Assembly: GCA_022703485.1 (NCBI GenBank)
Contig: JAKLDO010000004.1
Span: 1,636-65,635 of the forward strand
From: a bacterium
Lineage (GTDB): Bacteria > UBP6 > UBA1177
Direction of reading: 5' to 3'
Length of the DNA stretch: 64,000 bases
In this document: piece after piece, positions 1 to 64,000 of the stretch
Layout: every line of letters starts with the position of its first letter
Position numbering within the stretch: the first letter of the stretch is position 1
Translations under genes and position numbers: made by a program
Notes under the pieces: generated by a model
What the model saw: only the letters and a program-made list of their open reading frames with translations
Told to the model about the DNA's origin: nothing
The model's database searches: none

Positions 1-853
1 ACTTGAGACACTGCTTCTGCCTGAACGGGGCGAGGAAAATAACAATCTGCTCCTGACAAAAGCATACAAGGAAAAGCTGATAGAAAGTTTTAAAAGCATA
101 ATGATCCAGAACCGTGAAACACATGTTAAAAGCCTTGAAATGGGAGCAGCTGAGTATGCTTCTGCAGAACCTAAACCATTTGACATATATCCGAAACTTC
201 CGGCAGAACCGTTTTCAACATTTTATCTAAGAAATGCAAGAGCTTACAGATTTCTACAGACCGCTCTTACTGCAATAACCGGAAATGATTTCATGGAATC
301 TGTGAAAGTGAATTCAGAAGGAAATGAAACAAAGACCAGTTTAAAAGACGGACTTGAAAAAATGCAGCGGCTTCTTTACGGACTGTCGTTTATCACCGCT
401 GATTCAGTGGGCGCCGAAATGACACTAATGAAAGATGAACTGAGTAAAGAAGATGTTGAAGATTGCCGGGCAGAAGCGCAGTGCTGGCTTGCAGCATGGA
501 GAGAAGACAGCGATATAAAGCTTGATCCGAGAGTTGCAGTGCCGATGCAATATGATTATGACAGAAACACTCTCACTTACTGGGGAGTCATCGGAGTCAG
601 AATAATTCGTGCAACCACAGAATTTCACAAAGATTTTCTTCCTGAGATCGTCGGGGTCGGCGGACATGACGACGATAGTTGGAACTGCCAGTTCAGGGAA
701 TTCCTCCCGCATGATTATTATCTGCTGATAGAAAAAAGTGCCGAATTTACTGTGGATCTGAACAAACCTATACTTGACAGAGAGGCATTCAGAGCAATTT
801 GCGATAAAGGAACAACTGAAAAAGACATTCTTGCGGAGCTTGAAAAATATTGA
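1..853 (+). CDS. hypothetical protein (5' end lies outside the window)
   Basis: The frame is open from the left edge: there is no stop between nt 2 and TGA 851-853. The first in-window ATG is at 101. No motif recognised. The stop overlaps the TTG start of the next gene. Confidence 0.55.
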   Translation, partial: LETLLLPERGEENNNLLLTKAYKEKLIESFKSIMIQNRETHVKSLEMGAAEYASAEPKPFDIYPKLPAEPFSTFYLRNARAYRFLQTALTAITGNDFMESVKVNSEGNETKTSLKDGLEKMQRLLYGLSFITADSVGAEMTLMKDELSKEDVEDCRAEAQCWLAAWREDSDIKLDPRVAVPMQYDYDRNTLTYWGVIGVRIIRATTEFHKDFLPEIVGVGGHDDDSWNCQFREFLPHDYYLLIEKSAEFTVDLNKPILDREAFRAICDKGTTEKDILAELEKY

Positions 854-1521
854 AAAAGATAATCGTCATCTGTCTGGCATTTCTTTTTGTATCAAGCTGC
901 GGATATGGAATGATGCAGACGGCAAAAACAGTTGAAAAGGGAAAAAGCAGTTATTCGTTCGGCACAGTTTATCAGGGAAATAAGGAAAGACCTTTCTATT
1001 TTTATTCGATAAGCGGCCAGTTCAATTTCAGGCATGGAGTCCATGACAGAGTCGATATCGGGATCAAGCAGTTCTTTATCGGCGGACTTCTTGCAGATGC
1101 CAAAGTCAATGTGCTCGATCCGAAATCGCCTTTTGCACTTTCATTCAGTTCCGGAATAGGGTTTGCAGTTGACCCGATAAATGTTGATATCATTCTTCAA
1201 GCACCTGTTTTTGTTCATTTCAGCTACACCGTTAAAACCGTTTTCACACCTTATACAACAGTCGGATATGAGACAAACTGGATATTCCGCAAAGATAAAC
1301 CCGAAAACATCGAGCTTGAAGAAGGCTTTGAATTATCTGAAAGAAAAGGATACGGCGACGGAAATCTTGTCGTCAACGGCGGGTTTGAATTCCACCTGGG
1401 CAGAAAAGTTTATCTTCTCATGGAATATATCTACCGGCATCCAGTCGTGAACGATTCAGGAGATTTCTACACATTCCTTCCCAACCATTTCGGCGGACTC
1501 GCCATCAGATTTGAAAAATAG
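850..1521 (+). CDS. putative lipoprotein / small beta-barrel-like envelope protein
   Basis: The N-terminus MKKIIVICLAFLFVSSCG is a signal peptide plus lipobox. Gly/aromatic-rich alternating segments follow. TTG start, with GGAG 10 nt upstream. Confidence 0.6.
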   Translation: MKKIIVICLAFLFVSSCGYGMMQTAKTVEKGKSSYSFGTVYQGNKERPFYFYSISGQFNFRHGVHDRVDIGIKQFFIGGLLADAKVNVLDPKSPFALSFSSGIGFAVDPINVDIILQAPVFVHFSYTVKTVFTPYTTVGYETNWIFRKDKPENIELEEGFELSERKGYGDGNLVVNGGFEFHLGRKVYLLMEYIYRHPVVNDSGDFYTFLPNHFGGLAIRFEK

Positions 1522-1523
1522 AT

Positions 1524-3911
1524 TTACGCGTCGCCGCTGATCTTGTATCCGGCTTTTCTGAAGTCGTTGAAGAGTTTCTGCTGGGTGTTCTTCATTTCAT
1601 CGCCGGTAAGGGTTCTTTCCTTTGCATTCAGGATGATCCTGAAAGAGATGCTCTGGAAACCTTCGGGGATAGGTGATCCTGCGAAATGGGATACAAGTTT
1701 AGACTCGGTGAATTGTTTCGGATCAACTGATTTCTTAATTATTTTGAATAGCTCCTCTACTTCAAGTTTCTGAGGAACAATGACAGTCACATCAAATCCG
1801 GTCGACGGGAACTTGAGAAGCGGAGCGAATTTCACACTTCTTTCCGGCAGAGTGAACAGCGCCTCGCGGTCAAGCTCGATGTAATAGACCGGGACGGAAA
1901 TATCATATTTTTTAAGAAGTGCGGGGTGAACTTCGCCCATTATGCCAAGCTCTGTCTTTGCAAAAGCGACGACAGCAGACCTTCCCGGATGAAGTATCAC
2001 ATCGCCGAGCATGGAACCGCCTTTTATCCTGTCAAACCTGAGCTGAGGCGTCCTGAGCTCCTTTGATACCGTAAGAACAATGCTCTTCAGAAGATCAAAT
2101 GCCGCATTTTCTCCTGTCGCAATGAAACCTATTCTCTTCTTTTCACCGTCGGCCGTGAATATCCTGCTGAACTCGAACAGCCTGAAATCTTTGAAGTTCT
2201 TAAGATTCTCAAACACATTTTTTATCATTGCAGGAGCGAGCGAATATCTGAGATAAGGAGTTTCCTTTTCAGCAACGGTCTCGATAAGCTTCTCTTTGTT
2301 GAAAGGCACTTTTTCAAGTTCATCAGGACCGCAGAAAGAGTAGTTTATCACTTCGCTTGCACCGAAACAGTTCACGAAAATGTTCCTGACCGCGTTCCCT
2401 TTCTCAAGATCGGCATTGACCGGAGCTCTATCCATGTTGAAAAGAGGACTTACAGGCTCAATGTTGTTAAAACCGTAAAGTCTGCCTATCTCCTCGATTA
2501 TATCCTCGGCCCTTGAAACATCCTTGCTCCTCCTGTGCACCGGAAGCTCTATCACAAGAGTTCCCGATTTCACTTCGAGATCGAAATCAAGGAACCTGAG
2601 TATCGAGACGATCTCTGCATCAGGAAGTTTTTCCTCAGTGATCCCCAGGAATGAACGGATCTTCGCAGTTGTAAGTGTTATGTGCCCCTTGAAACCGTAG
2701 TTTGCGCTGTTATCTGCAACGGCCAGCTCCGAAAGAACCGTCGCGCCCGGAATTATCTCTTTTGCAAGGTCCACGAACCTCTGCATCGCAAGATAGCAGT
2801 TCTCCACCCAGAGCGCCTTTTCAAACCTGCTTGAAGAATCTGTGCGGAGATCGAGCCTGTTCGAAGTCTTTCTTATGCTCGAAGGATGAAAAAGGGCCGA
2901 TTCAATGAAAATTTCAGCCGTATCATCCTTCACTTCGCTGTTAAGGCCTCCCATTACTCCGGCGATCGCAAGCCCTCCGGCCGTATCTGCGATAACGGCA
3001 TCTTCAGCTTTCAGAGTCCTTTCCACGCCGTCAAGAGTAACGAATCTTTCACCTTCGGCCGCATCCCTGATCACTATTTTATTACCTGCAATGTCGCGCC
3101 TGTCAAAAGTGTGCATCGGATGGCCTGTCTCGTACATGACGAAATTTGCGATGTCAACGATATTGTTTATCGGCCGCAGCCCTATGTTCTCAAGCCTTTT
3201 CTTCATCCAGTCAGGCGAAGGAGCCACTTTCAGCCCGCCCATCTTAAGACCCAGATAGTGAAGACATCTTGCCGTACTTATTTCAATTTCGAACTTTTCT
3301 TCAATACGGTCGCTCTTAATACCTTTATATTTAAGTTCCTTTTTCCACGGTCTTTTGAAAATGGCCTTCAGTTCTCTTGCAATACCGAAATGACCCCAGA
3401 GGTCCGGCCTGTGATTTATGGTCTTGTTCTCGATCTCTATTATATAGTCCTTTTCACCGAAAATGGCTGAAACCGGCGTCCCTGCCGCAAGCGAACCGTC
3501 AAGCACCATTATGCCCTCGTGGTTCGTTCCGAGTCCGAGCTCATCTTCAGCACAGATCATCCCGCAGCTTTCAACGCCTCTGATCTTTGCAGGTTTTATC
3601 TCGAAATTTCCGGGCAGCACAGTTCCCAGAGGTGCAAAAGCGACAGTCTGTCCTTCAGCAATATTCGGCGCGCCGCACACAACAGTCTGTCTGCCCGAAC
3701 CGTCAAAAACGGTCGCCAGATGCAGTCTGTCGGAATCGGGATGCGCTGTAACTTTTTCGACTTTTGCAACAATGACCTTGTCAAAGTGAGCACCCACCCA
3801 GTGAGCCGCTTCAACTTCAGCGGATCTCATTGTAAGCTGTCTTGAGACCTCTTCGGCCGCAATATCACCAAGTTCAATATAATCTTTAAGCCAGTTGAGA
3901 GATAATTTCAT
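1524..3911 (-). CDS. pheT: phenylalanine--tRNA ligase beta subunit
   Basis: 795 aa. It has the canonical N-terminus MKLSLNWLKDYI, tRNA-binding/B3-4/B5 style regions, and sits directly downstream of pheS. Confidence 0.96.
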   Translation of the reverse strand: MKLSLNWLKDYIELGDIAAEEVSRQLTMRSAEVEAAHWVGAHFDKVIVAKVEKVTAHPDSDRLHLATVFDGSGRQTVVCGAPNIAEGQTVAFAPLGTVLPGNFEIKPAKIRGVESCGMICAEDELGLGTNHEGIMVLDGSLAAGTPVSAIFGEKDYIIEIENKTINHRPDLWGHFGIARELKAIFKRPWKKELKYKGIKSDRIEEKFEIEISTARCLHYLGLKMGGLKVAPSPDWMKKRLENIGLRPINNIVDIANFVMYETGHPMHTFDRRDIAGNKIVIRDAAEGERFVTLDGVERTLKAEDAVIADTAGGLAIAGVMGGLNSEVKDDTAEIFIESALFHPSSIRKTSNRLDLRTDSSSRFEKALWVENCYLAMQRFVDLAKEIIPGATVLSELAVADNSANYGFKGHITLTTAKIRSFLGITEEKLPDAEIVSILRFLDFDLEVKSGTLVIELPVHRRSKDVSRAEDIIEEIGRLYGFNNIEPVSPLFNMDRAPVNADLEKGNAVRNIFVNCFGASEVINYSFCGPDELEKVPFNKEKLIETVAEKETPYLRYSLAPAMIKNVFENLKNFKDFRLFEFSRIFTADGEKKRIGFIATGENAAFDLLKSIVLTVSKELRTPQLRFDRIKGGSMLGDVILHPGRSAVVAFAKTELGIMGEVHPALLKKYDISVPVYYIELDREALFTLPERSVKFAPLLKFPSTGFDVTVIVPQKLEVEELFKIIKKSVDPKQFTESKLVSHFAGSPIPEGFQSISFRIILNAKERTLTGDEMKNTQQKLFNDFRKAGYKISGDA

Positions 3912-3925
3912 TTAAGTCTCCAAAA

Positions 3926-4942
3926 CTAAAACTGTTTCATAAAACGGAGATCGCCGCCGTGAAAATGACGGATGTCATCTATGCTGTACTTCATCATGAC
4001 AAGGCGCTCTATTCCGCCTCCGAATGCAAAACCCTGATATTCCTCAGGATCTATCCCGCCATTTTTGAGAACATTAGGATGGATCATACCGCATCCCAGA
4101 TATTCGACCCAGCCTGTCTGTTTGCATACAGAACAACCTTTTCCCCCGCATATCTGACATTTGAAATCAAGTTCAAAGCCGGGTTCGACAAAAGGAAAGA
4201 AAGAAGGTCTCAGCCTTATCTCTACAGGGTGTCCGAAAATATTCGAAACGATCTTTTTCAAAGTATAAATGAGATTGGCGACCGATATCCCTTTATCCAC
4301 CACCATCCCTTCGATCTGATGGAAAGTGTGTTCATGGCTTGCGTCAACCGCCTCATTTCTATAGACTTTTCCGGGAGACACAAACTTAAAAGGAGGCTTT
4401 CTGCTCTGCATTCCCCTTATCTGGACTGGTGAAGTCTGAGTACGCAGAAGCATTCCGTTCCTGAGCCAGAAAGTGTCCTGTGCATCTCTTGCCGGATGAT
4501 CAGCCGGAATGTTCAGGGCATTGAAATTGTAATATTCGGACTCCATTTCAGGCCCGTCAATTATTTCAAAACCCATAGAGATGAAAAGCTCTTCAAGCTC
4601 AGCTCTCACCATTGAGATCGGGTGTACAGACCCTTGTACCGGCTCACTGGGCCAGGTGATATCGCTCCACTGGCAATCGATCTTCCTCTGTATCTCTACT
4701 GCATCAAAATCTACAAACTTTTTATCTATGGAAGATTCCATCTCGCTTTTTATCTGATTTATCGTCTGCCCGGCCTCTTTTTTCATTTCAGGTGAAAGGT
4801 CCTTCAGATCCTTCATAAGAGCTGTGAGACTTCCTTTCTTTCCTAAAAACGCCACCCTCATAGCTTCGAGGGCTTCTTTGTCGGGCACCGAAGCCATCTG
4901 TTCCAAAAAGTCCTTTCTCAATTTTTCAAGCTGATCTTTCAT
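3926..4942 (-). CDS. pheS: phenylalanine--tRNA ligase alpha subunit
   Basis: Class II aaRS motifs are present (RPSFFPFVEPGFE, GFAFGGGIERL). The ORF-track start at 5119 adds 59 non-homologous residues. ATG 4942 (MKDQLEKLRKDF) gives the usual ~339 aa. Confidence 0.95.
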   Translation of the reverse strand: MKDQLEKLRKDFLEQMASVPDKEALEAMRVAFLGKKGSLTALMKDLKDLSPEMKKEAGQTINQIKSEMESSIDKKFVDFDAVEIQRKIDCQWSDITWPSEPVQGSVHPISMVRAELEELFISMGFEIIDGPEMESEYYNFNALNIPADHPARDAQDTFWLRNGMLLRTQTSPVQIRGMQSRKPPFKFVSPGKVYRNEAVDASHEHTFHQIEGMVVDKGISVANLIYTLKKIVSNIFGHPVEIRLRPSFFPFVEPGFELDFKCQICGGKGCSVCKQTGWVEYLGCGMIHPNVLKNGGIDPEEYQGFAFGGGIERLVMMKYSIDDIRHFHGGDLRFMKQF

Positions 4943-5100
4943 GAACCGACCTCTGAATCTGTGAATGTAAAATACCGGTAATCCGCAACAATAGGAAAAT
5001 ACTAATAAACCTGTTTTTTTCAAGAAAAAAGAGGTCTTAATAAAGTTTGAACTATCCTGAAAATATGATAATATCAGACAATTTTCTGATGGAGAAAAAA

Positions 5101-5739
5101 ATGAAACTAAGAATAGCATTCATCGGAGCCACCGAATCGGAGCTCAAATTCATAAAATTCTTCTCACTTCTTCCCGATTTTGAGATCGCACTGGTTTCAG
5201 AGGAGAGAAAAAACGCCGCAGGGATAAGATTTGCCGAAGAAAAACAGTACAGGACATCATCTTCATACATTGAAGTGCTGAAAATTCAGGATATTGATAT
5301 TATTGCCGTTCTCACACCCAATCAGGAAATATTCTCCCAGATATATAACACTTCAAAACCCGGGCAGACCGTTCTTGACAGGAAACATCTCATATTTTTT
5401 CATGAAGCCCTATCCTCTCTGATATCAAGCAAATATCTTTCAATTGAAGAAAACTTCAACCAGAACACAAAAGAGATCAAACGGGCCATTAGTGATTTCA
5501 GCCTGATCACCAAGAACATAGACATCCTTGCAATAAATGCATCCATAGAAGCTGCAAGGGCCGGAGAATCAGGAAAGGGTTTTGCAGTTGTCGCATCGAA
5601 CATAAAAAACCTTGTCAAAAGCAGCCGGGACATGCTTGTTCATGTAAAATCGGTTCTTGACAGATTTACAACTCTCAACGCACAGATGCAGGAAGTACGG
5701 GAATCCCTTCTTGAAAAAAAGAACGATCTTGATATCTGA
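5101..5739 (+). CDS. Rossmann-like (Gfo/Idh/MocA-type N-terminal) domain fused to a chemoreceptor (MCP) signalling-tip segment
   Basis: RBS GGAGAAAAAA precedes ATG 5101. The N-terminus is MKLRIAFIGATE...IDIIAVLTPNQ. The C-terminus ILAINASIEAARAGESGKGFAVVASNIKNLVKSS matches the invariant MCP hairpin-tip motif. Confidence 0.7.
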   Translation: MKLRIAFIGATESELKFIKFFSLLPDFEIALVSEERKNAAGIRFAEEKQYRTSSSYIEVLKIQDIDIIAVLTPNQEIFSQIYNTSKPGQTVLDRKHLIFFHEALSSLISSKYLSIEENFNQNTKEIKRAISDFSLITKNIDILAINASIEAARAGESGKGFAVVASNIKNLVKSSRDMLVHVKSVLDRFTTLNAQMQEVRESLLEKKNDLDI

Positions 5740-5740
5740 T

Positions 5741-6391
5741 CTATTTTTCTTCCTCAAACAACGATTTTCTGTATAACTGATCCGGAAAAACTATTCCCAA
5801 TGTTATTGAAGCCTTTCTTTCACCCACATTTTCGCTCATATCGTCAAAGAATTCGCGTGCATAGCCTTTTACAGTCTCGTTAAGTTCATCGACCGGTGCA
5901 TCGCTGTCATACCACCTGAGCTGTTCATCCCTTATTTTATCAAGCATTATATTGTAGTCATATTTTATAAGTTCAATGTCCTCTGCAGGTATCCCTTTCT
6001 CGACAAGTGCATTCTGAAGAAAACTTGTCCAGGACCTCTTCACCTCTTCAGCGTAATCCATCCAGAACTCATGTTTCTCCTTTTTATAGTCTTCAAGGGC
6101 TTTTGCGCCTCCGTTCTTTTTAAGAGTATCTATCTCCTCCCTCATCTTGTTGAGCTTTTTCTGAAGAACGACTGCTCCGGAAGCAAGGCCTTCGCCGTTT
6201 ACTTCTGAGCCCGATCTTTTAATTTCTTTTATTTCCAGCTTCAGATCTTCAATTTCCTTTGCAAGGTTCACCAGTTTCTTTTCAGAATTGTTCATTGAAC
6301 TTACGGCATACCATGAAATTGCTGCAAAGATAAGTGAAATCACGATCAGAAAAGTTATTATTATTCCGCTTTTTCCAGACATTTCATTCAT
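5741..6391 (-). CDS. membrane-anchored coiled-coil protein, hypothetical
   Basis: Start re-placed at ATG 6391 (AGGAGAGG RBS 9 nt upstream). One TM helix (GIIITFLIVISLIFAAISWYAV) is followed by a heptad-like K/E-rich region. The start overlaps the upstream stop by 8 nt. Confidence 0.6.
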   Translation of the reverse strand: MNEMSGKSGIIITFLIVISLIFAAISWYAVSSMNNSEKKLVNLAKEIEDLKLEIKEIKRSGSEVNGEGLASGAVVLQKKLNKMREEIDTLKKNGGAKALEDYKKEKHEFWMDYAEEVKRSWTSFLQNALVEKGIPAEDIELIKYDYNIMLDKIRDEQLRWYDSDAPVDELNETVKGYAREFFDDMSENVGERKASITLGIVFPDQLYRKSLFEEEK

Positions 6392-7214
6392 ATCTGCAAA
6401 CCTCTCCTGAGTTAAACTTTTCCATCCACCAGTCAAGCTGAACCGTTGAAAATCCGTTTTTAAGCAGATCCTCTCTGTCTTTTTTATTATATATTGAATT
6501 GTGTATATCACCCAGCAGAAACCGTTTTGAAATTCCGGCTTTCTTATCTTTCAAGGCCGCCGAGAAAAACTTTTCTCTGTCCGCTTCGTTAAAATATGGA
6601 AAGCAGAAACCCTTATAAAGTTCCATAAAATGTTTCCCGGAAATGCCGCTTTCTACATTTTTCACCTTTAGAGAATAAATGCCGTTTTTTGTAAAACCTT
6701 TTTCTGCCGATCTGGCGATATCTTTATTTGAAAGCATTATAACAGGTGCATTTTCAATCTTTTTTATTATCTTAACTACCAGGAAAAACACCCCTTTTTC
6801 AAATCTTCCTGAAAGTTTTGAATATCCCGTCTCTGAAACAGCTTTAAGCTTGCCTTCACTTTTACCGTTTACAAGAACCTCTCCTTCCATAACGCCGTAA
6901 ATGACAGCTTCAAAACCTGATGACTTCTGAATATCGAGATACAGATACCCGTATTCCTCGTTCTTTGAAAAACTCCGAAGAACCTTCAATCCGGCATTTT
7001 TGTCCATCTGCCTTTTTCCAGGTCTTGGAAGATTGTACAGTTCTATGAAAATATCCTTAAAATTATCATTTTTATCCAGATCATACCATTTGACGTATTC
7101 GTTCATATCACCGTAAAATACAGAAAAATATTTTTCCATACCGTCGGAAGCGGAAATTGAAGAGCATATAAAAAAGAAGGGGAGCAGAGCCCCCCTTATA
7201 AAAAACGATCTCAT
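6384..7214 (-). CDS. secreted hypothetical protein
   Basis: Signal peptide MRSFFIRGALLPFFFICSSISAS. It lies 6 nt downstream of the giant coiled-coil gene. No recognisable motif. Confidence 0.6.
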   Translation of the reverse strand: MRSFFIRGALLPFFFICSSISASDGMEKYFSVFYGDMNEYVKWYDLDKNDNFKDIFIELYNLPRPGKRQMDKNAGLKVLRSFSKNEEYGYLYLDIQKSSGFEAVIYGVMEGEVLVNGKSEGKLKAVSETGYSKLSGRFEKGVFFLVVKIIKKIENAPVIMLSNKDIARSAEKGFTKNGIYSLKVKNVESGISGKHFMELYKGFCFPYFNEADREKFFSAALKDKKAGISKRFLLGDIHNSIYNKKDREDLLKNGFSTVQLDWWMEKFNSGEVCRYE

Positions 7215-7220
7215 GATACC

Positions 7221-10200
7221 TTATTTAAGTTCTTCAAGAAGCAGTCTGGACTTAAGGTATATCTCATCTGTAGGAAGAAGGCTCTTCATAAGCATTTCAA
7301 GTATCTTGACCGATTTAGCCTTATTGGATTCTTTGGAACCGAAAGCTTCCCAGTACATAGCCTGAGCTTTTGTTCCTATTGACTTAAGACCTTCTTTTGC
7401 CGCTTTGCTTCCGGAATCAAGGAAAAGCGCATCAACGAAATCCTGTCTTGCAAGTGATATGTCACCTTTATCAAGTTTTTCAAGACCGCTCTTTGTATAA
7501 GCTTCAGCCATCATGGATTCAAGTTTCTTAGTGGTTCCTGTAACCTGAACTTCTCTTGCTGAAACCTCTTCATATTCTTTCTTGAAACGCTCCTGGACCA
7601 TCTTGAGCTCAGCTTCATTTATCTTTGCAAGAGTTTCATCATACTTCTTTGCGACCTGTTCTTTCTTGCCTTTTGCTGTATCTTTATCTTTGTCGGCAAG
7701 AGCACCTTTCTGGGATTCAGCTTTTTCTATTTCAGCTCTGATCTTCTCTATCTGAGCATCAAAACCCTGTTTTTTCTTTTCCCAGAGACCTTTTTCCTTT
7801 TCAAGGACAACCTGTCTCTTTTCTTTTCTTTTTTCTTTTTCAGCAAGAAGCTTATCTCTCTTAGCCATCATTTCTTTCTTCTGATTGTCTCTTTCAGCTT
7901 TTTCTTTAAGCTCCATATTATCATACTTGTCCTGAATGGCTTTCTTTGTATCTTCGTACCACTGCAGTTTCGCTTCAGCAGTTTTCTGCCATGCAGCTTC
8001 TTTTTTCTTGGATTCGGAATGCTGTTTTCCTTTCAGCTCTTCAAGTTTTCTCGACCACACATTGTTAACGCTCTCTATTTCACCTGTGATAGCATCGATC
8101 TGCTTATTGTTGGAATCAAGTCTTCCTCTTGAACCGGCAGTCTTTCTGTCAAAAGCACCCTGTCTCATCTCTTTCTCTTTTGCCCATGAAGCCTGCTGTT
8201 TTGCCCTTTCAGCTTTCCTTGCCTCTATCTTTCTGTCCCTTTCTTTCTGAGCTGCAGCGATCTGCTGATCGATCCCTTCCTTGAATTTTTTCTTATCCGC
8301 AAGGAATGTCTTGAATGTCTTTTCATACTCAGCCTTTTCGCCCTTCTTTTTCGCTGTAAAAGCCTTGTTCTCGTTCTGAAGTCTCTGATTTTCAGCTCCG
8401 AGTTTCATATCAAGTTCGCCAAGAAGTTTTTCATACTTCTGATCGATAGCGGTGATCTCTTTCTGTACGAAATCATCGTGTGATTTTTCATGAGCTGCGA
8501 GATCTTTTGAAACTTTTGCAAGATCAGCTTTAAGTTTTGAAAGTTCTTTGTTCCTTTCACCGGCGAGTTTTGCGATCTCAGCGGCAAGAGTTTTCTTAAA
8601 TCCGCCTTCAGCAAGGGCTTTCTGTTTTTCGAGAGTTCCGCTTTCCTTTTTTATGTCGCCTATTTTAGTTGCCTTTTCTTTCTGAAGAGCTGCAATATCA
8701 GCCTTCATCTTGTTCCTGACATCGGTGAACTTCTTTGCAATAGCCGCATGTTCAGCTTTTATCTGGGCATCAACACCTTTTGTGTTCGTAGAAGCCTGAT
8801 TCTTCTTTGCTGTCAGGTCAGCGATCACTGTTTTGTTCGCCTGAGTAAGGGCCTGAAGTTTTCCTGCTTTTTCCTTCTGAAGGTCATCTTTCTGCTTATT
8901 AAGGTCAGCCATTTCTTTTTCGAAAGGCGCCTTAACTTCTTTCAACTTTGCAGGATCGACAACATTTATTCTCTTTTCCCATGTTTTCATGGATGTGGAA
9001 ACTGCAGCAAGCTGTTTCTGATACTCGCCCATCTTAGCCCTTATTGATGACTTTTCTTTTTCAGCAAGATCTTTGTATTTTGCATTTATGCTGGCTTTTT
9101 CAGCATTGATGCTCTTAAGTTCGGCAGCTTTCTGGGCTGCAACAGCGGCCTTTCTTGATTTTACACTTGCAGCAATTGATTTTTCCTTTGCTGAAGCATC
9201 TGCGGCTATTTTCTTGGTTCCGCCGGTCTTCGCTGCCATTTTGGCCTTCTGAGCTGAAACAGCGGAAGCAACCTTTTTCTGGTGTGCACCGATAGCTGTT
9301 TCCTTATCTTTCTTGATAACAGCTATTTCCTTATTTATATTTATCAGCTCAAGGTTCTTTTCTTTCTCAAGTTTAGCCAGCTCCTGTTTGTTCTTTGCTA
9401 TCTCTCTTTCATATTTTGACTTCTCGAACTCGATTTTTCTTGAGTAACTGCTTTCTGCGAACTCGATCTTTCTTTCAGTCGATTTTTCATCAACTTCCAT
9501 TTTCCTAAGTACAGCGGAAAACTCTCTTTCAAGTTTTGCAAGCTCTGCCTTGTTATTCTTGTTAGCATCTTTCTTGTCTTCGAAGTCCTGTTTTGCACTT
9601 CCCTTCGCCTGTCTTATGGCATCAAGGATCTCCTGCTGTTTGTTAACTTCTTCTACTTTCTGATTATCAAGTTCAGCTATTGCCTGATTCATTTTATCCA
9701 CAATGGAATCAACACTGAAAGGAGCCATTTTCTGTTCGTAATTCTTATCAATAGCAGCAACTTTTTCATTAAGTTTTTCAAGCCTTTCATCAAATGATGA
9801 AGCTATTTTGCCTTCCTCTGCAGCAAATTCGCCCATCTGCTTTCCGAAAGCCTCTTCCTCTTTTGCATCATCAGATGCTGCTGATTCAAGATCTTTTGCC
9901 GCTTGCGCCCTGACAGCTTCGATCTCTTTCTGGATATCTTCTTCAACTTTTACCATTTTCTGAGCATAAACATCTTCTATACTGCCGAGTTTTGCATCTA
10001 TCTTATTGAGCTCATCCATTTTTTTCTGTTCGAACTTTCCATCGATCTCAGCTATCTTTCCTTTTTCTTCTTCGATCTGGGTTCTGAGCTTGTTTTCCTC
10101 AGCTGTGAGTTTGTCTATCTCTTTTCCAACAAAATCTCCCCAGTTAGCCTTGAAGCTTTCTGTAACTTCAACAAGCTTATTCTGGACATTCATTGTTTTT

Positions 10201-12389
10201 TCTTCGATCGCTGCGGTTTTTGCAGCATATTCATCATCCATTTTAGCTTTGGCTTCTTCATAACGGCCTGTCTCTGTGGCTATCTTCTCTTCAATGGAAC
10301 CGACTTCGGACAGAAGTTTTTCACTTTTCGCCCTGAGTTCGTTCTCTTTTTTCATCTTTTCATTTTCTTCATCTTCAGAAGTCTTTGCCACAGATTCCTG
10401 GATCTGAGATATCTTTGATTCGTATTCCTGCTCGATCTTTCCTACAGCCTCTTCGTTCTTTGCAAGTTTCTGATCAGCGGCAACGATATCCTTTTCGTTG
10501 GCCTTGATCATTTCGTCCTCTTTCTTTGCCTTCAGAGCCTCTGTTTCATCAGAATGCTTACTGACAGCCTCTTCGATCTTTGATTTAAGCTGTGTAAGTT
10601 CGTTCAGTTTTGTTTCATAGGCTTTTTCCGATTTCTGCTGGGCATCGGTCTTCACCTTTGCGTATTCAGCTTCTATTTCGGCGCGTTTCTTTTCTATGTC
10701 TTCCTGGATCTTGCCCATTGCGTTGGCGTTCTTGACCATGAATTCCTCGATCTCGCGGTCGAACTTCTCAAGTTCTTTTGACTTTCCGGATTCCTCGGAA
10801 TCGTATTTTGCAAGTTTCTGGTTCAATTCATCGAACTTCTTCTGATATTCCTTTTCAACTTCGACGCTGTATTTTCTGTCCTCGTCCTCATTCTTCATCT
10901 TGACACTTTCGTTCTCAGAAAGGATCTTCCTCTCTTCTTTGTCGAACTCATCGACCATCTTCTGTATCTCGGCATCTATCTCCTTGTTCTTGGCCTGAAG
11001 ATCTGCTTTTTTCTTTTCAAGTTCGGCTATCTTCTTGGTGATCCTTTCACCCTCGGATTTCTCGCCGCTCTTTCCGATCTCATAGTAATCGTCCTTTTCT
11101 TTCTGGAAAGCCTTTTTCCAGTCGTCATATGCTTTATCGTGAGCTTTGAACTCTTTATCCTTGTCCTCTTCCCTCTTCTTGTTGGTCACCTTGATGACAC
11201 CTTTTTCTCTCTGCTCGATCATCGTGATCTGGCTTTCGAGATTAACTATTTCCTGTTCAAGGCTGGAGTCGTCTTTCTCCCACTGATATTTCATTTCCTG
11301 TATTCTTTTCTTGAGTTCGCCTTCTGCGTCTTTCTGGGCTTTTACAGTATCACTCTCCTTTGTCTTGAGGTCTGCTATGGCCTTTTCGCGCTCTTTAATG
11401 TTATCATTAACCCACTTGTCAATATCAACATACTGCTTTGCTCTCCACTTTCTGGCCTCTTCGATCTTTGTTTTGAAAGATTTATGTATCTGGTCAACGA
11501 TCTCGGCATCGGCCGGATTGGGTGTGAGATATTTAAGACGGACATTCTTGTCCTTTTTGTAAGCCATATACTTGTAGCCCTGCTCGCGGATATTTTCATC
11601 AGATTTCTTGAGTTCTTCAAGCGTTCTGAGCGCGGACCTGTAGTCTCCTGCGCTCATTGAATCGGATGCTTTTGTAAGACCGGCTTTAACCTTTTCGACA
11701 TCATCGTAAAGCGATCTTGCGGTATCATTCTGCGAACAGTTGCATTTCATTTCATTTGCGGCGCGGTTGAAAACATCAGCGGCTTCATCAATGTCACCTT
11801 TGTCATATGCTTCAAAACCTTTTACTATCTCGCTTTTCACTTCCGTATATGACGCAAGCTTCTTGGAAGAGCTGGAACTGCTGCTTCTGGCCGTCTTGGT
11901 CTCTGAAGAGCCGTCTCCTGCTGACGAAACAAGCGATCTTATTGCACCGACCATGTCAGAAGCGATGTCTTCGCCATCTGAATCGGAACTTGCCGTGACA
12001 GGTTTGCTGCCGACCTTGTTAGCGTCTTTGTCGTACATGATGATGGAAACTCTTATTCCGGCGCCTTTTTCTATCTTGACCTTCGGAATGATCACATAGT
12101 CGAAGTTTCCGTCTTCAGTGACAACTTTCAAGATACACTTGCTGCTGTCCTCACATCTTGCCACAGCACTCCTCTGGGAACTTGTCAGACCTTCCTTGTC
12201 ACCGACAACAGATGCACCGCGTATTGTCGAGAAAAGAAGAGACAAGTTGCTTGTGATGTCCTTGGCAAGCTTCTGCTCTGCCGTGGTCTTTCCGCCTGTG
12301 GAAATGACAACGACCTTGCTTTCAGCAAATGCATTGAAAGAAACGAATAACACAGTCAACAAACCGATAACACTAATGATCCTTCTCAC
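7221..12389 (-). CDS. giant secreted coiled-coil protein (~1,722 aa), K/E-rich
   Basis: The likely start is GTG 12389 (AGGAGG, 5 nt, GTG); the ORF-track start at 12434 is upstream of the RBS. The signal peptide is VRRIISVIGLLTVLFVSFNAFA/ES. A ~130-aa beta/alpha module comes next, then a TPR-like segment. About 1,300 residues of uninterrupted K/E/A/Q heptad-like sequence follow. The C-terminus is TPR-like. Confidence 0.85.
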   Translation of the reverse strand: MRRIISVIGLLTVLFVSFNAFAESKVVVISTGGKTTAEQKLAKDITSNLSLLFSTIRGASVVGDKEGLTSSQRSAVARCEDSSKCILKVVTEDGNFDYVIIPKVKIEKGAGIRVSIIMYDKDANKVGSKPVTASSDSDGEDIASDMVGAIRSLVSSAGDGSSETKTARSSSSSSSKKLASYTEVKSEIVKGFEAYDKGDIDEAADVFNRAANEMKCNCSQNDTARSLYDDVEKVKAGLTKASDSMSAGDYRSALRTLEELKKSDENIREQGYKYMAYKKDKNVRLKYLTPNPADAEIVDQIHKSFKTKIEEARKWRAKQYVDIDKWVNDNIKEREKAIADLKTKESDTVKAQKDAEGELKKRIQEMKYQWEKDDSSLEQEIVNLESQITMIEQREKGVIKVTNKKREEDKDKEFKAHDKAYDDWKKAFQKEKDDYYEIGKSGEKSEGERITKKIAELEKKKADLQAKNKEIDAEIQKMVDEFDKEERKILSENESVKMKNEDEDRKYSVEVEKEYQKKFDELNQKLAKYDSEESGKSKELEKFDREIEEFMVKNANAMGKIQEDIEKKRAEIEAEYAKVKTDAQQKSEKAYETKLNELTQLKSKIEEAVSKHSDETEALKAKKEDEMIKANEKDIVAADQKLAKNEEAVGKIEQEYESKISQIQESVAKTSEDEENEKMKKENELRAKSEKLLSEVGSIEEKIATETGRYEEAKAKMDDEYAAKTAAIEEKTMNVQNKLVEVTESFKANWGDFVGKEIDKLTAEENKLRTQIEEEKGKIAEIDGKFEQKKMDELNKIDAKLGSIEDVYAQKMVKVEEDIQKEIEAVRAQAAKDLESAASDDAKEEEAFGKQMGEFAAEEGKIASSFDERLEKLNEKVAAIDKNYEQKMAPFSVDSIVDKMNQAIAELDNQKVEEVNKQQEILDAIRQAKGSAKQDFEDKKDANKNNKAELAKLEREFSAVLRKMEVDEKSTERKIEFAESSYSRKIEFEKSKYEREIAKNKQELAKLEKEKNLELININKEIAVIKKDKETAIGAHQKKVASAVSAQKAKMAAKTGGTKKIAADASAKEKSIAASVKSRKAAVAAQKAAELKSINAEKASINAKYKDLAEKEKSSIRAKMGEYQKQLAAVSTSMKTWEKRINVVDPAKLKEVKAPFEKEMADLNKQKDDLQKEKAGKLQALTQANKTVIADLTAKKNQASTNTKGVDAQIKAEHAAIAKKFTDVRNKMKADIAALQKEKATKIGDIKKESGTLEKQKALAEGGFKKTLAAEIAKLAGERNKELSKLKADLAKVSKDLAAHEKSHDDFVQKEITAIDQKYEKLLGELDMKLGAENQRLQNENKAFTAKKKGEKAEYEKTFKTFLADKKKFKEGIDQQIAAAQKERDRKIEARKAERAKQQASWAKEKEMRQGAFDRKTAGSRGRLDSNNKQIDAITGEIESVNNVWSRKLEELKGKQHSESKKKEAAWQKTAEAKLQWYEDTKKAIQDKYDNMELKEKAERDNQKKEMMAKRDKLLAEKEKRKEKRQVVLEKEKGLWEKKKQGFDAQIEKIRAEIEKAESQKGALADKDKDTAKGKKEQVAKKYDETLAKINEAELKMVQERFKKEYEEVSAREVQVTGTTKKLESMMAEAYTKSGLEKLDKGDISLARQDFVDALFLDSGSKAAKEGLKSIGTKAQAMYWEAFGSKESNKAKSVKILEMLMKSLLPTDEIYLKSRLLLEELK

Positions 12390-12458
12390 TGGACCCTCCT
12401 GTCTGAGCAATATGTTAATGCAACTAATACACAATCACTAAATTTATTAGTGCAAGGA

Positions 12459-12487
12459 AGGATATTAACGGAGTGACGGTTTGTCAA
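12459..12487 (-). promoter_or_regulatory. candidate sigma70-type promoter for the giant coiled-coil gene
   Basis: On the minus strand: TTGACA, 17 nt, TATCCT, about 70 nt upstream of GTG 12389. Confidence 0.35.
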
Positions 12488-12534
12488 TTTTTTCTGTTAC
12501 TTTTTTAATGATCGCGTGGATTAAAAATACTAAG

Positions 12535-13620
12535 TTACTTTATAGCGGATTCTATTTCAACAATGAAAGAATTGAATCTTTCCAGATCGGCACCTTTAAG
12601 GACATCCGGGGCAGTTTTATGGTACTTGAAAGGATCTATCACTCTGTCCTTCGATGTAGTGATCTGATAGTGCAGGTGAGGAGCAGTGGTCTTTCCGGTA
12701 TTTCCGGAAGCCCCGATCTGCTCACCCTTTTTCACTTTCTGGCCTTCGGCAACATCAACACCTGAAAGATGAAGATACTTGAAAAGATTAGGCTTATCTC
12801 TCTCTCTTATCTCAATGCAAAACCCGTTGTACCTTGTCATCCAGTTCTTTCTGACAACAGTTCCGTCAACAGTGGCATAGACCGGAGTGCCGACAACAGC
12901 CTTGAAATCCACGCCTTCATGTTTCGGAGAACGGTCGCCGATAACGCTTGTGACCTGTATATAATCCTTTACCGGAGGGTCCGGCACAATGTTCTTTTCT
13001 ATTCCAGAAGCATCGGCGTAATAATATTTTGCGAACCTTGCATCATCCTTCTTAAACCTGAATATCCGGATCTTTTTATTAAACTTTTTCGAATGATATG
13101 AAAGGTATATCATTTCTATGGCATCCGGCATGTCATTTCTCTCTTTTTTCTCCGCTAAAGGAACTATTCTGAACATGAAATCGATCCTGTCGCCTTTTCT
13201 CACATCGTTTCTGATCACGATATCCCATATCAGAAGCCGACCTACATGAGCGCTCAACAATTCGGAAAGATTGGAGATTCCCGATTCTTCTGAAAGTTTC
13301 AGTATCTCCTCATTGGAATTAAAAGCGGCAAAGAAACTGTCATCCACGGTCACAGATGCGATAATATGTTCACCTTCGGGGATCTTCCTTTTTTCAGGCT
13401 CTGCGCTTTTTTCCTTTTCTGAACCCGGAACACTGACCGCACCATCCTCTGTCTGAGATGATCCTTTATCCGCAGTACTGGAAATCGAAGACACCGCCTC
13501 ACTGTCATCATCTCCTGCATTCATGACAATGACAGTCAGAAGCACCATGTTCAGGATAAATGAAAGCAGAAACATCGTTTTCCATTTCTTAACCTGAGGA
13601 TTAGAGAAAAGATATGTCAT
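12535..13620 (-). CDS. M23 (LytM-type) peptidoglycan metalloendopeptidase, membrane-anchored
   Basis: An N-terminal TM helix and a Ser/Asp/Glu-rich linker are present. M23 signatures: HEGVDFKAVVGTPVYA and GNTGKTTAPHLHYQI. Confidence 0.9.
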   Translation of the reverse strand: MTYLFSNPQVKKWKTMFLLSFILNMVLLTVIVMNAGDDDSEAVSSISSTADKGSSQTEDGAVSVPGSEKEKSAEPEKRKIPEGEHIIASVTVDDSFFAAFNSNEEILKLSEESGISNLSELLSAHVGRLLIWDIVIRNDVRKGDRIDFMFRIVPLAEKKERNDMPDAIEMIYLSYHSKKFNKKIRIFRFKKDDARFAKYYYADASGIEKNIVPDPPVKDYIQVTSVIGDRSPKHEGVDFKAVVGTPVYATVDGTVVRKNWMTRYNGFCIEIRERDKPNLFKYLHLSGVDVAEGQKVKKGEQIGASGNTGKTTAPHLHYQITTSKDRVIDPFKYHKTAPDVLKGADLERFNSFIVEIESAIK

Positions 13621-15275
13621 TTTTCCCTCCTGAAAAGCGCAGAATAGAAAACAGAGTCTGTCTGCGATACAGCTTCAGCCTTTACGCTTCCGAATTCAGA
13701 AGCTATTTCGTTCAGCATGTGCTCGTTCTGTTTTTCATAGAAGAAAAAAGCGTAATCAGCATTCTTTAATGTGTTCGTACCGTTAATATCCTCTCTTATA
13801 ATGCCTTCTTTTTTAAGATACAGGAATGAGTTCCAGTTCAATCCTTCGTACCCGCCCATAACATAGACCGTTGAACGCGGAGGCGCTGTGCTGTTGAGTC
13901 TGTCCACCAGATCAAGAATATCGTAACCCCAGAAATTTCTTTGCATTCTAAGTTCAGCAGCTCCCTGTGCTCCGTCAAGGAACTCATTATAGAATGCGGC
14001 ACCCCTTTTTGCAAATTTGACATTCATCGGAACAAGTGCGACGGCGACCAGGAAAAAAACAGTTGCAGGGACAAGCTTCCGCTTCAGGCTTCCGCTTCCT
14101 GAAAACGCCTTGAGCTGTTCACTTATCACATAGACACCAGCTGTAAGCATCAGCGGATAACCTGTGAACCAGTGTTTTATTCCTCCGAATATGGGAACAC
14201 TTGGAATGGCGATAAGAAATACCGGAAAGAGCGAACCTGTTAGCATTGCTACGCTGATCTCTTTTTCCTTCCAGTCGCTCTTTTTGAAAATCCCTGATGA
14301 AAACAATATAATTCCCGCAAAAAAACAAAGAAGTTGCGGCACAGGCGTCGTAAAAAGTGTCATTCCGAAAGGATAGTTGAACGGGAAAGGCGGTTTTGCA
14401 AGCTCCATTCCGAAATAATAGTTCGTATAATTAACATGCAGTGTATGGAACGCAAGGTAGTTGCCGAACCTTTTAACGGTGTCGAACCATATCCAAGGCC
14501 AGACCATGAAATACACAGGAAGTGTGATGAAAATGAACATATAGAAAACTTTCGGAACTGATATGAAAAACTTCCTGAACCAGTTGCACCGGAGCTCTTT
14601 CCTGTATCCGAGCAGGTAGAATGTAAACCATCCTGCAAAAAGCAGTACCGGAATAAAAAATGCATTGTGTTTAGTTCCGAGCGCAAAACCGAGAAGTACC
14701 GCCGTCAGAACCCCTGAACTGAAAGAGCCGTTCTTCAGATGCACTGCGTACATGAAAAAGACAGCGCTCCAGAAAAAAAGTATCGGTATATCAAAGCAGG
14801 CAAGATGGGAATGGAAAAAAATATGCGGCATCATAAAAAACAGTACCGGAGACACGACCGCGGTGAACCTGCTGAAGAACATAAGCCCGAAAAAATAGAT
14901 AAGGACAGCCGTCAGCATGGCAAAGAACGCTCCGACGAACCTTGCAGACTGTGCAAAGCTCATCCATCCGAGCTTTCTTTCAAAAACATACTGTGAAAGA
15001 CCGAACAGGTTCTTCATTAAAGTCGGGTGTTCATTGTTGAATTTGAAATACTTATCTATTGAGGCTCTGCTGAAAGGTTCAAGGAACTTACCTTCGGCAA
15101 AACTTTTCTCCATTGATCCGAACCAGTCCGCAGTTATCGATGCGGCCCGCATGTAAAAACCTTCATCGCGTACAAAACCGACCATATCCGAAGTGAGATG
15201 AATGTAGAAAAATATAAAAAGCCCTATCGCCGCAGAGATAAAAATGTCCTTTCTGTGGATCGGATTCCAGTTCAT
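13617..15275 (-). CDS. GT39/ArnT-PMT-like membrane glycosyltransferase
   Basis: 552 aa and polytopic (more than 10 hydrophobic helices). The first loop has a DE motif (VRDEGFYM) typical of the GT-C PMT/ArnT fold. 4-nt overlaps with both neighbours. Confidence 0.75.
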   Translation of the reverse strand: MNWNPIHRKDIFISAAIGLFIFFYIHLTSDMVGFVRDEGFYMRAASITADWFGSMEKSFAEGKFLEPFSRASIDKYFKFNNEHPTLMKNLFGLSQYVFERKLGWMSFAQSARFVGAFFAMLTAVLIYFFGLMFFSRFTAVVSPVLFFMMPHIFFHSHLACFDIPILFFWSAVFFMYAVHLKNGSFSSGVLTAVLLGFALGTKHNAFFIPVLLFAGWFTFYLLGYRKELRCNWFRKFFISVPKVFYMFIFITLPVYFMVWPWIWFDTVKRFGNYLAFHTLHVNYTNYYFGMELAKPPFPFNYPFGMTLFTTPVPQLLCFFAGIILFSSGIFKKSDWKEKEISVAMLTGSLFPVFLIAIPSVPIFGGIKHWFTGYPLMLTAGVYVISEQLKAFSGSGSLKRKLVPATVFFLVAVALVPMNVKFAKRGAAFYNEFLDGAQGAAELRMQRNFWGYDILDLVDRLNSTAPPRSTVYVMGGYEGLNWNSFLYLKKEGIIREDINGTNTLKNADYAFFFYEKQNEHMLNEIASEFGSVKAEAVSQTDSVFYSALFRREK

Positions 15276-16174
15276 TTCAACATATACCCGTTAAATACAA
15301 AATGCCTCTGTCCGTCATTTTCCGTGAAAAAACGGAGCTCGAGCTGTTTTGAACCCTGTCCGGTCGGAACACTGTTCATATACACCCTGCTCTCACTTTT
15401 ATTTGTATATTTCAAAACCTCTTTACCGTCAATCAGCACTTCTACTTCCACCGGAGATGTGTTGTCAGACCTGTATGCCGTCTCAAGAAGAGCCGTGTTC
15501 AATATGAGCTTTGACGCTTCCTGAGGAATATCGAACAGTGCATGAAGCACCGTTTTACTTTTGGGATGTGCCCAGACAACCCGCTGTGTCTTGCCGTTCA
15601 ATGTGGCGCTCGCAGGACCGACATAGCTCCATGAATCTTTTCCGCACTGCCAGCGGTTCCCCGAAAGAGTACACGGAAACTTCTCATCATTTTTTGAGAA
15701 CCACACTTCTTTCGCTTTGCCTATGTCCCTGACAAAAGAGAACTCCTTCCTGAGCTTCCCGGTTCCGTCAGAGGCGATAATAACTTCACCTGATCCGGCT
15801 TTGATCCGTTCTATCTCAGTTATCTCCATCTTTTTTGAGATATTTTCCCATTTTTCCTTATTTTTCAGCAGTAGAAAGATCCTGCCTCCTTCATCTTTCA
15901 TGTAGCGCAGTTCTCTGTGAGATGTATCTTTCAATGTCAGAAAGACCGATGTCACTCCGGGTCTGAGATACTGCAGAAATCCAAGGTCCCAGTCCACTTC
16001 CGGAAATATTGCGTCCCCTTCTTCATATTTCTCATTGATAATGCGCGCGAACTCTCTTTCTGTAAGATCGTCAACACCCGATCTGTCGCTTAAGAACGAC
16101 CAGTATATGAATGTCACGGGTATTGAAATCAAAAAAAGAACAGCGATGGATCTGTATATTCTGTTTTGAATCAT
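15272..16174 (-). CDS. membrane-anchored hypothetical protein
   Basis: One N-terminal TM helix (SIAVLFLISIPVTFIYWSF). No motif recognised. Translationally coupled inside the valS-nadC operon. Confidence 0.6.
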   Translation of the reverse strand: MIQNRIYRSIAVLFLISIPVTFIYWSFLSDRSGVDDLTEREFARIINEKYEEGDAIFPEVDWDLGFLQYLRPGVTSVFLTLKDTSHRELRYMKDEGGRIFLLLKNKEKWENISKKMEITEIERIKAGSGEVIIASDGTGKLRKEFSFVRDIGKAKEVWFSKNDEKFPCTLSGNRWQCGKDSWSYVGPASATLNGKTQRVVWAHPKSKTVLHALFDIPQEASKLILNTALLETAYRSDNTSPVEVEVLIDGKEVLKYTNKSESRVYMNSVPTGQGSKQLELRFFTENDGQRHFVFNGYMLK

Positions 16175-17013
16175 GGATAAAGCGTCAGATTTATGTCTTT
16201 TGCAACGGCGGAATGAGTAAGCGCACCCACTGAAATGATATTTGCACCGACTCTGCTGAGCTCTCCGATCCTTGACAGAGTGACACCTCCGGATATTTCA
16301 ATAACCGCCTTTTTATTGATAATGTGCACTGCTTCTTTCATCATTTCGACAGGCATGTTGTCAAGCATGATCACATCTGCTCCTGCCGAAACAGCTTCAT
16401 AAACCTGATCTATCGTAGACACTTCAACCTCTATTTTCAAAAGATGATGTGCACCTTTTCTTACATCTGAAACGGCTTTACCTATCGATCCGGCCATCAC
16501 AATGTGGTTGTCTTTTATCATGATACCGTCATCAAGTCCGAAACGGTGATTGACCGCTCCGCCTGTCCTTACGGCATATTTCTCAAGCGTCCGCCATCCC
16601 GGCGTGGTCTTTCTCGTATCAGCTATCCTTGTATCAGATGAAGGGTCCAGAGCTTTGACAAATTCTGATGAAAGTGTCGCAACACCGCTCAGTCTCTGGA
16701 GAAAGTTGAGAACGGTCCTTTCACCGGTAAGTATTGATGCCGGATCACCTGAGATCTCCGCAATGATGTCACCCTTTCTCAGCCTTACACCGTCAACCTG
16801 CAGTATCTTCACTTCAACGGTCTCATCTATCTTTCCGAAAATATATGAAACAAGCTCTGATCCGCACAGAACAAGCTCCTCCTTAGCCTTTATTTCAGCC
16901 TTCCAGATCTTTTTTTCCTTAAATATCAGGCGTGTAGTGATATCACCGCGGCCGATATCCTCTTTCAGGACATAATCTATGAAAAACGGATCTGCATAAT
17001 GAGGACACTTCAT
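16171..17013 (-). CDS. nadC: nicotinate-nucleotide diphosphorylase (carboxylating)
   Basis: Motifs GRGDITT, ERTVLNFLQRLSGVAT, DTRKTTPGWR and IKDNH. Confidence 0.93.
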   Translation of the reverse strand: MKCPHYADPFFIDYVLKEDIGRGDITTRLIFKEKKIWKAEIKAKEELVLCGSELVSYIFGKIDETVEVKILQVDGVRLRKGDIIAEISGDPASILTGERTVLNFLQRLSGVATLSSEFVKALDPSSDTRIADTRKTTPGWRTLEKYAVRTGGAVNHRFGLDDGIMIKDNHIVMAGSIGKAVSDVRKGAHHLLKIEVEVSTIDQVYEAVSAGADVIMLDNMPVEMMKEAVHIINKKAVIEISGGVTLSRIGELSRVGANIISVGALTHSAVAKDINLTLYP

Positions 17014-19673
17014 TTCCTGATCTCGCTCAGTCTGTTCCTAAGGTGTTCCAGTATGCCTGAAAATTCGGCATGCTTCTCCTTCTCTTTTTCTATGACCTCG
17101 GGTTTCGCCTTGTCAAGGAAACTCGGATTGGAAAGCTTTTTATCGCAGAGGTCAAAATCTTTCTGAACTTTACCTATCTCCTTTTCAAGCCTCTTTATTT
17201 CATCCGAGAAATCAACAAGCCCGGCAAGAGATATATAGACCGTACCTCCTTTGATTATAGCTGAAGCTGTTTCTCTGTCAGGCTCGAAATCACGGACATA
17301 ACGGACATCCTTCACCCTTGCCAGCTTTCTAAGATACTCCTCTTTTTCCTTCAAAGCCGATTCGACATTGCTGTCCAGAGAGAGCATTACATCTATTTCC
17401 GTTGAAGGTTTTATGTTGTTTTCAGCACGGATAGTTCTTATGCAAGTTATCATTTCAAGCATCCTCTCCATGACCATCGCATCTGCTGCAAAAGAATCGA
17501 ACCCGCTCTTCTTCGGAAATGCGCTTATCATAATTGAATCCGGCTTTCCTGCATATTGAAACGGAAGGCTCTGCCAGAGCTCTTCTGTAACATGCGGCAT
17601 GAAAGGATGGAGAAGTTTGAGGCTTGCATCGAGAACTTTCATGAGCACTTTCTTTGCAACTTCCTTCTCTTTTTCACTTCCGCTGAAAAACGCAGGCTTT
17701 ACAAGCTCGATATACCAGTCGCAGAACTCGTTCCAGAAGAAATGGTAAAGCGCACCGGAACTGTCGCTAAGCCTCATTTCTTCAAGGGATGCGTTAACTT
17801 CACCTGTCACCGTATCAAGTCTTGAAAGTATCCATTTATCAGCAAACGAGAAATCGTCAGACCTGTATTCAACCGGGTTGAAATCGATAATTTCGCCTTC
17901 CTTGAACTGCATCAGGGAGAACCTGACAGCATTGAATATCTTGTTTATGAAAGCTCTGTTGTCCTCTATGTTCTTTTCGCCAAGCTTTATGTGGCGCTGT
18001 GTCACCGGCATCATCGCAAAAGTGAAACGGAGCGCGTCGGCACCGTATTTAGCTATCATCTCCATAGGATCTATGCCGTTACCTTTGGTCTTGGACATCT
18101 TCTGTCCCTTTTCGTCCACTATCAATCCATGGAAGAACACTTTTTCGAAAGGTATGTCGTCCATGAACTTCATGCCCATCATTATCATCCTTGCGACCCA
18201 GAAGAAAATGATGTCAGGCGCCGTCTCCATGAGGGATGTGGGGTAATATTTCTTCAATTCAGGAGTGTTTTCAGGCCATCCCATTGTTGAAAAAGGCCAT
18301 AAAGCACTGGAGAACCATGTGTCAAGCACATCGGGGTCCTGAGTAAGATGACCTTCGCACACAGGGCATTTTTCAGGAATTCCCCTTGAAACGACAGTAT
18401 GACCGCACTTGTCACAATGCCATGCGGGGATCTGATGACCCCACCAGAGCTGACGGCTTATGCACCAGTCCTTAATATTGTACATCCACTCGTAATATGT
18501 CTTCTCCCAGTGTCTGGGATTGAACGCTATCCGTCCCTCCTCAACTGCCTTTATAGCAGGTTCTGCAAGGGGTTTTATCTTAACGAACCACTGTTTGCTG
18601 AGTATAGGCTGTACGACCGTCTTGCACCTGTCGCAGTGTCCGACCTGATGAGCATGTTTCTCTATTTTTTCAAGAAGGCCCAGACTGTCAAGGTCGGCAA
18701 CGATCTTCTCTCTTGCTTCAAGCACATCCAGCCCGCAGTATTTACCGCCGTTATCATTGATCCTGGCATTGCCGTCAATGACATTTATCATCCGGAGACC
18801 GTGGCGCTGACCGGTTGCGAAATCATTGAAATCATGTGCAGGTGTCACTTTCACGGCACCGGTACCGAATTCCATATCAACAAGCTCCGCATCTCCGATT
18901 ATCGGGATCTCCCTGTCCATCAGAGGAAGCATTACTGACTTGCCGATAAGATGTCTGAACCTTTCATCATCAGGATGCACAGCGACCGCAGTATCACCGA
19001 GCATGGTCTCAGGTCTTGTTGTCGCAACAGTGAGAAATGTATCAGGCATGTCCTTTACAGGATATCTGAGATACCAGAGGCTTCCCTGCTCGTCACCGTA
19101 CTCGACCTCGAGGTCGGAAAGGGCCGTATTATCGTGGGGACACCAGTTTATTATATAATCGTCCCTGTAAATGAGCCCTTCATCGTAAAGACGGACGAAA
19201 ACTTCTTTGACGGCCTTTGACAGACCTTCATCCATCGTGAATCTTTCCCTTGTCCAGTCAAGGCTCGTGCCCATAGCACGGAGCTGGCTTGTTATGCCGT
19301 CCTTATGTTTCTCCTTCCATTCCCACGCTTTTTCAAGGAATTTTTCACGGCCTATGTCGTGTCTGCTCTGTCCTGTTGTCGCCTTGAGATTCCTTTCAAC
19401 CATTATCTGTGTAGCTATCCCTGCATGGTCGGTACCAGGAAGCCAGAGCACATCATATCCGTCCATCCTCTTGAAACGGCTCATTATATCCTGTATCGTA
19501 ACTGTCAGAGCATGTCCGAGATGAAGGACTCCTGTGACATTCGGAGGCGGGATCACTATTGAATACGGAGCTTTTCCGCTTGAAGGACTGGCTGTGAAAT
19601 AACCCGCACCTTCCCATTTAGCATACCATTTCTTTTCAATTTCAGAATGTTCATATCTTTTGCTTAATTCCAT
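17010..19673 (-). CDS. valS: valine--tRNA ligase
   Basis: 887 aa. HIGH-type motif PPPNVTGVLHLGHA, KMSKS motif KMSKTKGN, and a C-terminal coiled coil. Confidence 0.97.
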   Translation of the reverse strand: MELSKRYEHSEIEKKWYAKWEGAGYFTASPSSGKAPYSIVIPPPNVTGVLHLGHALTVTIQDIMSRFKRMDGYDVLWLPGTDHAGIATQIMVERNLKATTGQSRHDIGREKFLEKAWEWKEKHKDGITSQLRAMGTSLDWTRERFTMDEGLSKAVKEVFVRLYDEGLIYRDDYIINWCPHDNTALSDLEVEYGDEQGSLWYLRYPVKDMPDTFLTVATTRPETMLGDTAVAVHPDDERFRHLIGKSVMLPLMDREIPIIGDAELVDMEFGTGAVKVTPAHDFNDFATGQRHGLRMINVIDGNARINDNGGKYCGLDVLEAREKIVADLDSLGLLEKIEKHAHQVGHCDRCKTVVQPILSKQWFVKIKPLAEPAIKAVEEGRIAFNPRHWEKTYYEWMYNIKDWCISRQLWWGHQIPAWHCDKCGHTVVSRGIPEKCPVCEGHLTQDPDVLDTWFSSALWPFSTMGWPENTPELKKYYPTSLMETAPDIIFFWVARMIMMGMKFMDDIPFEKVFFHGLIVDEKGQKMSKTKGNGIDPMEMIAKYGADALRFTFAMMPVTQRHIKLGEKNIEDNRAFINKIFNAVRFSLMQFKEGEIIDFNPVEYRSDDFSFADKWILSRLDTVTGEVNASLEEMRLSDSSGALYHFFWNEFCDWYIELVKPAFFSGSEKEKEVAKKVLMKVLDASLKLLHPFMPHVTEELWQSLPFQYAGKPDSIMISAFPKKSGFDSFAADAMVMERMLEMITCIRTIRAENNIKPSTEIDVMLSLDSNVESALKEKEEYLRKLARVKDVRYVRDFEPDRETASAIIKGGTVYISLAGLVDFSDEIKRLEKEIGKVQKDFDLCDKKLSNPSFLDKAKPEVIEKEKEKHAEFSGILEHLRNRLSEIRK

Positions 19674-19777
19674 ACAGAAAATACTCCAAAGATCATTGTT
19701 CTAAATTAAAGCGCCCTATTTTTTACCTGTGTATGGGAAAAAGTAAAGTTTTTGAGAGTTTCCGGCAGTCCGGAAAT

Positions 19778-20020
19778 TCAGTTGAGCCTTTTCTGGATAT
19801 AGTCGGAAGCATCTCCGACCGTTCTTATCTTTTCAAGGTCCTCGTCAGGGATCTCAACATCGAACTCGCTCTCAAGTTCCATGATGAAATCGGTTATGTC
19901 TATCGAATCGGCATTGAGGTCCTCCTGAAAAGAGGTCTTCTCCGAAATCACCTTTGCATCTGCAGAAAGTTTTTCACCAGCCAGTTTAATAACTTTTTGA
20001 ACGATCTCCTCTCTCTTCAC
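19778..20020 (-). CDS. acyl carrier protein (stand-alone)
   Basis: 80 aa. The phosphopantetheine site is LNADSIDITDF. The start is GTG 20020, preceded by GGAGGGGG. The ORF-track start at 20044 lies inside or upstream of the RBS. Confidence 0.85.
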   Translation of the reverse strand: MKREEIVQKVIKLAGEKLSADAKVISEKTSFQEDLNADSIDITDFIMELESEFDVEIPDEDLEKIRTVGDASDYIQKRLN

Positions 20021-20199
20021 TTTCCCCCTCCGGTAAAAACACAACGATCAGTATTTATAGACAACAAGTCTCAAAGTACGGATGTATTTATTAACCCTGT
20101 CGTGATTTTTGTCAATATTATTCGGTTGTTTGAAATTTGACTTCCTGAGAGTAGCTGTTAGGATTTGATGCCGTTGCGGACATTTTAAAGAGGTTTTGC

Positions 20200-20907
20200 T
20201 TGAAAATATCCCTTCTTGGAAAAGGCAGGGTCGGGACAGCACTTTCAAAACATTTTAAGAAGATGGACATTCCTTTTACACATTGCAGAAATGCAGAATT
20301 AGGAAAAAAAAGTGGGGTTGTGTTCATAGCTGTGAGCGATGATGCCGTATGTGACCTGATGTACCGCATAAGAAAAAGCAATCCCGGGATCTATATGGTC
20401 CATTTTTCAGCTTCTGCGAAATTTGATGATGAACGGACATTCCTTTTTCATCCCTACTCATCAATATCTGAAGACACCGACATTTCAAAGATCATTTTCA
20501 CTTTTTGGGGAAAAGAGAACAAAGAGATCGTGTCGCTGCTTGAAAAGTCCGGATTCCATTTTGTGAAAACCGGGACATCTCCTTCAATTTTTTATCATAT
20601 TTCAGCCGTCATATCAGGGAATTTCACTCAATATCTCCTGCTTGCGGCCCGCGAACTTCTTCAAAAAGAGGGATTCTCCAGAATAGATTCGGAAAAACTT
20701 CTGAAACAGCTGGTGACATCCTCCATTAACAATATTTCGAAATACGGATTGCAAGGGATAACAGGACCAGCAGCCAGAGGAGATCTCTCAGTAATAGAAA
20801 AAGAGACCGCGGCTCTTATGACCGTTGACAGGGAACTTGCAGAAATTTTCAGCAACATAAACAGATCGATCCGGAAGGCAGTGCAAAATGACCATCTATT
20901 CAAGTGA
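20200..20907 (+). CDS. Rossmann-fold protein with DUF2520-like C-terminus
   Basis: N-terminus MKISLLGKGRVG (dinucleotide-binding) and C-terminal ITGPAARGD motif. TTG start. Confidence 0.65.
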   Translation: MKISLLGKGRVGTALSKHFKKMDIPFTHCRNAELGKKSGVVFIAVSDDAVCDLMYRIRKSNPGIYMVHFSASAKFDDERTFLFHPYSSISEDTDISKIIFTFWGKENKEIVSLLEKSGFHFVKTGTSPSIFYHISAVISGNFTQYLLLAARELLQKEGFSRIDSEKLLKQLVTSSINNISKYGLQGITGPAARGDLSVIEKETAALMTVDRELAEIFSNINRSIRKAVQNDHLFK

Positions 20908-21805
20908 TACGGAACTTTCATCTTTCATCGAAAAAGCATACGGTTCGATACTGAAGCACGGTTTCATCGTCATACCCGAAAGTTTCAGAGAAATAGCTTA
21001 CGGAGTCTCTTTCAAAGTTGAATCCGCTCCCGGAAAAACATCAGCTGTCTCAGTATATCACACTGAAAAAAAAGGTTTTTCATTTGTCACGAAAGATGCG
21101 AAAATAAGATACCTTCTGAACATGCTTCTAACCGCTGAAGGCACGGCCGGAAGCGACGAGGCCGGCAAAGGTGATTTTTTCGGACCGCTCGTGGCATGCT
21201 GTTTCATTCTCGGGAAAAAGGAACTGCCGCTTCTGGAACTGGATATCAAAGACAGCAAGAAGATCGATACCGCCGGCATTTTCTCCTTGTATTCGGCGAT
21301 ATGTGAAAAATTCCGCGATTCCTTTGTGACAGTCAAGATAATGCCTGAAAGATACAATTCTTTCTACGAGGACCTTTCAAAGAACGGAAAGAATCTCAAT
21401 TACATGCTTGCCTGGGCTCATTCCAAAGCGGTCACACAGCTTTTTGAGAAAAGACCGGACGCTAAAAAGCTCATAGTCGACAGATTCAGCGAGAACAGCG
21501 TTATCAACGGAACGATCTCTTCTGCCGCAGGAAGCGTTCCAGTCGAATTCACCGTGAGAGCTGAACAGAACCCTGCCGTGGCGATCGCTTCTATAATAGC
21601 AAGAGCGGAATATCTGAACTCCCTGAAATATCTGACATCCACCGTACTTCAGAACAGATTCGAACTTATATCCGGAAGCGGAGAAAATTCCGACACACTT
21701 CTTGAAAACATCCGGAACGAAATGGGCGGAGACATCCTCAAAAAGGTGTGCAAGGTCCATTTTGCGAACTATCACCGGCACGACCAAATAATTGTTGACT
21801 TATGA
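20888..21805 (+). CDS. rnhC: ribonuclease HIII
   Basis: ~305 aa. An N-terminal extra domain is followed by an RNase HII/HIII core with GSDEAGKGDFFGPLV. Confidence 0.82.
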   Translation: MTIYSSDTELSSFIEKAYGSILKHGFIVIPESFREIAYGVSFKVESAPGKTSAVSVYHTEKKGFSFVTKDAKIRYLLNMLLTAEGTAGSDEAGKGDFFGPLVACCFILGKKELPLLELDIKDSKKIDTAGIFSLYSAICEKFRDSFVTVKIMPERYNSFYEDLSKNGKNLNYMLAWAHSKAVTQLFEKRPDAKKLIVDRFSENSVINGTISSAAGSVPVEFTVRAEQNPAVAIASIIARAEYLNSLKYLTSTVLQNRFELISGSGENSDTLLENIRNEMGGDILKKVCKVHFANYHRHDQIIVDL

Positions 21806-21866
21806 ATTTTTAATAAATAATATACTCCGACATTTGACTTAAGCTATTGTGTGCGGTATAACTGTT

Positions 21867-23807
21867 ATGGAAGCCAGCAAACCTGAATTCAAGCTCCCGA
21901 GATCATTCGGGAAATATTATCTCCTTGAACTTATCAATGTCGGCGGTATGGCCGAAGTCTTCAAAGCAAAGATGTTCGGTGTCGAAGGTTTTGAAAAGAT
22001 CGTCGCCATCAAAAAGATCCTTCCGGAAGTCGCCGAGGATGCGGAATTCATCCGCATGTTCATAGATGAAGCCAAGATCGCGGTAAGACTCCAGCATCCT
22101 AACATCGTCCAGATCCTTGAGCTTGGAAAGATCGAGGATTCATACTTCATTGCAATGGAGCTTGTCAACGGTAAAGACCTGAAAACGATCAGAAAAAGAC
22201 TGAAAAGGGTCGAACTTCTTATGCCGGTAGAACAGAGTGCATACATCATTTCACAGGTTTGCGACGGACTTGATTATGCACACAGGAAGACCGACGACAA
22301 AATGAATTCGCTTAATATAGTGCATCGTGACATCTCTCCGCAGAATATGATCGTTTCCTATGAAGGGACCGTTAAGCTGATAGATTTCGGTATAGCCAAG
22401 GCAAAAAGCAAATCGACAAAGACACAGGCCGGAATGCTGAAAGGAAAATTCAGCTATATGTCACCGGAACAGGTGAGCGGACAGCCTATCGACAGAAGAA
22501 GTGACATATTCTCTCTCGGTGTGGTTTTCTTCGAAATGCTCACAGGCAAAAGGCTGTTCCTGGGAAAGAACGATGTGGAGACCCTCGAAAAAATAAGAAA
22601 AGCCGAAGTTCCGCCGCCAAGCGTGTTCAACAGCAGCGTTCCGCCTGAACTGGATAGGATCGTACTTAAAGCCCTTTCCAAGGACAGGGACGAGAGATAT
22701 CAGTGGGCAAGCGAATTTTCCGATGATCTGAAAAAATTCAGTTTCTCTACCAGCAAGAACTTCTCCCGTCAGGACATGATGAACTTCATGAGCGAATTTT
22801 TCGCAGACGAACTTGAAGAAGAGACTGCAAAGCTCGAAGAGTACCAGAAACTCCAGAAACCGGTTGAAACAGCTCCTAAGCCTGTTCAGAACCAGAACTA
22901 CAACTACAGACCTGCAGTTGAACCTGATCCCGGTGATGATATTGAACCCGTAAAGTCCAGTGGCGGAAAAAAGCTGGCGATGTTCATCGCCGTCCTATTT
23001 ATAATATCTGCAATAGGCTATTTCGGATATGTAGTTATGCAGGAAAAGAAAGAGAACTGCTCGCTTCTTATAGATTCGTCCGAGCCCAAGACTATCGTGA
23101 CCCTTAATGAAGGCACGATGTATCAGAAAAGATGCGAGACACCCTGCAAAATAGAAGGCCTTCTTCCGGGAACTCATGAACTCGAGCTGAAGAAACAGGG
23201 ATTCCTTGATGTAAAAGAGACCCTTGTGCTTAAAACAGGCGACATTTATAACAAGAATGTCAAAATGTACAAAGTGGGCGAGCTCAAAACGATGCTCACG
23301 GTCAAATCGGATCCTGACGGTGCAGTGATCTATATAAATGAAGAAAAGACCGGCGCAGTGACACCTGATATCGTGAATGTACCTGTCGGTCTTGAGATAA
23401 AGATCAGAGCGGAAAAGGACGGATATTATCCTGTCGAACAGAACATAGGCAAAGTTGCGGCGAACATCAATAAAGAGATAAGTCTTATCCTTAAACCCAT
23501 GAAGAATGTTCCGCAGCAGACTGAAAAAAGTCCTAAAGCAGGTCAGACGGAGCCTTCAAAGAAAGATACAAAGAAATCAAGCGGGATAGCTAAAGACATA
23601 GAAGCTTTCGTCAGCATCAACAGCAGGCCGTGGGCGAATATCTACATCAACGGAAAACTCATAAAATCCACACCGATAATAAAATTCTCGCTTCCTGCAG
23701 GGACTCACAAAATACAGTTCAAAAACCCGAAATTCAATATCGACAAGACATTCCCCATCGAACTCAAACCTGGCGAACATATCAGGATGATCAAAAACTT
23801 CGATTAA
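21867..23807 (+). CDS. Ser/Thr protein kinase with TM helix and extracytoplasmic PEGA-like repeats
   Basis: Hanks kinase motifs (VAIKK, HRDISPQN, DFGIAK, SPEQ). TM helix LAMFIAVLFIISAIGYFGYVV. Three beta-sandwich PEGA-like repeats (e.g. VKSDPDGAVIYINEEKTG). ATG 21867; a GTG at 21849 is also possible. Confidence 0.9.
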   Translation: MEASKPEFKLPRSFGKYYLLELINVGGMAEVFKAKMFGVEGFEKIVAIKKILPEVAEDAEFIRMFIDEAKIAVRLQHPNIVQILELGKIEDSYFIAMELVNGKDLKTIRKRLKRVELLMPVEQSAYIISQVCDGLDYAHRKTDDKMNSLNIVHRDISPQNMIVSYEGTVKLIDFGIAKAKSKSTKTQAGMLKGKFSYMSPEQVSGQPIDRRSDIFSLGVVFFEMLTGKRLFLGKNDVETLEKIRKAEVPPPSVFNSSVPPELDRIVLKALSKDRDERYQWASEFSDDLKKFSFSTSKNFSRQDMMNFMSEFFADELEEETAKLEEYQKLQKPVETAPKPVQNQNYNYRPAVEPDPGDDIEPVKSSGGKKLAMFIAVLFIISAIGYFGYVVMQEKKENCSLLIDSSEPKTIVTLNEGTMYQKRCETPCKIEGLLPGTHELELKKQGFLDVKETLVLKTGDIYNKNVKMYKVGELKTMLTVKSDPDGAVIYINEEKTGAVTPDIVNVPVGLEIKIRAEKDGYYPVEQNIGKVAANINKEISLILKPMKNVPQQTEKSPKAGQTEPSKKDTKKSSGIAKDIEAFVSINSRPWANIYINGKLIKSTPIIKFSLPAGTHKIQFKNPKFNIDKTFPIELKPGEHIRMIKNFD

Positions 23808-23824
23808 TTCCGTTCCGGTTTTAC

Positions 23825-23853
23825 TTGATTAACATTTTTCTGAAATATATACT
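23825..23853 (+). promoter_or_regulatory. candidate sigma70-type promoter for the aminotransferase gene
   Basis: TTGATT, 17 nt, TATACT, about 60 nt upstream of ATG 23915. Confidence 0.35.
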
Positions 23854-23914
23854 CACTTACAGAAGTGTTTTTTCAAACAATTGAATTTATCAATTTTCTT
23901 TATGTGAGGTTGAA

Positions 23915-25201
23915 ATGGTTACCAAAGGCGCCAAGGAACCGGTCGTGACTAATGAACCGGCTGCTAACAGTCAGATATGCGATGAAAAACAGTCAAGGCT
24001 CAGTACAACGACATCAATTCTTCAGAAATCAGCTACACTTGAGATCGCGGCTAAGGCTAAAAGGATGAATGCTCAGGGAATGAATGTAATTTCTTTTTCA
24101 GCTGGAGAACCCGATTTCGATACTCCTAAAAACATCAAGGAAGCCGCTAAAAAAGCCATAGACATGGGCATGACAAAATATACCGATTCATCAGGTATAT
24201 CAGAACTGAAGATCGCTATCAGACAGAAGTTCATGAGGGAGAACAATCTTCATTTCGATGAGAACAACATTGTCGTCACAAGCGGTGCAAAATACGGTAT
24301 CTGCGCTCTTTTCAATGCCATAATAAGCCCCGGCGATGAGGTCATACTTCCGGCACCGTACTGGGTAAGTTATTCTACACTGATCAAGCTTGCCGGCGGA
24401 AAACCGGTATTCTGCTATCCGAAAGAGGAAGCCCTTTTCAAGCTCACTCTTGAAGATATCAAACCTTTCATAACCAAAAAGACCAAAGCCATTGTTATAA
24501 ATTCACCTAACAATCCGACAGGTGCAGTTTACGGGCTTAAGGACCTGGAAGAGATCGTCAATTACCTCACTGAAAGGAATATCATCGTTGTCAGTGATGA
24601 AATATATGAAAAACTGGTGTACAACAATGTTCAGCACATCTCTTGCGCTTCTGTCGTAAAAGAGAAATACAAAAGAAATGTTGTCGTTATCAACGGTGTT
24701 TCAAAAGCATATTCCATGACTGGCTGGAGAATAGGATATGTTGCAGGACCCAGAGACATAATTGAAAGAATGAAATATTTCCTCGATCACACGACATCCA
24801 ACGCCAACTCGATAGCTATGTATGCCGCAGTTGAAGCTCTTAACGGAAGTCAGAACGATGTCGAAATGATGGCAAAAAGGTTCAACAGAAGAAGACTTTT
24901 CATGTATGACGAGCTCAGCAGGATCCCTGAACTGAAACCGTGCTATCCGGAAGGTGCTTTCTATATATTCTGCAATTTCAAACATTATCTGAACTCTGTT
25001 GTCGGTGATTATAAGATAAACTCATCTGTTGATCTTGCTAATTTCCTTCTGGATGAAGCGCATATCGCCGCAGTTCCGGGTGAAAGCTTCGGACTTCCGG
25101 GATATATCCGTTTCTCCTATGCGACAAGCATGGACAACATCGCCGAAGGTATGGATAGACTTAAAGCGGCATTATCTGATATAGAACACTCAAGAAAATA
25201 G
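23915..25201 (+). CDS. class I pyridoxal-phosphate aminotransferase (aspartate aminotransferase-like)
   Basis: Motifs GEPDF, NSPNNPTGAVY and the PLP-lysine motif SKAYSMTGWRIGY. It has a ~25-aa N-terminal extension relative to typical members. Confidence 0.9.
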   Translation: MVTKGAKEPVVTNEPAANSQICDEKQSRLSTTTSILQKSATLEIAAKAKRMNAQGMNVISFSAGEPDFDTPKNIKEAAKKAIDMGMTKYTDSSGISELKIAIRQKFMRENNLHFDENNIVVTSGAKYGICALFNAIISPGDEVILPAPYWVSYSTLIKLAGGKPVFCYPKEEALFKLTLEDIKPFITKKTKAIVINSPNNPTGAVYGLKDLEEIVNYLTERNIIVVSDEIYEKLVYNNVQHISCASVVKEKYKRNVVVINGVSKAYSMTGWRIGYVAGPRDIIERMKYFLDHTTSNANSIAMYAAVEALNGSQNDVEMMAKRFNRRRLFMYDELSRIPELKPCYPEGAFYIFCNFKHYLNSVVGDYKINSSVDLANFLLDEAHIAAVPGESFGLPGYIRFSYATSMDNIAEGMDRLKAALSDIEHSRK

Positions 25202-25229
25202 ATCTTCTACTTAAATTCAGCAGATAAAA

Positions 25230-25424
25230 CTAGATAGCTTTCTGAATTTTTCCGGAACGGAGGCATCTTGTGCAGACATTTGCTCTCTTTGCCTGACCCG
25301 ATTCAGCTTTTATTTTTATTTTCTGAACATTGGGGTTCTGTATTTTCTGTGTCTTGTTGTTTGCATGGCTTACATTGTGGCCGAACTGCGGTTTTTTTCC
25401 ACATATTTCACATTTGCGTGACAT
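25230..25424 (-). CDS. rpmB: 50S ribosomal protein L28
   Basis: MSRKCEICGKKPQFGHNVSHANNKT. ATG 25424 sits 6 nt after GGAG; the ORF-track start at 25436 is over-extended. Confidence 0.92.
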   Translation of the reverse strand: MSRKCEICGKKPQFGHNVSHANNKTQKIQNPNVQKIKIKAESGQAKRANVCTRCLRSGKIQKAI

Positions 25425-25506
25425 CTGCATCTCCATCTAAATTACAAAAGCAAAAATCAGGAGGATGATACATACTTGTGGCCCAAATGCAAATTTTTAT
25501 CTGAAA

Positions 25507-26463
25507 TTATGCGTCAAAAGAATATTTTATTTCAGGCAACTCATTGATTTTACTATCTTTCCAGAACTCGACAAACTTCATCCGGTCGTCAAGTATCCTT
25601 TCGGCAAGTTTTTCTTTTGACGAGAATTTTATTTCATTTCTTATTTTTTTCAGAAAATAGACAGATATGCTTCTGCCGTACATTTCATCGATCTTCTCAT
25701 CAACGATCCATGTCTCTATCCTTCTTTCGCAGAACTCGGAATCTATTGTCGGGCGGTGACCTATGTTCGCGATAGACCTTTTCTGATGTCCGTCAAAAAC
25801 TGTCTGCGTGAGATATACTCCGTCAGGAGGGACCATTTTATTCGGAACGCTCTGGTTCAATGTAGGAAAGTTAAGCTGGCGGCCGATCTGGTCACCTTTC
25901 ATCACTTCACCTGATATGACATACGGAAAAAGAAGGAAGCTCTGTGATTTTATAAGCTCACCTTCCAGAATGAACTCCCTTATTGCGGTAGAGCTCACCC
26001 TCATGCCGTTTTTTACAAATGGCGGAACTACTGTTATCTTGACCCCTGATGATCTGCCCCACCAGTAAAGAAGATCTGCGCTTCCTGTCTGATTCCTTCC
26101 GAAAAAGAAGTTAAATCCCACAGTTATGGAACCTATGTCCAACGAATTATTGAGAAGATCAAGAAAAGCTATCGGCTCGATCGAATGGAACTGTGCAAAT
26201 GGAAGTTCAAATATAACATCAACACCGAGACGTTCAAGAAATGTATATTTTTCATGTTTAAGCGTCAGTCTTCCGGGAGGAAAATCGGGAAAAAGGAACT
26301 CTCTGGGATGAATGTCAAATGTAAGCACAGCACAAATTCCGCCGTTCTTTCTGCATTCTCTGATTATTTCGCAGTGACCGAGATGCACCCCGTCAAAATT
26401 GCCTATGACAAGCGATATTTTCTCATTTTCGGGAAATGAAGATAGAGAACGGTATATTTTCAT
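25507..26463 (-). CDS. ribF: bifunctional riboflavin kinase / FMN adenylyltransferase
   Basis: GNFDGVHLGH in the nucleotidyltransferase domain, and a C-terminal riboflavin kinase domain (PTLN, GHRPT). Confidence 0.93.
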   Translation of the reverse strand: MKIYRSLSSFPENEKISLVIGNFDGVHLGHCEIIRECRKNGGICAVLTFDIHPREFLFPDFPPGRLTLKHEKYTFLERLGVDVIFELPFAQFHSIEPIAFLDLLNNSLDIGSITVGFNFFFGRNQTGSADLLYWWGRSSGVKITVVPPFVKNGMRVSSTAIREFILEGELIKSQSFLLFPYVISGEVMKGDQIGRQLNFPTLNQSVPNKMVPPDGVYLTQTVFDGHQKRSIANIGHRPTIDSEFCERRIETWIVDEKIDEMYGRSISVYFLKKIRNEIKFSSKEKLAERILDDRMKFVEFWKDSKINELPEIKYSFDA

Positions 26464-26469
26464 CTTATA

Positions 26470-27474
26470 TCAGGCTTTGCCTGCGCTTCCCAGAACATTG
26501 ATATTTTTATGTTTGTATATCTCCTTGAGCGCATCCCTTGCCGGTCCAAGATATTTTCTCGGGTCGAACTCTGAGGGTTTCTCTGCAAAAACCTTTCTGA
26601 TGGCGGCTGTCATTGCAAGTCTTCCGTCGCTGTCGATATTGATCTTGCAGACTGCGCTTGCAGCCGCTCTTCTGAGCTCTTCTTCAGGAATTCCGATCGC
26701 ATCTTTCATTTTTCCGCCGTATGCATTTATGATCTTCACGATATCCTGCGGAACCGATGATGAACCGTGAAGGACTATCGGGAATCCGGGGAGCTTATGC
26801 TCAATTTCTTCAAGTATGTCGAATCTGAGCGGAGGAGGAAGAAGTATTCCTTCTGCATTTCTTGTGCACTGCTCAGGTTTGAACTTATTCGCACCGTGGC
26901 TCGTTCCTATCGATATCGCAAGTGAGTCAACACCTGTCTTGGAAACGAAATCGATCACTTCGCTCGGATGGGTATATGTCGATTTTTCAGCAGATACGGC
27001 GTCTTCAATTCCTGCAAGCACTCCTAGCTCGCCTTCAACTGTGACATAATCCTTTCTCGAATGCGCATATTCAACGACTTTTTTAGTAACTGCGATATTC
27101 TCTTCGTAGGAATGATGAGAACCGTCGATCATCACCGAACTGAAACCGTTATCGATACACTCTTTGCATATCTCGAAATCACCGCCGTGATCAAGGTGGA
27201 GAACTATCGGTATCTCATATCCGAGCTCTTTGGCATATTCAACTGCCCCTTTTGCCATATTGCGCAGAAGTGTCGCATTGGCGTACTCCCTTGCACCTTT
27301 AGAAACCTGAAGTATTACCGGGGATTTTGTTTCGACGCAAGCCATTATTATAGCCTGAAGCTGTTCCATGTTGTTGAAATTATAAGCCGGAATCGCATAA
27401 CCGCCGGCAACAGCTTTTTTGAACATATCGACTGTGTTGACAAGACCGAGCTCCTTGTAACTTACTGCACACAT
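26470..27474 (-). CDS. fba: fructose-bisphosphate aldolase, class II
   Basis: Motifs AIPAYNFNNMEQ, PVILQVS, LHLDHG and GTSHG. ATG 27474 is preceded by GGAGGAAGCT. Confidence 0.93.
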   Translation of the reverse strand: MCAVSYKELGLVNTVDMFKKAVAGGYAIPAYNFNNMEQLQAIIMACVETKSPVILQVSKGAREYANATLLRNMAKGAVEYAKELGYEIPIVLHLDHGGDFEICKECIDNGFSSVMIDGSHHSYEENIAVTKKVVEYAHSRKDYVTVEGELGVLAGIEDAVSAEKSTYTHPSEVIDFVSKTGVDSLAISIGTSHGANKFKPEQCTRNAEGILLPPPLRFDILEEIEHKLPGFPIVLHGSSSVPQDIVKIINAYGGKMKDAIGIPEEELRRAAASAVCKINIDSDGRLAMTAAIRKVFAEKPSEFDPRKYLGPARDALKEIYKHKNINVLGSAGKA

Positions 27475-27557
27475 AGCTTCCTCCGATAAAGTTATAAAGA
27501 TCAATGCAACAGAAGTATAATCTGTGAGATTAAAAATGGAAACTTTTCAGATATCCG

Positions 27558-28433
27558 TTATTTGAATGTCTTTGAAAGCATCTCAGCCGCTTTAAGTTCC
27601 ATCTTTGAAAATGCGAACCACTTTCTGCCAAGATCTTTGAGTGATGCGCCGATATGATAGACTTGTGAATCATCGATTATCATGAACCGGTCGTGGGAAA
27701 GATCAAATTCCTGCATTTCGGCGGGAGGGAACTGTTCGTTGAACTTTTTCATATCGAGTTGAATCTGTTTTGAGACATTTTTCGTAAGTATTTTCAGATA
27801 AACTCCGCTTTTCCGTTTTGCAAAAAGAGTGAGAACCGTGTCATCCACAAAATTATCAATGAGAACAATTGATCTTTCTGCCGACCGGACGAGATCCGAC
27901 ACAAAGTTGTGAGCATCAAATATCTGTCCGTCAAAGAAAATGCCCTGCTTCGGTTGAAGTTGTCTGTTTTCAAGGGCATTAAATAGTTTTTCAAAATTTT
28001 TATCATTTTCAATTTGCTTTATTTCAAGTCGGTCAATCCTCTGAAATGTAAGATCGTTTTTTGCAATAGAATGGCGCATGGCAACAAAAGCTTTCATTAT
28101 TTTTATACTCATTCTTATTGCTACATCACTATTAAGTACTGCGGAGATCATTGCAACGCCCTGTTCTGTAAAAACACATGGAAGATATTGAGAATATTTG
28201 AGATTTTCAAGGTGGTCGCAATTTGCGACCAGTTTATTCTTTTCTTCTTTATTCAATATAAAACAAAATTCTTCAGGAAATCTCAATATGTTTCGCCGCA
28301 CCTGCTCATTCAGTCTTTTTGTCTCAACTCCGAAAAATTTTGCCAGATCTCTATCCAGCATGACCTGCATTCCGCGGATTGTGTAGATTTTACCTTGAAT
28401 ATCATCAAGTTTTGTCAATCTGTTTTCGTCCAT
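27558..28433 (-). CDS. ORF6N/KilA-N-type DNA-binding domain protein with uncharacterised C-terminal domain
   Basis: The N-terminus IYTIRGMQVMLDRDLAKFFGVETKRLNEQVRRNILRFPEEFCF...TEQGVAMISAVLNS is the ORF6N signature. The region is visibly AT-richer than its flanks. Confidence 0.8.
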   Translation of the reverse strand: MDENRLTKLDDIQGKIYTIRGMQVMLDRDLAKFFGVETKRLNEQVRRNILRFPEEFCFILNKEEKNKLVANCDHLENLKYSQYLPCVFTEQGVAMISAVLNSDVAIRMSIKIMKAFVAMRHSIAKNDLTFQRIDRLEIKQIENDKNFEKLFNALENRQLQPKQGIFFDGQIFDAHNFVSDLVRSAERSIVLIDNFVDDTVLTLFAKRKSGVYLKILTKNVSKQIQLDMKKFNEQFPPAEMQEFDLSHDRFMIIDDSQVYHIGASLKDLGRKWFAFSKMELKAAEMLSKTFK

Positions 28434-28463
28434 TTTGCAACCCCGGATTTAAAGCACAGGCTT

Positions 28464-28492
28464 AATATATCAAATTGCAATTAGAATTTCAA
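28464..28492 (-). promoter_or_regulatory. candidate promoter of the ORF6N gene with an embedded palindrome
   Basis: On the minus strand: TTGAAA, 17 nt, TATATT. The perfect palindrome AATTGCAATT (28473-28482) lies in the spacer. Confidence 0.45.
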
Positions 28493-28570
28493 GAAAGCCG
28501 ATGCAAGGCCACTCTGGCTCAAAATCACGAGAAAATGCTGACAACGCAAGAAAAATGACCGGTCTGTTTT

Positions 28571-28598
28571 TTGACCATTTTTCATTTTGCTGTAATAT
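28571..28598 (+). promoter_or_regulatory. candidate sigma70-type promoter for the yjbQ-aro operon
   Basis: TTGACC, 16 nt, TAATAT, about 30 nt upstream of GGAGG and ATG 28631. Confidence 0.4.
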
Positions 28599-28630
28599 CA
28601 AAAATGTATTTAAGAGTTCAGGAGGCGGCG

Positions 28631-29047
28631 ATGAAAAGTCACAGGAAGGAATTATGGTTCCACACTTCGGGCAGAAGGGAATACCTCAACATAACTACCG
28701 ATGTGCAGGATGAGCTTTCCAGAAGCGGAATAAAAGAAGGTCTGTGTCTTGTCAATGCGATGCACATAACCGCTTCGGTTTTCATAAACGATGACGAGTC
28801 CGGGCTTCATCACGATTTTGAAGTGTGGCTTGAAAAGCTCGCTCCGGAAAAACCGCACTCACAGTATAACCACAACGGTTACGAAGATAATGCCGACGCA
28901 CACCTGAAAAGACAGCTGATGGGCCGTGAAGTTGTTGTGGCGGTAACAAATGGATTGCTTGATCTCGGACCGTGGGAGCAGATATTTTACGGCGAATATG
29001 ACGGAATGAGAAAGAAAAGAGTGCTTATAAAAATAATAGGAGAATAA
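28631..29047 (+). CDS. yjbQ: YjbQ/UPF0047 family protein (secondary thiamine-phosphate synthase-like)
   Basis: Family-typical motifs [23 protein letters not shown] and [15 protein letters not shown]. The start is at ATG 28631, after GGAGG. Confidence 0.85.
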
Positions 29048-29048
29048 A

Positions 29049-29666
29049 TTGAACATCTGTATAAGCATCGGAAACTGTTCGAAAAATGAACTTATTCACA
29101 AGCTGAAAGAAACGGAATTTGCCGAAATAAGGCTCGATCTGCTCGACTGGATAACCCTTACGGACATTAAAGAGATCTTTTCAAATCACAAAAATCTTAT
29201 TGCCACATTCAGACCGGGAAAGGTCAGTGAAAAAGAAAGACTGGGATCTCTTAAAACAGCAGTTGGAGCCGGCGCTGCATTAGTTGATATCGAGACTGAA
29301 AACTCGGCTGAATTCATATCTGAGATCACAAAAACAGCACACCTACACGGCACAAAGATCATAATTTCATATCACAATTATGAAAATACACCGGCACTCA
29401 AACCTCTTCAGAAAATAGTCGTCGACGCACTCGGGAAAGGAGCGGACATAGTAAAAGTCGCATGCAAAGTTAATTCGCAAAGGGATTGTGCAAGACTTCT
29501 CTCACTCCTTGACGGAAAAAGGGTTGTCGTTCCTGCCGGAATGGGAAAAAACGGGCTTGTGACAAGAATTTCTGCACTTTTCCTCGGAGCCCCTTTCACT
29601 TATGCCGGATTTGACCATGATCCTGAGATAATTAAAAAAATAATTTCGGAAATATCCGATGCATAA
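29049..29666 (+). CDS. aroD: 3-dehydroquinate dehydratase, type I (short form)
   Basis: Motifs AEIRLDLL, ISYHNYENTP and VKVACK (catalytic Lys context). TTG start 5 nt after AGGAGA. Confidence 0.78.
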   Translation: MNICISIGNCSKNELIHKLKETEFAEIRLDLLDWITLTDIKEIFSNHKNLIATFRPGKVSEKERLGSLKTAVGAGAALVDIETENSAEFISEITKTAHLHGTKIIISYHNYENTPALKPLQKIVVDALGKGADIVKVACKVNSQRDCARLLSLLDGKRVVVPAGMGKNGLVTRISALFLGAPFTYAGFDHDPEIIKKIISEISDA

Positions 29667-30957
29667 ACAGCTTTTTGCAGTTGCCGGAAACCCGGTACTT
29701 CACAGCCTGAGCCCTGACATGTTCAATCAGTATTTTGAAAGCAAAGGAATAAATGCCGTTTATTTGCGGATACTTGCAAAAAATGGTGAGGATGCGCTAA
29801 CGACTGCGGTTAAGGCCGGATTCACTGGCATCAACATTACTGCTCCCTTTAAAGAAGAGGCATTTCACCTTGCGGATGAAAAAGACAGACATTCCTCAGG
29901 CATCGGTGCTGTAAACACTGTCATTTTCAAAAACGGCATAAAACAGGGTTTCAATACCGACTGGACCGGAGTTCTGGAACCGTTCAAAAAACGCAATATC
30001 GATCTTGCGGGCAGAAAAGTTCTGATCGCTGGAGCAGGAGGAGCGGCCAAAGCGGCAGTTTATGCAATGACGAGGGAAAAAGCTGAGGTCACGGTCACGA
30101 ACAGAACAGAAAAAAAAGGGATCGAACTTGCAGAAAAAAATGGTGTCAGATTTGCACCTTTAAGCAACATTGCAGAACTGATGGATGAAAATGAGATCAT
30201 TATTTCAACAATATCAGGCGGGATAAATGTCTTTCCCGAAAATGGATTCAAGCCCCATCATATCATTTTCGATGCAGACTATCATCACCGCATAGTTTCT
30301 GAAGCGGCTTCAAATAGAGGCTCTGCTGTCATACACGGTACTGAGTGGCTTTTAAATCAGGCGGAACATTCTCTGAAACTTTTTACAAACAAAGACCTCA
30401 GCGGGCTCAAACTTCCTGAGATCAGAAGTAAAAAGGACAATATCGCTTTCATCGGCTTCACCGGCGGAGGCAAGAGCTCCACAGCACGCGAGCTTGCAAA
30501 ACTGCTTGACAGACCTCTGTTCGATACTGATGACTTCATAGAACAGAACGAATTGATAACAATTTCAGAGATATTTGCAAAAAAAGGGGAGCCTTATTTC
30601 AGAGAACTTGAAGATAAAGCCGTGAGGACAGCCTGCTCCCTGAAAAACCATGTAATATCATTCGGAGGCGGAGCGGCGCTTTCTGAAACTAACTGCTCTG
30701 CAATAAGATCCGGCTGTCTTGTGTTCTGGCTTTTTGCAGATCCGAAGACCACGATTGAAAGACTCGGGACAGATATATTAAAAAAACCGCTTCTGCACAG
30801 CAGTGACGATCCTGTCAAAAAAGCGGAAACCCTTCTGGAAAGAAGGATTCCTTATTATGCAGAGTGCGCTGACGAACTTATAGATACAACAAAAATGACC
30901 CCGGCTCAGATAGCGGAGATGATAGTTGAAGAGATTAATAGAACACTCAGTAATTAA
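29659..30957 (+). CDS. aroE-aroK: fused shikimate dehydrogenase / shikimate kinase
   Basis: The N-terminal half has GNPVLHSLSPDMFN and the NAD(P) loop GAGGAAKAA. The C-terminal ~170 aa has P-loop GFTGGGKSS followed by DTDD. Confidence 0.88.
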   Translation: MHKQLFAVAGNPVLHSLSPDMFNQYFESKGINAVYLRILAKNGEDALTTAVKAGFTGINITAPFKEEAFHLADEKDRHSSGIGAVNTVIFKNGIKQGFNTDWTGVLEPFKKRNIDLAGRKVLIAGAGGAAKAAVYAMTREKAEVTVTNRTEKKGIELAEKNGVRFAPLSNIAELMDENEIIISTISGGINVFPENGFKPHHIIFDADYHHRIVSEAASNRGSAVIHGTEWLLNQAEHSLKLFTNKDLSGLKLPEIRSKKDNIAFIGFTGGGKSSTARELAKLLDRPLFDTDDFIEQNELITISEIFAKKGEPYFRELEDKAVRTACSLKNHVISFGGGAALSETNCSAIRSGCLVFWLFADPKTTIERLGTDILKKPLLHSSDDPVKKAETLLERRIPYYAECADELIDTTKMTPAQIAEMIVEEINRTLSN

Positions 30958-32176
30958 AGGGACAGTAAAGATCCCTTCATCAAAAAGCGTGATCCAGAGA
31001 GCTCTGGCTATCGCACTTCTTGCAAAAGGCAGATCTGTCATCTCAAATGTGGTGTTCTGCGATGATGTTATGAATGCTGTCAAAGCCGTTGAAACTGCCG
31101 GAGCAAAAACAGAAATTACCGGAGATCGCATTATTATTGAAAGTGGCGGACCCGGTGTAAAAGACGGAACGGTCATAGAATGCGGGGAATCGGCTCTATG
31201 CTTCAGGATGTTCAGTGCCATATCGGCCCTGTCAGAAAATAAAGTTGCCATCAATGCATCAGGAACTCTGCGAAACCGCTCCGTTGAACAGGTGGAAAGA
31301 TCATTGATCGAGCTCGGAGCTTCGTGCAGTTCAAATGACGGAAAGCCTCCGCTGACCATACAAGGACCTTTTAAGTACGGAAATTTCAGCATTGACGGAT
31401 CTTCCACAAGCCAGTTCCTTACCGGTCTTCTGATAGCACTTTCTTCAACAGGAAAAGAGACCGTTATAAATGTGAACAACCTTTCATCAAGACCTTACAT
31501 TGATATCACGATCGCACTTCTTGAAAAAGCCGGCATTAAAATTGATAACCTCAACTATGAAAAATTCATCATACCTGCATCAAAGCTTTATCCTTTATCT
31601 ATAAAAGCTGAAGGGGACTGGTCGGGAGCCGCATTTCCCTCTGTAGCCGGAGCAATTTGCGGAAGCGTTGAACTGACAGGTCTTGATATCAATTCAGTTC
31701 AGGGCGACAAGGCGATACTGCATTACCTTGAAAAAGCCGGAGCATGTATTTCAGTTCAGGAAGACAGCATTAAAATATCAAAAAACATCCTCAGATCATT
31801 TGAAGCCGACTGCACAGACACTCCCGATCTTTTCCCTCCGCTCACAGCACTGGCCGTCCATTGCGCAGGAACAAGCATTATACACGGCGTTCACCGTCTC
31901 AGGAACAAGGAATCGGACAGGGCTGCAGCTTTAATGAATGAATTAAGGAAACTTGGCATAGACATAAATATATCAGACAATGACATGATCATAACTGGCG
32001 GAAAGATGAAAGGCGGTGCTGTTTTTTCGCATAATGATCACAGAATGGCGATGGCTCTGGCTGTGACTGCACTTAACTCAGAACGCCCTGTTACAGTTGA
32101 TGCCGTTCAATGCGTGAATAAATCATGGCCCGGATTTTTTGAAATGCTTTCATCCATCGGAGGAAAAATATCATGA
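30926..32176 (+). CDS. aroA: 3-phosphoshikimate 1-carboxyvinyltransferase (EPSP synthase)
   Basis: Motifs KGTVKIPSSKSVIQRALAIALLAKG, GESALCFRM, NKESDR and HNDHRMAMA. TTG start overlaps the aroE-aroK 3' end. Confidence 0.92.
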   Translation: MKRLIEHSVIKGTVKIPSSKSVIQRALAIALLAKGRSVISNVVFCDDVMNAVKAVETAGAKTEITGDRIIIESGGPGVKDGTVIECGESALCFRMFSAISALSENKVAINASGTLRNRSVEQVERSLIELGASCSSNDGKPPLTIQGPFKYGNFSIDGSSTSQFLTGLLIALSSTGKETVINVNNLSSRPYIDITIALLEKAGIKIDNLNYEKFIIPASKLYPLSIKAEGDWSGAAFPSVAGAICGSVELTGLDINSVQGDKAILHYLEKAGACISVQEDSIKISKNILRSFEADCTDTPDLFPPLTALAVHCAGTSIIHGVHRLRNKESDRAAALMNELRKLGIDINISDNDMIITGGKMKGGAVFSHNDHRMAMALAVTALNSERPVTVDAVQCVNKSWPGFFEMLSSIGGKIS

Positions 32177-33150
32177 ACCGTTTCGGAACCATTTTTTCTG
32201 TAACAATTTTCGGGGAATCTCACGGTCCTGCCGTCGGTGTGGTAATTGACGGAGTGCCTGCAGGAATAGAATTATCAGAAAAAGATCTTACTAATGATAT
32301 TGCACGCCGTTCACCTGGGTTGAAAGGGACTACTTCCAGAAAAGAAAAAGACATTCCCAAATTTATTTCAGGAGTGTTCAACGGCTTAACCACAGGCTCC
32401 CCGCTTACAATTATGTTTGAAAATAAAGAGACCGCATCTTCAGATTACGATGAGATAAAAAACATACCGAGACCCGGCCACGCAGATTTTACCGCCTATC
32501 ATAAATATAAAGGCTTCAATGACTATCGTGGAAGCGGACATTTTTCCGGAAGACTTACTCTTCCGCTTGTTGCGGCAGGAATTATTGCGAAAAAAGTTGC
32601 TCATCCTGTGGAAATTTCAGCCAGCATTTCTGAAATAGGCGGCATGACTGAATACGGAGAATTGATCGATCAATGTGTAGCTGACGGGGATTCCCTCGGC
32701 GGAACCATAAAATGTATTGCTAGAAATATTCCTGTCGGACTGGGCGAACCTTTTTTCAATTCAGTTGAATCTCTGATCTCTCATATTGTTTTTTCCATTC
32801 CCGGAGTGAAAGGTATCGAGTTCGGAAGCGGATTTAAGACTGCAAAAATGAAAGGCTCTCAAGTTAATGACATAATTTCGGATATTTCAGGAAAAACGGC
32901 AACGAACCACGCCGGAGGCATTAACGGCGGAATAACAAATGGAAATATGATCATTTTCAATGTCGCGTTCAAACCGGCATCTTCCATATCTATCGATCAG
33001 GAAAGCATAGATATGACCAATGGACAAAAAGCCCGGCTCTCAGTTAAAGGCAGGCATGACTCCTGTTTTGTCCTGAGAACCCCGGTAATCGTTGAAGCTG
33101 TGACCGCGATCGTGCTTGCCGATCTTATTTGTTGTGCTCGCGCCGTATAG
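32173..33150 (+). CDS. aroC: chorismate synthase (short form, 325 aa)
   Basis: Motifs FGESHGPAVGVVIDGVPAG, RPGHADF and GGINGGITNG. ATGA overlap with aroA. Confidence 0.9.
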   Translation: MNRFGTIFSVTIFGESHGPAVGVVIDGVPAGIELSEKDLTNDIARRSPGLKGTTSRKEKDIPKFISGVFNGLTTGSPLTIMFENKETASSDYDEIKNIPRPGHADFTAYHKYKGFNDYRGSGHFSGRLTLPLVAAGIIAKKVAHPVEISASISEIGGMTEYGELIDQCVADGDSLGGTIKCIARNIPVGLGEPFFNSVESLISHIVFSIPGVKGIEFGSGFKTAKMKGSQVNDIISDISGKTATNHAGGINGGITNGNMIIFNVAFKPASSISIDQESIDMTNGQKARLSVKGRHDSCFVLRTPVIVEAVTAIVLADLICCARAV

Positions 33151-34852
33151 AACCGGTATATTCATTCATATTTCTAAGAACTGCCGGATCAGCAGCTTCA
33201 TTAGCAGAATAATCGTCCTCTATACCCATCGCTACAGGATATATGCCGGCCCAGCTCAGCATTACAGCCGCCTTGAGATCTTCCATGAGTATCGTATCAA
33301 TCGAATCCTGAGGAGTATGATAATATTCATGACCTCCGAGAGTCGAAAGCAGTACCGCAGGAACATTTCCGTAATAATAGAAACACACATGGTCTGAGGC
33401 GTCAAGGGGTTCGGCTGATGCTATTTCATAACCGAGCTCCTGTTCATAGGCATATCCTTTCATTACATCGGCAAGCCATGCATTTTCTGAAAGCGTGGCA
33501 CCGTACATGCTGAGCCCGAGACCGGTTCCTGCTCCGACCATATCTATACTGTAAGCCGCAACTGTGTCAGCCATAGGCATTGCCGGGTTCTGAACATGGT
33601 AACATGAACCTATCAATCCGAGCTCTTCGGCGTTCCATGCGGCAAAAAGAAGAGTACGCGCAGTCTTTTGTCCGCTCAGGGCAAAAGCTCTGGCAAGCTC
33701 CATGACAACAGCGGTGCCTGACGCATTGTCATCGGCACCGTAATAAACATCTCCCGTCACGGGGTCTTTGCCGAGGTGGTCGATGTGGGCTCCTATCACT
33801 ATCACTTCATTTTTGAGAACAGGGTCGTTCCCGGGAAGTATGCCTATAACATTGTCAGAGCTTACTTTCTTCATTTCTACATCCAGATTGATGGAAGCAC
33901 TGATGCCCGTTGCAGTACTGTGCGGAACAAGATCCGCATCTATGGACTGAGACCACGACTCAAGATCAGGGATCTTAGTCACAATACTGCTTCTTGATGC
34001 AAAGACAACCGGAACATCTTCAACAAAATATTCAGCTCCGAGAGTGTTCCCTCCCTCAGGGATATCCATACTGTCCTGGAAATGATTTACAAGAATGACA
34101 CCGGCCGCTCCGTGAATAGCCGCATTCTTTGACTTGTATCCGAAATTCCAAAGGCATGGCTCTCCTGCACACGCTTCATTTGCAGGGCATGATGTATGGA
34201 CAGACTCAAGGTCTCCAGGACCGTGACGAAGAATTACGACTATCTTATCCTTGACATCTATCCCTTCAAAATCATCGTATCCCGTTTCAGGAAGAGGACA
34301 ATCGGGATATGTATCCTTATCAAACGCAGGAACAGTTATGCCATGACCTGCAAATACGATCTCTGCATCGATCTCGCCGCCTCCTGAATACTGTAGGACC
34401 TGAAAAGTCTCGTCATATGCGAAAGCTGTCCCGTCAACACCGAAAGAAGGTGTTCCGTTGATCTCCCACTGATCAAAATCGAAAGCCTGCAGGAATTTTC
34501 CCTCATCGCCGGCAGGAGTTAGTCCCAGATCATCAAAAAGGTCTTTTACATACTCGATAGAATCAGTATTTCCCTGTGTACCGGGAGCTCTTCCTGTACG
34601 GTCTGCACTTGAAAGCCATGCGACATCATCAAAAACGCGCTGAATATTGAAACTGAACTCTTCATCCACATCAGCATCCGCATCTTCATTCTGATCAGCA
34701 TCCTGAACATTATCTTCATCTGTGTCAAAACCTGATTCATCAGCTGGATCATCCTGATATCCATCCGCATCATTCACCTTCTCCTTCGAACTTCCGCATC
34801 CTGAGAGCACAAAGAAAAAAAGAGCATTAATAAAAATAAAAAGCTTTTTCAT
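33125..34852 (-). CDS. M28-family aminopeptidase lipoprotein with PA domain and acidic linker
   Basis: MKKLFIFINALFFFVLSGC is a lipobox. About 50 aa of D/E-rich linker follow. M28 motifs: GAHIDHLG, GADDNASGTAVVMELAR and AEELGLIGS. The start is ATG 34852, 6 nt after GGGAG. Confidence 0.85.
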   Translation of the reverse strand: MKKLFIFINALFFFVLSGCGSSKEKVNDADGYQDDPADESGFDTDEDNVQDADQNEDADADVDEEFSFNIQRVFDDVAWLSSADRTGRAPGTQGNTDSIEYVKDLFDDLGLTPAGDEGKFLQAFDFDQWEINGTPSFGVDGTAFAYDETFQVLQYSGGGEIDAEIVFAGHGITVPAFDKDTYPDCPLPETGYDDFEGIDVKDKIVVILRHGPGDLESVHTSCPANEACAGEPCLWNFGYKSKNAAIHGAAGVILVNHFQDSMDIPEGGNTLGAEYFVEDVPVVFASRSSIVTKIPDLESWSQSIDADLVPHSTATGISASINLDVEMKKVSSDNVIGILPGNDPVLKNEVIVIGAHIDHLGKDPVTGDVYYGADDNASGTAVVMELARAFALSGQKTARTLLFAAWNAEELGLIGSCYHVQNPAMPMADTVAAYSIDMVGAGTGLGLSMYGATLSENAWLADVMKGYAYEQELGYEIASAEPLDASDHVCFYYYGNVPAVLLSTLGGHEYYHTPQDSIDTILMEDLKAAVMLSWAGIYPVAMGIEDDYSANEAADPAVLRNMNEYTGSIRREHNK

Positions 34853-34874
34853 GGTCATCTCCCGGAATTATATA

Positions 34875-36563
34875 TCAATGTTCAATGCTTTCAAAAACAG
34901 ACATAGCGAAACCGGCAAGGTCTTCAGACGGCTCGGATATCAGATCATCAGGATATCTAGTGTTCGCCCCTCCCCAGACAAGCACTGTGTGCGAAGAATT
35001 AAAAAGTACGGCGAAGCATTCCCTCCTGTTCCTTGTGCATGATGCCGCATATTTAATTTCACCGGCACCTAACTTCTTTGAACGGAGCATCTTCATGACA
35101 TCCCTTGCCGCTTTCTTTGAAAAAAGCTGCCGGGGTTTCATTCTTTCTTTCTCATTCAGTGCCTCAAGCCTTGAAAAACTACCCTCCGATGCAAGACCTG
35201 CAAAAAGAGCGGCAAGCTCCACAGGCTGAAGGTCAAATCCTCCGCTTATAAGGGAATAGCCGTAAAATTCAGGGGGCTGAAGCATGCTCTTCACTCCAGC
35301 TTCTTTAAGGAAAGTATAGAAATTCTCTATCCCGAACTGGTCAAGAAGTTCTACAGCAGGTACATTTCTGAGCTCTTTTAAAGCATCTGACGCTTTGATC
35401 TTTCTGCTGTATCTGTCATCTCTGTTGGTAGGAATATAGTTTCCGTAGCTTTTCTTCGAATCGTTCAGCATATCGTTCATTTCAAGACCGAAATTATCTA
35501 TCGAAAGCGCATAAAGAAAAGGCTGAAGAAGTCCGTCCGCAGGCCTTCTTGAAATAAGCGCATCGACCTGCCCGTTATTGTAATCATCAAAAAAATTATG
35601 CGACCCTACATACGCAAGTATCTCACTTTTACGGTTATCCGCGACAAGAAGAGCAAAATTGGTAAGACCTGAAACCGTGCGGGTCGAAAACTCCTTTAAC
35701 GCATTCTCAGACCTTACCTGCAGATCTCTATCAATAGTGGTCTGAACAATTTTCGGATGTGTGCGGCTCTCTATGTTCCTTGTCAGATGCCATGCACTGG
35801 TATGGATCGGGAATGATATTCTCGGAGGTTCCTTCGAAACAGCCTCGTCATACTCTTCTTTCGTAATTATACCGGCACTCATCATGCCAAGCAGAAGTCC
35901 GTCTCTCTTCTGCGTAAGCCTTGCACGGTTCTTTTCAGGATGCATCAGGCCGGGAGCATTCGGAAGTATTGCAAGCAAAGCTGCCTCGGACCAGTCAAGC
36001 ATCGAAGGGTCTTTTTTAAAATATTTCAATGCGGCAGTCCTGTATCCGTGAATATTCTGACCGTAAGGACAGTATGTGAGATACATTTTCAGTATTTCAT
36101 CCTTTGACCATTTTCTTTCAAGCTTAAGAGCTATGACCGACTCGACCGCTTTATTGAAAAAAGTACGATCCCTCTGACCCATAAGGCGGCTGAGCTGCAT
36201 TGTTATCGTTGAAGCTCCGCTATGGACCTTCCCTTTCCTTATGTTCTGGAAAGCGGCCCTTCCCACAGCAAGAACATCAACTCCGAAATGGTCGTCGAAG
36301 CGCTTATCTTCGAAAAATATGACAGCTTTCCTGAGCTTTTCAGGAACATCGTCTTTTTCAGAATAAGGAAGATAGAACTGTCCGTCCTTAGGAAAAACAC
36401 GGAGCATCAGTCCGGACCTGTCAAGGATCACAGTACTGTCCTTTGAAGGAAGTTCATCATAAGGCACCTTGACCGTTATCAGAAGCGCCACAGCAACAGC
36501 GGACGCAAGTATGGAAAAGAAAATCAGCGAAAATAAATATCTTTTAAAAGACCTTATATTCAT
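34875..36563 (-). CDS. PBP1C-like peptidoglycan glycosyltransferase (GT51) with degenerate transpeptidase-like domain
   Basis: N-terminal TM helix. GT51 motifs EDKRFDDHFGVD and GASTITMQL. In the downstream PBP-like region, the positions expected for SxxK, SxN and KTG read GLLQ, LRN and ASC. Confidence 0.8.
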   Translation of the reverse strand: MNIRSFKRYLFSLIFFSILASAVAVALLITVKVPYDELPSKDSTVILDRSGLMLRVFPKDGQFYLPYSEKDDVPEKLRKAVIFFEDKRFDDHFGVDVLAVGRAAFQNIRKGKVHSGASTITMQLSRLMGQRDRTFFNKAVESVIALKLERKWSKDEILKMYLTYCPYGQNIHGYRTAALKYFKKDPSMLDWSEAALLAILPNAPGLMHPEKNRARLTQKRDGLLLGMMSAGIITKEEYDEAVSKEPPRISFPIHTSAWHLTRNIESRTHPKIVQTTIDRDLQVRSENALKEFSTRTVSGLTNFALLVADNRKSEILAYVGSHNFFDDYNNGQVDALISRRPADGLLQPFLYALSIDNFGLEMNDMLNDSKKSYGNYIPTNRDDRYSRKIKASDALKELRNVPAVELLDQFGIENFYTFLKEAGVKSMLQPPEFYGYSLISGGFDLQPVELAALFAGLASEGSFSRLEALNEKERMKPRQLFSKKAARDVMKMLRSKKLGAGEIKYAASCTRNRRECFAVLFNSSHTVLVWGGANTRYPDDLISEPSEDLAGFAMSVFESIEH

Positions 36564-36655
36564 AAAAGACCTGCTACAAACTTTGCAATCTTTACAAAAA
36601 TAGTTTATTTTTCAACCCTGTAAAGGTTTTTCACCTTAATTTTTATGAGGTTGCC

Positions 36656-37783
36656 ATGTCCCTGCTTTTATTTTTCCTGAACCCTTTCATAATACCGGCT
36701 TTCATTGCTCTTATCCTTCTGACAGCTTTCAGAAAACGGTCTTCCGTAATAAAAGTGATACTTTTCAATCTGACAGCCGTTTTTCTGATGGCCGGGATCT
36801 TCGATATCGCCTTCACATTTCTTTTTGCTCCGAAATATGCCAACTTCCGCACCAACAGTTCTTACTATCATCACGGACTTAAACCATACATGACGGAAAA
36901 CACCAAGTGGTTCAAGGAATATACCGTTTACACCAATTCGCTGGGGTTCCTTGATTCGTCGGTCCGCGAAGTTCCGCTTGAAAAAAACGGTAAAAGATTC
37001 GTTTTCATAGGTGATTCATTCACAGAAGGGGTGAGTGAACCCTGGCAGAACACTTTTCCAGGAATAGTCTCTGAAGAACTGAAAAAGAAGAATATCGAAC
37101 TTCTGAACGCCGGGTGCATCTCCTACAGCCCCAAGATCTATTATCTGAAAATGAAATATTTCATAGAAAAAGGGCTTGAAATGGACGATCTCTATGTTTT
37201 CATCGATATAAGCGATGTTCAGGATGAGGTTGAATACGAATATTTCAAACCGGCTACACCGATTCCGGCACTGAGCAGTCTCAATCTCCTTTTCTACCAG
37301 TCATCATATACCTACAGATCCGTGTATGACCGCATTTTCTACTGGCAGGAAAACCCCAGACACAAAGACTCACCTTTCTGGGAAGGCGGTTTCTATCCCG
37401 TGAGACATTTATGGTCTATGGATGAATATCACTATAACAAGTGGGGGAAACACGGTCTGGAACTGAGTGAAAAGCATATGGACCTTCTTCATGAACTGAC
37501 AGAAGAACACGGTATAAAACTTCACATTGCAGTATATCCATGGAGAATGCATATCCTTAGAAAAGACCTTGACTCAATACAAGTGACCTTCTGGCGTGAT
37601 TTCTGTAAAAAAAGAGGCATAGACTTCATAAATTTCTTTCCCGATTTCATAAATGTTGAAAATGCTCAGGAAATGGAGCAGAGATGGTTCGTTCCGGGAG
37701 ATGTTCACTGGAGCCGTGAAGGATTGGCAAAAATGGCGGAGGCTGTTTCTGGGCATTTCAGAAAGGAAAAAATACTTGAATAA
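36656..37783 (+). CDS. membrane-anchored SGNH/GDSL-type hydrolase
   Basis: Two N-terminal TM helices. Block I is FVFIGDSFTEG and a block V-like motif is GDVHWS. Confidence 0.7.
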   Translation: MSLLLFFLNPFIIPAFIALILLTAFRKRSSVIKVILFNLTAVFLMAGIFDIAFTFLFAPKYANFRTNSSYYHHGLKPYMTENTKWFKEYTVYTNSLGFLDSSVREVPLEKNGKRFVFIGDSFTEGVSEPWQNTFPGIVSEELKKKNIELLNAGCISYSPKIYYLKMKYFIEKGLEMDDLYVFIDISDVQDEVEYEYFKPATPIPALSSLNLLFYQSSYTYRSVYDRIFYWQENPRHKDSPFWEGGFYPVRHLWSMDEYHYNKWGKHGLELSEKHMDLLHELTEEHGIKLHIAVYPWRMHILRKDLDSIQVTFWRDFCKKRGIDFINFFPDFINVENAQEMEQRWFVPGDVHWSREGLAKMAEAVSGHFRKEKILE

Positions 37784-37887
37784 ACATTCTCTTAAAAAAA
37801 TTTGTTGACCTGTTCTTACTTATAATTAGATTTATGGGGAGTAAAAAACTGTTTTTTAATAAATTCTTAAGTTCTCGGGAGGGAACA

Positions 37888-39360
37888 ATGAAAAAACTGG
37901 TGTCTTTGATTTCTTTTGCTCTGCTCATATTTGCAACGAGCTGCGCCTCTTCCCCTGAAAAACTTTTTCAGAAGGGAAACCTCTGGAAAGGATCAGACAA
38001 GGTGAAAGCGAGAGGATACTATGAACAGGCCTGCAAGGAAAATCACATAGAATCATGTCACAATGCCGGACTTCTGTGGCAGAACGGTGACGATATAAAC
38101 GATGACAATAAAAAAGCGAGAGAGTTCTTCCAGAAAGCCTGCGATTCCCAGTACAATGATTCATGCATAATTCTTGCAGACATGTGGGCAAACGGAAAAG
38201 GCGGCGTTTACAAAGACAGTATGTCTGCGTTCAATCTCTATCAGGTGCTCTGTGACAGAGGCGTGGGTAAAGGATGCCGCGGAATGGGTGAAATGTACTC
38301 AAAAGGTGCTGCATCAATTGACAAGGATATAAAAAAAGCCATCGAGCTTTTTGAAATGGCCTGTGATAAAGACGATCTCAAGACCTGTGCAGATCTGGGT
38401 CAGACATGGTCCAAAAAATTCGATGATCCTGAAGCTTATGCCAAAGTGGAAAAATTCTGGGGCAAAGCATGTGACGGCGGAATGCTTGAAGTATGTGAAA
38501 GATTTGCTGATATGATAGTTGCAAACAAAGGCGGAGAGGACAGGATCTCTCTTTCACGCAAATATTATGACAAGGCCTGTGACGGAAAAGTAAAAGAGAC
38601 ATGCTATAAATTTGCAAGAGCTATCGTTGAAAACACGACTGACGAAGATGCTTCCGCTGAAGAAGCTCAGCCCTACTACAGAAAGGCCTGTGAGCTCAAC
38701 CATGCAGAATCGTGCTACTACATCGGCGTCTACCTCAATGAAAAGTACGGAAGTGCCGCATCTCTTGAAGAATTGAAAGAACTTCACGGTTTCTACAGCA
38801 AATCATGCGGAAGCGGCTTTGACCCGGCATGCGGAACAGCACAGTCCCTTAAAACCTCAATAGATGAACAGGAAGCCGAGATAGCAAGACAGGAAGCCGA
38901 AAAGAAGAGACTTGAAGAAGAGGCCCGTAAAGAAGAGGAAAGGAAAAAAGCAGAAGAAGAGGAAAGACTTAGACTCGAAAGGGAAAAAGCTGAACAGGAA
39001 GCTAAACTTGAAGCTGAGAGAGCTAAAAAAGAACGGGAAGAGGCTGAGCAGGCCGCTAAAATGGAAGAGGAAAGACTGAGAAAAGAAAGAGCTGAAGCTG
39101 AAAGAGCGGCAAAAAACAAGAAGAAAGAGGATGTTGTTGAAGAAGAAGAGGAAGAAGAGGAAGAGGATTTCGGTGAAGAAGAGGAAGAAGAAGCTGCTCC
39201 TCCTAAAAAACAGCAGAAAAAGCAGGATGTAGAAGAAGAGGAAGAAGAGGAGGAGGAAGAAGATTTCGGTGAAGAAGAGGAAGAGGAAACTCCTGCTCCT
39301 AAGAAAGAAAACAAAAAGAAAAGCGCCGAGGATGAACTTGACGACCTTCTTGGAGATTGA
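37888..39360 (+). CDS. Hcp-type cysteine-rich Sel1-repeat lipoprotein with ER/K-rich helix and poly-Glu tail
   Basis: GGGAGGG RBS, then MKKLVSLISFALLIFATSC (lipobox). Eight Sel1-like repeats each carry a C-x7-C pair (e.g. ACKENHIESC, ACDSQYNDSC). About 90 aa of E/R/K helix follow, then a duplicated poly-E segment. Confidence 0.85.
   Translation: MKKLVSLISFALLIFATSCASSPEKLFQKGNLWKGSDKVKARGYYEQACKENHIESCHNAGLLWQNGDDINDDNKKAREFFQKACDSQYNDSCIILADMWANGKGGVYKDSMSAFNLYQVLCDRGVGKGCRGMGEMYSKGAASIDKDIKKAIELFEMACDKDDLKTCADLGQTWSKKFDDPEAYAKVEKFWGKACDGGMLEVCERFADMIVANKGGEDRISLSRKYYDKACDGKVKETCYKFARAIVENTTDEDASAEEAQPYYRKACELNHAESCYYIGVYLNEKYGSAASLEELKELHGFYSKSCGSGFDPACGTAQSLKTSIDEQEAEIARQEAEKKRLEEEARKEEERKKAEEEERLRLEREKAEQEAKLEAERAKKEREEAEQAAKMEEERLRKERAEAERAAKNKKKEDVVEEEEEEEEEDFGEEEEEEAAPPKKQQKKQDVEEEEEEEEEEDFGEEEEEETPAPKKENKKKSAEDELDDLLGD
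39130..39318 (+). repeat. in-frame tandem duplication (~96 + 93 nt) encoding DV-E9/10-DFG-E6-xPAPKK units
   Basis: Direct reading: DVVEEEEEEEEEDFGEEEEEEAAPPKKQQKKQ followed by DVEEEEEEEEEEDFGEEEEEETPAPKKENKKK. Confidence 0.85.
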
Positions 39361-39458
39361 TTATATCCCGTATTTTCAAAGATTTGCAATCACGACCATT
39401 GCCTTTTAAAGATCTGTGAATATAAATTCTCCTGCCTGATATTTTATGGAGGACATTG

Positions 39459-40307
39459 ATGTACAATCTTTTAAAAAGCGGAATGCTGATAATAGTCATG
39501 ACACTTCTCATGATCTTTGTCGGCGGTGTGATCGGTGGCAGAAACGGAGCTGTAATATTTTTTGTAATTTCGATGATCTTCAATCTGCTGAGCTATCTTT
39601 TCAGTCATAAGCTTGTAATAATGATGTACAGGGCGAAAAAGGCCGATCCTGAACAGTACCGCGACCTTCACATGATGCTTGAAGACATTTCCAACAAGGC
39701 TGAACTGCCAAAAATACCTGAACTTTACATTGTTCCGATGGATGTGCCCAATGCTTTTGCAACAGGAAGAAGTCCTAAAACCGCAATAGTTGCCGTTACT
39801 ACAGGACTGCTGAACTCTCTTAGAAAAGATGAAATAGCTGCGGTAATTGCTCATGAGGTCGGCCACATAAAACACTGGGATATGCTTATTTCAACGATCG
39901 TGGCATCCATGGCTTCAGCGATCATGTGGATGGCATCCATTGCAAAATGGGGAGCGATCTTCGGAGCGGGAAGGGACAGGGATGACGATAACGGCGGGAT
40001 ATTCGGCGTTCTGATAGTCGCAGTGATAGCACCTCTTGCGGCTACACTTGTACAGCTTGCAGTAAGCCGTTCAAGAGAGTATATGGCCGATGATTACAGC
40101 GCAAAGATCATGGGTTCCGGAGAACCTCTCGTAAATGCACTGCTTTCTCTTCACGGAGAGTCAAAGTATCGTAGAGAAAATGAGGAGATAACTCCTGCAA
40201 CAGCCCACATGTTCATATTTCCGTCGGGTTTCGGAGGAGGATTTTTCAAACTTTTTTCCACTCATCCTTCACTTGAGGACAGGATAAACAATCTCAGAAA
40301 ATCGTAA
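39459..40307 (+). CDS. htpX: M48 zinc metalloprotease HtpX
   Basis: Four TM segments, HEVGHIKHWD (HExxH) and C-terminal THPSLEDRINNL. ATG 39459 sits 5 nt after GGAGGA. Confidence 0.9.
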   Translation: MYNLLKSGMLIIVMTLLMIFVGGVIGGRNGAVIFFVISMIFNLLSYLFSHKLVIMMYRAKKADPEQYRDLHMMLEDISNKAELPKIPELYIVPMDVPNAFATGRSPKTAIVAVTTGLLNSLRKDEIAAVIAHEVGHIKHWDMLISTIVASMASAIMWMASIAKWGAIFGAGRDRDDDNGGIFGVLIVAVIAPLAATLVQLAVSRSREYMADDYSAKIMGSGEPLVNALLSLHGESKYRRENEEITPATAHMFIFPSGFGGGFFKLFSTHPSLEDRINNLRKS

Positions 40308-40361
40308 CTTTTCCTCCATTTCATCCGTCAAATCTCAGTACGCAGTTCAAGGAGGTTTTTT

Positions 40362-41369
40362 ATGGTGAGATTTATCATTTTTTTCACTGTGTTCCTATTT
40401 GTTCTATCATGTTCAGAAGACAGCACAAAAACAGCTGTCGATAATGAAAATAGTGACCCCGATATTCAGTCTGTGCCTGATGAATATGACAGTGACATGA
40501 ACGACAGCCTTGCTGAAGAGGAATCTGACGAAACGGAAATGCCGGAAGGGAATGATGATATTTCCGATCCTGATATTCAATCCGGAGACAGCAGTGATGA
40601 AATTCCTGATGAAACGCCTGATATCGACGATGTGAGCAATGAGCCGTGCACTTATCTTTTCGGCCGTCCGAATGAAAAAACGGGGCTCACATGGGACCAG
40701 TGCAAAGATTTTTATAATTGTGAAGGGGTGAAATTCACAGCTCCTGTTTATACTGAAGCCGATCTTGCAGTGCTGAACTCAAAGATACATCTCAATCCGC
40801 TTCCTGTGCTTACTTCAGACCCTTATGAAACTCCTGAACTTTTTCCCGAGGAACCTGAGAAAGCATGCGGTCTGATATGGGATACTGTAAATCCGGATGC
40901 ATATACTCTCGAGACTTTTAACAGCATCGAAGCAGCCGAACTTGCAGGCGCAAGAGTGACCCATACCGGTCCATGCGGACACTGTTCATCTTTGCAGAGC
41001 CTCGGAGTCTACATTTATCAGGGGGACCTCGCAACTCCTGTGAAGCAGTGTACATACGACAGCATTCTGCTCGGAGACGATTATCTTATGGAATGTCTGC
41101 AGAAGCTCGGGTTCGACGAGAACTGTGCAAAGATATGGATGTATAACGGAAAGAACACTAAAAAAGTGTGCATGTCGACCTGCCTGCCCCTCCAGAACGC
41201 CGTATATCATAATCCCGACGGTTCTCTCAATGACTGCATCCAGTGTGACGAAGATAAAAGCGGGCCTGTATTTCAGGCGGTTTCCGGCAGAACACGCCGG
41301 AATTCCGGACTTCCCACAGCACTCTGCAGGCCTTGCAGCTGGATATCCCCGATAGGTCATCATTATTAA
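40362..41369 (+). CDS. lipoprotein with acidic linker and Cys-rich C-terminal domain, hypothetical
   Basis: Lipobox FVLSC. The ~80-aa D/E/P/S linker has a repeated SDPDIQS. The globular part has about 15 Cys, including three CxxC (PCGHC, DCIQC, LCRPC). Confidence 0.65.
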   Translation: MVRFIIFFTVFLFVLSCSEDSTKTAVDNENSDPDIQSVPDEYDSDMNDSLAEEESDETEMPEGNDDISDPDIQSGDSSDEIPDETPDIDDVSNEPCTYLFGRPNEKTGLTWDQCKDFYNCEGVKFTAPVYTEADLAVLNSKIHLNPLPVLTSDPYETPELFPEEPEKACGLIWDTVNPDAYTLETFNSIEAAELAGARVTHTGPCGHCSSLQSLGVYIYQGDLATPVKQCTYDSILLGDDYLMECLQKLGFDENCAKIWMYNGKNTKKVCMSTCLPLQNAVYHNPDGSLNDCIQCDEDKSGPVFQAVSGRTRRNSGLPTALCRPCSWISPIGHHY

Positions 41370-41459
41370 CATTGCATTTTTTGTTTATTTCTTTTAAAAA
41401 ATAAAATCCTGTGTTAAAAGTCACTATATCGGTTGAATGTTTAGTTCGGGGGTTTCTAA

Positions 41460-42512
41460 GTGCAGATCGTTTTAAAGATATTCTTTTCTGTTTTATTAAT
41501 ACTTGTATTCACATCTGAAGCGCACTCCGAATGTCTTTCTCAGGAGGAATCATACACAAAATATGTTTTAAACGCTGTACTTTCAAAATCTGTTGCTGAA
41601 AATGATAAATCAATAAACTTATTAAAGAAACACCTCTTATGTTACCATGAGAAAGAAGTGTATTATAAACTTGCTGTCATATATGAATACTCTGGAAAAT
41701 ATTACCTCGCCGGCATTGCATACAAAAAGTCAGGAAAAGTTGATGAACTCAAAAGACTTGAACAGTTGAGCGCTCAATATGGAAAAGACGGTGAAAATAT
41801 GTTCAAATCTCTTTCCGCTCAGAAAGCAGCTGATTATTCAAAATCTTTCAAGGCAAAAAAAGCATGGGCGACAGCATTTAACATAATCGGGCCGGTAGCC
41901 TTTGCAACAGGGCTTTCATTATTCATTCATGATAAAGCCGGCGGCGAGAATTCACTTTCAGCCCAATATGTTCTTATGCTCGGAGGACTCACCATGGTTG
42001 GTGGCGGAACTATTCTCAATGCTCACGCAGAAAAAAACCGACTTCTATCTAAAGCATACAATTCTCTCGGAGATCAATATCCGGGATTTTACGGAACGGA
42101 TCCAGATAAATATTTTGTCCACTCAGGAATAAGCGGCAGACTGCATAAAAATTATTCAGACAAATATTTTGTAAAAGGACTTGCACTTATATTTATTGCC
42201 CTGCCCATTATTGGATTTGGAATTTACAGTTATTTTGATACTATCAAATATATTAATGAAAATGATGATAGCGAATATCCCGAACTTTTTGATCTAAGAC
42301 CTATAGGTCGGGCTTTATTTTATGTTTTTGTTCAGAGTGCAGTGTTTGTTCCTGCTGTGTGTTTCATATTTTTCGGCTCAAAAATGATGGCAGATTCTTC
42401 AAAGTGGACAAAAATGAATACTGAACCGGACATACTTACACTGACAAGTATCACCCCGATAATAAATCCTGTTTCAAAAACTTACGGACTAGCTCTGGGG
42501 TTCTCGTTTTAG
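41460..42512 (+). CDS. hypothetical membrane protein
   Basis: GTG start after GGGGG. A signal peptide and an N-terminal helical (TPR-like) region are followed by several hydrophobic helices. The C-terminus is YGLALGFSF. Confidence 0.5.
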   Translation: MQIVLKIFFSVLLILVFTSEAHSECLSQEESYTKYVLNAVLSKSVAENDKSINLLKKHLLCYHEKEVYYKLAVIYEYSGKYYLAGIAYKKSGKVDELKRLEQLSAQYGKDGENMFKSLSAQKAADYSKSFKAKKAWATAFNIIGPVAFATGLSLFIHDKAGGENSLSAQYVLMLGGLTMVGGGTILNAHAEKNRLLSKAYNSLGDQYPGFYGTDPDKYFVHSGISGRLHKNYSDKYFVKGLALIFIALPIIGFGIYSYFDTIKYINENDDSEYPELFDLRPIGRALFYVFVQSAVFVPAVCFIFFGSKMMADSSKWTKMNTEPDILTLTSITPIINPVSKTYGLALGFSF

Positions 42513-42522
42513 ATTCTATTGA

Positions 42523-44142
42523 TCAATTTCCCGGTTTCCAGTCAAATCCCCATGGTTTCTTCGGCTTTTCGGGGTTAGGTGTGTAATCAGATAATGGACA
42601 TTTTGCGGGATAAAAGTCACAATAACATTCGAGGTCTCTTACAACAAGTTCCTCTTGGCTCTGGAAAACAATAATATTGTTGTAAATGAACCCATAATCT
42701 TTATTAAACTTTAAATCAAAAGGCTCATCAAAACAAACCGTTTTTTTATCACTGAACCGGTACATACAGTAATCGTGTATATCATTTGCAGTATCTGCCG
42801 GATTTACATATCTTCTTTTTATAAGAACATATTTGTCATTTACATCGTATGAACCGAGAGCAGTATCACCTTCGCCTTCATAAATAGTTGAATATTTTAT
42901 ATTCTGTCTGTCTGTGATATCAGCAACTACTATTTTACTTCTTTTCTCACCTGTTGTTTCCTGTGAAGAGTAAATAACCATGTTTTTGTCTTTAAGAAGA
43001 GGATATCTTCCATACTCACCATCTCTTGATACTTTAAAACATCCGGCATCGCCTTTTGAAAGATCACAGAATTGGATCTGAATATCATAATCAAAATACA
43101 CAACAAAACTGTCAATCATCGAAGGATATCCTGCTCTTCTCTGGCTACCGTACAGTGTATCTTTCTTATATGTCAGTTCTTTCCACTTGTCCCACTCACC
43201 GATCTTTGTATAAAGAAGTCTCATGTCTGAAGCATCGTCTGCAAAGTGAGCACTCATGAAAAGATATGTTTCGCTTGCTCTCACATCCACAAGTTCCTGC
43301 GGAGTTTCTGCAAATTTTAAAGCATATCCATATTTGTTTTGTTCCTTGTCATAATATAGAAGATGTCTGCTCTTCGGACCATAATATGGACTGTCAGCAT
43401 AATCTGAGTCTACACGGTAATCAAAAGTGGAAACAAAATAATATTTTTTGTTCTGCCACCCATCCATATATCCTCTTCCGATTCTTTCAACTTTTCGAGT
43501 ATTTATGTCGTAGGCATAAGCCCCACCTCCCTGCCAGGAGGTTGTACCATTATCAATGTAGTACCATAATTTTCCATCAATTTCGCTGAACTGAACCGTA
43601 TTTGCGATATCACTTGTATACCATAACCCGGCCGTAAGTAATGCGTCACACTGAAACTTTCCGGCTTCTGATGCTTTTTTTGAACCCAAGTCCTCTGTTC
43701 CATTTACCATTATTGATTCAAAAGAATAGTTTTCAGAACACTGATCATAAGGTGCAGGGGTACATTCAAAACACATATCAAGTCCGCATAATTTCGACCA
43801 AAGTGCTTTTACGTCTTCAGGATCGGATGATTTGACTGGCTTGTCACCATAATAATAATATGCAATGTTCTTGTCTGAGTCTGAGTATTCCTCCCAGTAA
43901 GGATTGCCGCTCATATCAGGAAGTTCAATATCCTGTTCCCACTCATCATCCGACTCCGTTAAAACTTCGTCGGACGGGTCGTCGGACAAGTCATCAATGT
44001 CGTTATCGGTTTTGACTGAATCAATATCTGCTTCCGTATCATTCACAGCAAGATTGTCACTGTCGTTTTTCGGATTGTTCCCGTTGCAGGAAGTACATGA
44101 CCAGAAAAGAAACAGAAGCAATATGATTAATATGTTACGCAT
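42523..44142 (-). CDS. lipoprotein with acidic linker, hypothetical (possible beta-propeller)
   Basis: ATG 44142 follows GGAGGA; the ORF-track TTG at 44154 lies inside the RBS. MRNILIILLLFLFWSC is a lipobox. A ~60-aa D/E-rich linker is followed by a W/Y-rich repetitive beta-type sequence. Confidence 0.65.
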   Translation of the reverse strand: MRNILIILLLFLFWSCTSCNGNNPKNDSDNLAVNDTEADIDSVKTDNDIDDLSDDPSDEVLTESDDEWEQDIELPDMSGNPYWEEYSDSDKNIAYYYYGDKPVKSSDPEDVKALWSKLCGLDMCFECTPAPYDQCSENYSFESIMVNGTEDLGSKKASEAGKFQCDALLTAGLWYTSDIANTVQFSEIDGKLWYYIDNGTTSWQGGGAYAYDINTRKVERIGRGYMDGWQNKKYYFVSTFDYRVDSDYADSPYYGPKSRHLLYYDKEQNKYGYALKFAETPQELVDVRASETYLFMSAHFADDASDMRLLYTKIGEWDKWKELTYKKDTLYGSQRRAGYPSMIDSFVVYFDYDIQIQFCDLSKGDAGCFKVSRDGEYGRYPLLKDKNMVIYSSQETTGEKRSKIVVADITDRQNIKYSTIYEGEGDTALGSYDVNDKYVLIKRRYVNPADTANDIHDYCMYRFSDKKTVCFDEPFDLKFNKDYGFIYNNIIVFQSQEELVVRDLECYCDFYPAKCPLSDYTPNPEKPKKPWGFDWKPGN

Positions 44143-44152
44143 AAATTCCTCC

Positions 44153-44276
44153 AACTCACCCGGTCTTCGTAAACTCAGCCCACCCTCTCTTCAACGAAAA
44201 GAGGGTTAAAAGCTCCCCTTCTTTCTTCAGAGAGAAGGGGTGCGCCTTGAGTTTACCGAAAGGCGGGGGATGAGTT
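44153..44276. other. 124-nt three-way-junction element (candidate structured RNA leader or REP/MITE-like DNA)
   Basis: The closing helix pairs 44153-44177 with 44248-44276 and includes a perfect 9-bp GTAAACTCA/TGAGTTTAC. Hairpin 1 is 44182-44206 (7 bp, ACCCTCT/AGAGGGT). Hairpin 2 is 44215-44240 (11 bp with one G-U, 4-nt loop). The element abuts the SD of the minus-strand gene. Confidence 0.35.
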
Positions 44277-44330
44277 ATTTTAACAAAACGAGGTTATCAG
44301 AATCTCAAAACAGAGTCAAATCGAAACACC

Positions 44331-44362
44331 ATAGTTGAACAGTTGTTCAATTGTTCAACTAT
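44331..44362. promoter_or_regulatory. candidate operator: nested inverted and direct TGTTCAA repeats
   Basis: ATAGTTGAACA (44331-41) and TGTTCAACTAT (44352-62) form a perfect 11-bp inverted repeat. Inside it, TTGAACA-g-TTGTTCAA-TTGTTCAA gives three copies of the heptamer. Confidence 0.4.
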
Positions 44363-44510
44363 CACAAAATAGGCATTCATCACCATTTGTAGAAAACTGC
44401 ATCAGTAATTATCTGACCGTTTTGTATTATTTTTGTATAGCTTGTATTTTTGTCTGTTGTTTTTTAACATTGTGAACATATAATCCCTCCGGTTTTTATT
44501 TTTGAGGGTT

Positions 44511-46085
44511 ATGGAAAGCAGAAAGGCATATCTCATCGGCGGCGGTCTTGCATCGCTTTCAGCGGCATTCTATCTGATAAAGGATGGCGGGTTCAAAGGG
44601 ACTGACATCACTATTTTTGAAGAGCTCCATACTGCCGGAGGAAGTCTTGATGCTGTCATGCATTCAGATCACGGCGGTTATTTCATGCGCGGATTCAGGA
44701 TGCTTGAACAGTCTGTGTATTCGGCTGTGTTCGATCTGATGTCGCAGATCCCTTCTCTTGACGATCCTGAAGCGACCGTTCTTGAAGAGTTCCATGAATT
44801 CAACAGAAAAGTGAAGACTCTTGCCCTTTCAAGGCTTTTGAAAAACGGAACTGCCATAGATGCCCGTCCGTTCAGAATGACTTTTCCAGACAGATTGAGA
44901 GTACTGAAACTTCTTGCAACAGATGAAAGAAAACTCGAAAAGGTCAGCATCGACCGATATTTCTCATCTGAATTTTTTAAAAGCAATCTGTGGTATGAGT
45001 TCTCCACGACTTTTTCTTTTCAGCCGTGGCATTCAGTCGTTGAAATGAAACGGTACATTCTGAGGTTCATTCAGGATGCCCATCAGATGGATACTTCAGA
45101 ATGCATCCGCAGCACCCCTCTCAATCAGTTCGAATCAATAGTGCTTCCAGTCAAGACATGGCTTAAAGATAACGGTGTGCAATTCAGGAGAAACTCTTCT
45201 GTCACAGATATTTCCCTTGTATCCGGAAATGGAAAAATAAGAATATCCAGCATCTCTGTAAAGAACGGCAGCGCTGAAAATATCAATATCTCTAAAGATG
45301 ACACTGTTTTCATTTCCGCAGGATCGATGGTCGCTAATTTCACTGCCGGATCGATGGATGAAGCACCTGCGAACATTTCAGAAAGAACGGATAGCTCATG
45401 GGCGCTGTGGGAAAAACTTGCACAGTTCTCTCCTGAATTCGGCAGACCGTCTGTATTCAACAGCGACATTGACAGAACTAAATGGGTTTCGTTCACTCTC
45501 ACTTTGAAAGATCCTTTATTTATTGAACTGCTCGAAAAGATAACAAAGAGAAAAGCGGGAACTGAAGGACCTGTAACCATAACCGATTCCAACTGGTTCA
45601 TCTCTTTCGCCCTTCCCTATCATCCTCATTTCAAGAATCAACCTGAGAATGTCAATCTTCTGTGGGGCTACGGTCTGCGTCCGGATGAACAAGGTAATTT
45701 CGTAAAGAAGAAAATGACCGAATGCACAGGCCGGGAGATACTCACGGAGCTTCTGTATCATCTGAAATTTGAAGAACATCTTGATCATATAATCAGTTCG
45801 TCTGTCTGCATACCGTGTCTCATGCCTTACATCACAAGCCAGTTCATGCCTCGCAAACTTGGAGACAGACCTCAGATCGTTCCTGAATGTTCAGATAATT
45901 TCGCGATCATCGGACAGTTCTGTGAAATGCCTGATGACATAGTGTTCACACTTGATTATTCCGTCAGATCGGCACAGACCGCAGTCTATAAGCTCCTTAA
46001 ACTCAATAAAAGACCGACACCCATCTACAAAGGGCACCACAACCCTCTTATCCTTTTGAGAACAATAAAAACCGTTTTCAGGTAA
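44511..46085 (+). CDS. ohyA: oleate hydratase (MCRA / fatty-acid double-bond hydratase family)
   Basis: FAD motif YLIGGGLASLSAAFYLIKDG and GGSLD. The family-typical stretch is GYFMRGFRMLEQSVYSAVFDLMSQIPSLDDP. ATG 44511 follows GAGGG, with TATAAT at 44479-44484. Confidence 0.85.
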   Translation: MESRKAYLIGGGLASLSAAFYLIKDGGFKGTDITIFEELHTAGGSLDAVMHSDHGGYFMRGFRMLEQSVYSAVFDLMSQIPSLDDPEATVLEEFHEFNRKVKTLALSRLLKNGTAIDARPFRMTFPDRLRVLKLLATDERKLEKVSIDRYFSSEFFKSNLWYEFSTTFSFQPWHSVVEMKRYILRFIQDAHQMDTSECIRSTPLNQFESIVLPVKTWLKDNGVQFRRNSSVTDISLVSGNGKIRISSISVKNGSAENINISKDDTVFISAGSMVANFTAGSMDEAPANISERTDSSWALWEKLAQFSPEFGRPSVFNSDIDRTKWVSFTLTLKDPLFIELLEKITKRKAGTEGPVTITDSNWFISFALPYHPHFKNQPENVNLLWGYGLRPDEQGNFVKKKMTECTGREILTELLYHLKFEEHLDHIISSSVCIPCLMPYITSQFMPRKLGDRPQIVPECSDNFAIIGQFCEMPDDIVFTLDYSVRSAQTAVYKLLKLNKRPTPIYKGHHNPLILLRTIKTVFR

Positions 46086-46219
46086 AAATTATTTCTTCAT
46101 GAACCACTCAAAATATTTTTGGAGGTCTCCTTTAATCTGCTGTGCTGCCTTTGGAGAATGCAGAAACAGTGTTTAGAAAATTATTTAAAAACTGTGGGTG
46201 AATTTAAAAAAATGACAGT

Positions 46220-46531
46220 TTACTTCTTGGCTTTTTTGGGAGCAGCTTTCTTCGGAGCAGCTTTTTTAACTGCAACTTTTTTCGGAGCAGCTTTTTTTAC
46301 TGCAACTTTTTTCGGAGCAGCTTTCTTTGCAACAACTGCCTTTTTAGGAGCTGCTTTTTTTACTGCAACTTTCTTCGGAGCAGCTTTTTTTGCAACTGCT
46401 TTTTTAGGAGCCGCTTTTTTTACTGCAACTTTTTTCGGAGCAGCTTTCTTTGCTACTGCCTTCTTGGGAGCCGCTTTCTTAACTGCAACTTTCTTGGGTG
46501 CCGCTTTCTTTACTGTCATTTTCTTTTCCAT
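46220..46531 (-). CDS. histone H1-like Lys/Ala-rich repeat protein
   Basis: 103 aa: MEKKMTV followed by about nine 10-aa units KKAAPKK(V/A)(A/V)(V/A). GGAGAG RBS and a near-consensus promoter lie upstream. Confidence 0.8.
   Translation of the reverse strand: MEKKMTVKKAAPKKVAVKKAAPKKAVAKKAAPKKVAVKKAAPKKAVAKKAAPKKVAVKKAAPKKAVVAKKAAPKKVAVKKAAPKKVAVKKAAPKKAAPKKAKK
46223..46510 (-). repeat. 30-nt (with 60-nt super-period) coding tandem repeat
   Basis: The unit GGAGCAGCTTTTTTTACTGCAACTTTTTTC and variants are iterated about 9 times on the + strand. Confidence 0.9.
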
Positions 46532-46566
46532 TCAACTCTCCGTAAAATGTGAATAAAAGCAGATAT

Positions 46567-46595
46567 ATAATAAGCATATTGTTTTCTATAGTCAA
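46567..46595 (-). promoter_or_regulatory. candidate strong sigma70-type promoter of the histone-like gene
   Basis: On the minus strand: TTGACT, 17 nt, TATTAT, about 35 nt upstream of ATG 46531. Confidence 0.5.
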
Positions 46596-46677
46596 AAAAT
46601 AATGATACAAAATATCTAAAAATTATTGTGACGATGTTTTTGAGATAAAATTTTTATGTTTGATGAACTGCCGCGAA

Positions 46678-47763
46678 CTACTGTGCGGGCCTTACATTTA
46701 CGAGGAAGAGCTGATCGCTTGAAATAGATCCTGTGGTTATGGTTTCACCTGTCATCGGCGATTTAACTTTTCTTGTCATCGAGAGCATGCTGCCCATCTG
46801 TGCGATCATGCCTGTTCCGAAAACAAGGTTCGATGCGAACTCGGCAGGTATCGTGAACTCACCGTCATCAACAACAGTACAGCTTACGCTCACAGTTGTG
46901 TTCATGTCTTTCATTGCTGTGACCGTCATTTCAACGAACCCGTTCACAGGATCGTTCTGCGTCCATGTGAATGAAAGAGGCTGCGCCATGTCAATAACAA
47001 TGAACGGGAATCCGCTGCCGTCATCGGTCAGCGTGTGACTTGTCAACTCAAATTTCTTCTGCATGTGGAAGGTTGCAGAGAAAGGATCGAGATCGTCAGG
47101 AGTAGGATCTTCGGCATTGAGCGTGTAGTCCACATCATATGTGATAAGTGATGGATCGACACTGCCGTCACCTTCGCCGTTAAGCTTATACACCTGATCG
47201 TTCGGCTCATAAAGGAAAGTCTGCTCACCGGCCTCGAAACCTTTTATCTTTATCGGACCTACATCCAGAGATTCCCTTCCCGGAGTTGCACAATGCTCAG
47301 AATTTGCAACAGGGTTACCCTGATCATCATAATCAGGAACGCATTCCTGTTCAGGAGCGCAGTCTTCCTTTGAAGTGCATTCCGGTTCTCCCGGAGCCTC
47401 TTCACCGACAACACATGTATCAAGCATGTAGGTCGGACCTTCATAAGTCTCTTCAAGGTCCTCTCTTGCAGTTTTCATGACATAACCTACTATCATGGCC
47501 TGAGGAGAACCCATCATGTTTATATCAACGAAATTGAAGTTCACCGAATATCCGGGATCCTCAGGATCGAATTCATCGGAAACTTCTTCATCAATGTCAA
47601 CCGCTTCGTCAACCGTTTCATCAGATGTCTCGTCAGCCGCCTCGTCAGTCACTTCATCATCATTGACCGGTTCCACATCACCTTTCTGATTTGTACTGTT
47701 ATCGCAAGATACAGCAAAAAGAAGAAAAGATAGAACAATAAAAACGATCCCGTACTTTTTCAC
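46678..47763 (-). CDS. lipoprotein with acidic linker, hypothetical
   Basis: The likely start is GTG 47763 after GGAGGA, giving MKKYGIVFIVLSFLLFAVSC (lipobox). ATG 47775 and GTG 47790 are alternatives. The linker is VEPVNDDEVTDEAADETSDETVDEAVDIDEEVSDEFDPEDPG. Confidence 0.65.
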   Translation of the reverse strand: MKKYGIVFIVLSFLLFAVSCDNSTNQKGDVEPVNDDEVTDEAADETSDETVDEAVDIDEEVSDEFDPEDPGYSVNFNFVDINMMGSPQAMIVGYVMKTAREDLEETYEGPTYMLDTCVVGEEAPGEPECTSKEDCAPEQECVPDYDDQGNPVANSEHCATPGRESLDVGPIKIKGFEAGEQTFLYEPNDQVYKLNGEGDGSVDPSLITYDVDYTLNAEDPTPDDLDPFSATFHMQKKFELTSHTLTDDGSGFPFIVIDMAQPLSFTWTQNDPVNGFVEMTVTAMKDMNTTVSVSCTVVDDGEFTIPAEFASNLVFGTGMIAQMGSMLSMTRKVKSPMTGETITTGSISSDQLFLVNVRPAQ

Positions 47764-47917
47764 GATGTCCTCCATTATTTCACACGACACGGCTTAATAT
47801 ATCCTGATGTATTTTTATGTCAAATGGGATACGGTTCAATATTTGTCTTGAAAATATCCGGTAAATGTAGAAAATGATTAGGTTGTGTGATTTATATTAG
47901 AATCCTGAGAGGTAAAA

Positions 47918-49219
47918 ATGAAAAAGTTGATGTTTGTGACGCTGTTCTTTATTTTTGCAGTCATTCCTTTTATTAACCTGACTGCTGATGACATGTATCC
48001 TAACATTGCTGTTGTCAACACTGATACCGACGGGTTGATCGGTGCAATAGAAAAAGCGGCGGCACAGCAGTTCTATATGGGTCACCCTGACATCTATGAT
48101 TTCCTTTTCATCTATACTACATTCAATCCTTCGATGGATATGCAGCAGGGACTTGCCATCCAGTATACCGTGCAGGGAATAAACCGTGATGCCGGCATTA
48201 TGAGCCCTTATGGCACACCTTCAGACTGGGGAAGCGCAGGCAAACTTTTGGGCGCAGCAAGAATGTGCAATATTGATCAGTATCCTGACAATCCCGATGT
48301 TGCAATATCAACAAACATCCTTTCTCCTTATGCAGGAATGTCAAGTGCCGAACTTCTTGCGCACGAATGGAGTCACTACTGGCTTGCTGCAATGGATTTC
48401 AAAAAAGAAGGGATGCTGGAAAATCATCCGGGACTGAGAGGTTGTGAAGGCGGCAATGAAAACGGGTGTGATCCCAACCAGCATTGGAGCGGTGATTTCA
48501 GTGACGGCAACTCTGTAATGTATGGCGGAGATATAACCGATAACGGTGACGGATCTTTCACTTATTATTTCGGCAATCCGAAAAAATACGGACCGCTTGA
48601 CCAGTATGTTATGGGACTGCGTGCTCCTGAAGAAGTGGGCGATCTTTTCTTTCTATGCTCAAGTGCTGACATCGAACAGTGCAGAGAAGGAAATCCCGCT
48701 GTTCCGGCTCCGAAATCTTCAGCTCCCAGTACAAAGACAGGTGTTTACAAACATGTTGTGACTATGGATGACATTATCCGTGCAATGGGACCGAGAATTC
48801 CGTCATCTGCTGAATCACAGAAACATTTCAATGTCGCATTTATAATTGCAAATAAAAACGGATTCTATCCATTCCCTCAGCAGCTGCAGAAACTTGAAAC
48901 GCTCAGAGTCCGCATGCAGGAATGGTTTACATGGGCGACAGACGGCAGAGGAACAATATGCACAGAGCTTGACGGAGACTGTGAGAACAATACCGGCAAT
49001 GATGACGACATTATTCCTGATGTGGATGCCTTTGTTCCTGACAATAATATTACAACTGATGAAGAAATCACACCAGATGAATCAGTTACAGATAACAACA
49101 TAACCCCTGACGAAACTGATGAAGAGATAAAAGACGAAAACACAGAAACTCCAGATAACAGCATAGATCAGCCTGCTGATGAAGAAGAAGCCGGTTGCGG
49201 CTGTACATTAGTTTTCTAA
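47918..49219 (+). CDS. secreted putative zinc metallopeptidase (HExxH), paralog A, with acidic tail ending GCGCTLVF
   Basis: Signal peptide MKKLMFVTLFFIFAVIPFINLTA. Motif AELLAHEWSHYW. An ~80-aa D/E/T/P-rich tail leads to the terminal EEEAGCGCTLVF. Confidence 0.8.
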   Translation: MKKLMFVTLFFIFAVIPFINLTADDMYPNIAVVNTDTDGLIGAIEKAAAQQFYMGHPDIYDFLFIYTTFNPSMDMQQGLAIQYTVQGINRDAGIMSPYGTPSDWGSAGKLLGAARMCNIDQYPDNPDVAISTNILSPYAGMSSAELLAHEWSHYWLAAMDFKKEGMLENHPGLRGCEGGNENGCDPNQHWSGDFSDGNSVMYGGDITDNGDGSFTYYFGNPKKYGPLDQYVMGLRAPEEVGDLFFLCSSADIEQCREGNPAVPAPKSSAPSTKTGVYKHVVTMDDIIRAMGPRIPSSAESQKHFNVAFIIANKNGFYPFPQQLQKLETLRVRMQEWFTWATDGRGTICTELDGDCENNTGNDDDIIPDVDAFVPDNNITTDEEITPDESVTDNNITPDETDEEIKDENTETPDNSIDQPADEEEAGCGCTLVF

Positions 49220-49239
49220 ATATTTTTTACGAGGACGGA

Positions 49240-50538
49240 ATGAAAAGATCACTTTTTATCGTTATCATTTTTCTGTTTCCTTTATCAGCTGTCTATGCCG
49301 ATGACATGTATCCTAACATCGCACTTATCCAGACAGATGCTGACAACCAGATGATAATGGGTGTTACAGAGAAAGCAGCCGCCAATATTTTTTATCAGAC
49401 ACACCCTGATATTTATGACTTTCTGATATTCTACCACACATTCACTCCTCAGCTGAACATGCAGCAGGGACTTCTGATAACATACACCGTTAAAGGCATA
49501 GGAAGGGAGGGATACAACCCTACAGGCCCTGCATCTGCGTGGGGTAGCGGAGGCAGACTGATGGGCGGAGCAAGGATGTGTCATATCGATCAGTATCCAG
49601 ACGATCCTGATGATAACATGAAATTTCCCCTTGCCGGTCTTACAAGCACCGAGCTCCTTGCTCACGAAATGAGCCATTACTGGTTCGCCGCAATGGAATA
49701 TAAAAAAGAAGGTATGGAAAAAAATCATCCCGGTTTCAGAGGTTGTGAAGGTAACAGCGGCGAGAACGGAGCTTGCTCTCCCAATCAGCACTGGAGCTAC
49801 TATTTCAATTCAGGACCTTCTGTCATGTATGGAAGCGACATCACTGACAACGGTGACGGATCGTTCACTTTCACTCATTCCAGTCCGAGAAAATACAGCC
49901 CTTTCGATCAGTATGTGATGGGGTTCCGCGCTCCGGGTGAAGTCGGAGAACTTTTCTATCTTTGCGATTATGCGGACGAATCGATGTGCAAAGAAGGCAA
50001 TCCGGCTCTTCCGACTCCTCATACTGCGGCTCCCGATACTGTTTCAGGAAAGACAAAAATCGCTTTCACGATTGATGATGTGATCCGCGCAATGGGCGAA
50101 AGGGTCCCATCTTCTACTGATGCACCGAAACATTTCAATGTCGGTTTCATCATGGTCAGCAAACCGGGATTCGTTCCGTTCCCTCAGCAGCTTGAAAAAC
50201 TCGAAAAGATAAGAGTCCGTTTCCAGGAATGGTTTACATGGGCGACGGACGGTAGAGCCACGATATGCACAGAGCTTGACGGCGACTGTGAAAGCACAGA
50301 GACTCCTGATGACGACGACCCCGTGATAGATGATGACAGCATTGTTGTCGAAGATAACACCGTGATCCCTGATGAAGAAGTGACACCCGATGAATCAGTG
50401 ACGGATAACACCGTATCTCCCGATGAAACAGTTCAAGATGAAGAAGTTAAAGATGAAAATTCTGAAACTCCCGACAACAACACAGAACAGCCCGCTGATG
50501 AAGAAGAAGTCGGTTGCGGCTGTACGATAGTTTTCTAG
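49240..50538 (+). CDS. secreted putative zinc metallopeptidase (HExxH), paralog B, with acidic tail ending GCGCTIVF
   Basis: ATG 49240 follows GAGGA. Signal peptide MKRSLFIVIIFLFPLSAVYA. Motif TELLAHEMSHYW. By eye it is about two-thirds identical to paralog A. The terminus is EEEVGCGCTIVF. Confidence 0.8.
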   Translation: MKRSLFIVIIFLFPLSAVYADDMYPNIALIQTDADNQMIMGVTEKAAANIFYQTHPDIYDFLIFYHTFTPQLNMQQGLLITYTVKGIGREGYNPTGPASAWGSGGRLMGGARMCHIDQYPDDPDDNMKFPLAGLTSTELLAHEMSHYWFAAMEYKKEGMEKNHPGFRGCEGNSGENGACSPNQHWSYYFNSGPSVMYGSDITDNGDGSFTFTHSSPRKYSPFDQYVMGFRAPGEVGELFYLCDYADESMCKEGNPALPTPHTAAPDTVSGKTKIAFTIDDVIRAMGERVPSSTDAPKHFNVGFIMVSKPGFVPFPQQLEKLEKIRVRFQEWFTWATDGRATICTELDGDCESTETPDDDDPVIDDDSIVVEDNTVIPDEEVTPDESVTDNTVSPDETVQDEEVKDENSETPDNNTEQPADEEEVGCGCTIVF

Positions 50539-50545
50539 ATCTATT

Positions 50546-51463
50546 TTACTCTTCCAGTTCAGATATTGTGTCTTCGGAATCTGCAACGGCAGGTGTTTTC
50601 TTTTTGACGGTGACTGCGTTGTTGGTCTCGGTCGATTCAAGTTCGCTGAATGCGTCTCCGCCCATTCCTTTGCTTTTTACTGCGGGAGCGGCCGCTGCCT
50701 TCTGTTCACAACCTTTCTTGAAACCTGAGTCGCATGCGGCTTTGAAATGGACTTGTGCATCGTTCATGCTTTTATTTCCGCCGAGTCCTTTCTTGAACAT
50801 ATTGCCGGCATAGTAGCATGCTTTTGCATGTCCGTAATTGCAGGCATATGAGAAATGGCTTCTTGCAAAGATCTGGTTTTTCATACCTTCAACACCGTTA
50901 TACCACATCACGCCGAGCTTGAAACATGCAGTAGCATCTTTTTTAGTTTCACAGCTGTATTTAAGCTTCTCCCTTGCACTTTCCGCCACCGTTCCGCCGT
51001 TCTTAATAGCGTTGAGGAGCTTTTCAGCCACAACTTTAGCACCTGACGGAAGCGACTGGGCATCAGGAATTGTCTCGGTGGTGGCAAGATCTATCTTTGC
51101 CGTTTCAATGTCTATCATCCTTATCGTGATGATAAACTGGTTCCCGAGATTGCCGAAAGTGCCGGTTATAAGCTTTTTGATAGCAAGGAACTTTCCGAGC
51201 TCGACCGCCTGCTCAGGGTCGATTATTCCGCTCATCATAAGCCCGTGCTCATCAAGCACCTTTTTCAGCTGGTTCCTTTCGACAAGTTCGATCTTTTTAT
51301 CAGCCGAAAGCTCGGAAATGATTATTCCCGTAACCGTTGCCGCGTAATCTTTAAAATATGTACCGCCGTCAAGATCAAGCACTGCGACTTTCGTGCTTTG
51401 CGCAAAGATCATGAACGGAACAAACATCAGAAATAACACAGCAGCGAACAACACCTTTTTCAT
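50546..51463 (-). CDS. secreted protein: TolB-N/CsgG/LpoB-like beta-alpha module + three Hcp-type Sel1 repeats
   Basis: Signal peptide MKKVLFAAVLFLMFVPFMIFA. The module reads KVAVLDLDG...ELVERNQLKKVL...LITGTFGNLGNQFIITIRMIDIETAKI. C-x7-C pairs are SCETKKDATC, ACNYGHAKAC and ACDSGFKKGC. ATG 51475 is an alternative start. Confidence 0.65.
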   Translation of the reverse strand: MKKVLFAAVLFLMFVPFMIFAQSTKVAVLDLDGGTYFKDYAATVTGIIISELSADKKIELVERNQLKKVLDEHGLMMSGIIDPEQAVELGKFLAIKKLITGTFGNLGNQFIITIRMIDIETAKIDLATTETIPDAQSLPSGAKVVAEKLLNAIKNGGTVAESAREKLKYSCETKKDATACFKLGVMWYNGVEGMKNQIFARSHFSYACNYGHAKACYYAGNMFKKGLGGNKSMNDAQVHFKAACDSGFKKGCEQKAAAAPAVKSKGMGGDAFSELESTETNNAVTVKKKTPAVADSEDTISELEE

Positions 51464-51475
51464 ATCATCCTCCAT

Positions 51476-52711
51476 TTATTCCGAAAAAAACTCTTCGAGA
51501 TTTATCGTTGAAAAGAACTTTTTGACCACTTCAACGGAGACATTCCTCGTCTCCTCCCTGATCTTTGCGGCTTCGTTCTGCGGATTTACAAAAAAGGGCT
51601 TATGTTCATAATGAGTGATCTTGTACTTCACACCGTTCTTGAAAGTGTGAAGATCGACCTCAAGCTGGTATTTCCTGTAGTTGTCAACAGTTATTGTCGT
51701 TCCTTTGAGCGACACGACTATGGAATGGGTGAGATTTTCATCATTCGACGGAACTATTCCGAAATCAAGAAGCGCCTTCTCGATGTCATCAACGATACGG
51801 ACAGCGCTGTTGACCTTGAGATAAACTTCCTTTTTTCCCATCTTTTCGGGGATCAGAATAAGTTCGACAAACTTCTTATCACCTTTTGAAAGTGCGAAAG
51901 AGCCTTTGAGATTCTTGAAACCCTCAGCCTTGACTGTGAAAGTATAGCTTCCCGGTTTAAGGAATATCTTTTTATTGATCTGGTCCGCTTTCCCGTTTAT
52001 CTCGACAGCCCCTTTCGTTCCGGTCTTCGCGGAAAAATATATCGAACCGTGAGAAGCCATCATCTCGATCTCTTTTTTAACTGCGGTGAGAATATCAATG
52101 TATTTCTTCCTTTCAGGCACTGCCTGCTCTGAAACCGAGTAAAGAAGAGAGAATGCGAGATACACCGTTGTAAGAGTGCTGTCATATTTCACAGGATCGA
52201 GCATCTCCAGATCGTCAGGAAGAGTTGTAATGAGATATGTGATGGTGTTGATGACCGCTTTGGATGACATGAACGCGGTAACCTCGAAGCCTTCTTTGGC
52301 TTTTTTAGGCTGAGTATACTCCACACCTTTCAGAAACACAGAAGAGTTTACAACTATATCGTTCTTGAGCGATTCAGTGTATTTCCCGTCCTTTTCCTCC
52401 TGAGAAAGCGATGCGTTGCCCTTGATCTGAGCGACTATAGAACTGCTCAGCTGTGCAAGAGCGTCCATTTTGGCATTCTTTTCGTTGCTGCCGTAACCCG
52501 TCCCTTTAAGAACAGCCGTCTCGACATCCACATCAGAAAAAGCCGTTTTCGCTCCTGAGGCTGAAGGAGCCGGACTGGCCGGCCCCTTTCCGTCAAGCTC
52601 TGCAAAAGCATCAGCCGCGTCCTTTTTCGCCTTGCTGTAGTTCCCCTTCGCATGAAGACCGGCAGGAACCAAAGCAAGAATAAGAACCGCGAGCATTAAA
52701 TATCTTTTCAT
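51476..52711 (-). CDS. secreted protein with LPP20-like segment and PEGA-like domain, hypothetical
   Basis: AGGAG, 5 nt, then ATG 52711. Signal peptide MKRYLMLAVLILALVPAGLHA. LKGTGYGSNEKNAKMDALAQLSSSIVAQI is LPP20-like by eye. GSYTFTVKAEGFKNLKG is PEGA-like. Confidence 0.6.
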   Translation of the reverse strand: MKRYLMLAVLILALVPAGLHAKGNYSKAKKDAADAFAELDGKGPASPAPSASGAKTAFSDVDVETAVLKGTGYGSNEKNAKMDALAQLSSSIVAQIKGNASLSQEEKDGKYTESLKNDIVVNSSVFLKGVEYTQPKKAKEGFEVTAFMSSKAVINTITYLITTLPDDLEMLDPVKYDSTLTTVYLAFSLLYSVSEQAVPERKKYIDILTAVKKEIEMMASHGSIYFSAKTGTKGAVEINGKADQINKKIFLKPGSYTFTVKAEGFKNLKGSFALSKGDKKFVELILIPEKMGKKEVYLKVNSAVRIVDDIEKALLDFGIVPSNDENLTHSIVVSLKGTTITVDNYRKYQLEVDLHTFKNGVKYKITHYEHKPFFVNPQNEAAKIREETRNVSVEVVKKFFSTINLEEFFSE

Positions 52712-52718
52712 GACACTC

Positions 52719-53933
52719 CTATTCAATTGTCAGTTCAATATTCCCCGAACTTGCAGCCTTGAAAACAAGGAATGAACCTGTATCGCTCACTTTTTCAAGT
52801 TTGCCGGGGCCGCTGTATGTCCCTTTAAGGCTCTGGAAAAGTTCAAATGCGTTAGGAACATCCTTGATATAAACGATATAGCTGAATGTTGATTTTCCGC
52901 CTGCAAGTCTCTTTATCGGCCTCTGTGACATCTTCTTGAGCGCTCCGTAAACAGCTTCATCTACACCTGCGCCGTCAGTTGAATTTGAAAGAACCGTAAC
53001 TTTGAAGGGCTTGCCTTTCTTTGCCATTTCCATCCATTCTTTCTTGATCTGTGAAAGTATCTTTGCTGAAGCATCGTTAGTGGCTTCCTGAACAAGAGCG
53101 TTGGGGTCTGTCACTTTTCTTTCAGCACTGTAGCCCGTAGTTGAACCGAGCATCTTGCCTGAAGCGGTCTCATAGACTTCTACAACGACAGAAGCCTTTG
53201 CCGTTCCCATGCTTCCTGCACCGCCGGAATAGTTGATCTTTGCATAGATGTCACTTCCCAGAGAAAGGGCCATGTCGTGCATAGGATCTGTCTCAGCACC
53301 TTCAAGAGTCGAGATCTTGCTTACAAGATTGTTGACCTTGTCACCCTGCTCAGCTTTGTAAACTTCAAAAGAATTGTCGGTGAAATACTCCTGAATTACA
53401 GCAACTGCTGTTTTTGCATAATCGCCGCCTTTATCAGCAAAAACTGAAATCGTCGGCATTCCGATCTGCTCGCCTATCTCATCTTCGGAAGCGATTATTT
53501 CATTTGAAACAAGCTCTTCCTTTATCATTGCGACATCAACTTTAAAAAGGTATGTAAGCTTTGTCTTGTCGCCCTGTTTAGCCTTTCCTTTTACTTCAGA
53601 CTGATATCTGATGTATTTTGCTGTATTTGCATACATCTGCTGGGCAAGGCCTACAGCCTTTGTCTTTTCAGCAGGAGATTTAAGTATCGGCTTGTCTCCG
53701 CCTTCAAGCACGAACCATATCGCGGTCTTTTTGGCTTCCGCTGTAGCCTCTTCCATTGTACATCCTATACCGGTAGCTTTTATCATCATCTCACCGGTCC
53801 CCGAACTTTCGACAAAACTAGCTTCATAACTTGCAGGTGCCGGCTGAGTGTTCGCATTACAAACCGGAGCCGATCCGCAACTTGAAAAAAGCATTGCAAC
53901 CGCAACTGTCAGACTAACCACGATCCTTTTCAT
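52719..53933 (-). CDS. lipoprotein, hypothetical (LPP20-like N-terminal segment)
   Basis: GGAGGG RBS. MKRIVVSLTVAVAMLFSSC is a lipobox. IKATGIGCTMEEATAEAKKTAIWFVL is LPP20-like by eye. Confidence 0.6.
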   Translation of the reverse strand: MKRIVVSLTVAVAMLFSSCGSAPVCNANTQPAPASYEASFVESSGTGEMMIKATGIGCTMEEATAEAKKTAIWFVLEGGDKPILKSPAEKTKAVGLAQQMYANTAKYIRYQSEVKGKAKQGDKTKLTYLFKVDVAMIKEELVSNEIIASEDEIGEQIGMPTISVFADKGGDYAKTAVAVIQEYFTDNSFEVYKAEQGDKVNNLVSKISTLEGAETDPMHDMALSLGSDIYAKINYSGGAGSMGTAKASVVVEVYETASGKMLGSTTGYSAERKVTDPNALVQEATNDASAKILSQIKKEWMEMAKKGKPFKVTVLSNSTDGAGVDEAVYGALKKMSQRPIKRLAGGKSTFSYIVYIKDVPNAFELFQSLKGTYSGPGKLEKVSDTGSFLVFKAASSGNIELTIE

Positions 53934-53975
53934 TTTTTACCCTCCAAATAATTAATTACCCTGTTCCCCTAAATA

Positions 53976-55805
53976 TTATTTCTTACTTTTTGCAGCACAT
54001 ACATTCGAAGGTTTGGAATACATTTTTGCCGTCGATCCCACTACCGGCAGATGGAAATTGAAATCGAGCGATGCCGTCAGACCCATTGCAAGAAGGTCTG
54101 AATCAAGCTCATTTTCATTCGGGTCCTCCACCTTTACGACAAAACCGAGATTCCATCCCCCTTTCAGAACTATGTCCAGTGACGGATTGACACTGAACCC
54201 GAAATGAAGCTGAGGATTGACGATGAACTGCTGAAGTTTGTAATCGTTAAATGTTGAACCGCCCTCATAAGCGAGATTGAGCGCCGGAGCAAAGTAGAAA
54301 CCTCCTGCACCCGCATACAGTCTTTTTGATATACCCAGACCGCCTCCGAACCATATCGGACGGCCCGCATCAACAGAATCATCAATACCGACACTCATCT
54401 GGAAAAAGATATCAAAATAGAACTCGCTCAAAGCCGAAGAATTTGCAGAATATCCGAGATCGATACTGCCCCCGAGATGGAATCCCGGTGCAAGGAACAT
54501 TCCGCCGACATCAGCGACAGGTGTGTTCACCCCGAGAGAATTGTCCTTGATCCCTGTTACAAGCGAGGAATTCATACCGAAACCGAGATTGAAGAAAAGT
54601 CCTGTCCAAGGATACTCGCGGAGCTGGTCCGCCTCTTCGACCGAACCGTTGGTCTTTTTCATTATTGTAGGCACATTGTAGTCGGCAGAACAGTTCTCGC
54701 TCACCTTTCTCGCTCTGACATATCCAGTCTTTTTCATTTTTCCGTCAACCATCTGCATGATCGTGAAAGGAGCATCGACCCTGATATCCTCCATCACACC
54801 GAAATCTGTCTCCACCTTGTTTCCGTTAACAGCTTTAACTGTCATGAAAAGAGCGAAGTTGTCATCTTTCTTAAGCTGATAGTTGGCATTGATCGAAGCC
54901 GCTTTAACTGCCGTCTGGAAAGTATCGTTGAAAGCCGCCATGACCTGATTCGGCGTAGGTATCACATAAAATGAATTCGTTGAACCGGAAACCATTCCCG
55001 ACACTGCAACGAGCTTATTGTAAAGATTGAACTTTTTCGCTTCCGGGTCATATTTATAGATCAGGAAAGTGACATTTACCGGGATGTCGAATTCAATGTC
55101 ATAAAAATACACCGTTCTTCCGTCAAAGGTCTTTCTTTCCTTTCTGATTACCTTTCCTGCACCTTTTATATACTGGACATGAGCGGCAAAAACATACGAT
55201 GAATTGACAAGCGTCTTTATGAACTCTATGGAAACGCCCAGCTCTTTAGCTTTTGTGACCATGAATGTTTCCTGCTCGGTCTCCGGAAGCTCTTTGTACC
55301 TTTGTTCTATCGTAGCTTCAAGCAGGGTTCCTATACTTTCTTTAACCCCTGTGTTCAAATAATTTTCGAGCCTGTCCTTAAACCCGTCAAGGCTGTCCGT
55401 ACCTGAAGAGAAATAAGGAATGTATTCACCTGTCTCAACGGTGGACTTTCCATTCCTTGTTATCATTTCGGCTTTTCCGTTCTGCATTATTATCTTGTCG
55501 AAACGGTTTGTTATCGTCCATTCATAGAAAGTTTTCGCAGCTTCCATCTTTTCGCTGTACTCGAGCGGATAATTCACAGTGAAGCTCCACGGAGAACAGC
55601 GGTATCCGTTCTGGGAGCTTTCGCAGTACTGCATCGGGATATTGATCGAGTTCTGCATGAATCCTATATCAGCAAGACCCATTACAGCTTTTCTTTCGTA
55701 TTTCTTCTGAGTTCCGTCAGACTTCAATTGCGAATCGTCCGATACTGCTGACAGCATAAATACAGTGCTGATCTGAACAACGAATAGAACTAACAATTTT
55801 TTCAT
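53976..55805 (-). CDS. secreted protein with C-terminal beta-barrel-like region, hypothetical
   Basis: A signal peptide is present. The last ~230 aa are Gly/aromatic-rich with alternating hydrophobicity (GLFFNLGFGMNSS..., GGFYFAPALNLAYEGG..., GWNLGFVVKV). There is no canonical terminal Phe. Confidence 0.6.
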   Translation of the reverse strand: MKKLLVLFVVQISTVFMLSAVSDDSQLKSDGTQKKYERKAVMGLADIGFMQNSINIPMQYCESSQNGYRCSPWSFTVNYPLEYSEKMEAAKTFYEWTITNRFDKIIMQNGKAEMITRNGKSTVETGEYIPYFSSGTDSLDGFKDRLENYLNTGVKESIGTLLEATIEQRYKELPETEQETFMVTKAKELGVSIEFIKTLVNSSYVFAAHVQYIKGAGKVIRKERKTFDGRTVYFYDIEFDIPVNVTFLIYKYDPEAKKFNLYNKLVAVSGMVSGSTNSFYVIPTPNQVMAAFNDTFQTAVKAASINANYQLKKDDNFALFMTVKAVNGNKVETDFGVMEDIRVDAPFTIMQMVDGKMKKTGYVRARKVSENCSADYNVPTIMKKTNGSVEEADQLREYPWTGLFFNLGFGMNSSLVTGIKDNSLGVNTPVADVGGMFLAPGFHLGGSIDLGYSANSSALSEFYFDIFFQMSVGIDDSVDAGRPIWFGGGLGISKRLYAGAGGFYFAPALNLAYEGGSTFNDYKLQQFIVNPQLHFGFSVNPSLDIVLKGGWNLGFVVKVEDPNENELDSDLLAMGLTASLDFNFHLPVVGSTAKMYSKPSNVCAAKSKK

Positions 55806-55906
55806 AACCCATCCCCCCGGTGAATCGAAAAAAATAAAACAAGAAATTCCTTGTGTCTATAATAGTATTTAAGCTGAAAAAGGCAATATTTAGAGCGTAT
55901 CAGAAA

Positions 55907-55934
55907 TAAAAAAAAGGACCGCACGAAGCGGTCC
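55907..55934 (-). terminator. rho-independent terminator after rplQ
   Basis: On the minus strand: GGACCGC-TTCGT-GCGGTCC followed by T8, starting 23 nt after the rplQ stop. Confidence 0.85.
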
Positions 55935-55957
55935 TTAAAACATTAAAAAAGACTTTG

Positions 55958-56431
55958 TTATTCTGCTGCTGCAGAGGTCTCTTCCTTTTTATCGGCAACA
56001 GTTTCAGCTTCAACCGCCGGAGCTGTCTTCTTTGCAACTCTTTTCTTTGCTTTCTTCTTTGTCGTCTCTTCAGCCCTGAGATATTCAACTATCGCTGTAG
56101 GGGCAGCATCGCCTCTGCGGAAACCGAGTTTAACAACTCTTGTATATCCACCGTTCCTTTCAGCAAAACGGGGACCGATCTCTTTAAGCAGTTTTGCGAT
56201 TACCTCTTCTCTATCGGACTTGACCATTTTGGTAAGCTGAGATATTGAAGCTGTTGTATTCTTCTTGGCAAGAGTAACGGCTTTGTCAGCTATTTTCTGG
56301 AGCTCTTTAGCTCTTCCGAAAGTGGTCTGAATGCGTTCGCTCTTCACAAGAGAATTAAGCAGATTGCACAGCATAGCCTCCCTGTGGGCGCTGTCTCTGT
56401 TCAGTCTTCTACCTGATTTCCTATGTCTCAT
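55958..56431 (-). CDS. rplQ: 50S ribosomal protein L17 (with K/A/E-rich C-terminal extension)
   Basis: MRHRKSGRRLNRDSAHREAML. TAATG overlap with rpoA. Confidence 0.96.
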   Translation of the reverse strand: MRHRKSGRRLNRDSAHREAMLCNLLNSLVKSERIQTTFGRAKELQKIADKAVTLAKKNTTASISQLTKMVKSDREEVIAKLLKEIGPRFAERNGGYTRVVKLGFRRGDAAPTAIVEYLRAEETTKKKAKKRVAKKTAPAVEAETVADKKEETSAAAE

Positions 56432-57447
56432 TACTTGCTCCCTGATTTCTTCTCAATTTGTTCAATTATTTTGTGATCGGGGAAATTCTCAAGTTCCATA
56501 CCGAAATGAAGTCCCATCTTGATAAGAAGGATCTTTATCTCGTTAAGTGATTTTCTCCCGAAATTCTTTGTCTTGAGCATTTCCGCTTCGGTCTTCTTGA
56601 CAAGTTCACCGATATAACGGATGTTTGCATTCTTAAGACAGTTGTTGGACCTTACGCTGAGATCGAGCTCATCTATCGTCTTGTACAGGTTCATATTGAC
56701 CTCTACATGGGAATCTGATGAGTTGAGATCGTCTTTGTCATCGATGGAGAAACTGATGAAGAACTTTGTGTGCTCTCTGAGGATCATAGCAGAGTATGCA
56801 AGTGCATCTCTCGGAGAAAGCGAACCGTCAGTTTCTATATCAACGACAAGCTTGTCAAAATCAAAGCTGTTCTTCACGCGGGCGTTGGAAACTTTGTAGT
56901 TAGCCCTTACGACCGGAGAGAAGAACGAGTCCACAGGAATGTAACCTTCACTGAAAATGTCCTGATTGTGAGCTTCGGAAGGAACATATCCTCTTCCTAT
57001 TCCTACGATCAGTTCCATTTCGAAATCGACACCTTCGTCCATATCAAAAAGATGAAGGTCCTTGTTAAGTATCTTTACACCTGCAGTTTCAACGATATCT
57101 CCTGCTTTTACGGAACCTTTAGCATTTTTTCTAAGAACAAGATGGTGGAGTTTGTCTTCATGTGCGACAAAGCGGATCTGTTTGACATTCAGGATAATAT
57201 CAACAACATCTTCCTTGATACCGGGAATAGTTGCAAATTCGTGCTCGACACCTTTAATTTTTACACCGATGACCGCTGCACCGCGAAGACTTGAAATAAG
57301 AATGCGGCGAAGGGAATTACCGAGTGTAACTCCATAGCCCTTCATGAGAGGTTCACAGACAAAACGGGCATATGCACCGTCAGCACCCTGCTCCACAACC
57401 TTCACATCTTTGGGCATGATCAATGTTTTCCAATTGGCTCGATACAT
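56431..57447 (-). CDS. rpoA: DNA-directed RNA polymerase alpha subunit
   Basis: GVTLGNSLRRILISSLRGAA, and the C-terminal domain motif LDLSVRSNNCLKNANIRYIGEL. Confidence 0.96.
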   Translation of the reverse strand: MYRANWKTLIMPKDVKVVEQGADGAYARFVCEPLMKGYGVTLGNSLRRILISSLRGAAVIGVKIKGVEHEFATIPGIKEDVVDIILNVKQIRFVAHEDKLHHLVLRKNAKGSVKAGDIVETAGVKILNKDLHLFDMDEGVDFEMELIVGIGRGYVPSEAHNQDIFSEGYIPVDSFFSPVVRANYKVSNARVKNSFDFDKLVVDIETDGSLSPRDALAYSAMILREHTKFFISFSIDDKDDLNSSDSHVEVNMNLYKTIDELDLSVRSNNCLKNANIRYIGELVKKTEAEMLKTKNFGRKSLNEIKILLIKMGLHFGMELENFPDHKIIEQIEKKSGSK

Positions 57448-57461
57448 CTATATTCCCCCTG

Positions 57462-58091
57462 TTACTTAGAATAAAGCTCAACTATGAGATTTTCCTTAAC
57501 ATCTTCGGTTATATCTTCTCTTTCAGGAAGGCGTACCACTTTCCCTGACATTGTGTCTTTATTAAGTTCGAGCCATGACGGAATTGACAGCCTTTCTCCG
57601 GCAGATTCAATAGTCTCTTTAAAGATCTTGGCTATCTTCGTCTTCTGTTTGACAGCTACGACATCTCCTTCCTTCAAAATGTATGAAGGAATGTCTGTTG
57701 CAACGCCATTAACGGCGAAATGCCTGTGGTTGATAAGCTGTCTGGCCTGCGATCTGCTTGTAGCAAGACCGAGACGGTAAACAACATTATCAAGTCTGCA
57801 CTCAAGCATTCTCAGCAGGTTCGTACCGGCAGCACCTTTTTTCATTGTTGCGCGGTCATAGAAAATGCTGAACTGTTTTTCGAGCATACCGTACACAGCT
57901 TTAGTCTTCTGTTTTTCCCTGAGCTGAAGTTTGTACTCGGTAACTCTTTTCTTGTCTTTTCCGTGATTTCCGGGACCGTAAGGTTTCCTTTCAAAGGAAC
58001 ATTTGTCGCTGTGACAGCGTTCGCCTTTAAGAAAGAGCTTTGCACCCTCTCTTCTGCAGACCTTACATTTTGCTTCTTTGTACTTAGCCAA
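57462..58091 (-). CDS. rpsD: 30S ribosomal protein S4
   Basis: MAKYKEAKCKVCRREGAKLFLKGERC. TTG start after GGAGGA. Confidence 0.96.
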   Translation of the reverse strand: MAKYKEAKCKVCRREGAKLFLKGERCHSDKCSFERKPYGPGNHGKDKKRVTEYKLQLREKQKTKAVYGMLEKQFSIFYDRATMKKGAAGTNLLRMLECRLDNVVYRLGLATSRSQARQLINHRHFAVNGVATDIPSYILKEGDVVAVKQKTKIAKIFKETIESAGERLSIPSWLELNKDTMSGKVVRLPEREDITEDVKENLIVELYSK

Positions 58092-58135
58092 AGCTTCCTC
58101 CTTTTAGGTAAGTAAAAGTTTACACCAATATAACA

Positions 58136-58516
58136 CTAGACTCTTCTTTTCTTTTTAGGACGGCATCCGTTATGCGGAATCGGAGTGATGTCCCTCAGAA
58201 GAGTAACATTATAACCTACATTTGCGAATCCTCTTATTGCAGCTTCTCTGCCGCTGCCGGGGCCTTTAACGAAAACGCTGAGAGTCCTCAGACCGTATTC
58301 CTGAGCTTTTTTACCGGCATCTTCTGCAGCCATCTGGGCAGCATAGGGAGTGCTTTTCTTACTTCCTCTGAATCCTTTCATTCCGGCGCTTGACCATGAA
58401 AGGACATTACCGCTGACATCAGTGATAGTTACAATTGTATTGTTAAAACTGCACTGAATATACGCCAAACCGGTCTGAATATTCTTTTTAACTTTCTTTT
58501 TCTTGTCAGGTGCCAT
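58136..58516 (-). CDS. rpsK: 30S ribosomal protein S11
   Basis: [16 protein letters not shown] and [17 protein letters not shown]. Confidence 0.96.
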
Positions 58517-58525
58517 GTTTATCTC

Positions 58526-58894
58526 CTACTTTTTCTTTTTCATAAGGTTGCGTCTGGGACCTTTTCTTGTCCTCGAATTAGTACGAGTTCTCTGACCCCT
58601 GCACGGAAGTCCTCTTCTATGTCTACGGCCTCTGTAGCTTCCGAGGTCCATAAGACGCTTAATATTCATGATGGTGTCTTTTCTAAGATCACCTTCGACC
58701 TTATATTCCTGATCGATCACCGCCCTGATCTTTATTGCTGTCGCATCATCGACATCATCACTTTTGGTGTTTTCATCAAGACCGGCTTTTTCCAATATTT
58801 TTTTAGCGCTTGTTCTGCCTATACCGTAAATATAGGTCAAAGCTATCGCCATTCTTTTCTTCCTCGGAAGATCTACTCCTGCGATACGAACCAA
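58526..58894 (-). CDS. rpsM: 30S ribosomal protein S13
   Basis: [13 protein letters not shown]...[23 protein letters not shown] start after AGGAGG. Confidence 0.96.
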
Positions 58895-58929
58895 CTGTCA
58901 CCTCCTGACTTATATCTTAGCGTTTATAA

Positions 58930-59043
58930 TTAACCCTGTCTCTGTTTGTGTTTCGGATTTTCACAGACAACCCTTAAAACACCCTTCCTTTTAACGATCT
59001 TGCACTTTGTGCATATCTTTTTTACAGAAGCCCTGACTTTCAT
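58930..59043 (-). CDS. rpmJ: 50S ribosomal protein L36
   Basis: This gene is not in the ORF track because it is under 60 aa. My translation is [37 protein letters not shown]. Confidence 0.93.
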
Positions 59044-59053
59044 CTTCAATCTC

Positions 59054-59287
59054 CTATGAATTGTCGTTATTCTTCATCCTGTGAACGATCCTTCCCCTTG
59101 TCAGATCATACGGGGACAGCTCGATCTGAACTTTGTCTCCGGGAAGTATGCGAATGAAATATTTCCTCATCTTTCCTGAAATATGAGCAAGCACAAGATG
59201 TCCGTTCTGAAGTTCAACGCGGAACATGGCATTCGGCAATGTATCCACTATCGTTCCTTCAACTACTATTCCTTCTTCTTTTGCCAT
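59054..59287 (-). CDS. infA: translation initiation factor IF-1
   Basis: [45 protein letters not shown] 59287 follows AAGGA. Confidence 0.95.
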
Positions 59288-59317
59288 TCCTTGTAACCTA
59301 TACAAAAAAACATGCTG

Positions 59318-59345
59318 AATTTAATCGCATTGTCCGATTTTTCAA
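59318..59345 (-). promoter_or_regulatory. weak candidate internal promoter upstream of infA
   Basis: On the minus strand: TTGAAA, 16 nt, TAAATT, in the 171-nt secY-infA gap. Confidence 0.25.
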
Positions 59346-59458
59346 ATAAAAACTGGCACATATGGGTAACTTTTCGAAATTCCTCTGTTTTTTCAATTCA
59401 ATTTCTCCGGAGGCATTATCCGAAAATATACTTTTTGGCCTGATACCGGACATTGCTG

Positions 59459-60778
59459 TCAGCCTCTTCTGCTTTTCACAAGAGAGCCTTTTCCACCAAT
59501 GGAGAAACCCTCATAGTTGTTATTTATAAGATAACTCTCGATCTGCGAGGCCATATCCATTGCAACGCCTACGACTATCAGTATCGATGTTCCTCCCATA
59601 CCGTAAAACGGCAGTCCCATCTTATTTCTGAAAATATCAGGAAGTATGCATATCACTGCAAGATATGCAGCGCCGCCGAAAGTAATTCTCGATAGAACTG
59701 TATTGATGTAGTTCACTGTCTCTTTTCCAGGTCTCACACCGGGAATATATCCGCCCTGCTTATTGATGTTCTCTGCCACATCTTCTGTCTTGAACTGTAC
59801 GAATGTATAGAAATATGCAAAAAAGACAATGAGCAGGAGATACAGCAGATTATAAAGCCATCCACCGGGATTCATCCATGTCTGAAGGGGTCCCATGTTA
59901 AACTGGAAGAAGCTTGATATCGTAGCAGGGAAAACAAGCAGCGCACTAGCAAATATCGGCGGAATGACACCGGAAGTGTTTATTCTGAGAGGAAGATGGG
60001 ATGTCTGGATCTTAGTTCCGCCTGCAACTCTTCTTGCATATTGAACAGGTATTCTCCTCTGCGAACTTTCAACAAATACGATAAGAGCGAAAGCGGCAAC
60101 CATTATAATGCCGAATATTACAACTTGATGAGGCTTTATCATCTGTTCGCTCAGATATTTAAACATCTGGAAGAACATGTTGGGGAATCTTGCAACGATG
60201 GATGCAAATATTATCAGCGAAACTCCGTTGCCTATACCTCTGTCAGTGATCTGCTCTCCAAGCCACATAAGGAACAGCGTACCTGTGGTAAGGGTTATGA
60301 CCGTTATGATCCTGAAAAACCATCCCGGAGTATTGACAACAACTTCTCCTGAAGGACCGTTAAGACTTTCAAGGAATTTTGCCATCATGAATCCCTGGAA
60401 CACACAGAGAAGCACTGTGCCGTACCTTGTGTACTGAGTTATCTTCCTATATCCCTGATCTCCATCCTTCTGCAACTCGCCTATTCTCGGAACAACAACA
60501 GCAAGCAGTGACATGATAATGGATGAACTGATATACGGCATGATGCCTAATGCAAATATAGAAAGGTTCTCGATCGCACCTCCGGCGAACATGTTGAAAA
60601 TGCCGAGCAGCGTATCAGACCCTTTTGACAGCATTATTTTTGCCATTACATTTCTGTTCACGCCCGGAGTGGTAATAAATATACCGAGCCTGTATACAGC
60701 AAGGATCATAAGAGTGAAAAGAACTCTCTCTCTAAGATCTGGAATTTTGAAAATGTTTTTTAAAATTCTACTAATCAA
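59459..60778 (-). CDS. secY: preprotein translocase subunit SecY
   Basis: 10-TM SecY pattern (LAVYRLGIFITTPG, GIMPYISSSII). TTG 60778 sits 6 nt after AGGAGA. GTG 60802 (the ORF-track start) is the alternative. Confidence 0.95.
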   Translation of the reverse strand: MISRILKNIFKIPDLRERVLFTLMILAVYRLGIFITTPGVNRNVMAKIMLSKGSDTLLGIFNMFAGGAIENLSIFALGIMPYISSSIIMSLLAVVVPRIGELQKDGDQGYRKITQYTRYGTVLLCVFQGFMMAKFLESLNGPSGEVVVNTPGWFFRIITVITLTTGTLFLMWLGEQITDRGIGNGVSLIIFASIVARFPNMFFQMFKYLSEQMIKPHQVVIFGIIMVAAFALIVFVESSQRRIPVQYARRVAGGTKIQTSHLPLRINTSGVIPPIFASALLVFPATISSFFQFNMGPLQTWMNPGGWLYNLLYLLLIVFFAYFYTFVQFKTEDVAENINKQGGYIPGVRPGKETVNYINTVLSRITFGGAAYLAVICILPDIFRNKMGLPFYGMGGTSILIVVGVAMDMASQIESYLINNNYEGFSIGGKGSLVKSRRG

Positions 60779-61217
60779 GATTGATCTCCTCTGCTTTTCC
60801 ACCGGATTTTTCTATAGATTCCTTTGCTCCAGCTGTGAATTTATGGGCTTTCACAGTTATTGCTTTTGTAAGTTCATATTTTCCGATTATTTTCACGATC
60901 TCGTCCTTTCCTTTAAAAAGACCTGCTGCCGCAAGCTTTTCAAGGTCAACGACCGTTCCTGCATCAAAACTTTCAAGATATCTTATGTTTATCTCACAGA
61001 CACCCTTAGCCCATTTATTGAAGAAACCTCTTTTGGGGATCCTTCTATTATACGGCATTGTACCGCCCTCAAAGCCTCTTCTGACTCCACCGCCCGAACG
61101 GGCTTTCTGTCCTTTATGGCCTTTGCCTGCAGTGCTGCCTGTTCCGCTTCCGTCACCCCTTCCTATTCTTTTTCTGGACTTAAGTCCTTCGGGTTTTTTT
61201 AAATCATGCAGCTGCAT
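60771..61217 (-). CDS. rplO: 50S ribosomal protein L15
   Basis: RIGRGDGSGTGSTAGKGHKGQKARSGG. Confidence 0.96.
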   Translation of the reverse strand: MQLHDLKKPEGLKSRKRIGRGDGSGTGSTAGKGHKGQKARSGGGVRRGFEGGTMPYNRRIPKRGFFNKWAKGVCEINIRYLESFDAGTVVDLEKLAAAGLFKGKDEIVKIIGKYELTKAITVKAHKFTAGAKESIEKSGGKAEEINLD

Positions 61218-61221
61218 ATGA

Positions 61222-61746
61222 CTACTCCTTTTCCTTTAACTGATAATTTTTCACACCTATATTTCTTTTTGCTTCAACCGTTTCAAGATCTTCCACGGAA
61301 AGAAGCGCATTCAGTGTGGCCTTTGCCATGTTGTGCGGATTATTTGAACCAAGCGATTTGGAAAGGATATCTTTCACACCTGCAGCTTCAAGCACCGCTC
61401 TTACAGCAGAACCTGCAATAACTCCTGTACCGGCTGAAGCAGGGCGGAGAACAACTTTTCCCGCTCCAAACTCGCCTGTTATTTCATGAGGAACGGTCCC
61501 TCTGAGAAGTGTGACCTTCCTGATGTTCTTCTTGGCTCTTGCAACGCCTTTCCTTATAGCTTCAGGAACTTCGCGCGCCTTGCCCAGACCTATGCCTACA
61601 AAACCTTTGCCGTCGCCTACGACCATCAGAGCGGCGAAACTGAAATTTTTACCGCCTTTGACAACCTTAGCAACTCTGTTGACATATATGAGCTTTTCGT
61701 TCAATTCGAGGGTTTCCGGATTGACCGGTTTGTTTGTTTCTTTCAT
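61222..61746 (-). CDS. rpsE: 30S ribosomal protein S5
   Basis: [30 protein letters not shown] 61746 sits 6 nt after AGGAG. Confidence 0.96.
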
Positions 61747-61761
61747 CAGCAACTCCTAAAC

Positions 61762-62121
61762 TTAAAATTTAAGTCCATGTTCTCTGGCAGCATCAGCAAG
61801 AGCTTTAAGTCTGCCATGGAAGGGATATCCGTTCCTGTCAAAAACAACAGTTTCGATCCCTTTTTCCTTGCATTTCATTGCGATAGTCTGTCCTACTTTT
61901 GCAGCGACAGCTTTTTTATCGCCCTGCGGTTTCGTAAAACCCTTTTCATCAGAAGATGCCGAAACAAGCGTTACACCTGCGACATCATCAATAAGTTGAG
62001 CATAAATATGCCTGTTGCTTTTGAAAACGGAAAGTCTCGGACGTTCCGGAGTACCTGAAACTCTTTTCCTGATACTCAACTTTCTTTTTTCACGCCTTTC
62101 TTTTTTTATATCCGGTCTCAT
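61762..62121 (-). CDS. rplR: 50S ribosomal protein L18
   Basis: [20 protein letters not shown]...[21 protein letters not shown]. Confidence 0.96.
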
Positions 62122-62133
62122 TTGATCCTCCGA

Positions 62134-62676
62134 CTATTTACCGGCTGCCTTGCCGGCTTTTCTTCTAATAACCTGCCCTTTGTAGGATATTCCTTTACCC
62201 TTGTAAGGTTCAACCGGACGGAGAGCCTTTATCTTGGCTGCGAAATCGCCAAGAGCTTCCTTGTCTGCCGAAGTAAGGGTCAGTTCATTGTTTGTCTTGT
62301 TGATCTCTGCAGAAATCCCCTTAGGTAATTCCATCTCGATCGGGTGAGAAAAACCTAAAGAAAATCCGATCTTACTGCCCTTAAGCTCAAACTTATATCC
62401 GGTACCTTTCACTTCAAGGACCTTCGTAAATCCATTTGTCACACCTACAACCATATTGTTGATGAGAACTCTGAAAAGACCGTGAAGCGCTTTTGCCTCA
62501 TTTGAATCATCTTTTCTTTCCAGTTTAATATGGTTCCCTTCGATCACAACACTTATTTCCGGGTGTACATCCTTAACAAGCGTCGCTTTCGGTCCCTGTA
62601 CAGTTATTGCTCCGCCCTTGAGCGATACTTTGACATTGCTGCCGAATTCAATGGGCATTTTTCCTATTCTAGACAC
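62134..62676 (-). CDS. rplF: 50S ribosomal protein L6
   Basis: MSRIGKMPI...PYKGKGISYKG. GTG start after GGAGGA. Confidence 0.96.
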   Translation of the reverse strand: MSRIGKMPIEFGSNVKVSLKGGAITVQGPKATLVKDVHPEISVVIEGNHIKLERKDDSNEAKALHGLFRVLINNMVVGVTNGFTKVLEVKGTGYKFELKGSKIGFSLGFSHPIEMELPKGISAEINKTNNELTLTSADKEALGDFAAKIKALRPVEPYKGKGISYKGQVIRRKAGKAAGK

Positions 62677-62688
62677 TAGTATCCTCCA

Positions 62689-63087
62689 TTACCATACTTT
62701 ACAGATGATCTCGCCGCCGACATTGAGCTCTCTTGCCTTTACATCTGTCATGACACCTTTGGATGTGGTGACGATAGCAACACCGAGACCCTCTCTGATA
62801 TAAGGAATGTCACCGGCATTTGTATAGACCCTTCTTCCTGATGAGCTCACTCTTTCGATGTGTGAGATTACACTTTTATTACGATAGTATTTTATATCCA
62901 CAGATACAGTCTTTTTACCGTTCAGTTCATTTATTCTGTAATCTGAAATATAACCTTCTTCTTTGAGAACCCTGGATATCTCTTCAATTACTTTTGAAGA
63001 CGGGATCCCTGAAACATTTTCCTTCCCTGCAAGAATAGCATTTCTCACTCTGGTAAGGTAGTTTGATATAAGATCATTCATTGCCAT
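62689..63087 (-). CDS. rpsH: 30S ribosomal protein S8
   Basis: DLISNYLTRVRNA...GGEIICKVW. Confidence 0.96.
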   Translation of the reverse strand: MAMNDLISNYLTRVRNAILAGKENVSGIPSSKVIEEISRVLKEEGYISDYRINELNGKKTVSVDIKYYRNKSVISHIERVSSSGRRVYTNAGDIPYIREGLGVAIVTTSKGVMTDVKARELNVGGEIICKVW

Positions 63088-63102
63088 GCTGCACCTCTTT
63101 AA

Positions 63103-63288
63103 TTACCAGCTCGACTTGGTCACGCCGGGAACCATTCCCTCGTTTGCAAGCGCTCTGAAACATATTCTGCACATTTTAAACTTTCTAAGGTATGCTTTCG
63201 GTCTTCCGCAAAGAGGGCATCTATTATACGCCCTAACCTTAAATTTCGGCTTCCTTTCAGCCTTTATGCGGATACTCTTCTTTGCCAA
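63103..63288 (-). CDS. rpsN: 30S ribosomal protein S14, zinc-binding type Z
   Basis: 61 aa with a CPLCGR...CRIC zinc ribbon and terminal W. TTG start after AGGAGG. Confidence 0.95.
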
Positions 63289-63310
63289 TTTATCCTCCTA
63301 TGATTCCTGG

Positions 63311-63862
63311 TTAGCTGTTAAAAGGCATATTGAACTTCTTCAGCAGAAGTTTTGCATCCTGGTCATTTGTGGCCGTGGTGACTATGGTGATGTTAAAACC
63401 TTTCGGTTTCTCAACCTTATTAAAGTCGATCTCAGGGAAAATAAAGAACTCCTTTATTCCTATTGTATAGTTGCCTCTGCCGTCAAAGGATTTGCCTGAA
63501 ACACCTTTGAAGTCCTTTACACGGGGAAGCGCTATGTTTATAAGGTGATCAAGGAAATCATACATTGCATCCTTCCTGAGCGTCACGGATGTACCTATCG
63601 GCATATCTTCTCTGAGCTTGAATGTAGCGATCGATTTCTTAGCCTTGTTGATAACCGGTTTCTGTCCGGCGATAGCTGTGAGCTCTTTATGAGCGTCTTC
63701 AAGTATCTTTTTGTTTGCAATGGCTTCACCGACACCCATGTTAAGGATGATCTTTTCGATCTTAGGCACTGCCATGGCGTTGCAACCGAGTTCCTTCTGG
63801 AGAGCAGGCTTTATTTCACTTTCGTACTGCTCTCTGAGTCTGCTCTTGTATTTTTCAGTCAT
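63311..63862 (-). CDS. rplE: 50S ribosomal protein L5
   Basis: LNMGVGEA...[16 protein letters not shown] 63862 sits 6 nt after GGAG; ATG 63868 abuts the RBS. Confidence 0.95.
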
Positions 63863-63873
63863 TATCATCTCCG

Positions 63874-64000
63874 TTAATCAATTATTTCGCCGGTCTTCTT
63901 ATCAACCCTGACGCGTGTTCCATCTTCGAGAGTCTTCATTCTGAAAGATGTCACTTCGTTTGTCTTCGGGTTTATAGCGGCGACATTTGAAATGTGGATG
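63874..64000 (-). CDS. rplX: 50S ribosomal protein L24 (3' end only; gene continues beyond the window)
   Basis: My translation is [41 protein letters not shown], which is the L24 C-terminal pattern, in the expected position upstream of rplE. Confidence 0.85.

What the first reader, a model, noticed from the sequence alone, without database searches (positions are those of the whole stretch)
7221..12389. Roughly 1,720-aa Sec-exported K/E-rich coiled-coil giant, far longer than a periplasm is wide
A cleavable signal peptide (…SFNAFA/ES) precedes a ~130-aa beta/alpha module (KVVVISTGG...DYVIIPKVKIEKGAGIRVSIIMYDKDANKVG). This module has the same pattern as the N-terminal module of the 50546-51463 protein. 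A TPR-like segment follows, then about 1,300 residues of essentially uninterrupted heptad-like K/E/A/Q sequence, then a C-terminal TPR-like cap.

At about 0.15 nm per residue, a continuous helix would be on the order of 200 nm. An exported protein of that length must lie along the envelope, loop back on itself, or be extracellular.

The gene has its own candidate promoter. It is followed by two co-oriented small exported or membrane genes (6384-7214, 5741-6391). It is preceded by an M23 peptidase and a GT39-like transferase. That context is reminiscent of cell-shape or periplasmic scaffold systems, such as the Csd peptidases plus coiled-coil-rich proteins in helical bacteria.
Basis: partly seen in the sequence, partly recalled or inferred. 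Interest (0 to 1): 0.62.

Follow-up and report, generated by a model that had tools for sequence, protein, structure and literature searches.

The report
Exported giant coiled-coil hairpin rod
This 1,722-residue exported protein of an uncultured wastewater bacterium most likely folds back on itself into a ~97 nm two-stranded rod with a small head, built like the arm of a chromosome-organising SMC protein but placed outside the cytoplasm, and it belongs to an undescribed family with rods of several fixed lengths.

Summary
The gene is real. The ORF is 7221-12389(-), 1,722 aa, with a GTG start 5 nt after AGGAGG. It is intact and syntenic in four other uncultured genomes, with a fifth, partial giant keeping the upstream gene order. 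It is present in at least 20 metagenome runs and is transcribed in situ.

Two points need correcting:
- The hydrophobic repeat is ~3.63 residues, not heptad. The rod is also not an ER/K single helix.
- The rod is not one ~200 nm helix. The acidic N-half pairs antiparallel with the basic C-half in a fixed register (i+j about 1896).

Four results support the antiparallel pairing:
- Five of five independent segments pick that same register.
- Shorter relatives carry a Pro/Asn loop at their predicted apex.
- An AlphaFold model of a relative breaks its helix there and pairs the two termini.
- Natural deletion variants are symmetric about the apex.

The likely form is a hairpin of ~97 nm with a composite TPR-like head.

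No Pfam or NCBIfam model covers the family. Function is inferred only: a fixed-length envelope strut or scaffold. The M23/GT39 neighbourhood is confined to the giant clade.

The parts
12459..12487 (-). Promoter-like site (TTGACA-17-TATCCT) in the 145-bp gap upstream of the gene
   Evidence: This is a consensus match only. An RNA contig (12147-12494) runs past it, so read-through from the M23 gene is not excluded.
12387..12400 (-). Shine-Dalgarno AGGAGG (12395-12400) and GTG start codon (12387-12389)
   Evidence: The residues encoded from this start are conserved in all orthologs. The JGI gene call starts 12 codons downstream and cuts into the signal peptide.
12324..12389 (-). Sec-type signal peptide, residues 1-22 (MRRIISVIGLLTVLFVSFNAFA | ES)
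   Evidence: Read from the sequence and conserved across the family. No lipobox.
11916..12323 (-). TolB-N/PelC-like alpha/beta domain, residues 23-158, with the invariant CxxxxxC pair (C79, C85)
   Evidence: AF2 topology. In the first Foldseek search 15 of the top 17 hits are TolB, aligned over ~120-145 columns. With the homolog's model the hits are the TolB N-domain (rmsd 3.9-4.3 A) and PelC (TMt ~0.5). The Cys pair is invariant in A4 and in the alignment.
11862..11915 (-). Ser-rich disordered linker, residues 159-176. Every indel among the orthologs lies in residues 111-175.
   Evidence: pLDDT below 50.
11517..11861 (-). N-terminal TPR-like helical module (residues 177-280) and the clasp strand (281-291, KNVRLKYLTPN)
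   Evidence: AF2 helices 181-288, pLDDT 75-89. In the homolog's model the equivalent strand 283-291 is predicted together with C-terminal strand 949-957. Weak TPR hits by Foldseek.
9555..11516 (-). N-arm of the rod, residues 292-945; net charge -28 to -35 in all five orthologs
9543..9554 (-). Predicted apex of the hairpin, residues ~946-949 (KDANKNNK region)
   Evidence: This is the centre of the antiparallel charge complementarity, 947-949. It is inferred by register only. Unlike the shorter relatives, there is no Pro or Gly here.
7578..9542 (-). C-arm of the rod, residues 950-1604; net charge about +40 to +53 over residues 900-1620
7224..7577 (-). C-terminal clasp strand (AREVQVTGT) and TPR-like cap, residues 1605-1722
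   Evidence: The profile hits TPR proteins in the PDB. Some members match Pfam TPR families. The equivalent region of the homolog's AF2 model has pLDDT of about 90.
7177..7197 (-). Terminator-like hairpin plus T-run, 24 nt after the stop codon and inside the first codons of the next gene
   Evidence: RNA contigs cover the giant gene but not 6152-6919. This is weak evidence.
6384..7214 (-). Downstream 276-aa exported protein with no family match, syntenic in the giant-clade genomes examined
5741..6391 (-). Downstream 216-aa protein with one N-terminal membrane helix and a coiled-coil segment, syntenic in the giant-clade genomes examined
12535..13620 (-). Upstream membrane-anchored M23 peptidase, MepM/ShyA-like, with the HxxxD and HxH motifs present
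   Evidence: Synteny holds down to the giant that is 54% identical.
13617..15275 (-). Upstream PMT/GT39-like multi-pass glycosyltransferase; its stop overlaps the M23 start
   Evidence: (PF02366, E 8e-6).

Best explanation
The gene encodes a Sec-exported 'head-and-stalk' protein.

Proposed structure:
- After signal-peptide cleavage there is a TolB-N/PelC-like alpha/beta domain, probably disulfide-bonded.
- A flexible Ser-rich linker ties this domain to a composite head.
- The head is formed where the N-terminal TPR-like module and the C-terminal TPR-like cap meet, with a short two-stranded beta clasp between them.
- The ~1,310 residues in between form one long antiparallel two-stranded coiled coil. 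The acidic N-arm (292-945) runs out to an apex at about residue 948. The basic C-arm (950-1604) runs back in register i+j about 1896.
- That gives a rod of about 97 nm with a nearly straight hydrophobic seam (period ~3.63).

What is shown and what is inferred: the antiparallel register is shown. The fold-back within one chain is inferred from homologs.

Proposed function (inferred): the rod is a rigid strut, spacer or scaffold of fixed length in the cell envelope. The head and the tethered TolB-N-like domain would dock it to envelope partners. In this clade it is probably made and used together with the co-encoded membrane-anchored M23 endopeptidase, the PMT-like glycosyltransferase and two small exported or membrane proteins. 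The glycosyltransferase may O-glycosylate the Ser-rich linkers.
For: THE GENE IS REAL
- Orthologs of 1,717-1,729 aa are intact and syntenic in four genomes. A fifth giant is partial on its contig.
- The sequence is present in at least 20 metagenome runs and 3 metatranscriptome runs.

EXPORT
- The signal peptide is conserved.
- The protein has only four Cys. One pair (C79/C85) is invariant across the family; the other (C216/C218) is kept in every giant-type sequence aligned.
- The N-domain fold has periplasmic matches: TolB and PelC.

THE ROD IS HELICAL AND AMPHIPATHIC
- Period 3.6-3.65, z about 17.
- The hydrophobic phase stays coherent over stretches of several hundred residues.
- Hydrophobic residues make up 22% and E+K+R 37%.

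ANTIPARALLEL PAIRING
- The two halves carry opposite net charge in all orthologs.
- The global charge anticorrelation has its minimum at centre 947-949 for every smoothing window tried.
- Five of five independent 120-aa segments pick S=1892-1899 out of 622 possible registers. The parallel control is scattered. None of 200 block permutations reaches 3-of-5 agreement.
- The conservation profiles of the two arms correlate best at S=1894-1895.
- That register pairs the start of the rod (292) with its end (~1604).

FOLD-BACK WITHIN ONE CHAIN
- In 6 of 9 relatives of ~1,050 aa, the charge centre falls on a conserved Pro/Asn-rich loop, EDKY(P/N)NYEKK.
- P0089's best register (S=1249) equals the value predicted from the giant's register.
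- P0089 has an 11-aa deletion exactly at that loop.
- The AF2 model of P0090 (9-sequence alignment, pLDDT 80) breaks its helix at 619-625, against a predicted centre of 624.5. It also predicts strands at 283-291 and 949-957, whose positions sum to 1240 against a register of 1249.
- Foldseek's top hits for that model are MukB, condensin, JetC, Smc5/6, the cohesin elbow and Rad50/SbcC.
- The natural rod-less relative P0091 lacks P0084 residues 320-905. Their sum is 1225, against a register of 1229.

LENGTH CONSTRAINT
- There are no indels from residue 176 to the C-terminus among orthologs of 61-92% identity.
- Only 3 gap positions occur over 774 aa at 54% identity.
- The rod of the ~1,050-aa class is nearly gap-free at 21-44% identity.
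Against: - No structure prediction of the window protein's own apex was possible. Its apex region (KDANKNNK or RAALKDNK in the orthologs) has no Pro or Gly. An intermolecular antiparallel dimer of ~195 nm therefore fits the giant's own data equally well.
- The conservative 40-aa block-shuffle control for the global scan gave p of about 0.03 only.
- The AF2 output gives no contacts, and pTM is low (0.37).
- Function is wholly inferred. No neighbour is conserved across the whole family.
- No outer-membrane marker genes lie in the window, and the phylum is unnamed, so 'periplasmic' as opposed to 'surface or secreted' is not established.
- The absence of indels could reflect only the need to keep two arms in register. 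It does not prove that length itself is under selection.
Confidence: 0.55

Rival explanations
1. The same antiparallel register, but between two chains. Two molecules lie head-to-tail, the acidic half of one against the basic half of the other. That would make a ~195 nm rod with an N-terminal module of one chain and a C-terminal cap of the other at each end.
For: The charge and conservation analyses cannot tell intra-chain from inter-chain pairing. The giant's centre (residues 940-955) has no Pro or Gly and looks helical in some orthologs.
Against: Homologs have a conserved turn motif and an AF2 helix break at the centre. Natural variants delete or extend the rod symmetrically around the centre within one chain, including a rod-less form. 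A monomer AF2 model already brings the two termini together.
Confidence: 0.2
2. One reading: one continuous extended helix, either as a parallel in-register coiled-coil dimer or as an ER/K single alpha-helix, about 200 nm long.
For: Long uninterrupted helical prediction and K/E richness.
Against: A parallel in-register dimer would stack a -30 arm on a -30 arm and a +45 arm on a +45 arm. The parallel-lag control shows no consistent register. E+K+R is 37% with 22% hydrophobic residues and a strong hydrophobic moment, which is unlike a single alpha-helix. i to i+4 salt-bridge pairs are barely above expectation.
Confidence: 0.05
3. The hairpin rod is not periplasmic. It is displayed on or released from the cell surface as a stand-off barrier or fibril, as with enterococcal PrgA, whose ~40 nm antiparallel stalk keeps cells apart.
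For: Foldseek matches PrgA (6z9l). PrgA protrudes ~40 nm and acts as a physical barrier (bioRxiv 10.1101/2020.06.18.156562). Two shorter relatives have a CAP-domain gene immediately downstream. A 97 nm rod does not fit across a normal periplasm. The envelope type of the organism is unknown.
Against: No LPXTG, lipobox, beta-barrel, SLH or known secretion tag was seen (and the sequence itself). The N-domain's structural matches, TolB and PelC, are periplasmic. In PrgA the functional domain sits at the apex, whereas here the apex is a bare loop. The 672-aa relative sits next to an OmpA/Pal-like gene.
Confidence: 0.15
4. A cytoplasmic SMC/Rad50-like protein whose start codon was miscalled.
For: SMC-family proteins are the top fold matches. 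The JGI gene call starts inside the signal peptide.
Against: There is no ATPase head or hinge. Pfam and NCBIfam give no hits at all. A strong Shine-Dalgarno sequence precedes the upstream GTG. The hydrophobic N-terminus is conserved as protein in 15 members. Paired conserved Cys are present.
Confidence: 0.02

Closest known systems
SMC-family arms (MukB, Smc, JetC, Rad50/SbcC)
   Same: A long intramolecular antiparallel two-stranded coiled coil brings the N- and C-terminal modules together at one end. Arm length is strongly conserved. The ~1,050-aa relatives have arms of ~320 residues, about 47 nm, the same as the ~47 nm bacterial Smc arm (PMC5344682). These are the top fold matches.
   Different: There is no ABC ATPase head, no hinge or zinc hook, and no kleisin. 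The protein is exported by Sec rather than cytoplasmic. The head is TPR-like. The giant's arms are about twice as long. There is no sequence similarity.
TolB (N-terminal domain) and PelC/CsgG-like lipoproteins
   Same: The fold of residues 23-158. These are periplasmic proteins.
   Different: No beta-propeller, no lipobox, and no sequence-level match to Pfam TolB_N, CsgG or LpoB.
Enterococcal PrgA
   Same: An extracytoplasmic protein with a very long antiparallel coiled-coil stalk (~40 nm) that acts as a physical spacer. It is a Foldseek hit.
   Different: PrgA is anchored to a Gram-positive cell wall and carries its CAP domain at the far tip. Here the globular parts are at the base and the tip is a loop.
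Coiled-coil spacers and rulers in general (review PMC5082667); Thermotoga Omp-alpha and Braun's lipoprotein Lpp (from my own knowledge)
   Same: Rigid coiled coils whose conserved length sets a distance in the envelope.
   Different: Those are short, parallel oligomers with SLH, membrane or lipid anchors. This protein is an antiparallel hairpin of 97 nm with none of those anchors.
CpoB/YbgF of the Tol-Pal cluster (from my own knowledge; PMC4458516 came up in the search)
   Same: A periplasmic protein that combines a coiled coil with a TPR domain and is linked to coordination of peptidoglycan remodelling.
   Different: CpoB is ~260 aa with a short trimeric parallel coil. No sequence match was found.

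Membership tests
SMC / Rad50 / MukB family | Long intramolecular antiparallel coiled-coil arm | tested here: met
   The register is shown for the window protein; the fold-back is shown only for homologs.
SMC / Rad50 / MukB family | Split ABC-type ATPase head (Walker A at the N-terminus, Walker B/signature at the C-terminus) | tested here: not met
   Pfam and NCBIfam give no hit. The termini are a TolB-N-like domain and TPR-like modules.
SMC / Rad50 / MukB family | Hinge or zinc-hook dimerisation module at the apex | tested here: not met
   The apex is a 4-7 residue loop in homologs. No CxxC is present.
TolB | N-terminal alpha/beta domain | tested here: met
   Foldseek, probability ~1.0, rmsd 3.9-6 A over ~140 columns. 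This holds at fold level only; there is no sequence match.
TolB | C-terminal six-bladed beta-propeller that binds Pal | tested here: not met
   Everything after residue 180 is helical.
ER/K single alpha-helix (SAH) | Composition dominated by E/K/R, with no hydrophobic seam | tested here: not met
   E+K+R 37%, hydrophobic residues 22%, hydrophobic periodicity z about 17.
Canonical heptad (left-handed, parallel) coiled coil | 3.5-residue hydrophobic period with a/d register and its harmonics | tested here: not met
   The peak lies at 3.60-3.65. There is no signal at period 7. Autocorrelation lags are 7, 11, 18, 29, 40 ... 163.
TPR proteins | 34-residue helix-turn-helix motif matching TPR profiles | tested here: met
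   The C-cap family profile hits TPR proteins in the PDB (best E 7e-5) and members match Pfam TPR_2/TPR_19 weakly. This amounts to about one to two motifs. The N-terminal module has only weak Foldseek TPR hits.
   An M23 gene is adjacent, but only in the giant clade. From my own knowledge, Helicobacter Ccrp proteins are cytoplasmic. No morphology data exist.
PrgA-like surface stalk proteins | Cell-wall anchor (LPXTG) and a CAP domain at the stalk tip | tested here: not met
   Neither feature is in the sequence, and Pfam gives no hit.

The most novel reading that the evidence does not exclude
An undescribed family of extracytoplasmic 'SMC-arm-like' rods serves as envelope rulers. The same head carries hairpins of discrete lengths: none, ~19, ~47 and ~97 nm. 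New lengths arise by symmetric insertion or deletion at the apex. Rod length would set a physical dimension of the cell envelope, for example the width of an enlarged periplasm or sheath, or the spacing at which the co-encoded M23 endopeptidase cuts peptidoglycan.
Probability: 0.2. Interest if true: 0.85.

Novelty: new variant of a known kind. Interest (0 to 1): 0.66.

Why it matters
Long antiparallel coiled-coil arms are known mainly from cytoplasmic DNA-handling ATPases and from a few Gram-positive surface proteins. This looks like the same design used outside the cytoplasm, with no motor, in a bacterial lineage with no cultured or named relatives.

The family offers a natural length series (rod-less, ~130, ~320 and ~655 residues per arm) with almost no indels within each class. 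That is the pattern expected of a molecular spacer, and it makes the idea testable by swapping lengths.

It also shows that charge complementarity alone can reveal the register of a 1,300-residue coiled coil directly from sequence.

Tried and rejected
- Pfam and NCBIfam on the whole protein and on its N- and C-terminal parts gave no family. The only exception was weak TPR matches in the cap.
- A PDB sequence-profile search with the N-domain found nothing meaningful.
- BLASTP and hhalign of the N-domain against the 309-aa CsgG-like protein showed no similarity.
- A word-index homology search with the full protein timed out. With the central 300 aa it found nothing.
- An exact look-up of the 1,722-aa product found nothing, because JGI called a shorter start.
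- Internal duplication as the origin of the extra ~665 central residues: hhalign between the four arm quarters was not significant. A long off-diagonal self-alignment is probably a composition effect.
- A fold-back at the Pro890 break was my first guess. It was rejected because the charge register centres at 948, not ~895.
- Phage tape-measure or fibre relationship: the viral fold library returned SbcC/SMC-like proteins only.
- Taxonomy: all NCBI names are '[bacterium]' and one genome is labelled Spirochaetales. Rfam found no rRNA in the window. Two paper searches on the MAG names were uninformative.
- A search for conserved neighbours across the whole family found none beyond the giant clade.
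- No outer-membrane marker genes were found in the window.
Full report

The ORF runs 7221..12434 on the minus strand. Of the possible starts, GTG at 12389 is preceded by AGGAGG with a 5-nt spacer. The residues encoded from that start are conserved as protein in every relative. The product is therefore 1,722 aa.

It begins MRRIISVIGLLTVLFVSFNAFA|ESK. That is a basic n-region, a 13-15 residue hydrophobic core and an A-x-A site, with no lipobox. JGI's automatic call starts 12 codons further in and cuts through this peptide, which is why an exact look-up of the 1,722-aa product failed.

The protein has 17% K, 13% E, 11.5% A, 8 Pro and 4 Cys.

The gene is not an assembly artefact:
- Full-length orthologs of 1,717-1,729 aa lie in four species-level genomes, with identical gene order: valS, nadC, a 300-aa gene, GT39-like, M23, the giant, a 276-aa gene, a 216-aa gene, a convergent MCP-domain gene, pheS, pheT.
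- A further giant, 54% identical, keeps the GT39-M23-giant order.
- The DNA is found in at least 20 wastewater or anaerobic-digester metagenome runs from at least 15 studies, and in three metatranscriptome runs.
- RNA contigs cover the giant gene more than its neighbours.

Every named relative is labelled just '[bacterium]'. The lineage is uncultured and its phylum is unnamed.

**2. Anatomy of the ends**

AlphaFold2 on residues 1-549, with a 4-sequence alignment, gave mean pLDDT 65. It predicts:
- a b-a-b-a-a-b-b-b-a domain at residues 25-157;
- a disordered Ser-rich linker at 159-176;
- a helical module at 181-288;
- long helices after that.

In Foldseek against the PDB, 15 of the top 17 hits are TolB, aligned over ~120-145 columns. 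With the better model of a homolog, the same domain matches the TolB N-domain at 3.9-4.3 A and PelC at TMt ~0.5.

No sequence method sees this relationship.

That protein hits Pfam CsgG (E 4e-6). BLASTP and a family-profile hhalign show no similarity between it and the giant's domain.

A CxxxxxC pair (C79/C85) is invariant across the whole family. The giant's only other Cys form a second pair (C216/C218), kept in every giant-type sequence aligned. That pattern fits an oxidising, extracytoplasmic location.

The family profile of the C-terminal ~118 residues hits almost only TPR proteins in the PDB, best E 7e-5. The 'TPR-like cap' therefore stands.

**3. The rod is amphipathic and helical, but neither heptad nor a single alpha-helix**

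- The locally averaged hydrophobic power spectrum peaks at 3.60-3.65 residues (z about 17, against z about 10 at 3.5). There is nothing at period 7.
- The BLOSUM autocorrelation peaks at lags 7, 11, 18, 29, 40, 58, 76, 145 and 163, which corresponds to a period near 3.63 that stays coherent beyond 160 residues.
- Phase tracking shows three long coherent stretches, ~300-885, ~900-1390 and ~1420-1620.
- E+K+R is only 37%, against 22% large hydrophobic residues. i to i+4 acid-base pairs are barely above expectation. An ER/K single alpha-helix is excluded.

**4. The two halves pair antiparallel**

In all five orthologs, residues 292-885 carry a net charge of -28 to -35, and residues 900-1620 carry +40 to +53.

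I scanned every possible antiparallel register for local charge anticorrelation. The result is one sharp minimum at centre 947-949 (r from -0.24 to -0.63, depending on the window; z from -3.5 to -5). It appears for every smoothing window and in every ortholog. A deliberately conservative 40-aa block shuffle still reached that value in 9 of 300 trials.

The stronger test is segment-wise:
- Five non-overlapping 120-aa pieces of the N-half each choose i+j = 1892-1899 as the best of 622 registers.
- The equivalent parallel scan gives five unrelated lags.
- None of 200 permutations of C-half blocks reaches even 3-of-5 agreement.

An independent signal, the per-column conservation of the two halves, also correlates best at i+j = 1894-1895 (rank 1-5 of 1,000).

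This register pairs the first rod residue (292) with the last (~1604). The N-terminal TPR-like module and the C-terminal cap therefore end up side by side.

**5. Relatives show that the pairing is a fold-back within one chain**

A full HMMER pass over 1.84 billion representative proteins, using the N-terminal profile, found only 28 hits. Among them are nine full-length proteins of 1,025-1,066 aa and one of 672 aa, all with the same architecture.

- **Apex loop.** In 6 of the 9 proteins of ~1,050 aa, the charge scan centres on a conserved Pro/Asn-rich motif, EDKY(P/N)NYEKK..(W/Y) or DPKY(D/E)K.
- **P0089.** It aligns without gaps to the giant's residues 219-576 and 1281-1539. Its best register is S=1249, exactly the value obtained by transferring the giant's register through that alignment (1896-647). 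It also has an 11-residue deletion precisely at the apex loop.
- **AF2 on P0090.** The 9-sequence alignment gave mean pLDDT 80. The model has a helix at 410-618, a loop at 619-625 (the charge centre is 624.5) and a helix again from 626. It predicts strands at 283-291 and 949-957, whose positions sum to 1240 against a register of 1249, and a well-defined head.
- **Fold matches.** Foldseek's best matches for that model are MukB (E 5e-7 over 1,082 columns), condensin, JetC, Smc5/6, the cohesin elbow and Rad50. PrgA and chemoreceptor hairpins also appear. In the viral library the top hits are SbcC/SMC-like proteins.
- **A natural rod-less variant.** P0091 is 57-65% identical to P0084 but lacks its residues 320-905. 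Their sum is 1225, against P0084's independently derived register of 1229.

Relative to P0089, the giant therefore has ~665 extra residues inserted symmetrically at the apex, centred on residue 948.

Arm lengths across the family are roughly 0, ~130, ~320 and ~655 residues, or about 0, 19, 47 and 97 nm at ~0.148 nm per residue.

For the giant itself, the apex (KDANKNNK, or RAALKDNK in other orthologs) has no Pro or Gly. An inter-chain antiparallel dimer therefore remains possible for this particular protein.

**6. Length constraint**

- Among five orthologs of 61-92% identity, every indel lies in residues 111-175, in and just before the Ser-rich linker. From residue 176 to the C-terminus there are none.
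- The rod is more conserved than the N-domain, with 51-68% invariant columns over most of its length (35-38% in the 1001-1200 stretch) against 36-38%.
- At 54% identity there are 3 gap positions in 774 aa.
- At 21-44% identity, the rod of the ~1,050-aa class is nearly gap-free.

Part of this must come from the need to keep two arms in register. The narrow length classes suggest that length itself also matters. Coiled coils with conserved length are a recognised class of molecular spacers (PMC5082667). Bacterial Smc arms are tuned at ~47 nm (PMC5344682).

**7. Function**

Nothing here measures function.

The context is an uninterrupted run of envelope genes: a membrane-anchored 300-aa protein, a PMT/GT39-like GT-C transferase, a membrane-anchored M23 endopeptidase with intact HxxxD and HxH motifs (MepM/ShyA-like), the giant, an exported 276-aa protein, and a single-pass 216-aa coiled-coil protein.

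That context is specific to the giant clade. Shorter relatives sit beside unrelated genes. One is next to an OmpA/Pal-like gene, one precedes alanine racemase, and two precede a CAP-domain gene.

My best reading is a rigid strut or scaffold of fixed length in the envelope, docked through its head and its tethered TolB-N-like domain. At 97 nm it cannot cross an ordinary periplasm. It must lie along the wall, or span an unusually wide compartment, or project from the cell.

A side idea is that the PMT-like enzyme O-glycosylates the Ser-rich linkers of the giant and of the M23 protein.

**8. Verdict**

- The '200 nm helix' becomes a ~97 nm antiparallel hairpin.
- 'Heptad' becomes a period of ~3.63.
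- The cell-shape analogy remains untested.
- The family is unannotated and rare. Its architecture is SMC-arm-like, exported and motor-less, and I found no description of such a family. I rate it a new variant of a known kind, of fairly high interest.

Noticed in passing
window 47918-49219(+) and 49195-50538(+): Two tandem paralogous exported proteins (433 and 447 aa) with no Pfam hit. They carry an HExxH-like motif (AHEWSHYW / AHEMSHYW) and an acidic D/E/T/P-rich tail. Both end in the same unusual sequence, ...EE(A/V)GCGCT(L/I)VF, which may be a sorting or lipidation tag.
   Followed up: no
window 50546-53933(-): Three co-oriented exported proteins or lipoproteins: a 309-aa CsgG-like protein with a Sel1-like region, a 416-aa protein with no family match, and a 404-aa DUF6175 lipoprotein with lipobox LFSSC. 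This may be another envelope module.
   Followed up: partly
window 7177-7197(-): A strong terminator-like hairpin with a T-run lies 24 nt after the giant's stop codon, inside the signal-peptide codons of the next gene. Metatranscriptome contigs cover the giant gene but not 6152-6919. This hints at attenuation between the two genes.
   Followed up: partly
window 12354-12389(-); L006: JGI's gene call for the giant (1,710 aa) starts 12 codons downstream of the GTG that follows the Shine-Dalgarno sequence. That removes most of the signal peptide, so automatic annotation would score the protein as cytoplasmic.
   Followed up: yes
L005 2-3426: On one ENA contig the giant is split into 865-aa and 289-aa products with overlapping frames. 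This is a likely frameshift or assembly error in that sample.
   Followed up: no
P0091 (750 aa; metagenome protein): A rod-less family member. It has a thioredoxin-like N-terminal region, then the composite head (N-terminal TPR-like module joined almost directly to the C-cap), then a TolB-N-like domain at the C-terminus. It is either a permuted architecture or the start of a tandem second copy cut off by the contig end.
   Followed up: partly
L010 7717-8799; L013 6878-7981: Two relatives of ~1,050 aa have a CAP-domain (PF00188, weak) protein encoded immediately downstream. The structurally similar stalk protein PrgA carries a CAP domain at its tip.
   Followed up: no
L012 4168-4695: The 672-aa family member lies 24 bp downstream of a 175-aa OmpA-domain (Pal-like) gene. 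This suggests a peptidoglycan-associated partner for the short form.
   Followed up: no
window 5047-5739(+): A small soluble protein with a Rossmann-like N-terminal half and an MCP signalling domain. It is convergent with the cluster and conserved in that position in the four orthologous genomes (L001-L004).
   Followed up: no
window 12535-13620(-) and residues 159-176 of the giant: Both the M23 peptidase and the giant carry Ser-rich linkers, and both lie directly downstream of a PMT/GT39-like glycosyltransferase. The linkers may be its O-glycosylation substrates.
   Followed up: no

Follow-up and report, generated by a model that had tools for sequence, protein, structure and literature searches.

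The adjacent genes g1, g2 and g3 constitute a conserved unit, and their products resemble components of a so far unstudied scaffold beneath the outer membrane, with folds as in flagellar outer rings and in the curli and Pel secretion rings. In the window, i.e., the whole 64,000-nucleotide stretch of DNA that was analyzed, a fourth gene, g4, lies next to this triad. Our tentative reading, to which we give slightly less than even chances, is that g1, g2 and g3 (together with g4 where present) encode a non-enzymatic structural complex hanging from the periplasmic side of the outer membrane. No published work on the cluster was found. Profile and sequence searches with the cluster proteins revealed no sequence-level homology to any characterized protein, and profile HMMs assigned none of the genes to a characterized pathway.

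All four genes are located on the minus strand, and the layout given in a preliminary description of this DNA, namely co-directional genes with their own ribosome binding sites (RBS) and short gaps, agrees exactly with the ORF list. The gene g1 (53976-55805, 609 aa) is preceded by the RBS GGGGGGAT and separated by 42 nt from g2 (52719-53933, 404 aa; RBS GGAGGG). After a gap of 7 nt follows g3, which starts either at ATG 52711 (51476-52711, 411 aa) or at an alternative TTG (51476-52726, 416 aa), while g4, at a distance of 0 or 12 nt, is read either from ATG 51463 (50546-51463, 305 aa) or as a longer ORF (50546-51475, 309 aa). Since an RBS precedes ATG 52711 (AGGAG) as well as ATG 51463 (GGAGGA), the 411-aa and 305-aa proteins are the likely readings. 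The convergent gene ends at 50538 and the g4 stop codon at 50546, leaving the 7 nt between them that had been described. As also described, the cluster begins downstream of the strong intrinsic rplQ terminator (55914-55936, minus strand; stem AAGGACCGC/GCGGTCCTT of 9 bp with 6 GC pairs, then the T-run TTTTTTTATTT), which sets it apart from the ribosomal-protein operon. Upstream of g1, a sigma70-like site (55859-55886, minus strand; TTGCCT-16-TATTAT) matches the consensus at only 9 of 12 positions, and such sites are not above shuffled expectation in the region, making it at best a weak candidate for the cluster's promoter. Signal peptides were read at all four N-termini, in line with the claim that all products are exported.

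In the AlphaFold2 (AF2) model of g1 (pLDDT 85.6, pTM 0.84), the signal peptide is followed by a periplasmic region of several domains, after which come an 8-stranded outer-membrane barrel and a short tail at the C-terminus. The protein matched no Pfam or NCBIfam family; 111 homologues were found, and a set of 1.84 billion proteins yielded only 373 cluster representatives of the family. The periplasmic region (approximately aa 32-398; 54612-55712, minus strand), delimited by the secondary structure of the model, contains an alpha/beta module, a helical segment, a beta-sandwich, a long helix and a small beta domain. The helical segment, RYxELPExEQETFxxxKAKELG, is highly conserved, and R169, Y170, L173, E177, F181, A186 and G190 are invariant in the family. 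The best fold match of this region in the PDB is the Vibrio H-ring protein FlgT (3w1e, E 4.7e-7, Foldseek probability 1.0), and the LPHT-ring chain 8z5n_0 is also among the best matches. As the TM-scores of the FlgT matches are low (0.19-0.29), the likeness is one of domains and not a global superposition.

The C-terminal barrel that had been suspected in the 609-aa protein was recovered in the AF2 model and by Foldseek (approximately aa 400-586; 54048-54608, minus strand), with eight long strands predicted at residues 403-585. It shares fold and size with small barrels such as NspA (1p4t, TMt 0.68), the OmpA N-domain (9fzc, 0.58), Ail (3qra, 0.56) and PagL, and a few family members match OMP_b-brl, OMP_b-brl_2 or PagL. 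However, the order is opposite to that in OmpA, as a periplasmic region of ∼370 residues precedes the barrel, and, unlike in the small barrels, a conserved tail with Cys603 comes after it. Judging from the model, the barrel is probably an anchor, being too small for a channel.

The g2 product is a lipoprotein, as had been proposed, with an invariant lipobox cysteine (Cys19). It consists of an N-terminal alpha/beta domain (aa 38-143), a DUF6175 domain (aa 146-314; Pfam 1e-10, 41.7 bits, cutoff 23) and, at the C-terminus, a domain with the order beta-alpha-beta-beta-alpha-beta-beta (aa 308-394), and shares 47% identity with the orthologue of Desulfurobacterium atlanticum. In Foldseek searches with its AF2 model (pLDDT 83.7), FlgT was the best PDB match (1.2e-7), followed by CsgG (1e-5) and PelC (TMt ∼0.6), with LptE, LpoB, GNA1162 and HpaA further down. 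The modeled DUF6175 domain matches ring-forming or outer-membrane-docked lipoproteins, i.e., CsgG, PelC, LptE, LpoB and GNA1162. Fold alone is nevertheless insufficient to fix the function of the cluster, because this fold class is common to secretion (CsgG, PelC), LPS insertion (LptE), PBP activation (LpoB) and flagellar rings (FlgT, FlgO).

In g3, an LPP20-like module (approximately aa 64-140) is connected by a helical linker to a PEGA-type beta-sandwich (approximately aa 222-290) and a C-terminal alpha/beta domain. The PEGA assignment of the preliminary description holds at the family level: 20 of 30 family members match PEGA and the Desulfurobacterium orthologue exceeds the Pfam cutoff, while g3 of the window stays below it (14 bits versus 20.8) and shares 26% identity with the PEGA protein of D. 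atlanticum (E 7e-26). LPP20 segments had been suggested for both g2 and g3. For g2 this found no support; for g3 it is weakly borne out by weak matches of 5 of 30 family members and by a marginal match of the family profile (residues 68-141) to the "LPP20 lipofamily protein" 4kzs (E 0.0044). LPP20 and beta-sandwich domains also occur in proteins at the position of g3 in other clusters. The 4kzs match recalls the Helicobacter pylori Lpp20 operon (HP1454/Lpp20/HP1457), where LPP20-module proteins are likewise encoded together, but which lacks a barrel protein, DUF6175 and a PEGA domain. A consensus lipobox (VSC) predicts that g3 is lipidated in most relatives, whereas g3 of the window has none.

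The combination noticed earlier in g4, of a CsgG/LpoB-type module with three Cys-rich Sel1 repeats, was borne out by Pfam and HcpC matches. In the 309-aa numbering, the alpha/beta module occupies aa 28-160, the cysteine-bracketed repeats aa 167-257 (E 3.6e-17 to HcpC, 1ouv), and a low-complexity tail is also present. The module exceeds the Pfam cutoff for CsgG (4.2e-6, 26.7 bits versus 20.8) over profile positions 33-97 of 210 only; matches to FlgO and LpoB are weak, that to FlgO being sub-threshold, and g4 has no lipobox. Orthologues of g4 occur only in close relatives (L007-L011 and L024). The proposed four-gene unit therefore stands for g1-g2-g3, which are syntenic in relatives, and not for g4, which is a lineage-specific accessory. 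It is still linked to the system, because in a distant lineage (L036) a g3-like protein is fused to a g4-like domain beside DUF6175.

The g1-g2-g3 adjacency was found in ∼20 independent genomes at phylum-level distances. In UBP6-like MAGs the three genes are adjacent at every locus with complete sequence, and they occur in a different order in Aquificota (Desulfurobacterium) and other distant genomes. Distant triads frequently show 4-nt overlaps of stop and start codons, which suggests co-translation, and in four distant lineages a small LPP20 lipoprotein accompanies them. The linkage is not obligatory, since g2-g3 occur without an adjacent g1 in four cases (L028-L031) and g1 alone in two (L003, L035). 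No conserved enzyme, ATPase, inner-membrane protein or candidate substrate was present in the neighborhoods inspected. For lack of an inner-membrane component, the earlier term trans-envelope assembly is not sustained, and the findings support instead an outer-membrane-anchored periplasmic complex.

The closest structural analogue found, absent from the preliminary description, is the FlgT/FlgP/FlgO set of the Vibrio H-ring, which, like the cluster, is non-enzymatic, outer-membrane-associated and equipped with lipid anchors. Three fold types are shared, namely FlgT (g1 and g2, with FlgT as top PDB match of both), LPP20, the FlgP family, which recurs in the cluster (g3 and the small accessory lipoprotein), and the FlgO/CsgG type (g4, which matches FlgO as well as CsgG). 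The same three together build the membrane-bound H-ring of Vibrio, where FlgT, FlgP and FlgO are arranged as concentric rings beneath the outer membrane (10.64898/2025.12.02.691832). The cluster might accordingly encode flagellar accessories, forming an outer-membrane disc or H-ring-like collar round the basal body, comparable also to the FlgP basal disc of Campylobacter. In favor of this, Desulfurobacterium species are described as motile. However, no flagellar gene or flagellar Pfam family was found among the annotated neighbors in the contexts inspected, and the UBP6-like clusters come after a ribosomal operon and not after motility genes. Moreover, no family member scanned matched FlgT_N, FlgT_M or FlgT_C, the FlgO match of g4 is sub-threshold, g1 carries an integral 8-stranded barrel that FlgT lacks, and the cluster proteins, without sequence-level homology to FlgT, are much larger and multi-domain with additional PEGA and Sel1 modules. 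We therefore consider a flagellar role unlikely.

A MltC-like SLT transglycosylase is the first cluster gene in two Aquificota-type genomes, as would be expected for a bulky assembly in or near peptidoglycan. It could also mean that the proteins are an outer-membrane-anchored scaffold or regulator of peptidoglycan-remodeling enzymes, similar to LpoB, which activates PBP1b, or the hydrolase scaffold NlpI, with the Sel1 and LpoB-type modules recruiting synthases or lytic enzymes. LpoB is indeed among the fold matches of g2 and is weakly matched by g4 and a distant g1 relative, and the Sel1 repeats of g4 are of the Hcp type, HcpB reportedly binding a muramyl ligand. Yet the UBP6-like clusters as well as L005, L032 and L033 lack the transglycosylase, the cluster is linked to neither a PBP nor an amidase, and the weak LpoB similarities reflect a generic common fold, which makes this explanation improbable as well.

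The strong fold matches of g2 to PelC and CsgG, and g4 scoring above the CsgG cutoff, raise the question of whether an exopolymer or surface protein is exported by a route whose outer-membrane portion the cluster encodes. In the Pel module, a PelC ring lies under the PelB barrel, and the superposition of the DUF6175 domain on PelC together with the pairing of a lipoprotein with a barrel partner is reminiscent of this arrangement; in one genome, Wzi, Wza and Wzz abut the cluster on the opposite strand. Curli genes (CsgG/CsgE/CsgF) and the CsgG/DUF799/DUF4810 clusters are likewise small operons of exported non-enzymatic proteins with CsgG-type modules, and GNA1162 (DUF799 in the naming of the preliminary description) is a fold match of g2. 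But the sole barrel has eight strands, too narrow for a polymer and not a porin-sized conduit, g2 has two domains beyond the PelC-like one, and Pel biosynthetic genes are absent from the cluster. The partial CsgG match of g4 comes without a lipobox, and its ∼130-residue module has no room for the CsgG transmembrane hairpins. Amyloid subunits and sequence matches to DUF799 or DUF4810 are absent here, and neither a glycosyltransferase nor a substrate gene, such as one for an amyloid subunit, is conserved nearby. As the HExxH paralogues beside the cluster are not conserved neighbors, a link to their secretion also lacks support. An export function hence appears quite doubtful.

That four functionally unrelated envelope genes are neighbors by happenstance, as the restriction of g4 to close relatives and the lack of paralogy between components in profile comparisons might indicate, is very improbable given the fusion of g3-like and g4-like modules and a g1-g2-g3 adjacency that outlasts reordering at phylum-level distances and in which stop and start codons overlap.

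In the structural complex that we favor, g1 would be the integral anchor, with its barrel inserted into the outer membrane and the FlgT-like domains hanging into the periplasm. The lipid-tethered g2 would supply a PelC/CsgG/LpoB-type module, such modules building rings under the outer membrane elsewhere, and g3 would add an LPP20 (FlgP-type) module and the PEGA beta-sandwich. We infer that the three proteins associate physically and may oligomerize to form a periplasmic scaffold resembling a ring or a lattice. In close relatives only, g4 would be an add-on adaptor that docks via its CsgG/FlgO-type module and holds a protein or muropeptide partner with its Hcp-like Sel1 repeats. In three UBP6-like lineages rplQ precedes the cluster, which has a candidate promoter region of its own, an arrangement that fits a constitutive housekeeping component of the envelope. 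Such a scaffold may make the outer membrane stiffer or link it with the periplasm and the cell wall.

The four genes under study are co-directional open reading frames on the minus strand, namely g1 (53976-55805, 609 aa), g2 (52719-53933, 404 aa), g3 (51476-52726 from a TTG, or from the ATG at 52711, which gives 411 aa) and g4 (50546-51475, or from a second ATG at 51463, which gives 305 aa). Shine-Dalgarno-like motifs were found ahead of the g1 ATG at 55805 (GGGGGGAT) and ahead of 53933 (g2, GGAGGG), 52711 (g3, AGGAG) and 51463 (g4, GGAGGA). Since the start codons were set by these motifs, the intergenic gaps amount to 42, 7 and 12 nt. A strong terminator lies downstream of rplQ (55936-55914), a promoter-like site (55886-55859) is located between this terminator and g1, and 7 nt separate the stop codon of g4 from that of the convergent gene. 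Signal peptides are present at the N-termini of all four products. The preliminary description of this locus was accurate, as its coordinates, co-direction, gaps, ribosome-binding sites and export signals were all found.

Species-representative genomes were scanned with g2 as bait, and the recovery of 25 loci was followed by tblastn and HMM searches. The window matched a contig from a digester metagenome (JGI), and its nearest named relatives are UBP6 metagenome-assembled genomes (MAGs), together with MAGs labelled only 'bacterium', Spirochaetales or Sumerlaeota. The order g1-g2-g3 was kept in essentially all UBP6-like loci, g4 is next in line in the closest relatives only (loci L007-L011 and L024), and rplQ is the upstream neighbor in L001, L007 and L022. 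In Desulfurobacterium atlanticum (L002), with identities of 47% for g2, ~31% for g1 and 26% for g3, the cluster consists of an MltC-like SLT gene, a small lipoprotein of the LPP20 (FlgP) family, a 360-aa lipoprotein, g3 (PEGA), g1, a FecR-like gene and g2, and the cluster in L006 is similar. L005 carries g2, g3 and g1. L033 carries genes for a 416-aa protein, a 393-aa protein and the small LPP20 lipoprotein, followed by g3, g1 and g2, with Wzi/Wza/Wzz alongside on the opposite strand, while L032 has the small LPP20 gene, a g1-like gene, g2 and, as the positional equivalent of g3, an LPP20-bearing protein (32.6 bits). Homologues of the small LPP20 lipoprotein occur in four lineages, and 4-nt overlaps occur at several gene junctions in the clusters of distant genomes. 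Only g2-g3 were found in the Aquificales MAGs L028-L031, and L003 and L035 have g1 without g2 and g3. Of the four-gene unit proposed initially, the g1-g2-g3 part was retained across UBP6-like and distant genomes, but g4 proved to be limited to the closest relatives.

Further genes were observed beside individual loci. In L035 (10823-13063), the gene that comes after the g1 homologue has a product of 746 aa, which combines an Lcl_C domain with collagen triple-helix repeats. In L033 (12087-17685), g3-g1-g2 abuts the convergent Wzi/Wza (Poly_export-SLBB, 933 aa)/Wzz capsule-export set, and no other observation hints at a connection with polysaccharides. Directly ahead of the DUF6175 gene, that is, the g2 family gene, two distant lineages, L036 (8250-8909) and L038 (7777-8652), carry a gene whose product has an FGE-sulfatase domain and could be another recurrent partner; PorK and GldK, ring lipoproteins of the T9SS, contain this domain as well. 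Outside the cluster, the window encodes no homologue of the accessory proteins that accompany g1-g2-g3 in Aquificota. Profile-profile comparisons (g1/g2, g1/g3, g2/g3, and the small LPP20 lipoprotein with g2 and with g3) revealed no convincing paralogy, and an origin of the components by duplication of a single protein was discarded for this reason.

No Pfam or NCBIfam family was found for g1, its 59 relatives or its distant relatives. The AlphaFold2 model, which was built from the 59-sequence alignment (pLDDT 85.6, pTM 0.84), comprises several periplasmic domains (residues ~32-398) and a barrel of eight long strands (residues 403-585 within the region ~400-586, mostly pLDDT 75-96). In a Foldseek search of the PDB, the top match was Vibrio FlgT (3w1e, E 4.7e-7, 392 columns), a likeness that in the model is one of domain type and architecture, as the global TM-score is low at 0.19-0.29; a chain of the LPHT ring (8z5n_0) was also among the fold matches. 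The C-terminal part matched the 8-stranded barrels NspA (TMt 0.68) as well as Ail and OmpA (0.5-0.58). The barrel suspected from the C-terminal composition of the 609-aa protein is thus predicted as an eight-stranded closed outer-membrane barrel of the OMP_b-brl clan, to which sequence HMMs matched only a few g1 relatives. With eight strands only, a role of g1 as a channel was ruled out. At the sequence level, none of the 59 g1 relatives matched the Pfam families FlgT_N, FlgT_M or FlgT_C at E <= 0.1, g1 itself had no such match at E <= 1, and the g1 profile gave no meaningful match to PDB sequences. The family is rare, with 373 cluster representatives among 1.84 billion proteins. Since nearly all members are 550-650 aa long, this joining of a periplasmic region to a barrel is constant throughout the family. 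Residues C61, C70, C372 and C603 are nearly invariant across it. The periplasmic region contains C372, whereas C603 is part of the tail beyond the last barrel strand, and a disulfide formed by these cysteines could lock this tail back onto the periplasmic domain.

The g2 product belongs to Pfam DUF6175 (PF19672; 41.7 bits against a gathering cutoff of 23, E 1e-10, residues 146-314), an annotation that was precomputed for all 79 of 79 g2 homologues, and its lipobox contains an invariant Cys19. The best PDB fold match of the g2 model (pLDDT 83.7) was again FlgT (3w1e, E 1.2e-7, 309 columns), with a low global TM-score of 0.19-0.29, followed by CsgG, CT253, HpaA, GNA1162, PelC (TMt ~0.6), LptE, LpoB and XCC0632. 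Because FlgT, CsgG, PelC, LptE, LpoB and similar proteins make up these matches, the model places DUF6175 in the alpha/beta fold class of outer-membrane-docked lipoproteins, many of which form rings. No FlgT family was among the Pfam matches of g2 at E <= 1, and its profile gave no meaningful match to PDB sequences. The LPP20 resemblance that had been proposed for g2 found no support, as it came down to a motif of 23 columns shared with g3 (56% probability), with no match to the small LPP20 lipoprotein.

For g3, the PEGA domain (PF08308) scored 14 bits (E 0.049) in the window, below the cutoff of 20.8, while 20 of the 30 family members matched it (best E 2.5e-5) and the D. atlanticum orthologue reached 27.3 bits. 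The window g3 had no Pfam match to LPP20 (PF02169, cutoff 25.9 bits), which was matched weakly by five of 30 relatives. The family profile gave a marginal match to the solved LPP20-family protein 4kzs (E 0.0044), the sole PDB match of note among those of the g1, g2 and g3 profiles. Like the g1 family, the LPP20-PEGA family of g3 is without a curated Pfam or NCBIfam model. The relatives' consensus is a lipobox (…VSC), whereas the signal peptide of the window g3 (…LVPAGLHAKGN) contains no cysteine; judged from its sequence, this copy has apparently changed from a lipoprotein into a periplasmic protein that is soluble or processed by SPase I.

The g4 product matched CsgG (PF03783) with 26.7 bits (cutoff 20.8, E 4.2e-6), covering only profile positions 33-97 of 210, and FlgO and LpoB were weak matches. 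Its signal peptide, MKKVLFAAVLFLMFVPFMIFAQS, contains no cysteine and hence no CsgG-type lipobox. CsgG is a lipoprotein whose two transmembrane hairpins build a 36-stranded nonameric pore. The g4 module ahead of the Sel1 repeats, which start at residue 167, has ~130 residues in all, and with the match confined to the first third of the profile it appears to have no room for these hairpins. A CsgG pore was ruled out for g4 on account of the partial profile coverage and the missing lipobox. Residues 167-257 matched Helicobacter HcpC (1ouv, E 3.6e-17), and the repeats are of the Hcp-type Sel1 kind, in which tandem units of ~36 residues are each framed by a Cys pair, with three C-x7-C pairs visible in the sequence, although the Pfam Sel1 score of g4 by itself was below the cutoff (20.4 vs 30.7 bits). 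Both matches bear out the earlier view of g4 as a CsgG/LpoB-type module joined to three cysteine-bracketed Sel1 repeats. The gene after the distant DUF6175 gene of L036 encodes a 582-aa protein with an LPP20-like N-terminus, a beta-sandwich and a C-terminal CsgG/FlgO-type domain (CsgG 2.1e-9, FlgO 5.9e-4) that is 26% identical to the g4 module. Through this fusion beside DUF6175, the g4-type module is connected with the system. The same genome encodes another Hcp-like Sel1 protein at 37834-39360 (plus strand), a 508-aa lipoprotein with a long Glu/Lys-rich tail and many cysteine-bracketed Sel1 repeats (Pfam Sel1 3e-17), which look like the C-terminal half of g4.

Convergent with g4 are two tandem paralogous genes for secreted HExxH proteins (47918-49219 and 49195-50538, plus strand) that share 272 identical residues and had been described as metalloproteases. 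Each has an HExxH motif (ELLAHEWSHYW and ELLAHEMSHYW), an acidic Thr/Asp/Glu-rich linker and an identical unusual C-terminus, GCGCT[LI]VF. No Pfam family and no credible NCBIfam match was found for them, and by sequence they may represent a novel family of metalloproteases whose C-terminus would be a sorting or lipidation-type signal. The paralogues lie beside the cluster in the window's own contig only and are absent there in all relatives, including the closest, L007; therefore, a functional link to the cluster was rejected. Long Asp/Glu-rich low-complexity linkers directly past the lipobox were also observed in predicted lipoproteins or secreted proteins at 33125-34858 (minus), 40362-41369 (plus), 42523-44154 (minus) and 46678-47790 (minus), which together with the HExxH paralogues suggests that the region is enriched in surface or secreted proteins. 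A DNA tandem repeat (46230-46514, period 30/60 nt) lies within an ORF for a 103-aa protein (46220-46531, minus strand) that consists almost wholly of KKAAPKKVAV-type repeats and, judging by its composition, looks like a Lys/Ala/Pro-rich, DNA-binding protein of the histone H1/HC2 kind; the longer plus-strand ORF at 46119-46556 (FFGAAF repeats) is probably spurious.

Taken together, one of the four exported proteins sits in the outer membrane via a small barrel (g1), one is lipid-anchored (g2) and two are lipid-anchored in relatives. The modules of all four are of kinds that in other systems make rings or docks at the periplasmic side of the outer membrane. Even between lineages that are very far apart in evolution, the core genes have remained tightly coupled neighbors. 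The cluster neighborhoods contain no conserved gene for an enzyme, an ATPase, an inner-membrane component or a substrate. The cluster would be of the type of lipoprotein and barrel-protein scaffolds at the periplasmic face of the outer membrane. By fold composition, its nearest known system is the Vibrio H-ring, the flagellar ring under the outer membrane, but the similarity to FlgT is one of fold with low TM-scores and sequence-level membership fails. By operon logic, CsgG-type and PelC-type lipoprotein systems are nearest, but g4 differs from the CsgG pore in lipobox and hairpins. In the literature, no mention of the cluster was found, and nothing relevant on DUF6175, 'FlgT-like' or the combination of LPP20, PEGA and CsgG.

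We tentatively favor, with just under even confidence, a model in which g1-g2-g3 would form an outer-membrane-anchored hetero-oligomeric ring or lattice with a structural role, a function that we infer throughout. This role would be stiffening of the outer membrane or its coupling to the cell wall, g4 may be a lineage-specific adaptor, and the occasional MltC-like transglycosylase would fit a large assembly for which space has to be made in the peptidoglycan. A more speculative proposal, to which we give limited credence, is that the g1-g2-g3 triad and the accessories of the LPP20 and CsgG/FlgO types constitute a ring or disc machine beneath the outer membrane that stands on its own, independent of flagella, with the same three fold types as the H-ring. 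It would be either an envelope scaffold of the ancestral kind that gave rise to flagellar outer discs by recruitment or an unrecognized system for tethering and stiffening the outer membrane in UBP6 and Aquificota.

That the cluster encodes a flagellar outer disc itself is unlikely: all three H-ring fold types (FlgT, FlgP/LPP20 and FlgO) are present, but there is no sequence homology, g1 carries a barrel, and the flanks inspected around the cluster loci contain no flagellar genes. The literature mentioning UBP6 contained nothing on motility or envelope. A scaffold for peptidoglycan enzymes, which would accord with the SLT gene within the cluster and the LpoB-type and Sel1 modules, also seems improbable, as the SLT gene is not conserved. 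The PelC and CsgG folds and the Wza neighbor in one genome would suit an export apparatus, yet an 8-stranded barrel and the lack of substrate genes make this quite doubtful. Chance adjacency, for which the lack of g4 conservation would speak, is very hard to reconcile with the conserved synteny and the fusion.

Outer-membrane-proximal rings and discs, such as the flagellar H-ring, the basal disc, PelC, CsgG and the secretins, are central to envelope machines. The present analysis provides a structural and contextual annotation for DUF6175 and defines two families without a Pfam or NCBIfam model, g1 (FlgT-like region and barrel) and g3 (LPP20-PEGA). As Desulfurobacterium is cultured, the prediction is open to cryo-ET and fractionation. 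Its interest would be higher if the assembly proves to be related to flagellar discs without being flagellar itself, or to be a new kind of tether for the outer membrane, and it could reveal the origin of flagellar outer-disc proteins. A conserved, enzyme-free, substrate-free and apparently non-flagellar set of modules, carried by the uncultured phylum UBP6 and deep-branching Aquificota, would point to an unrecognized structural element of the diderm envelope.
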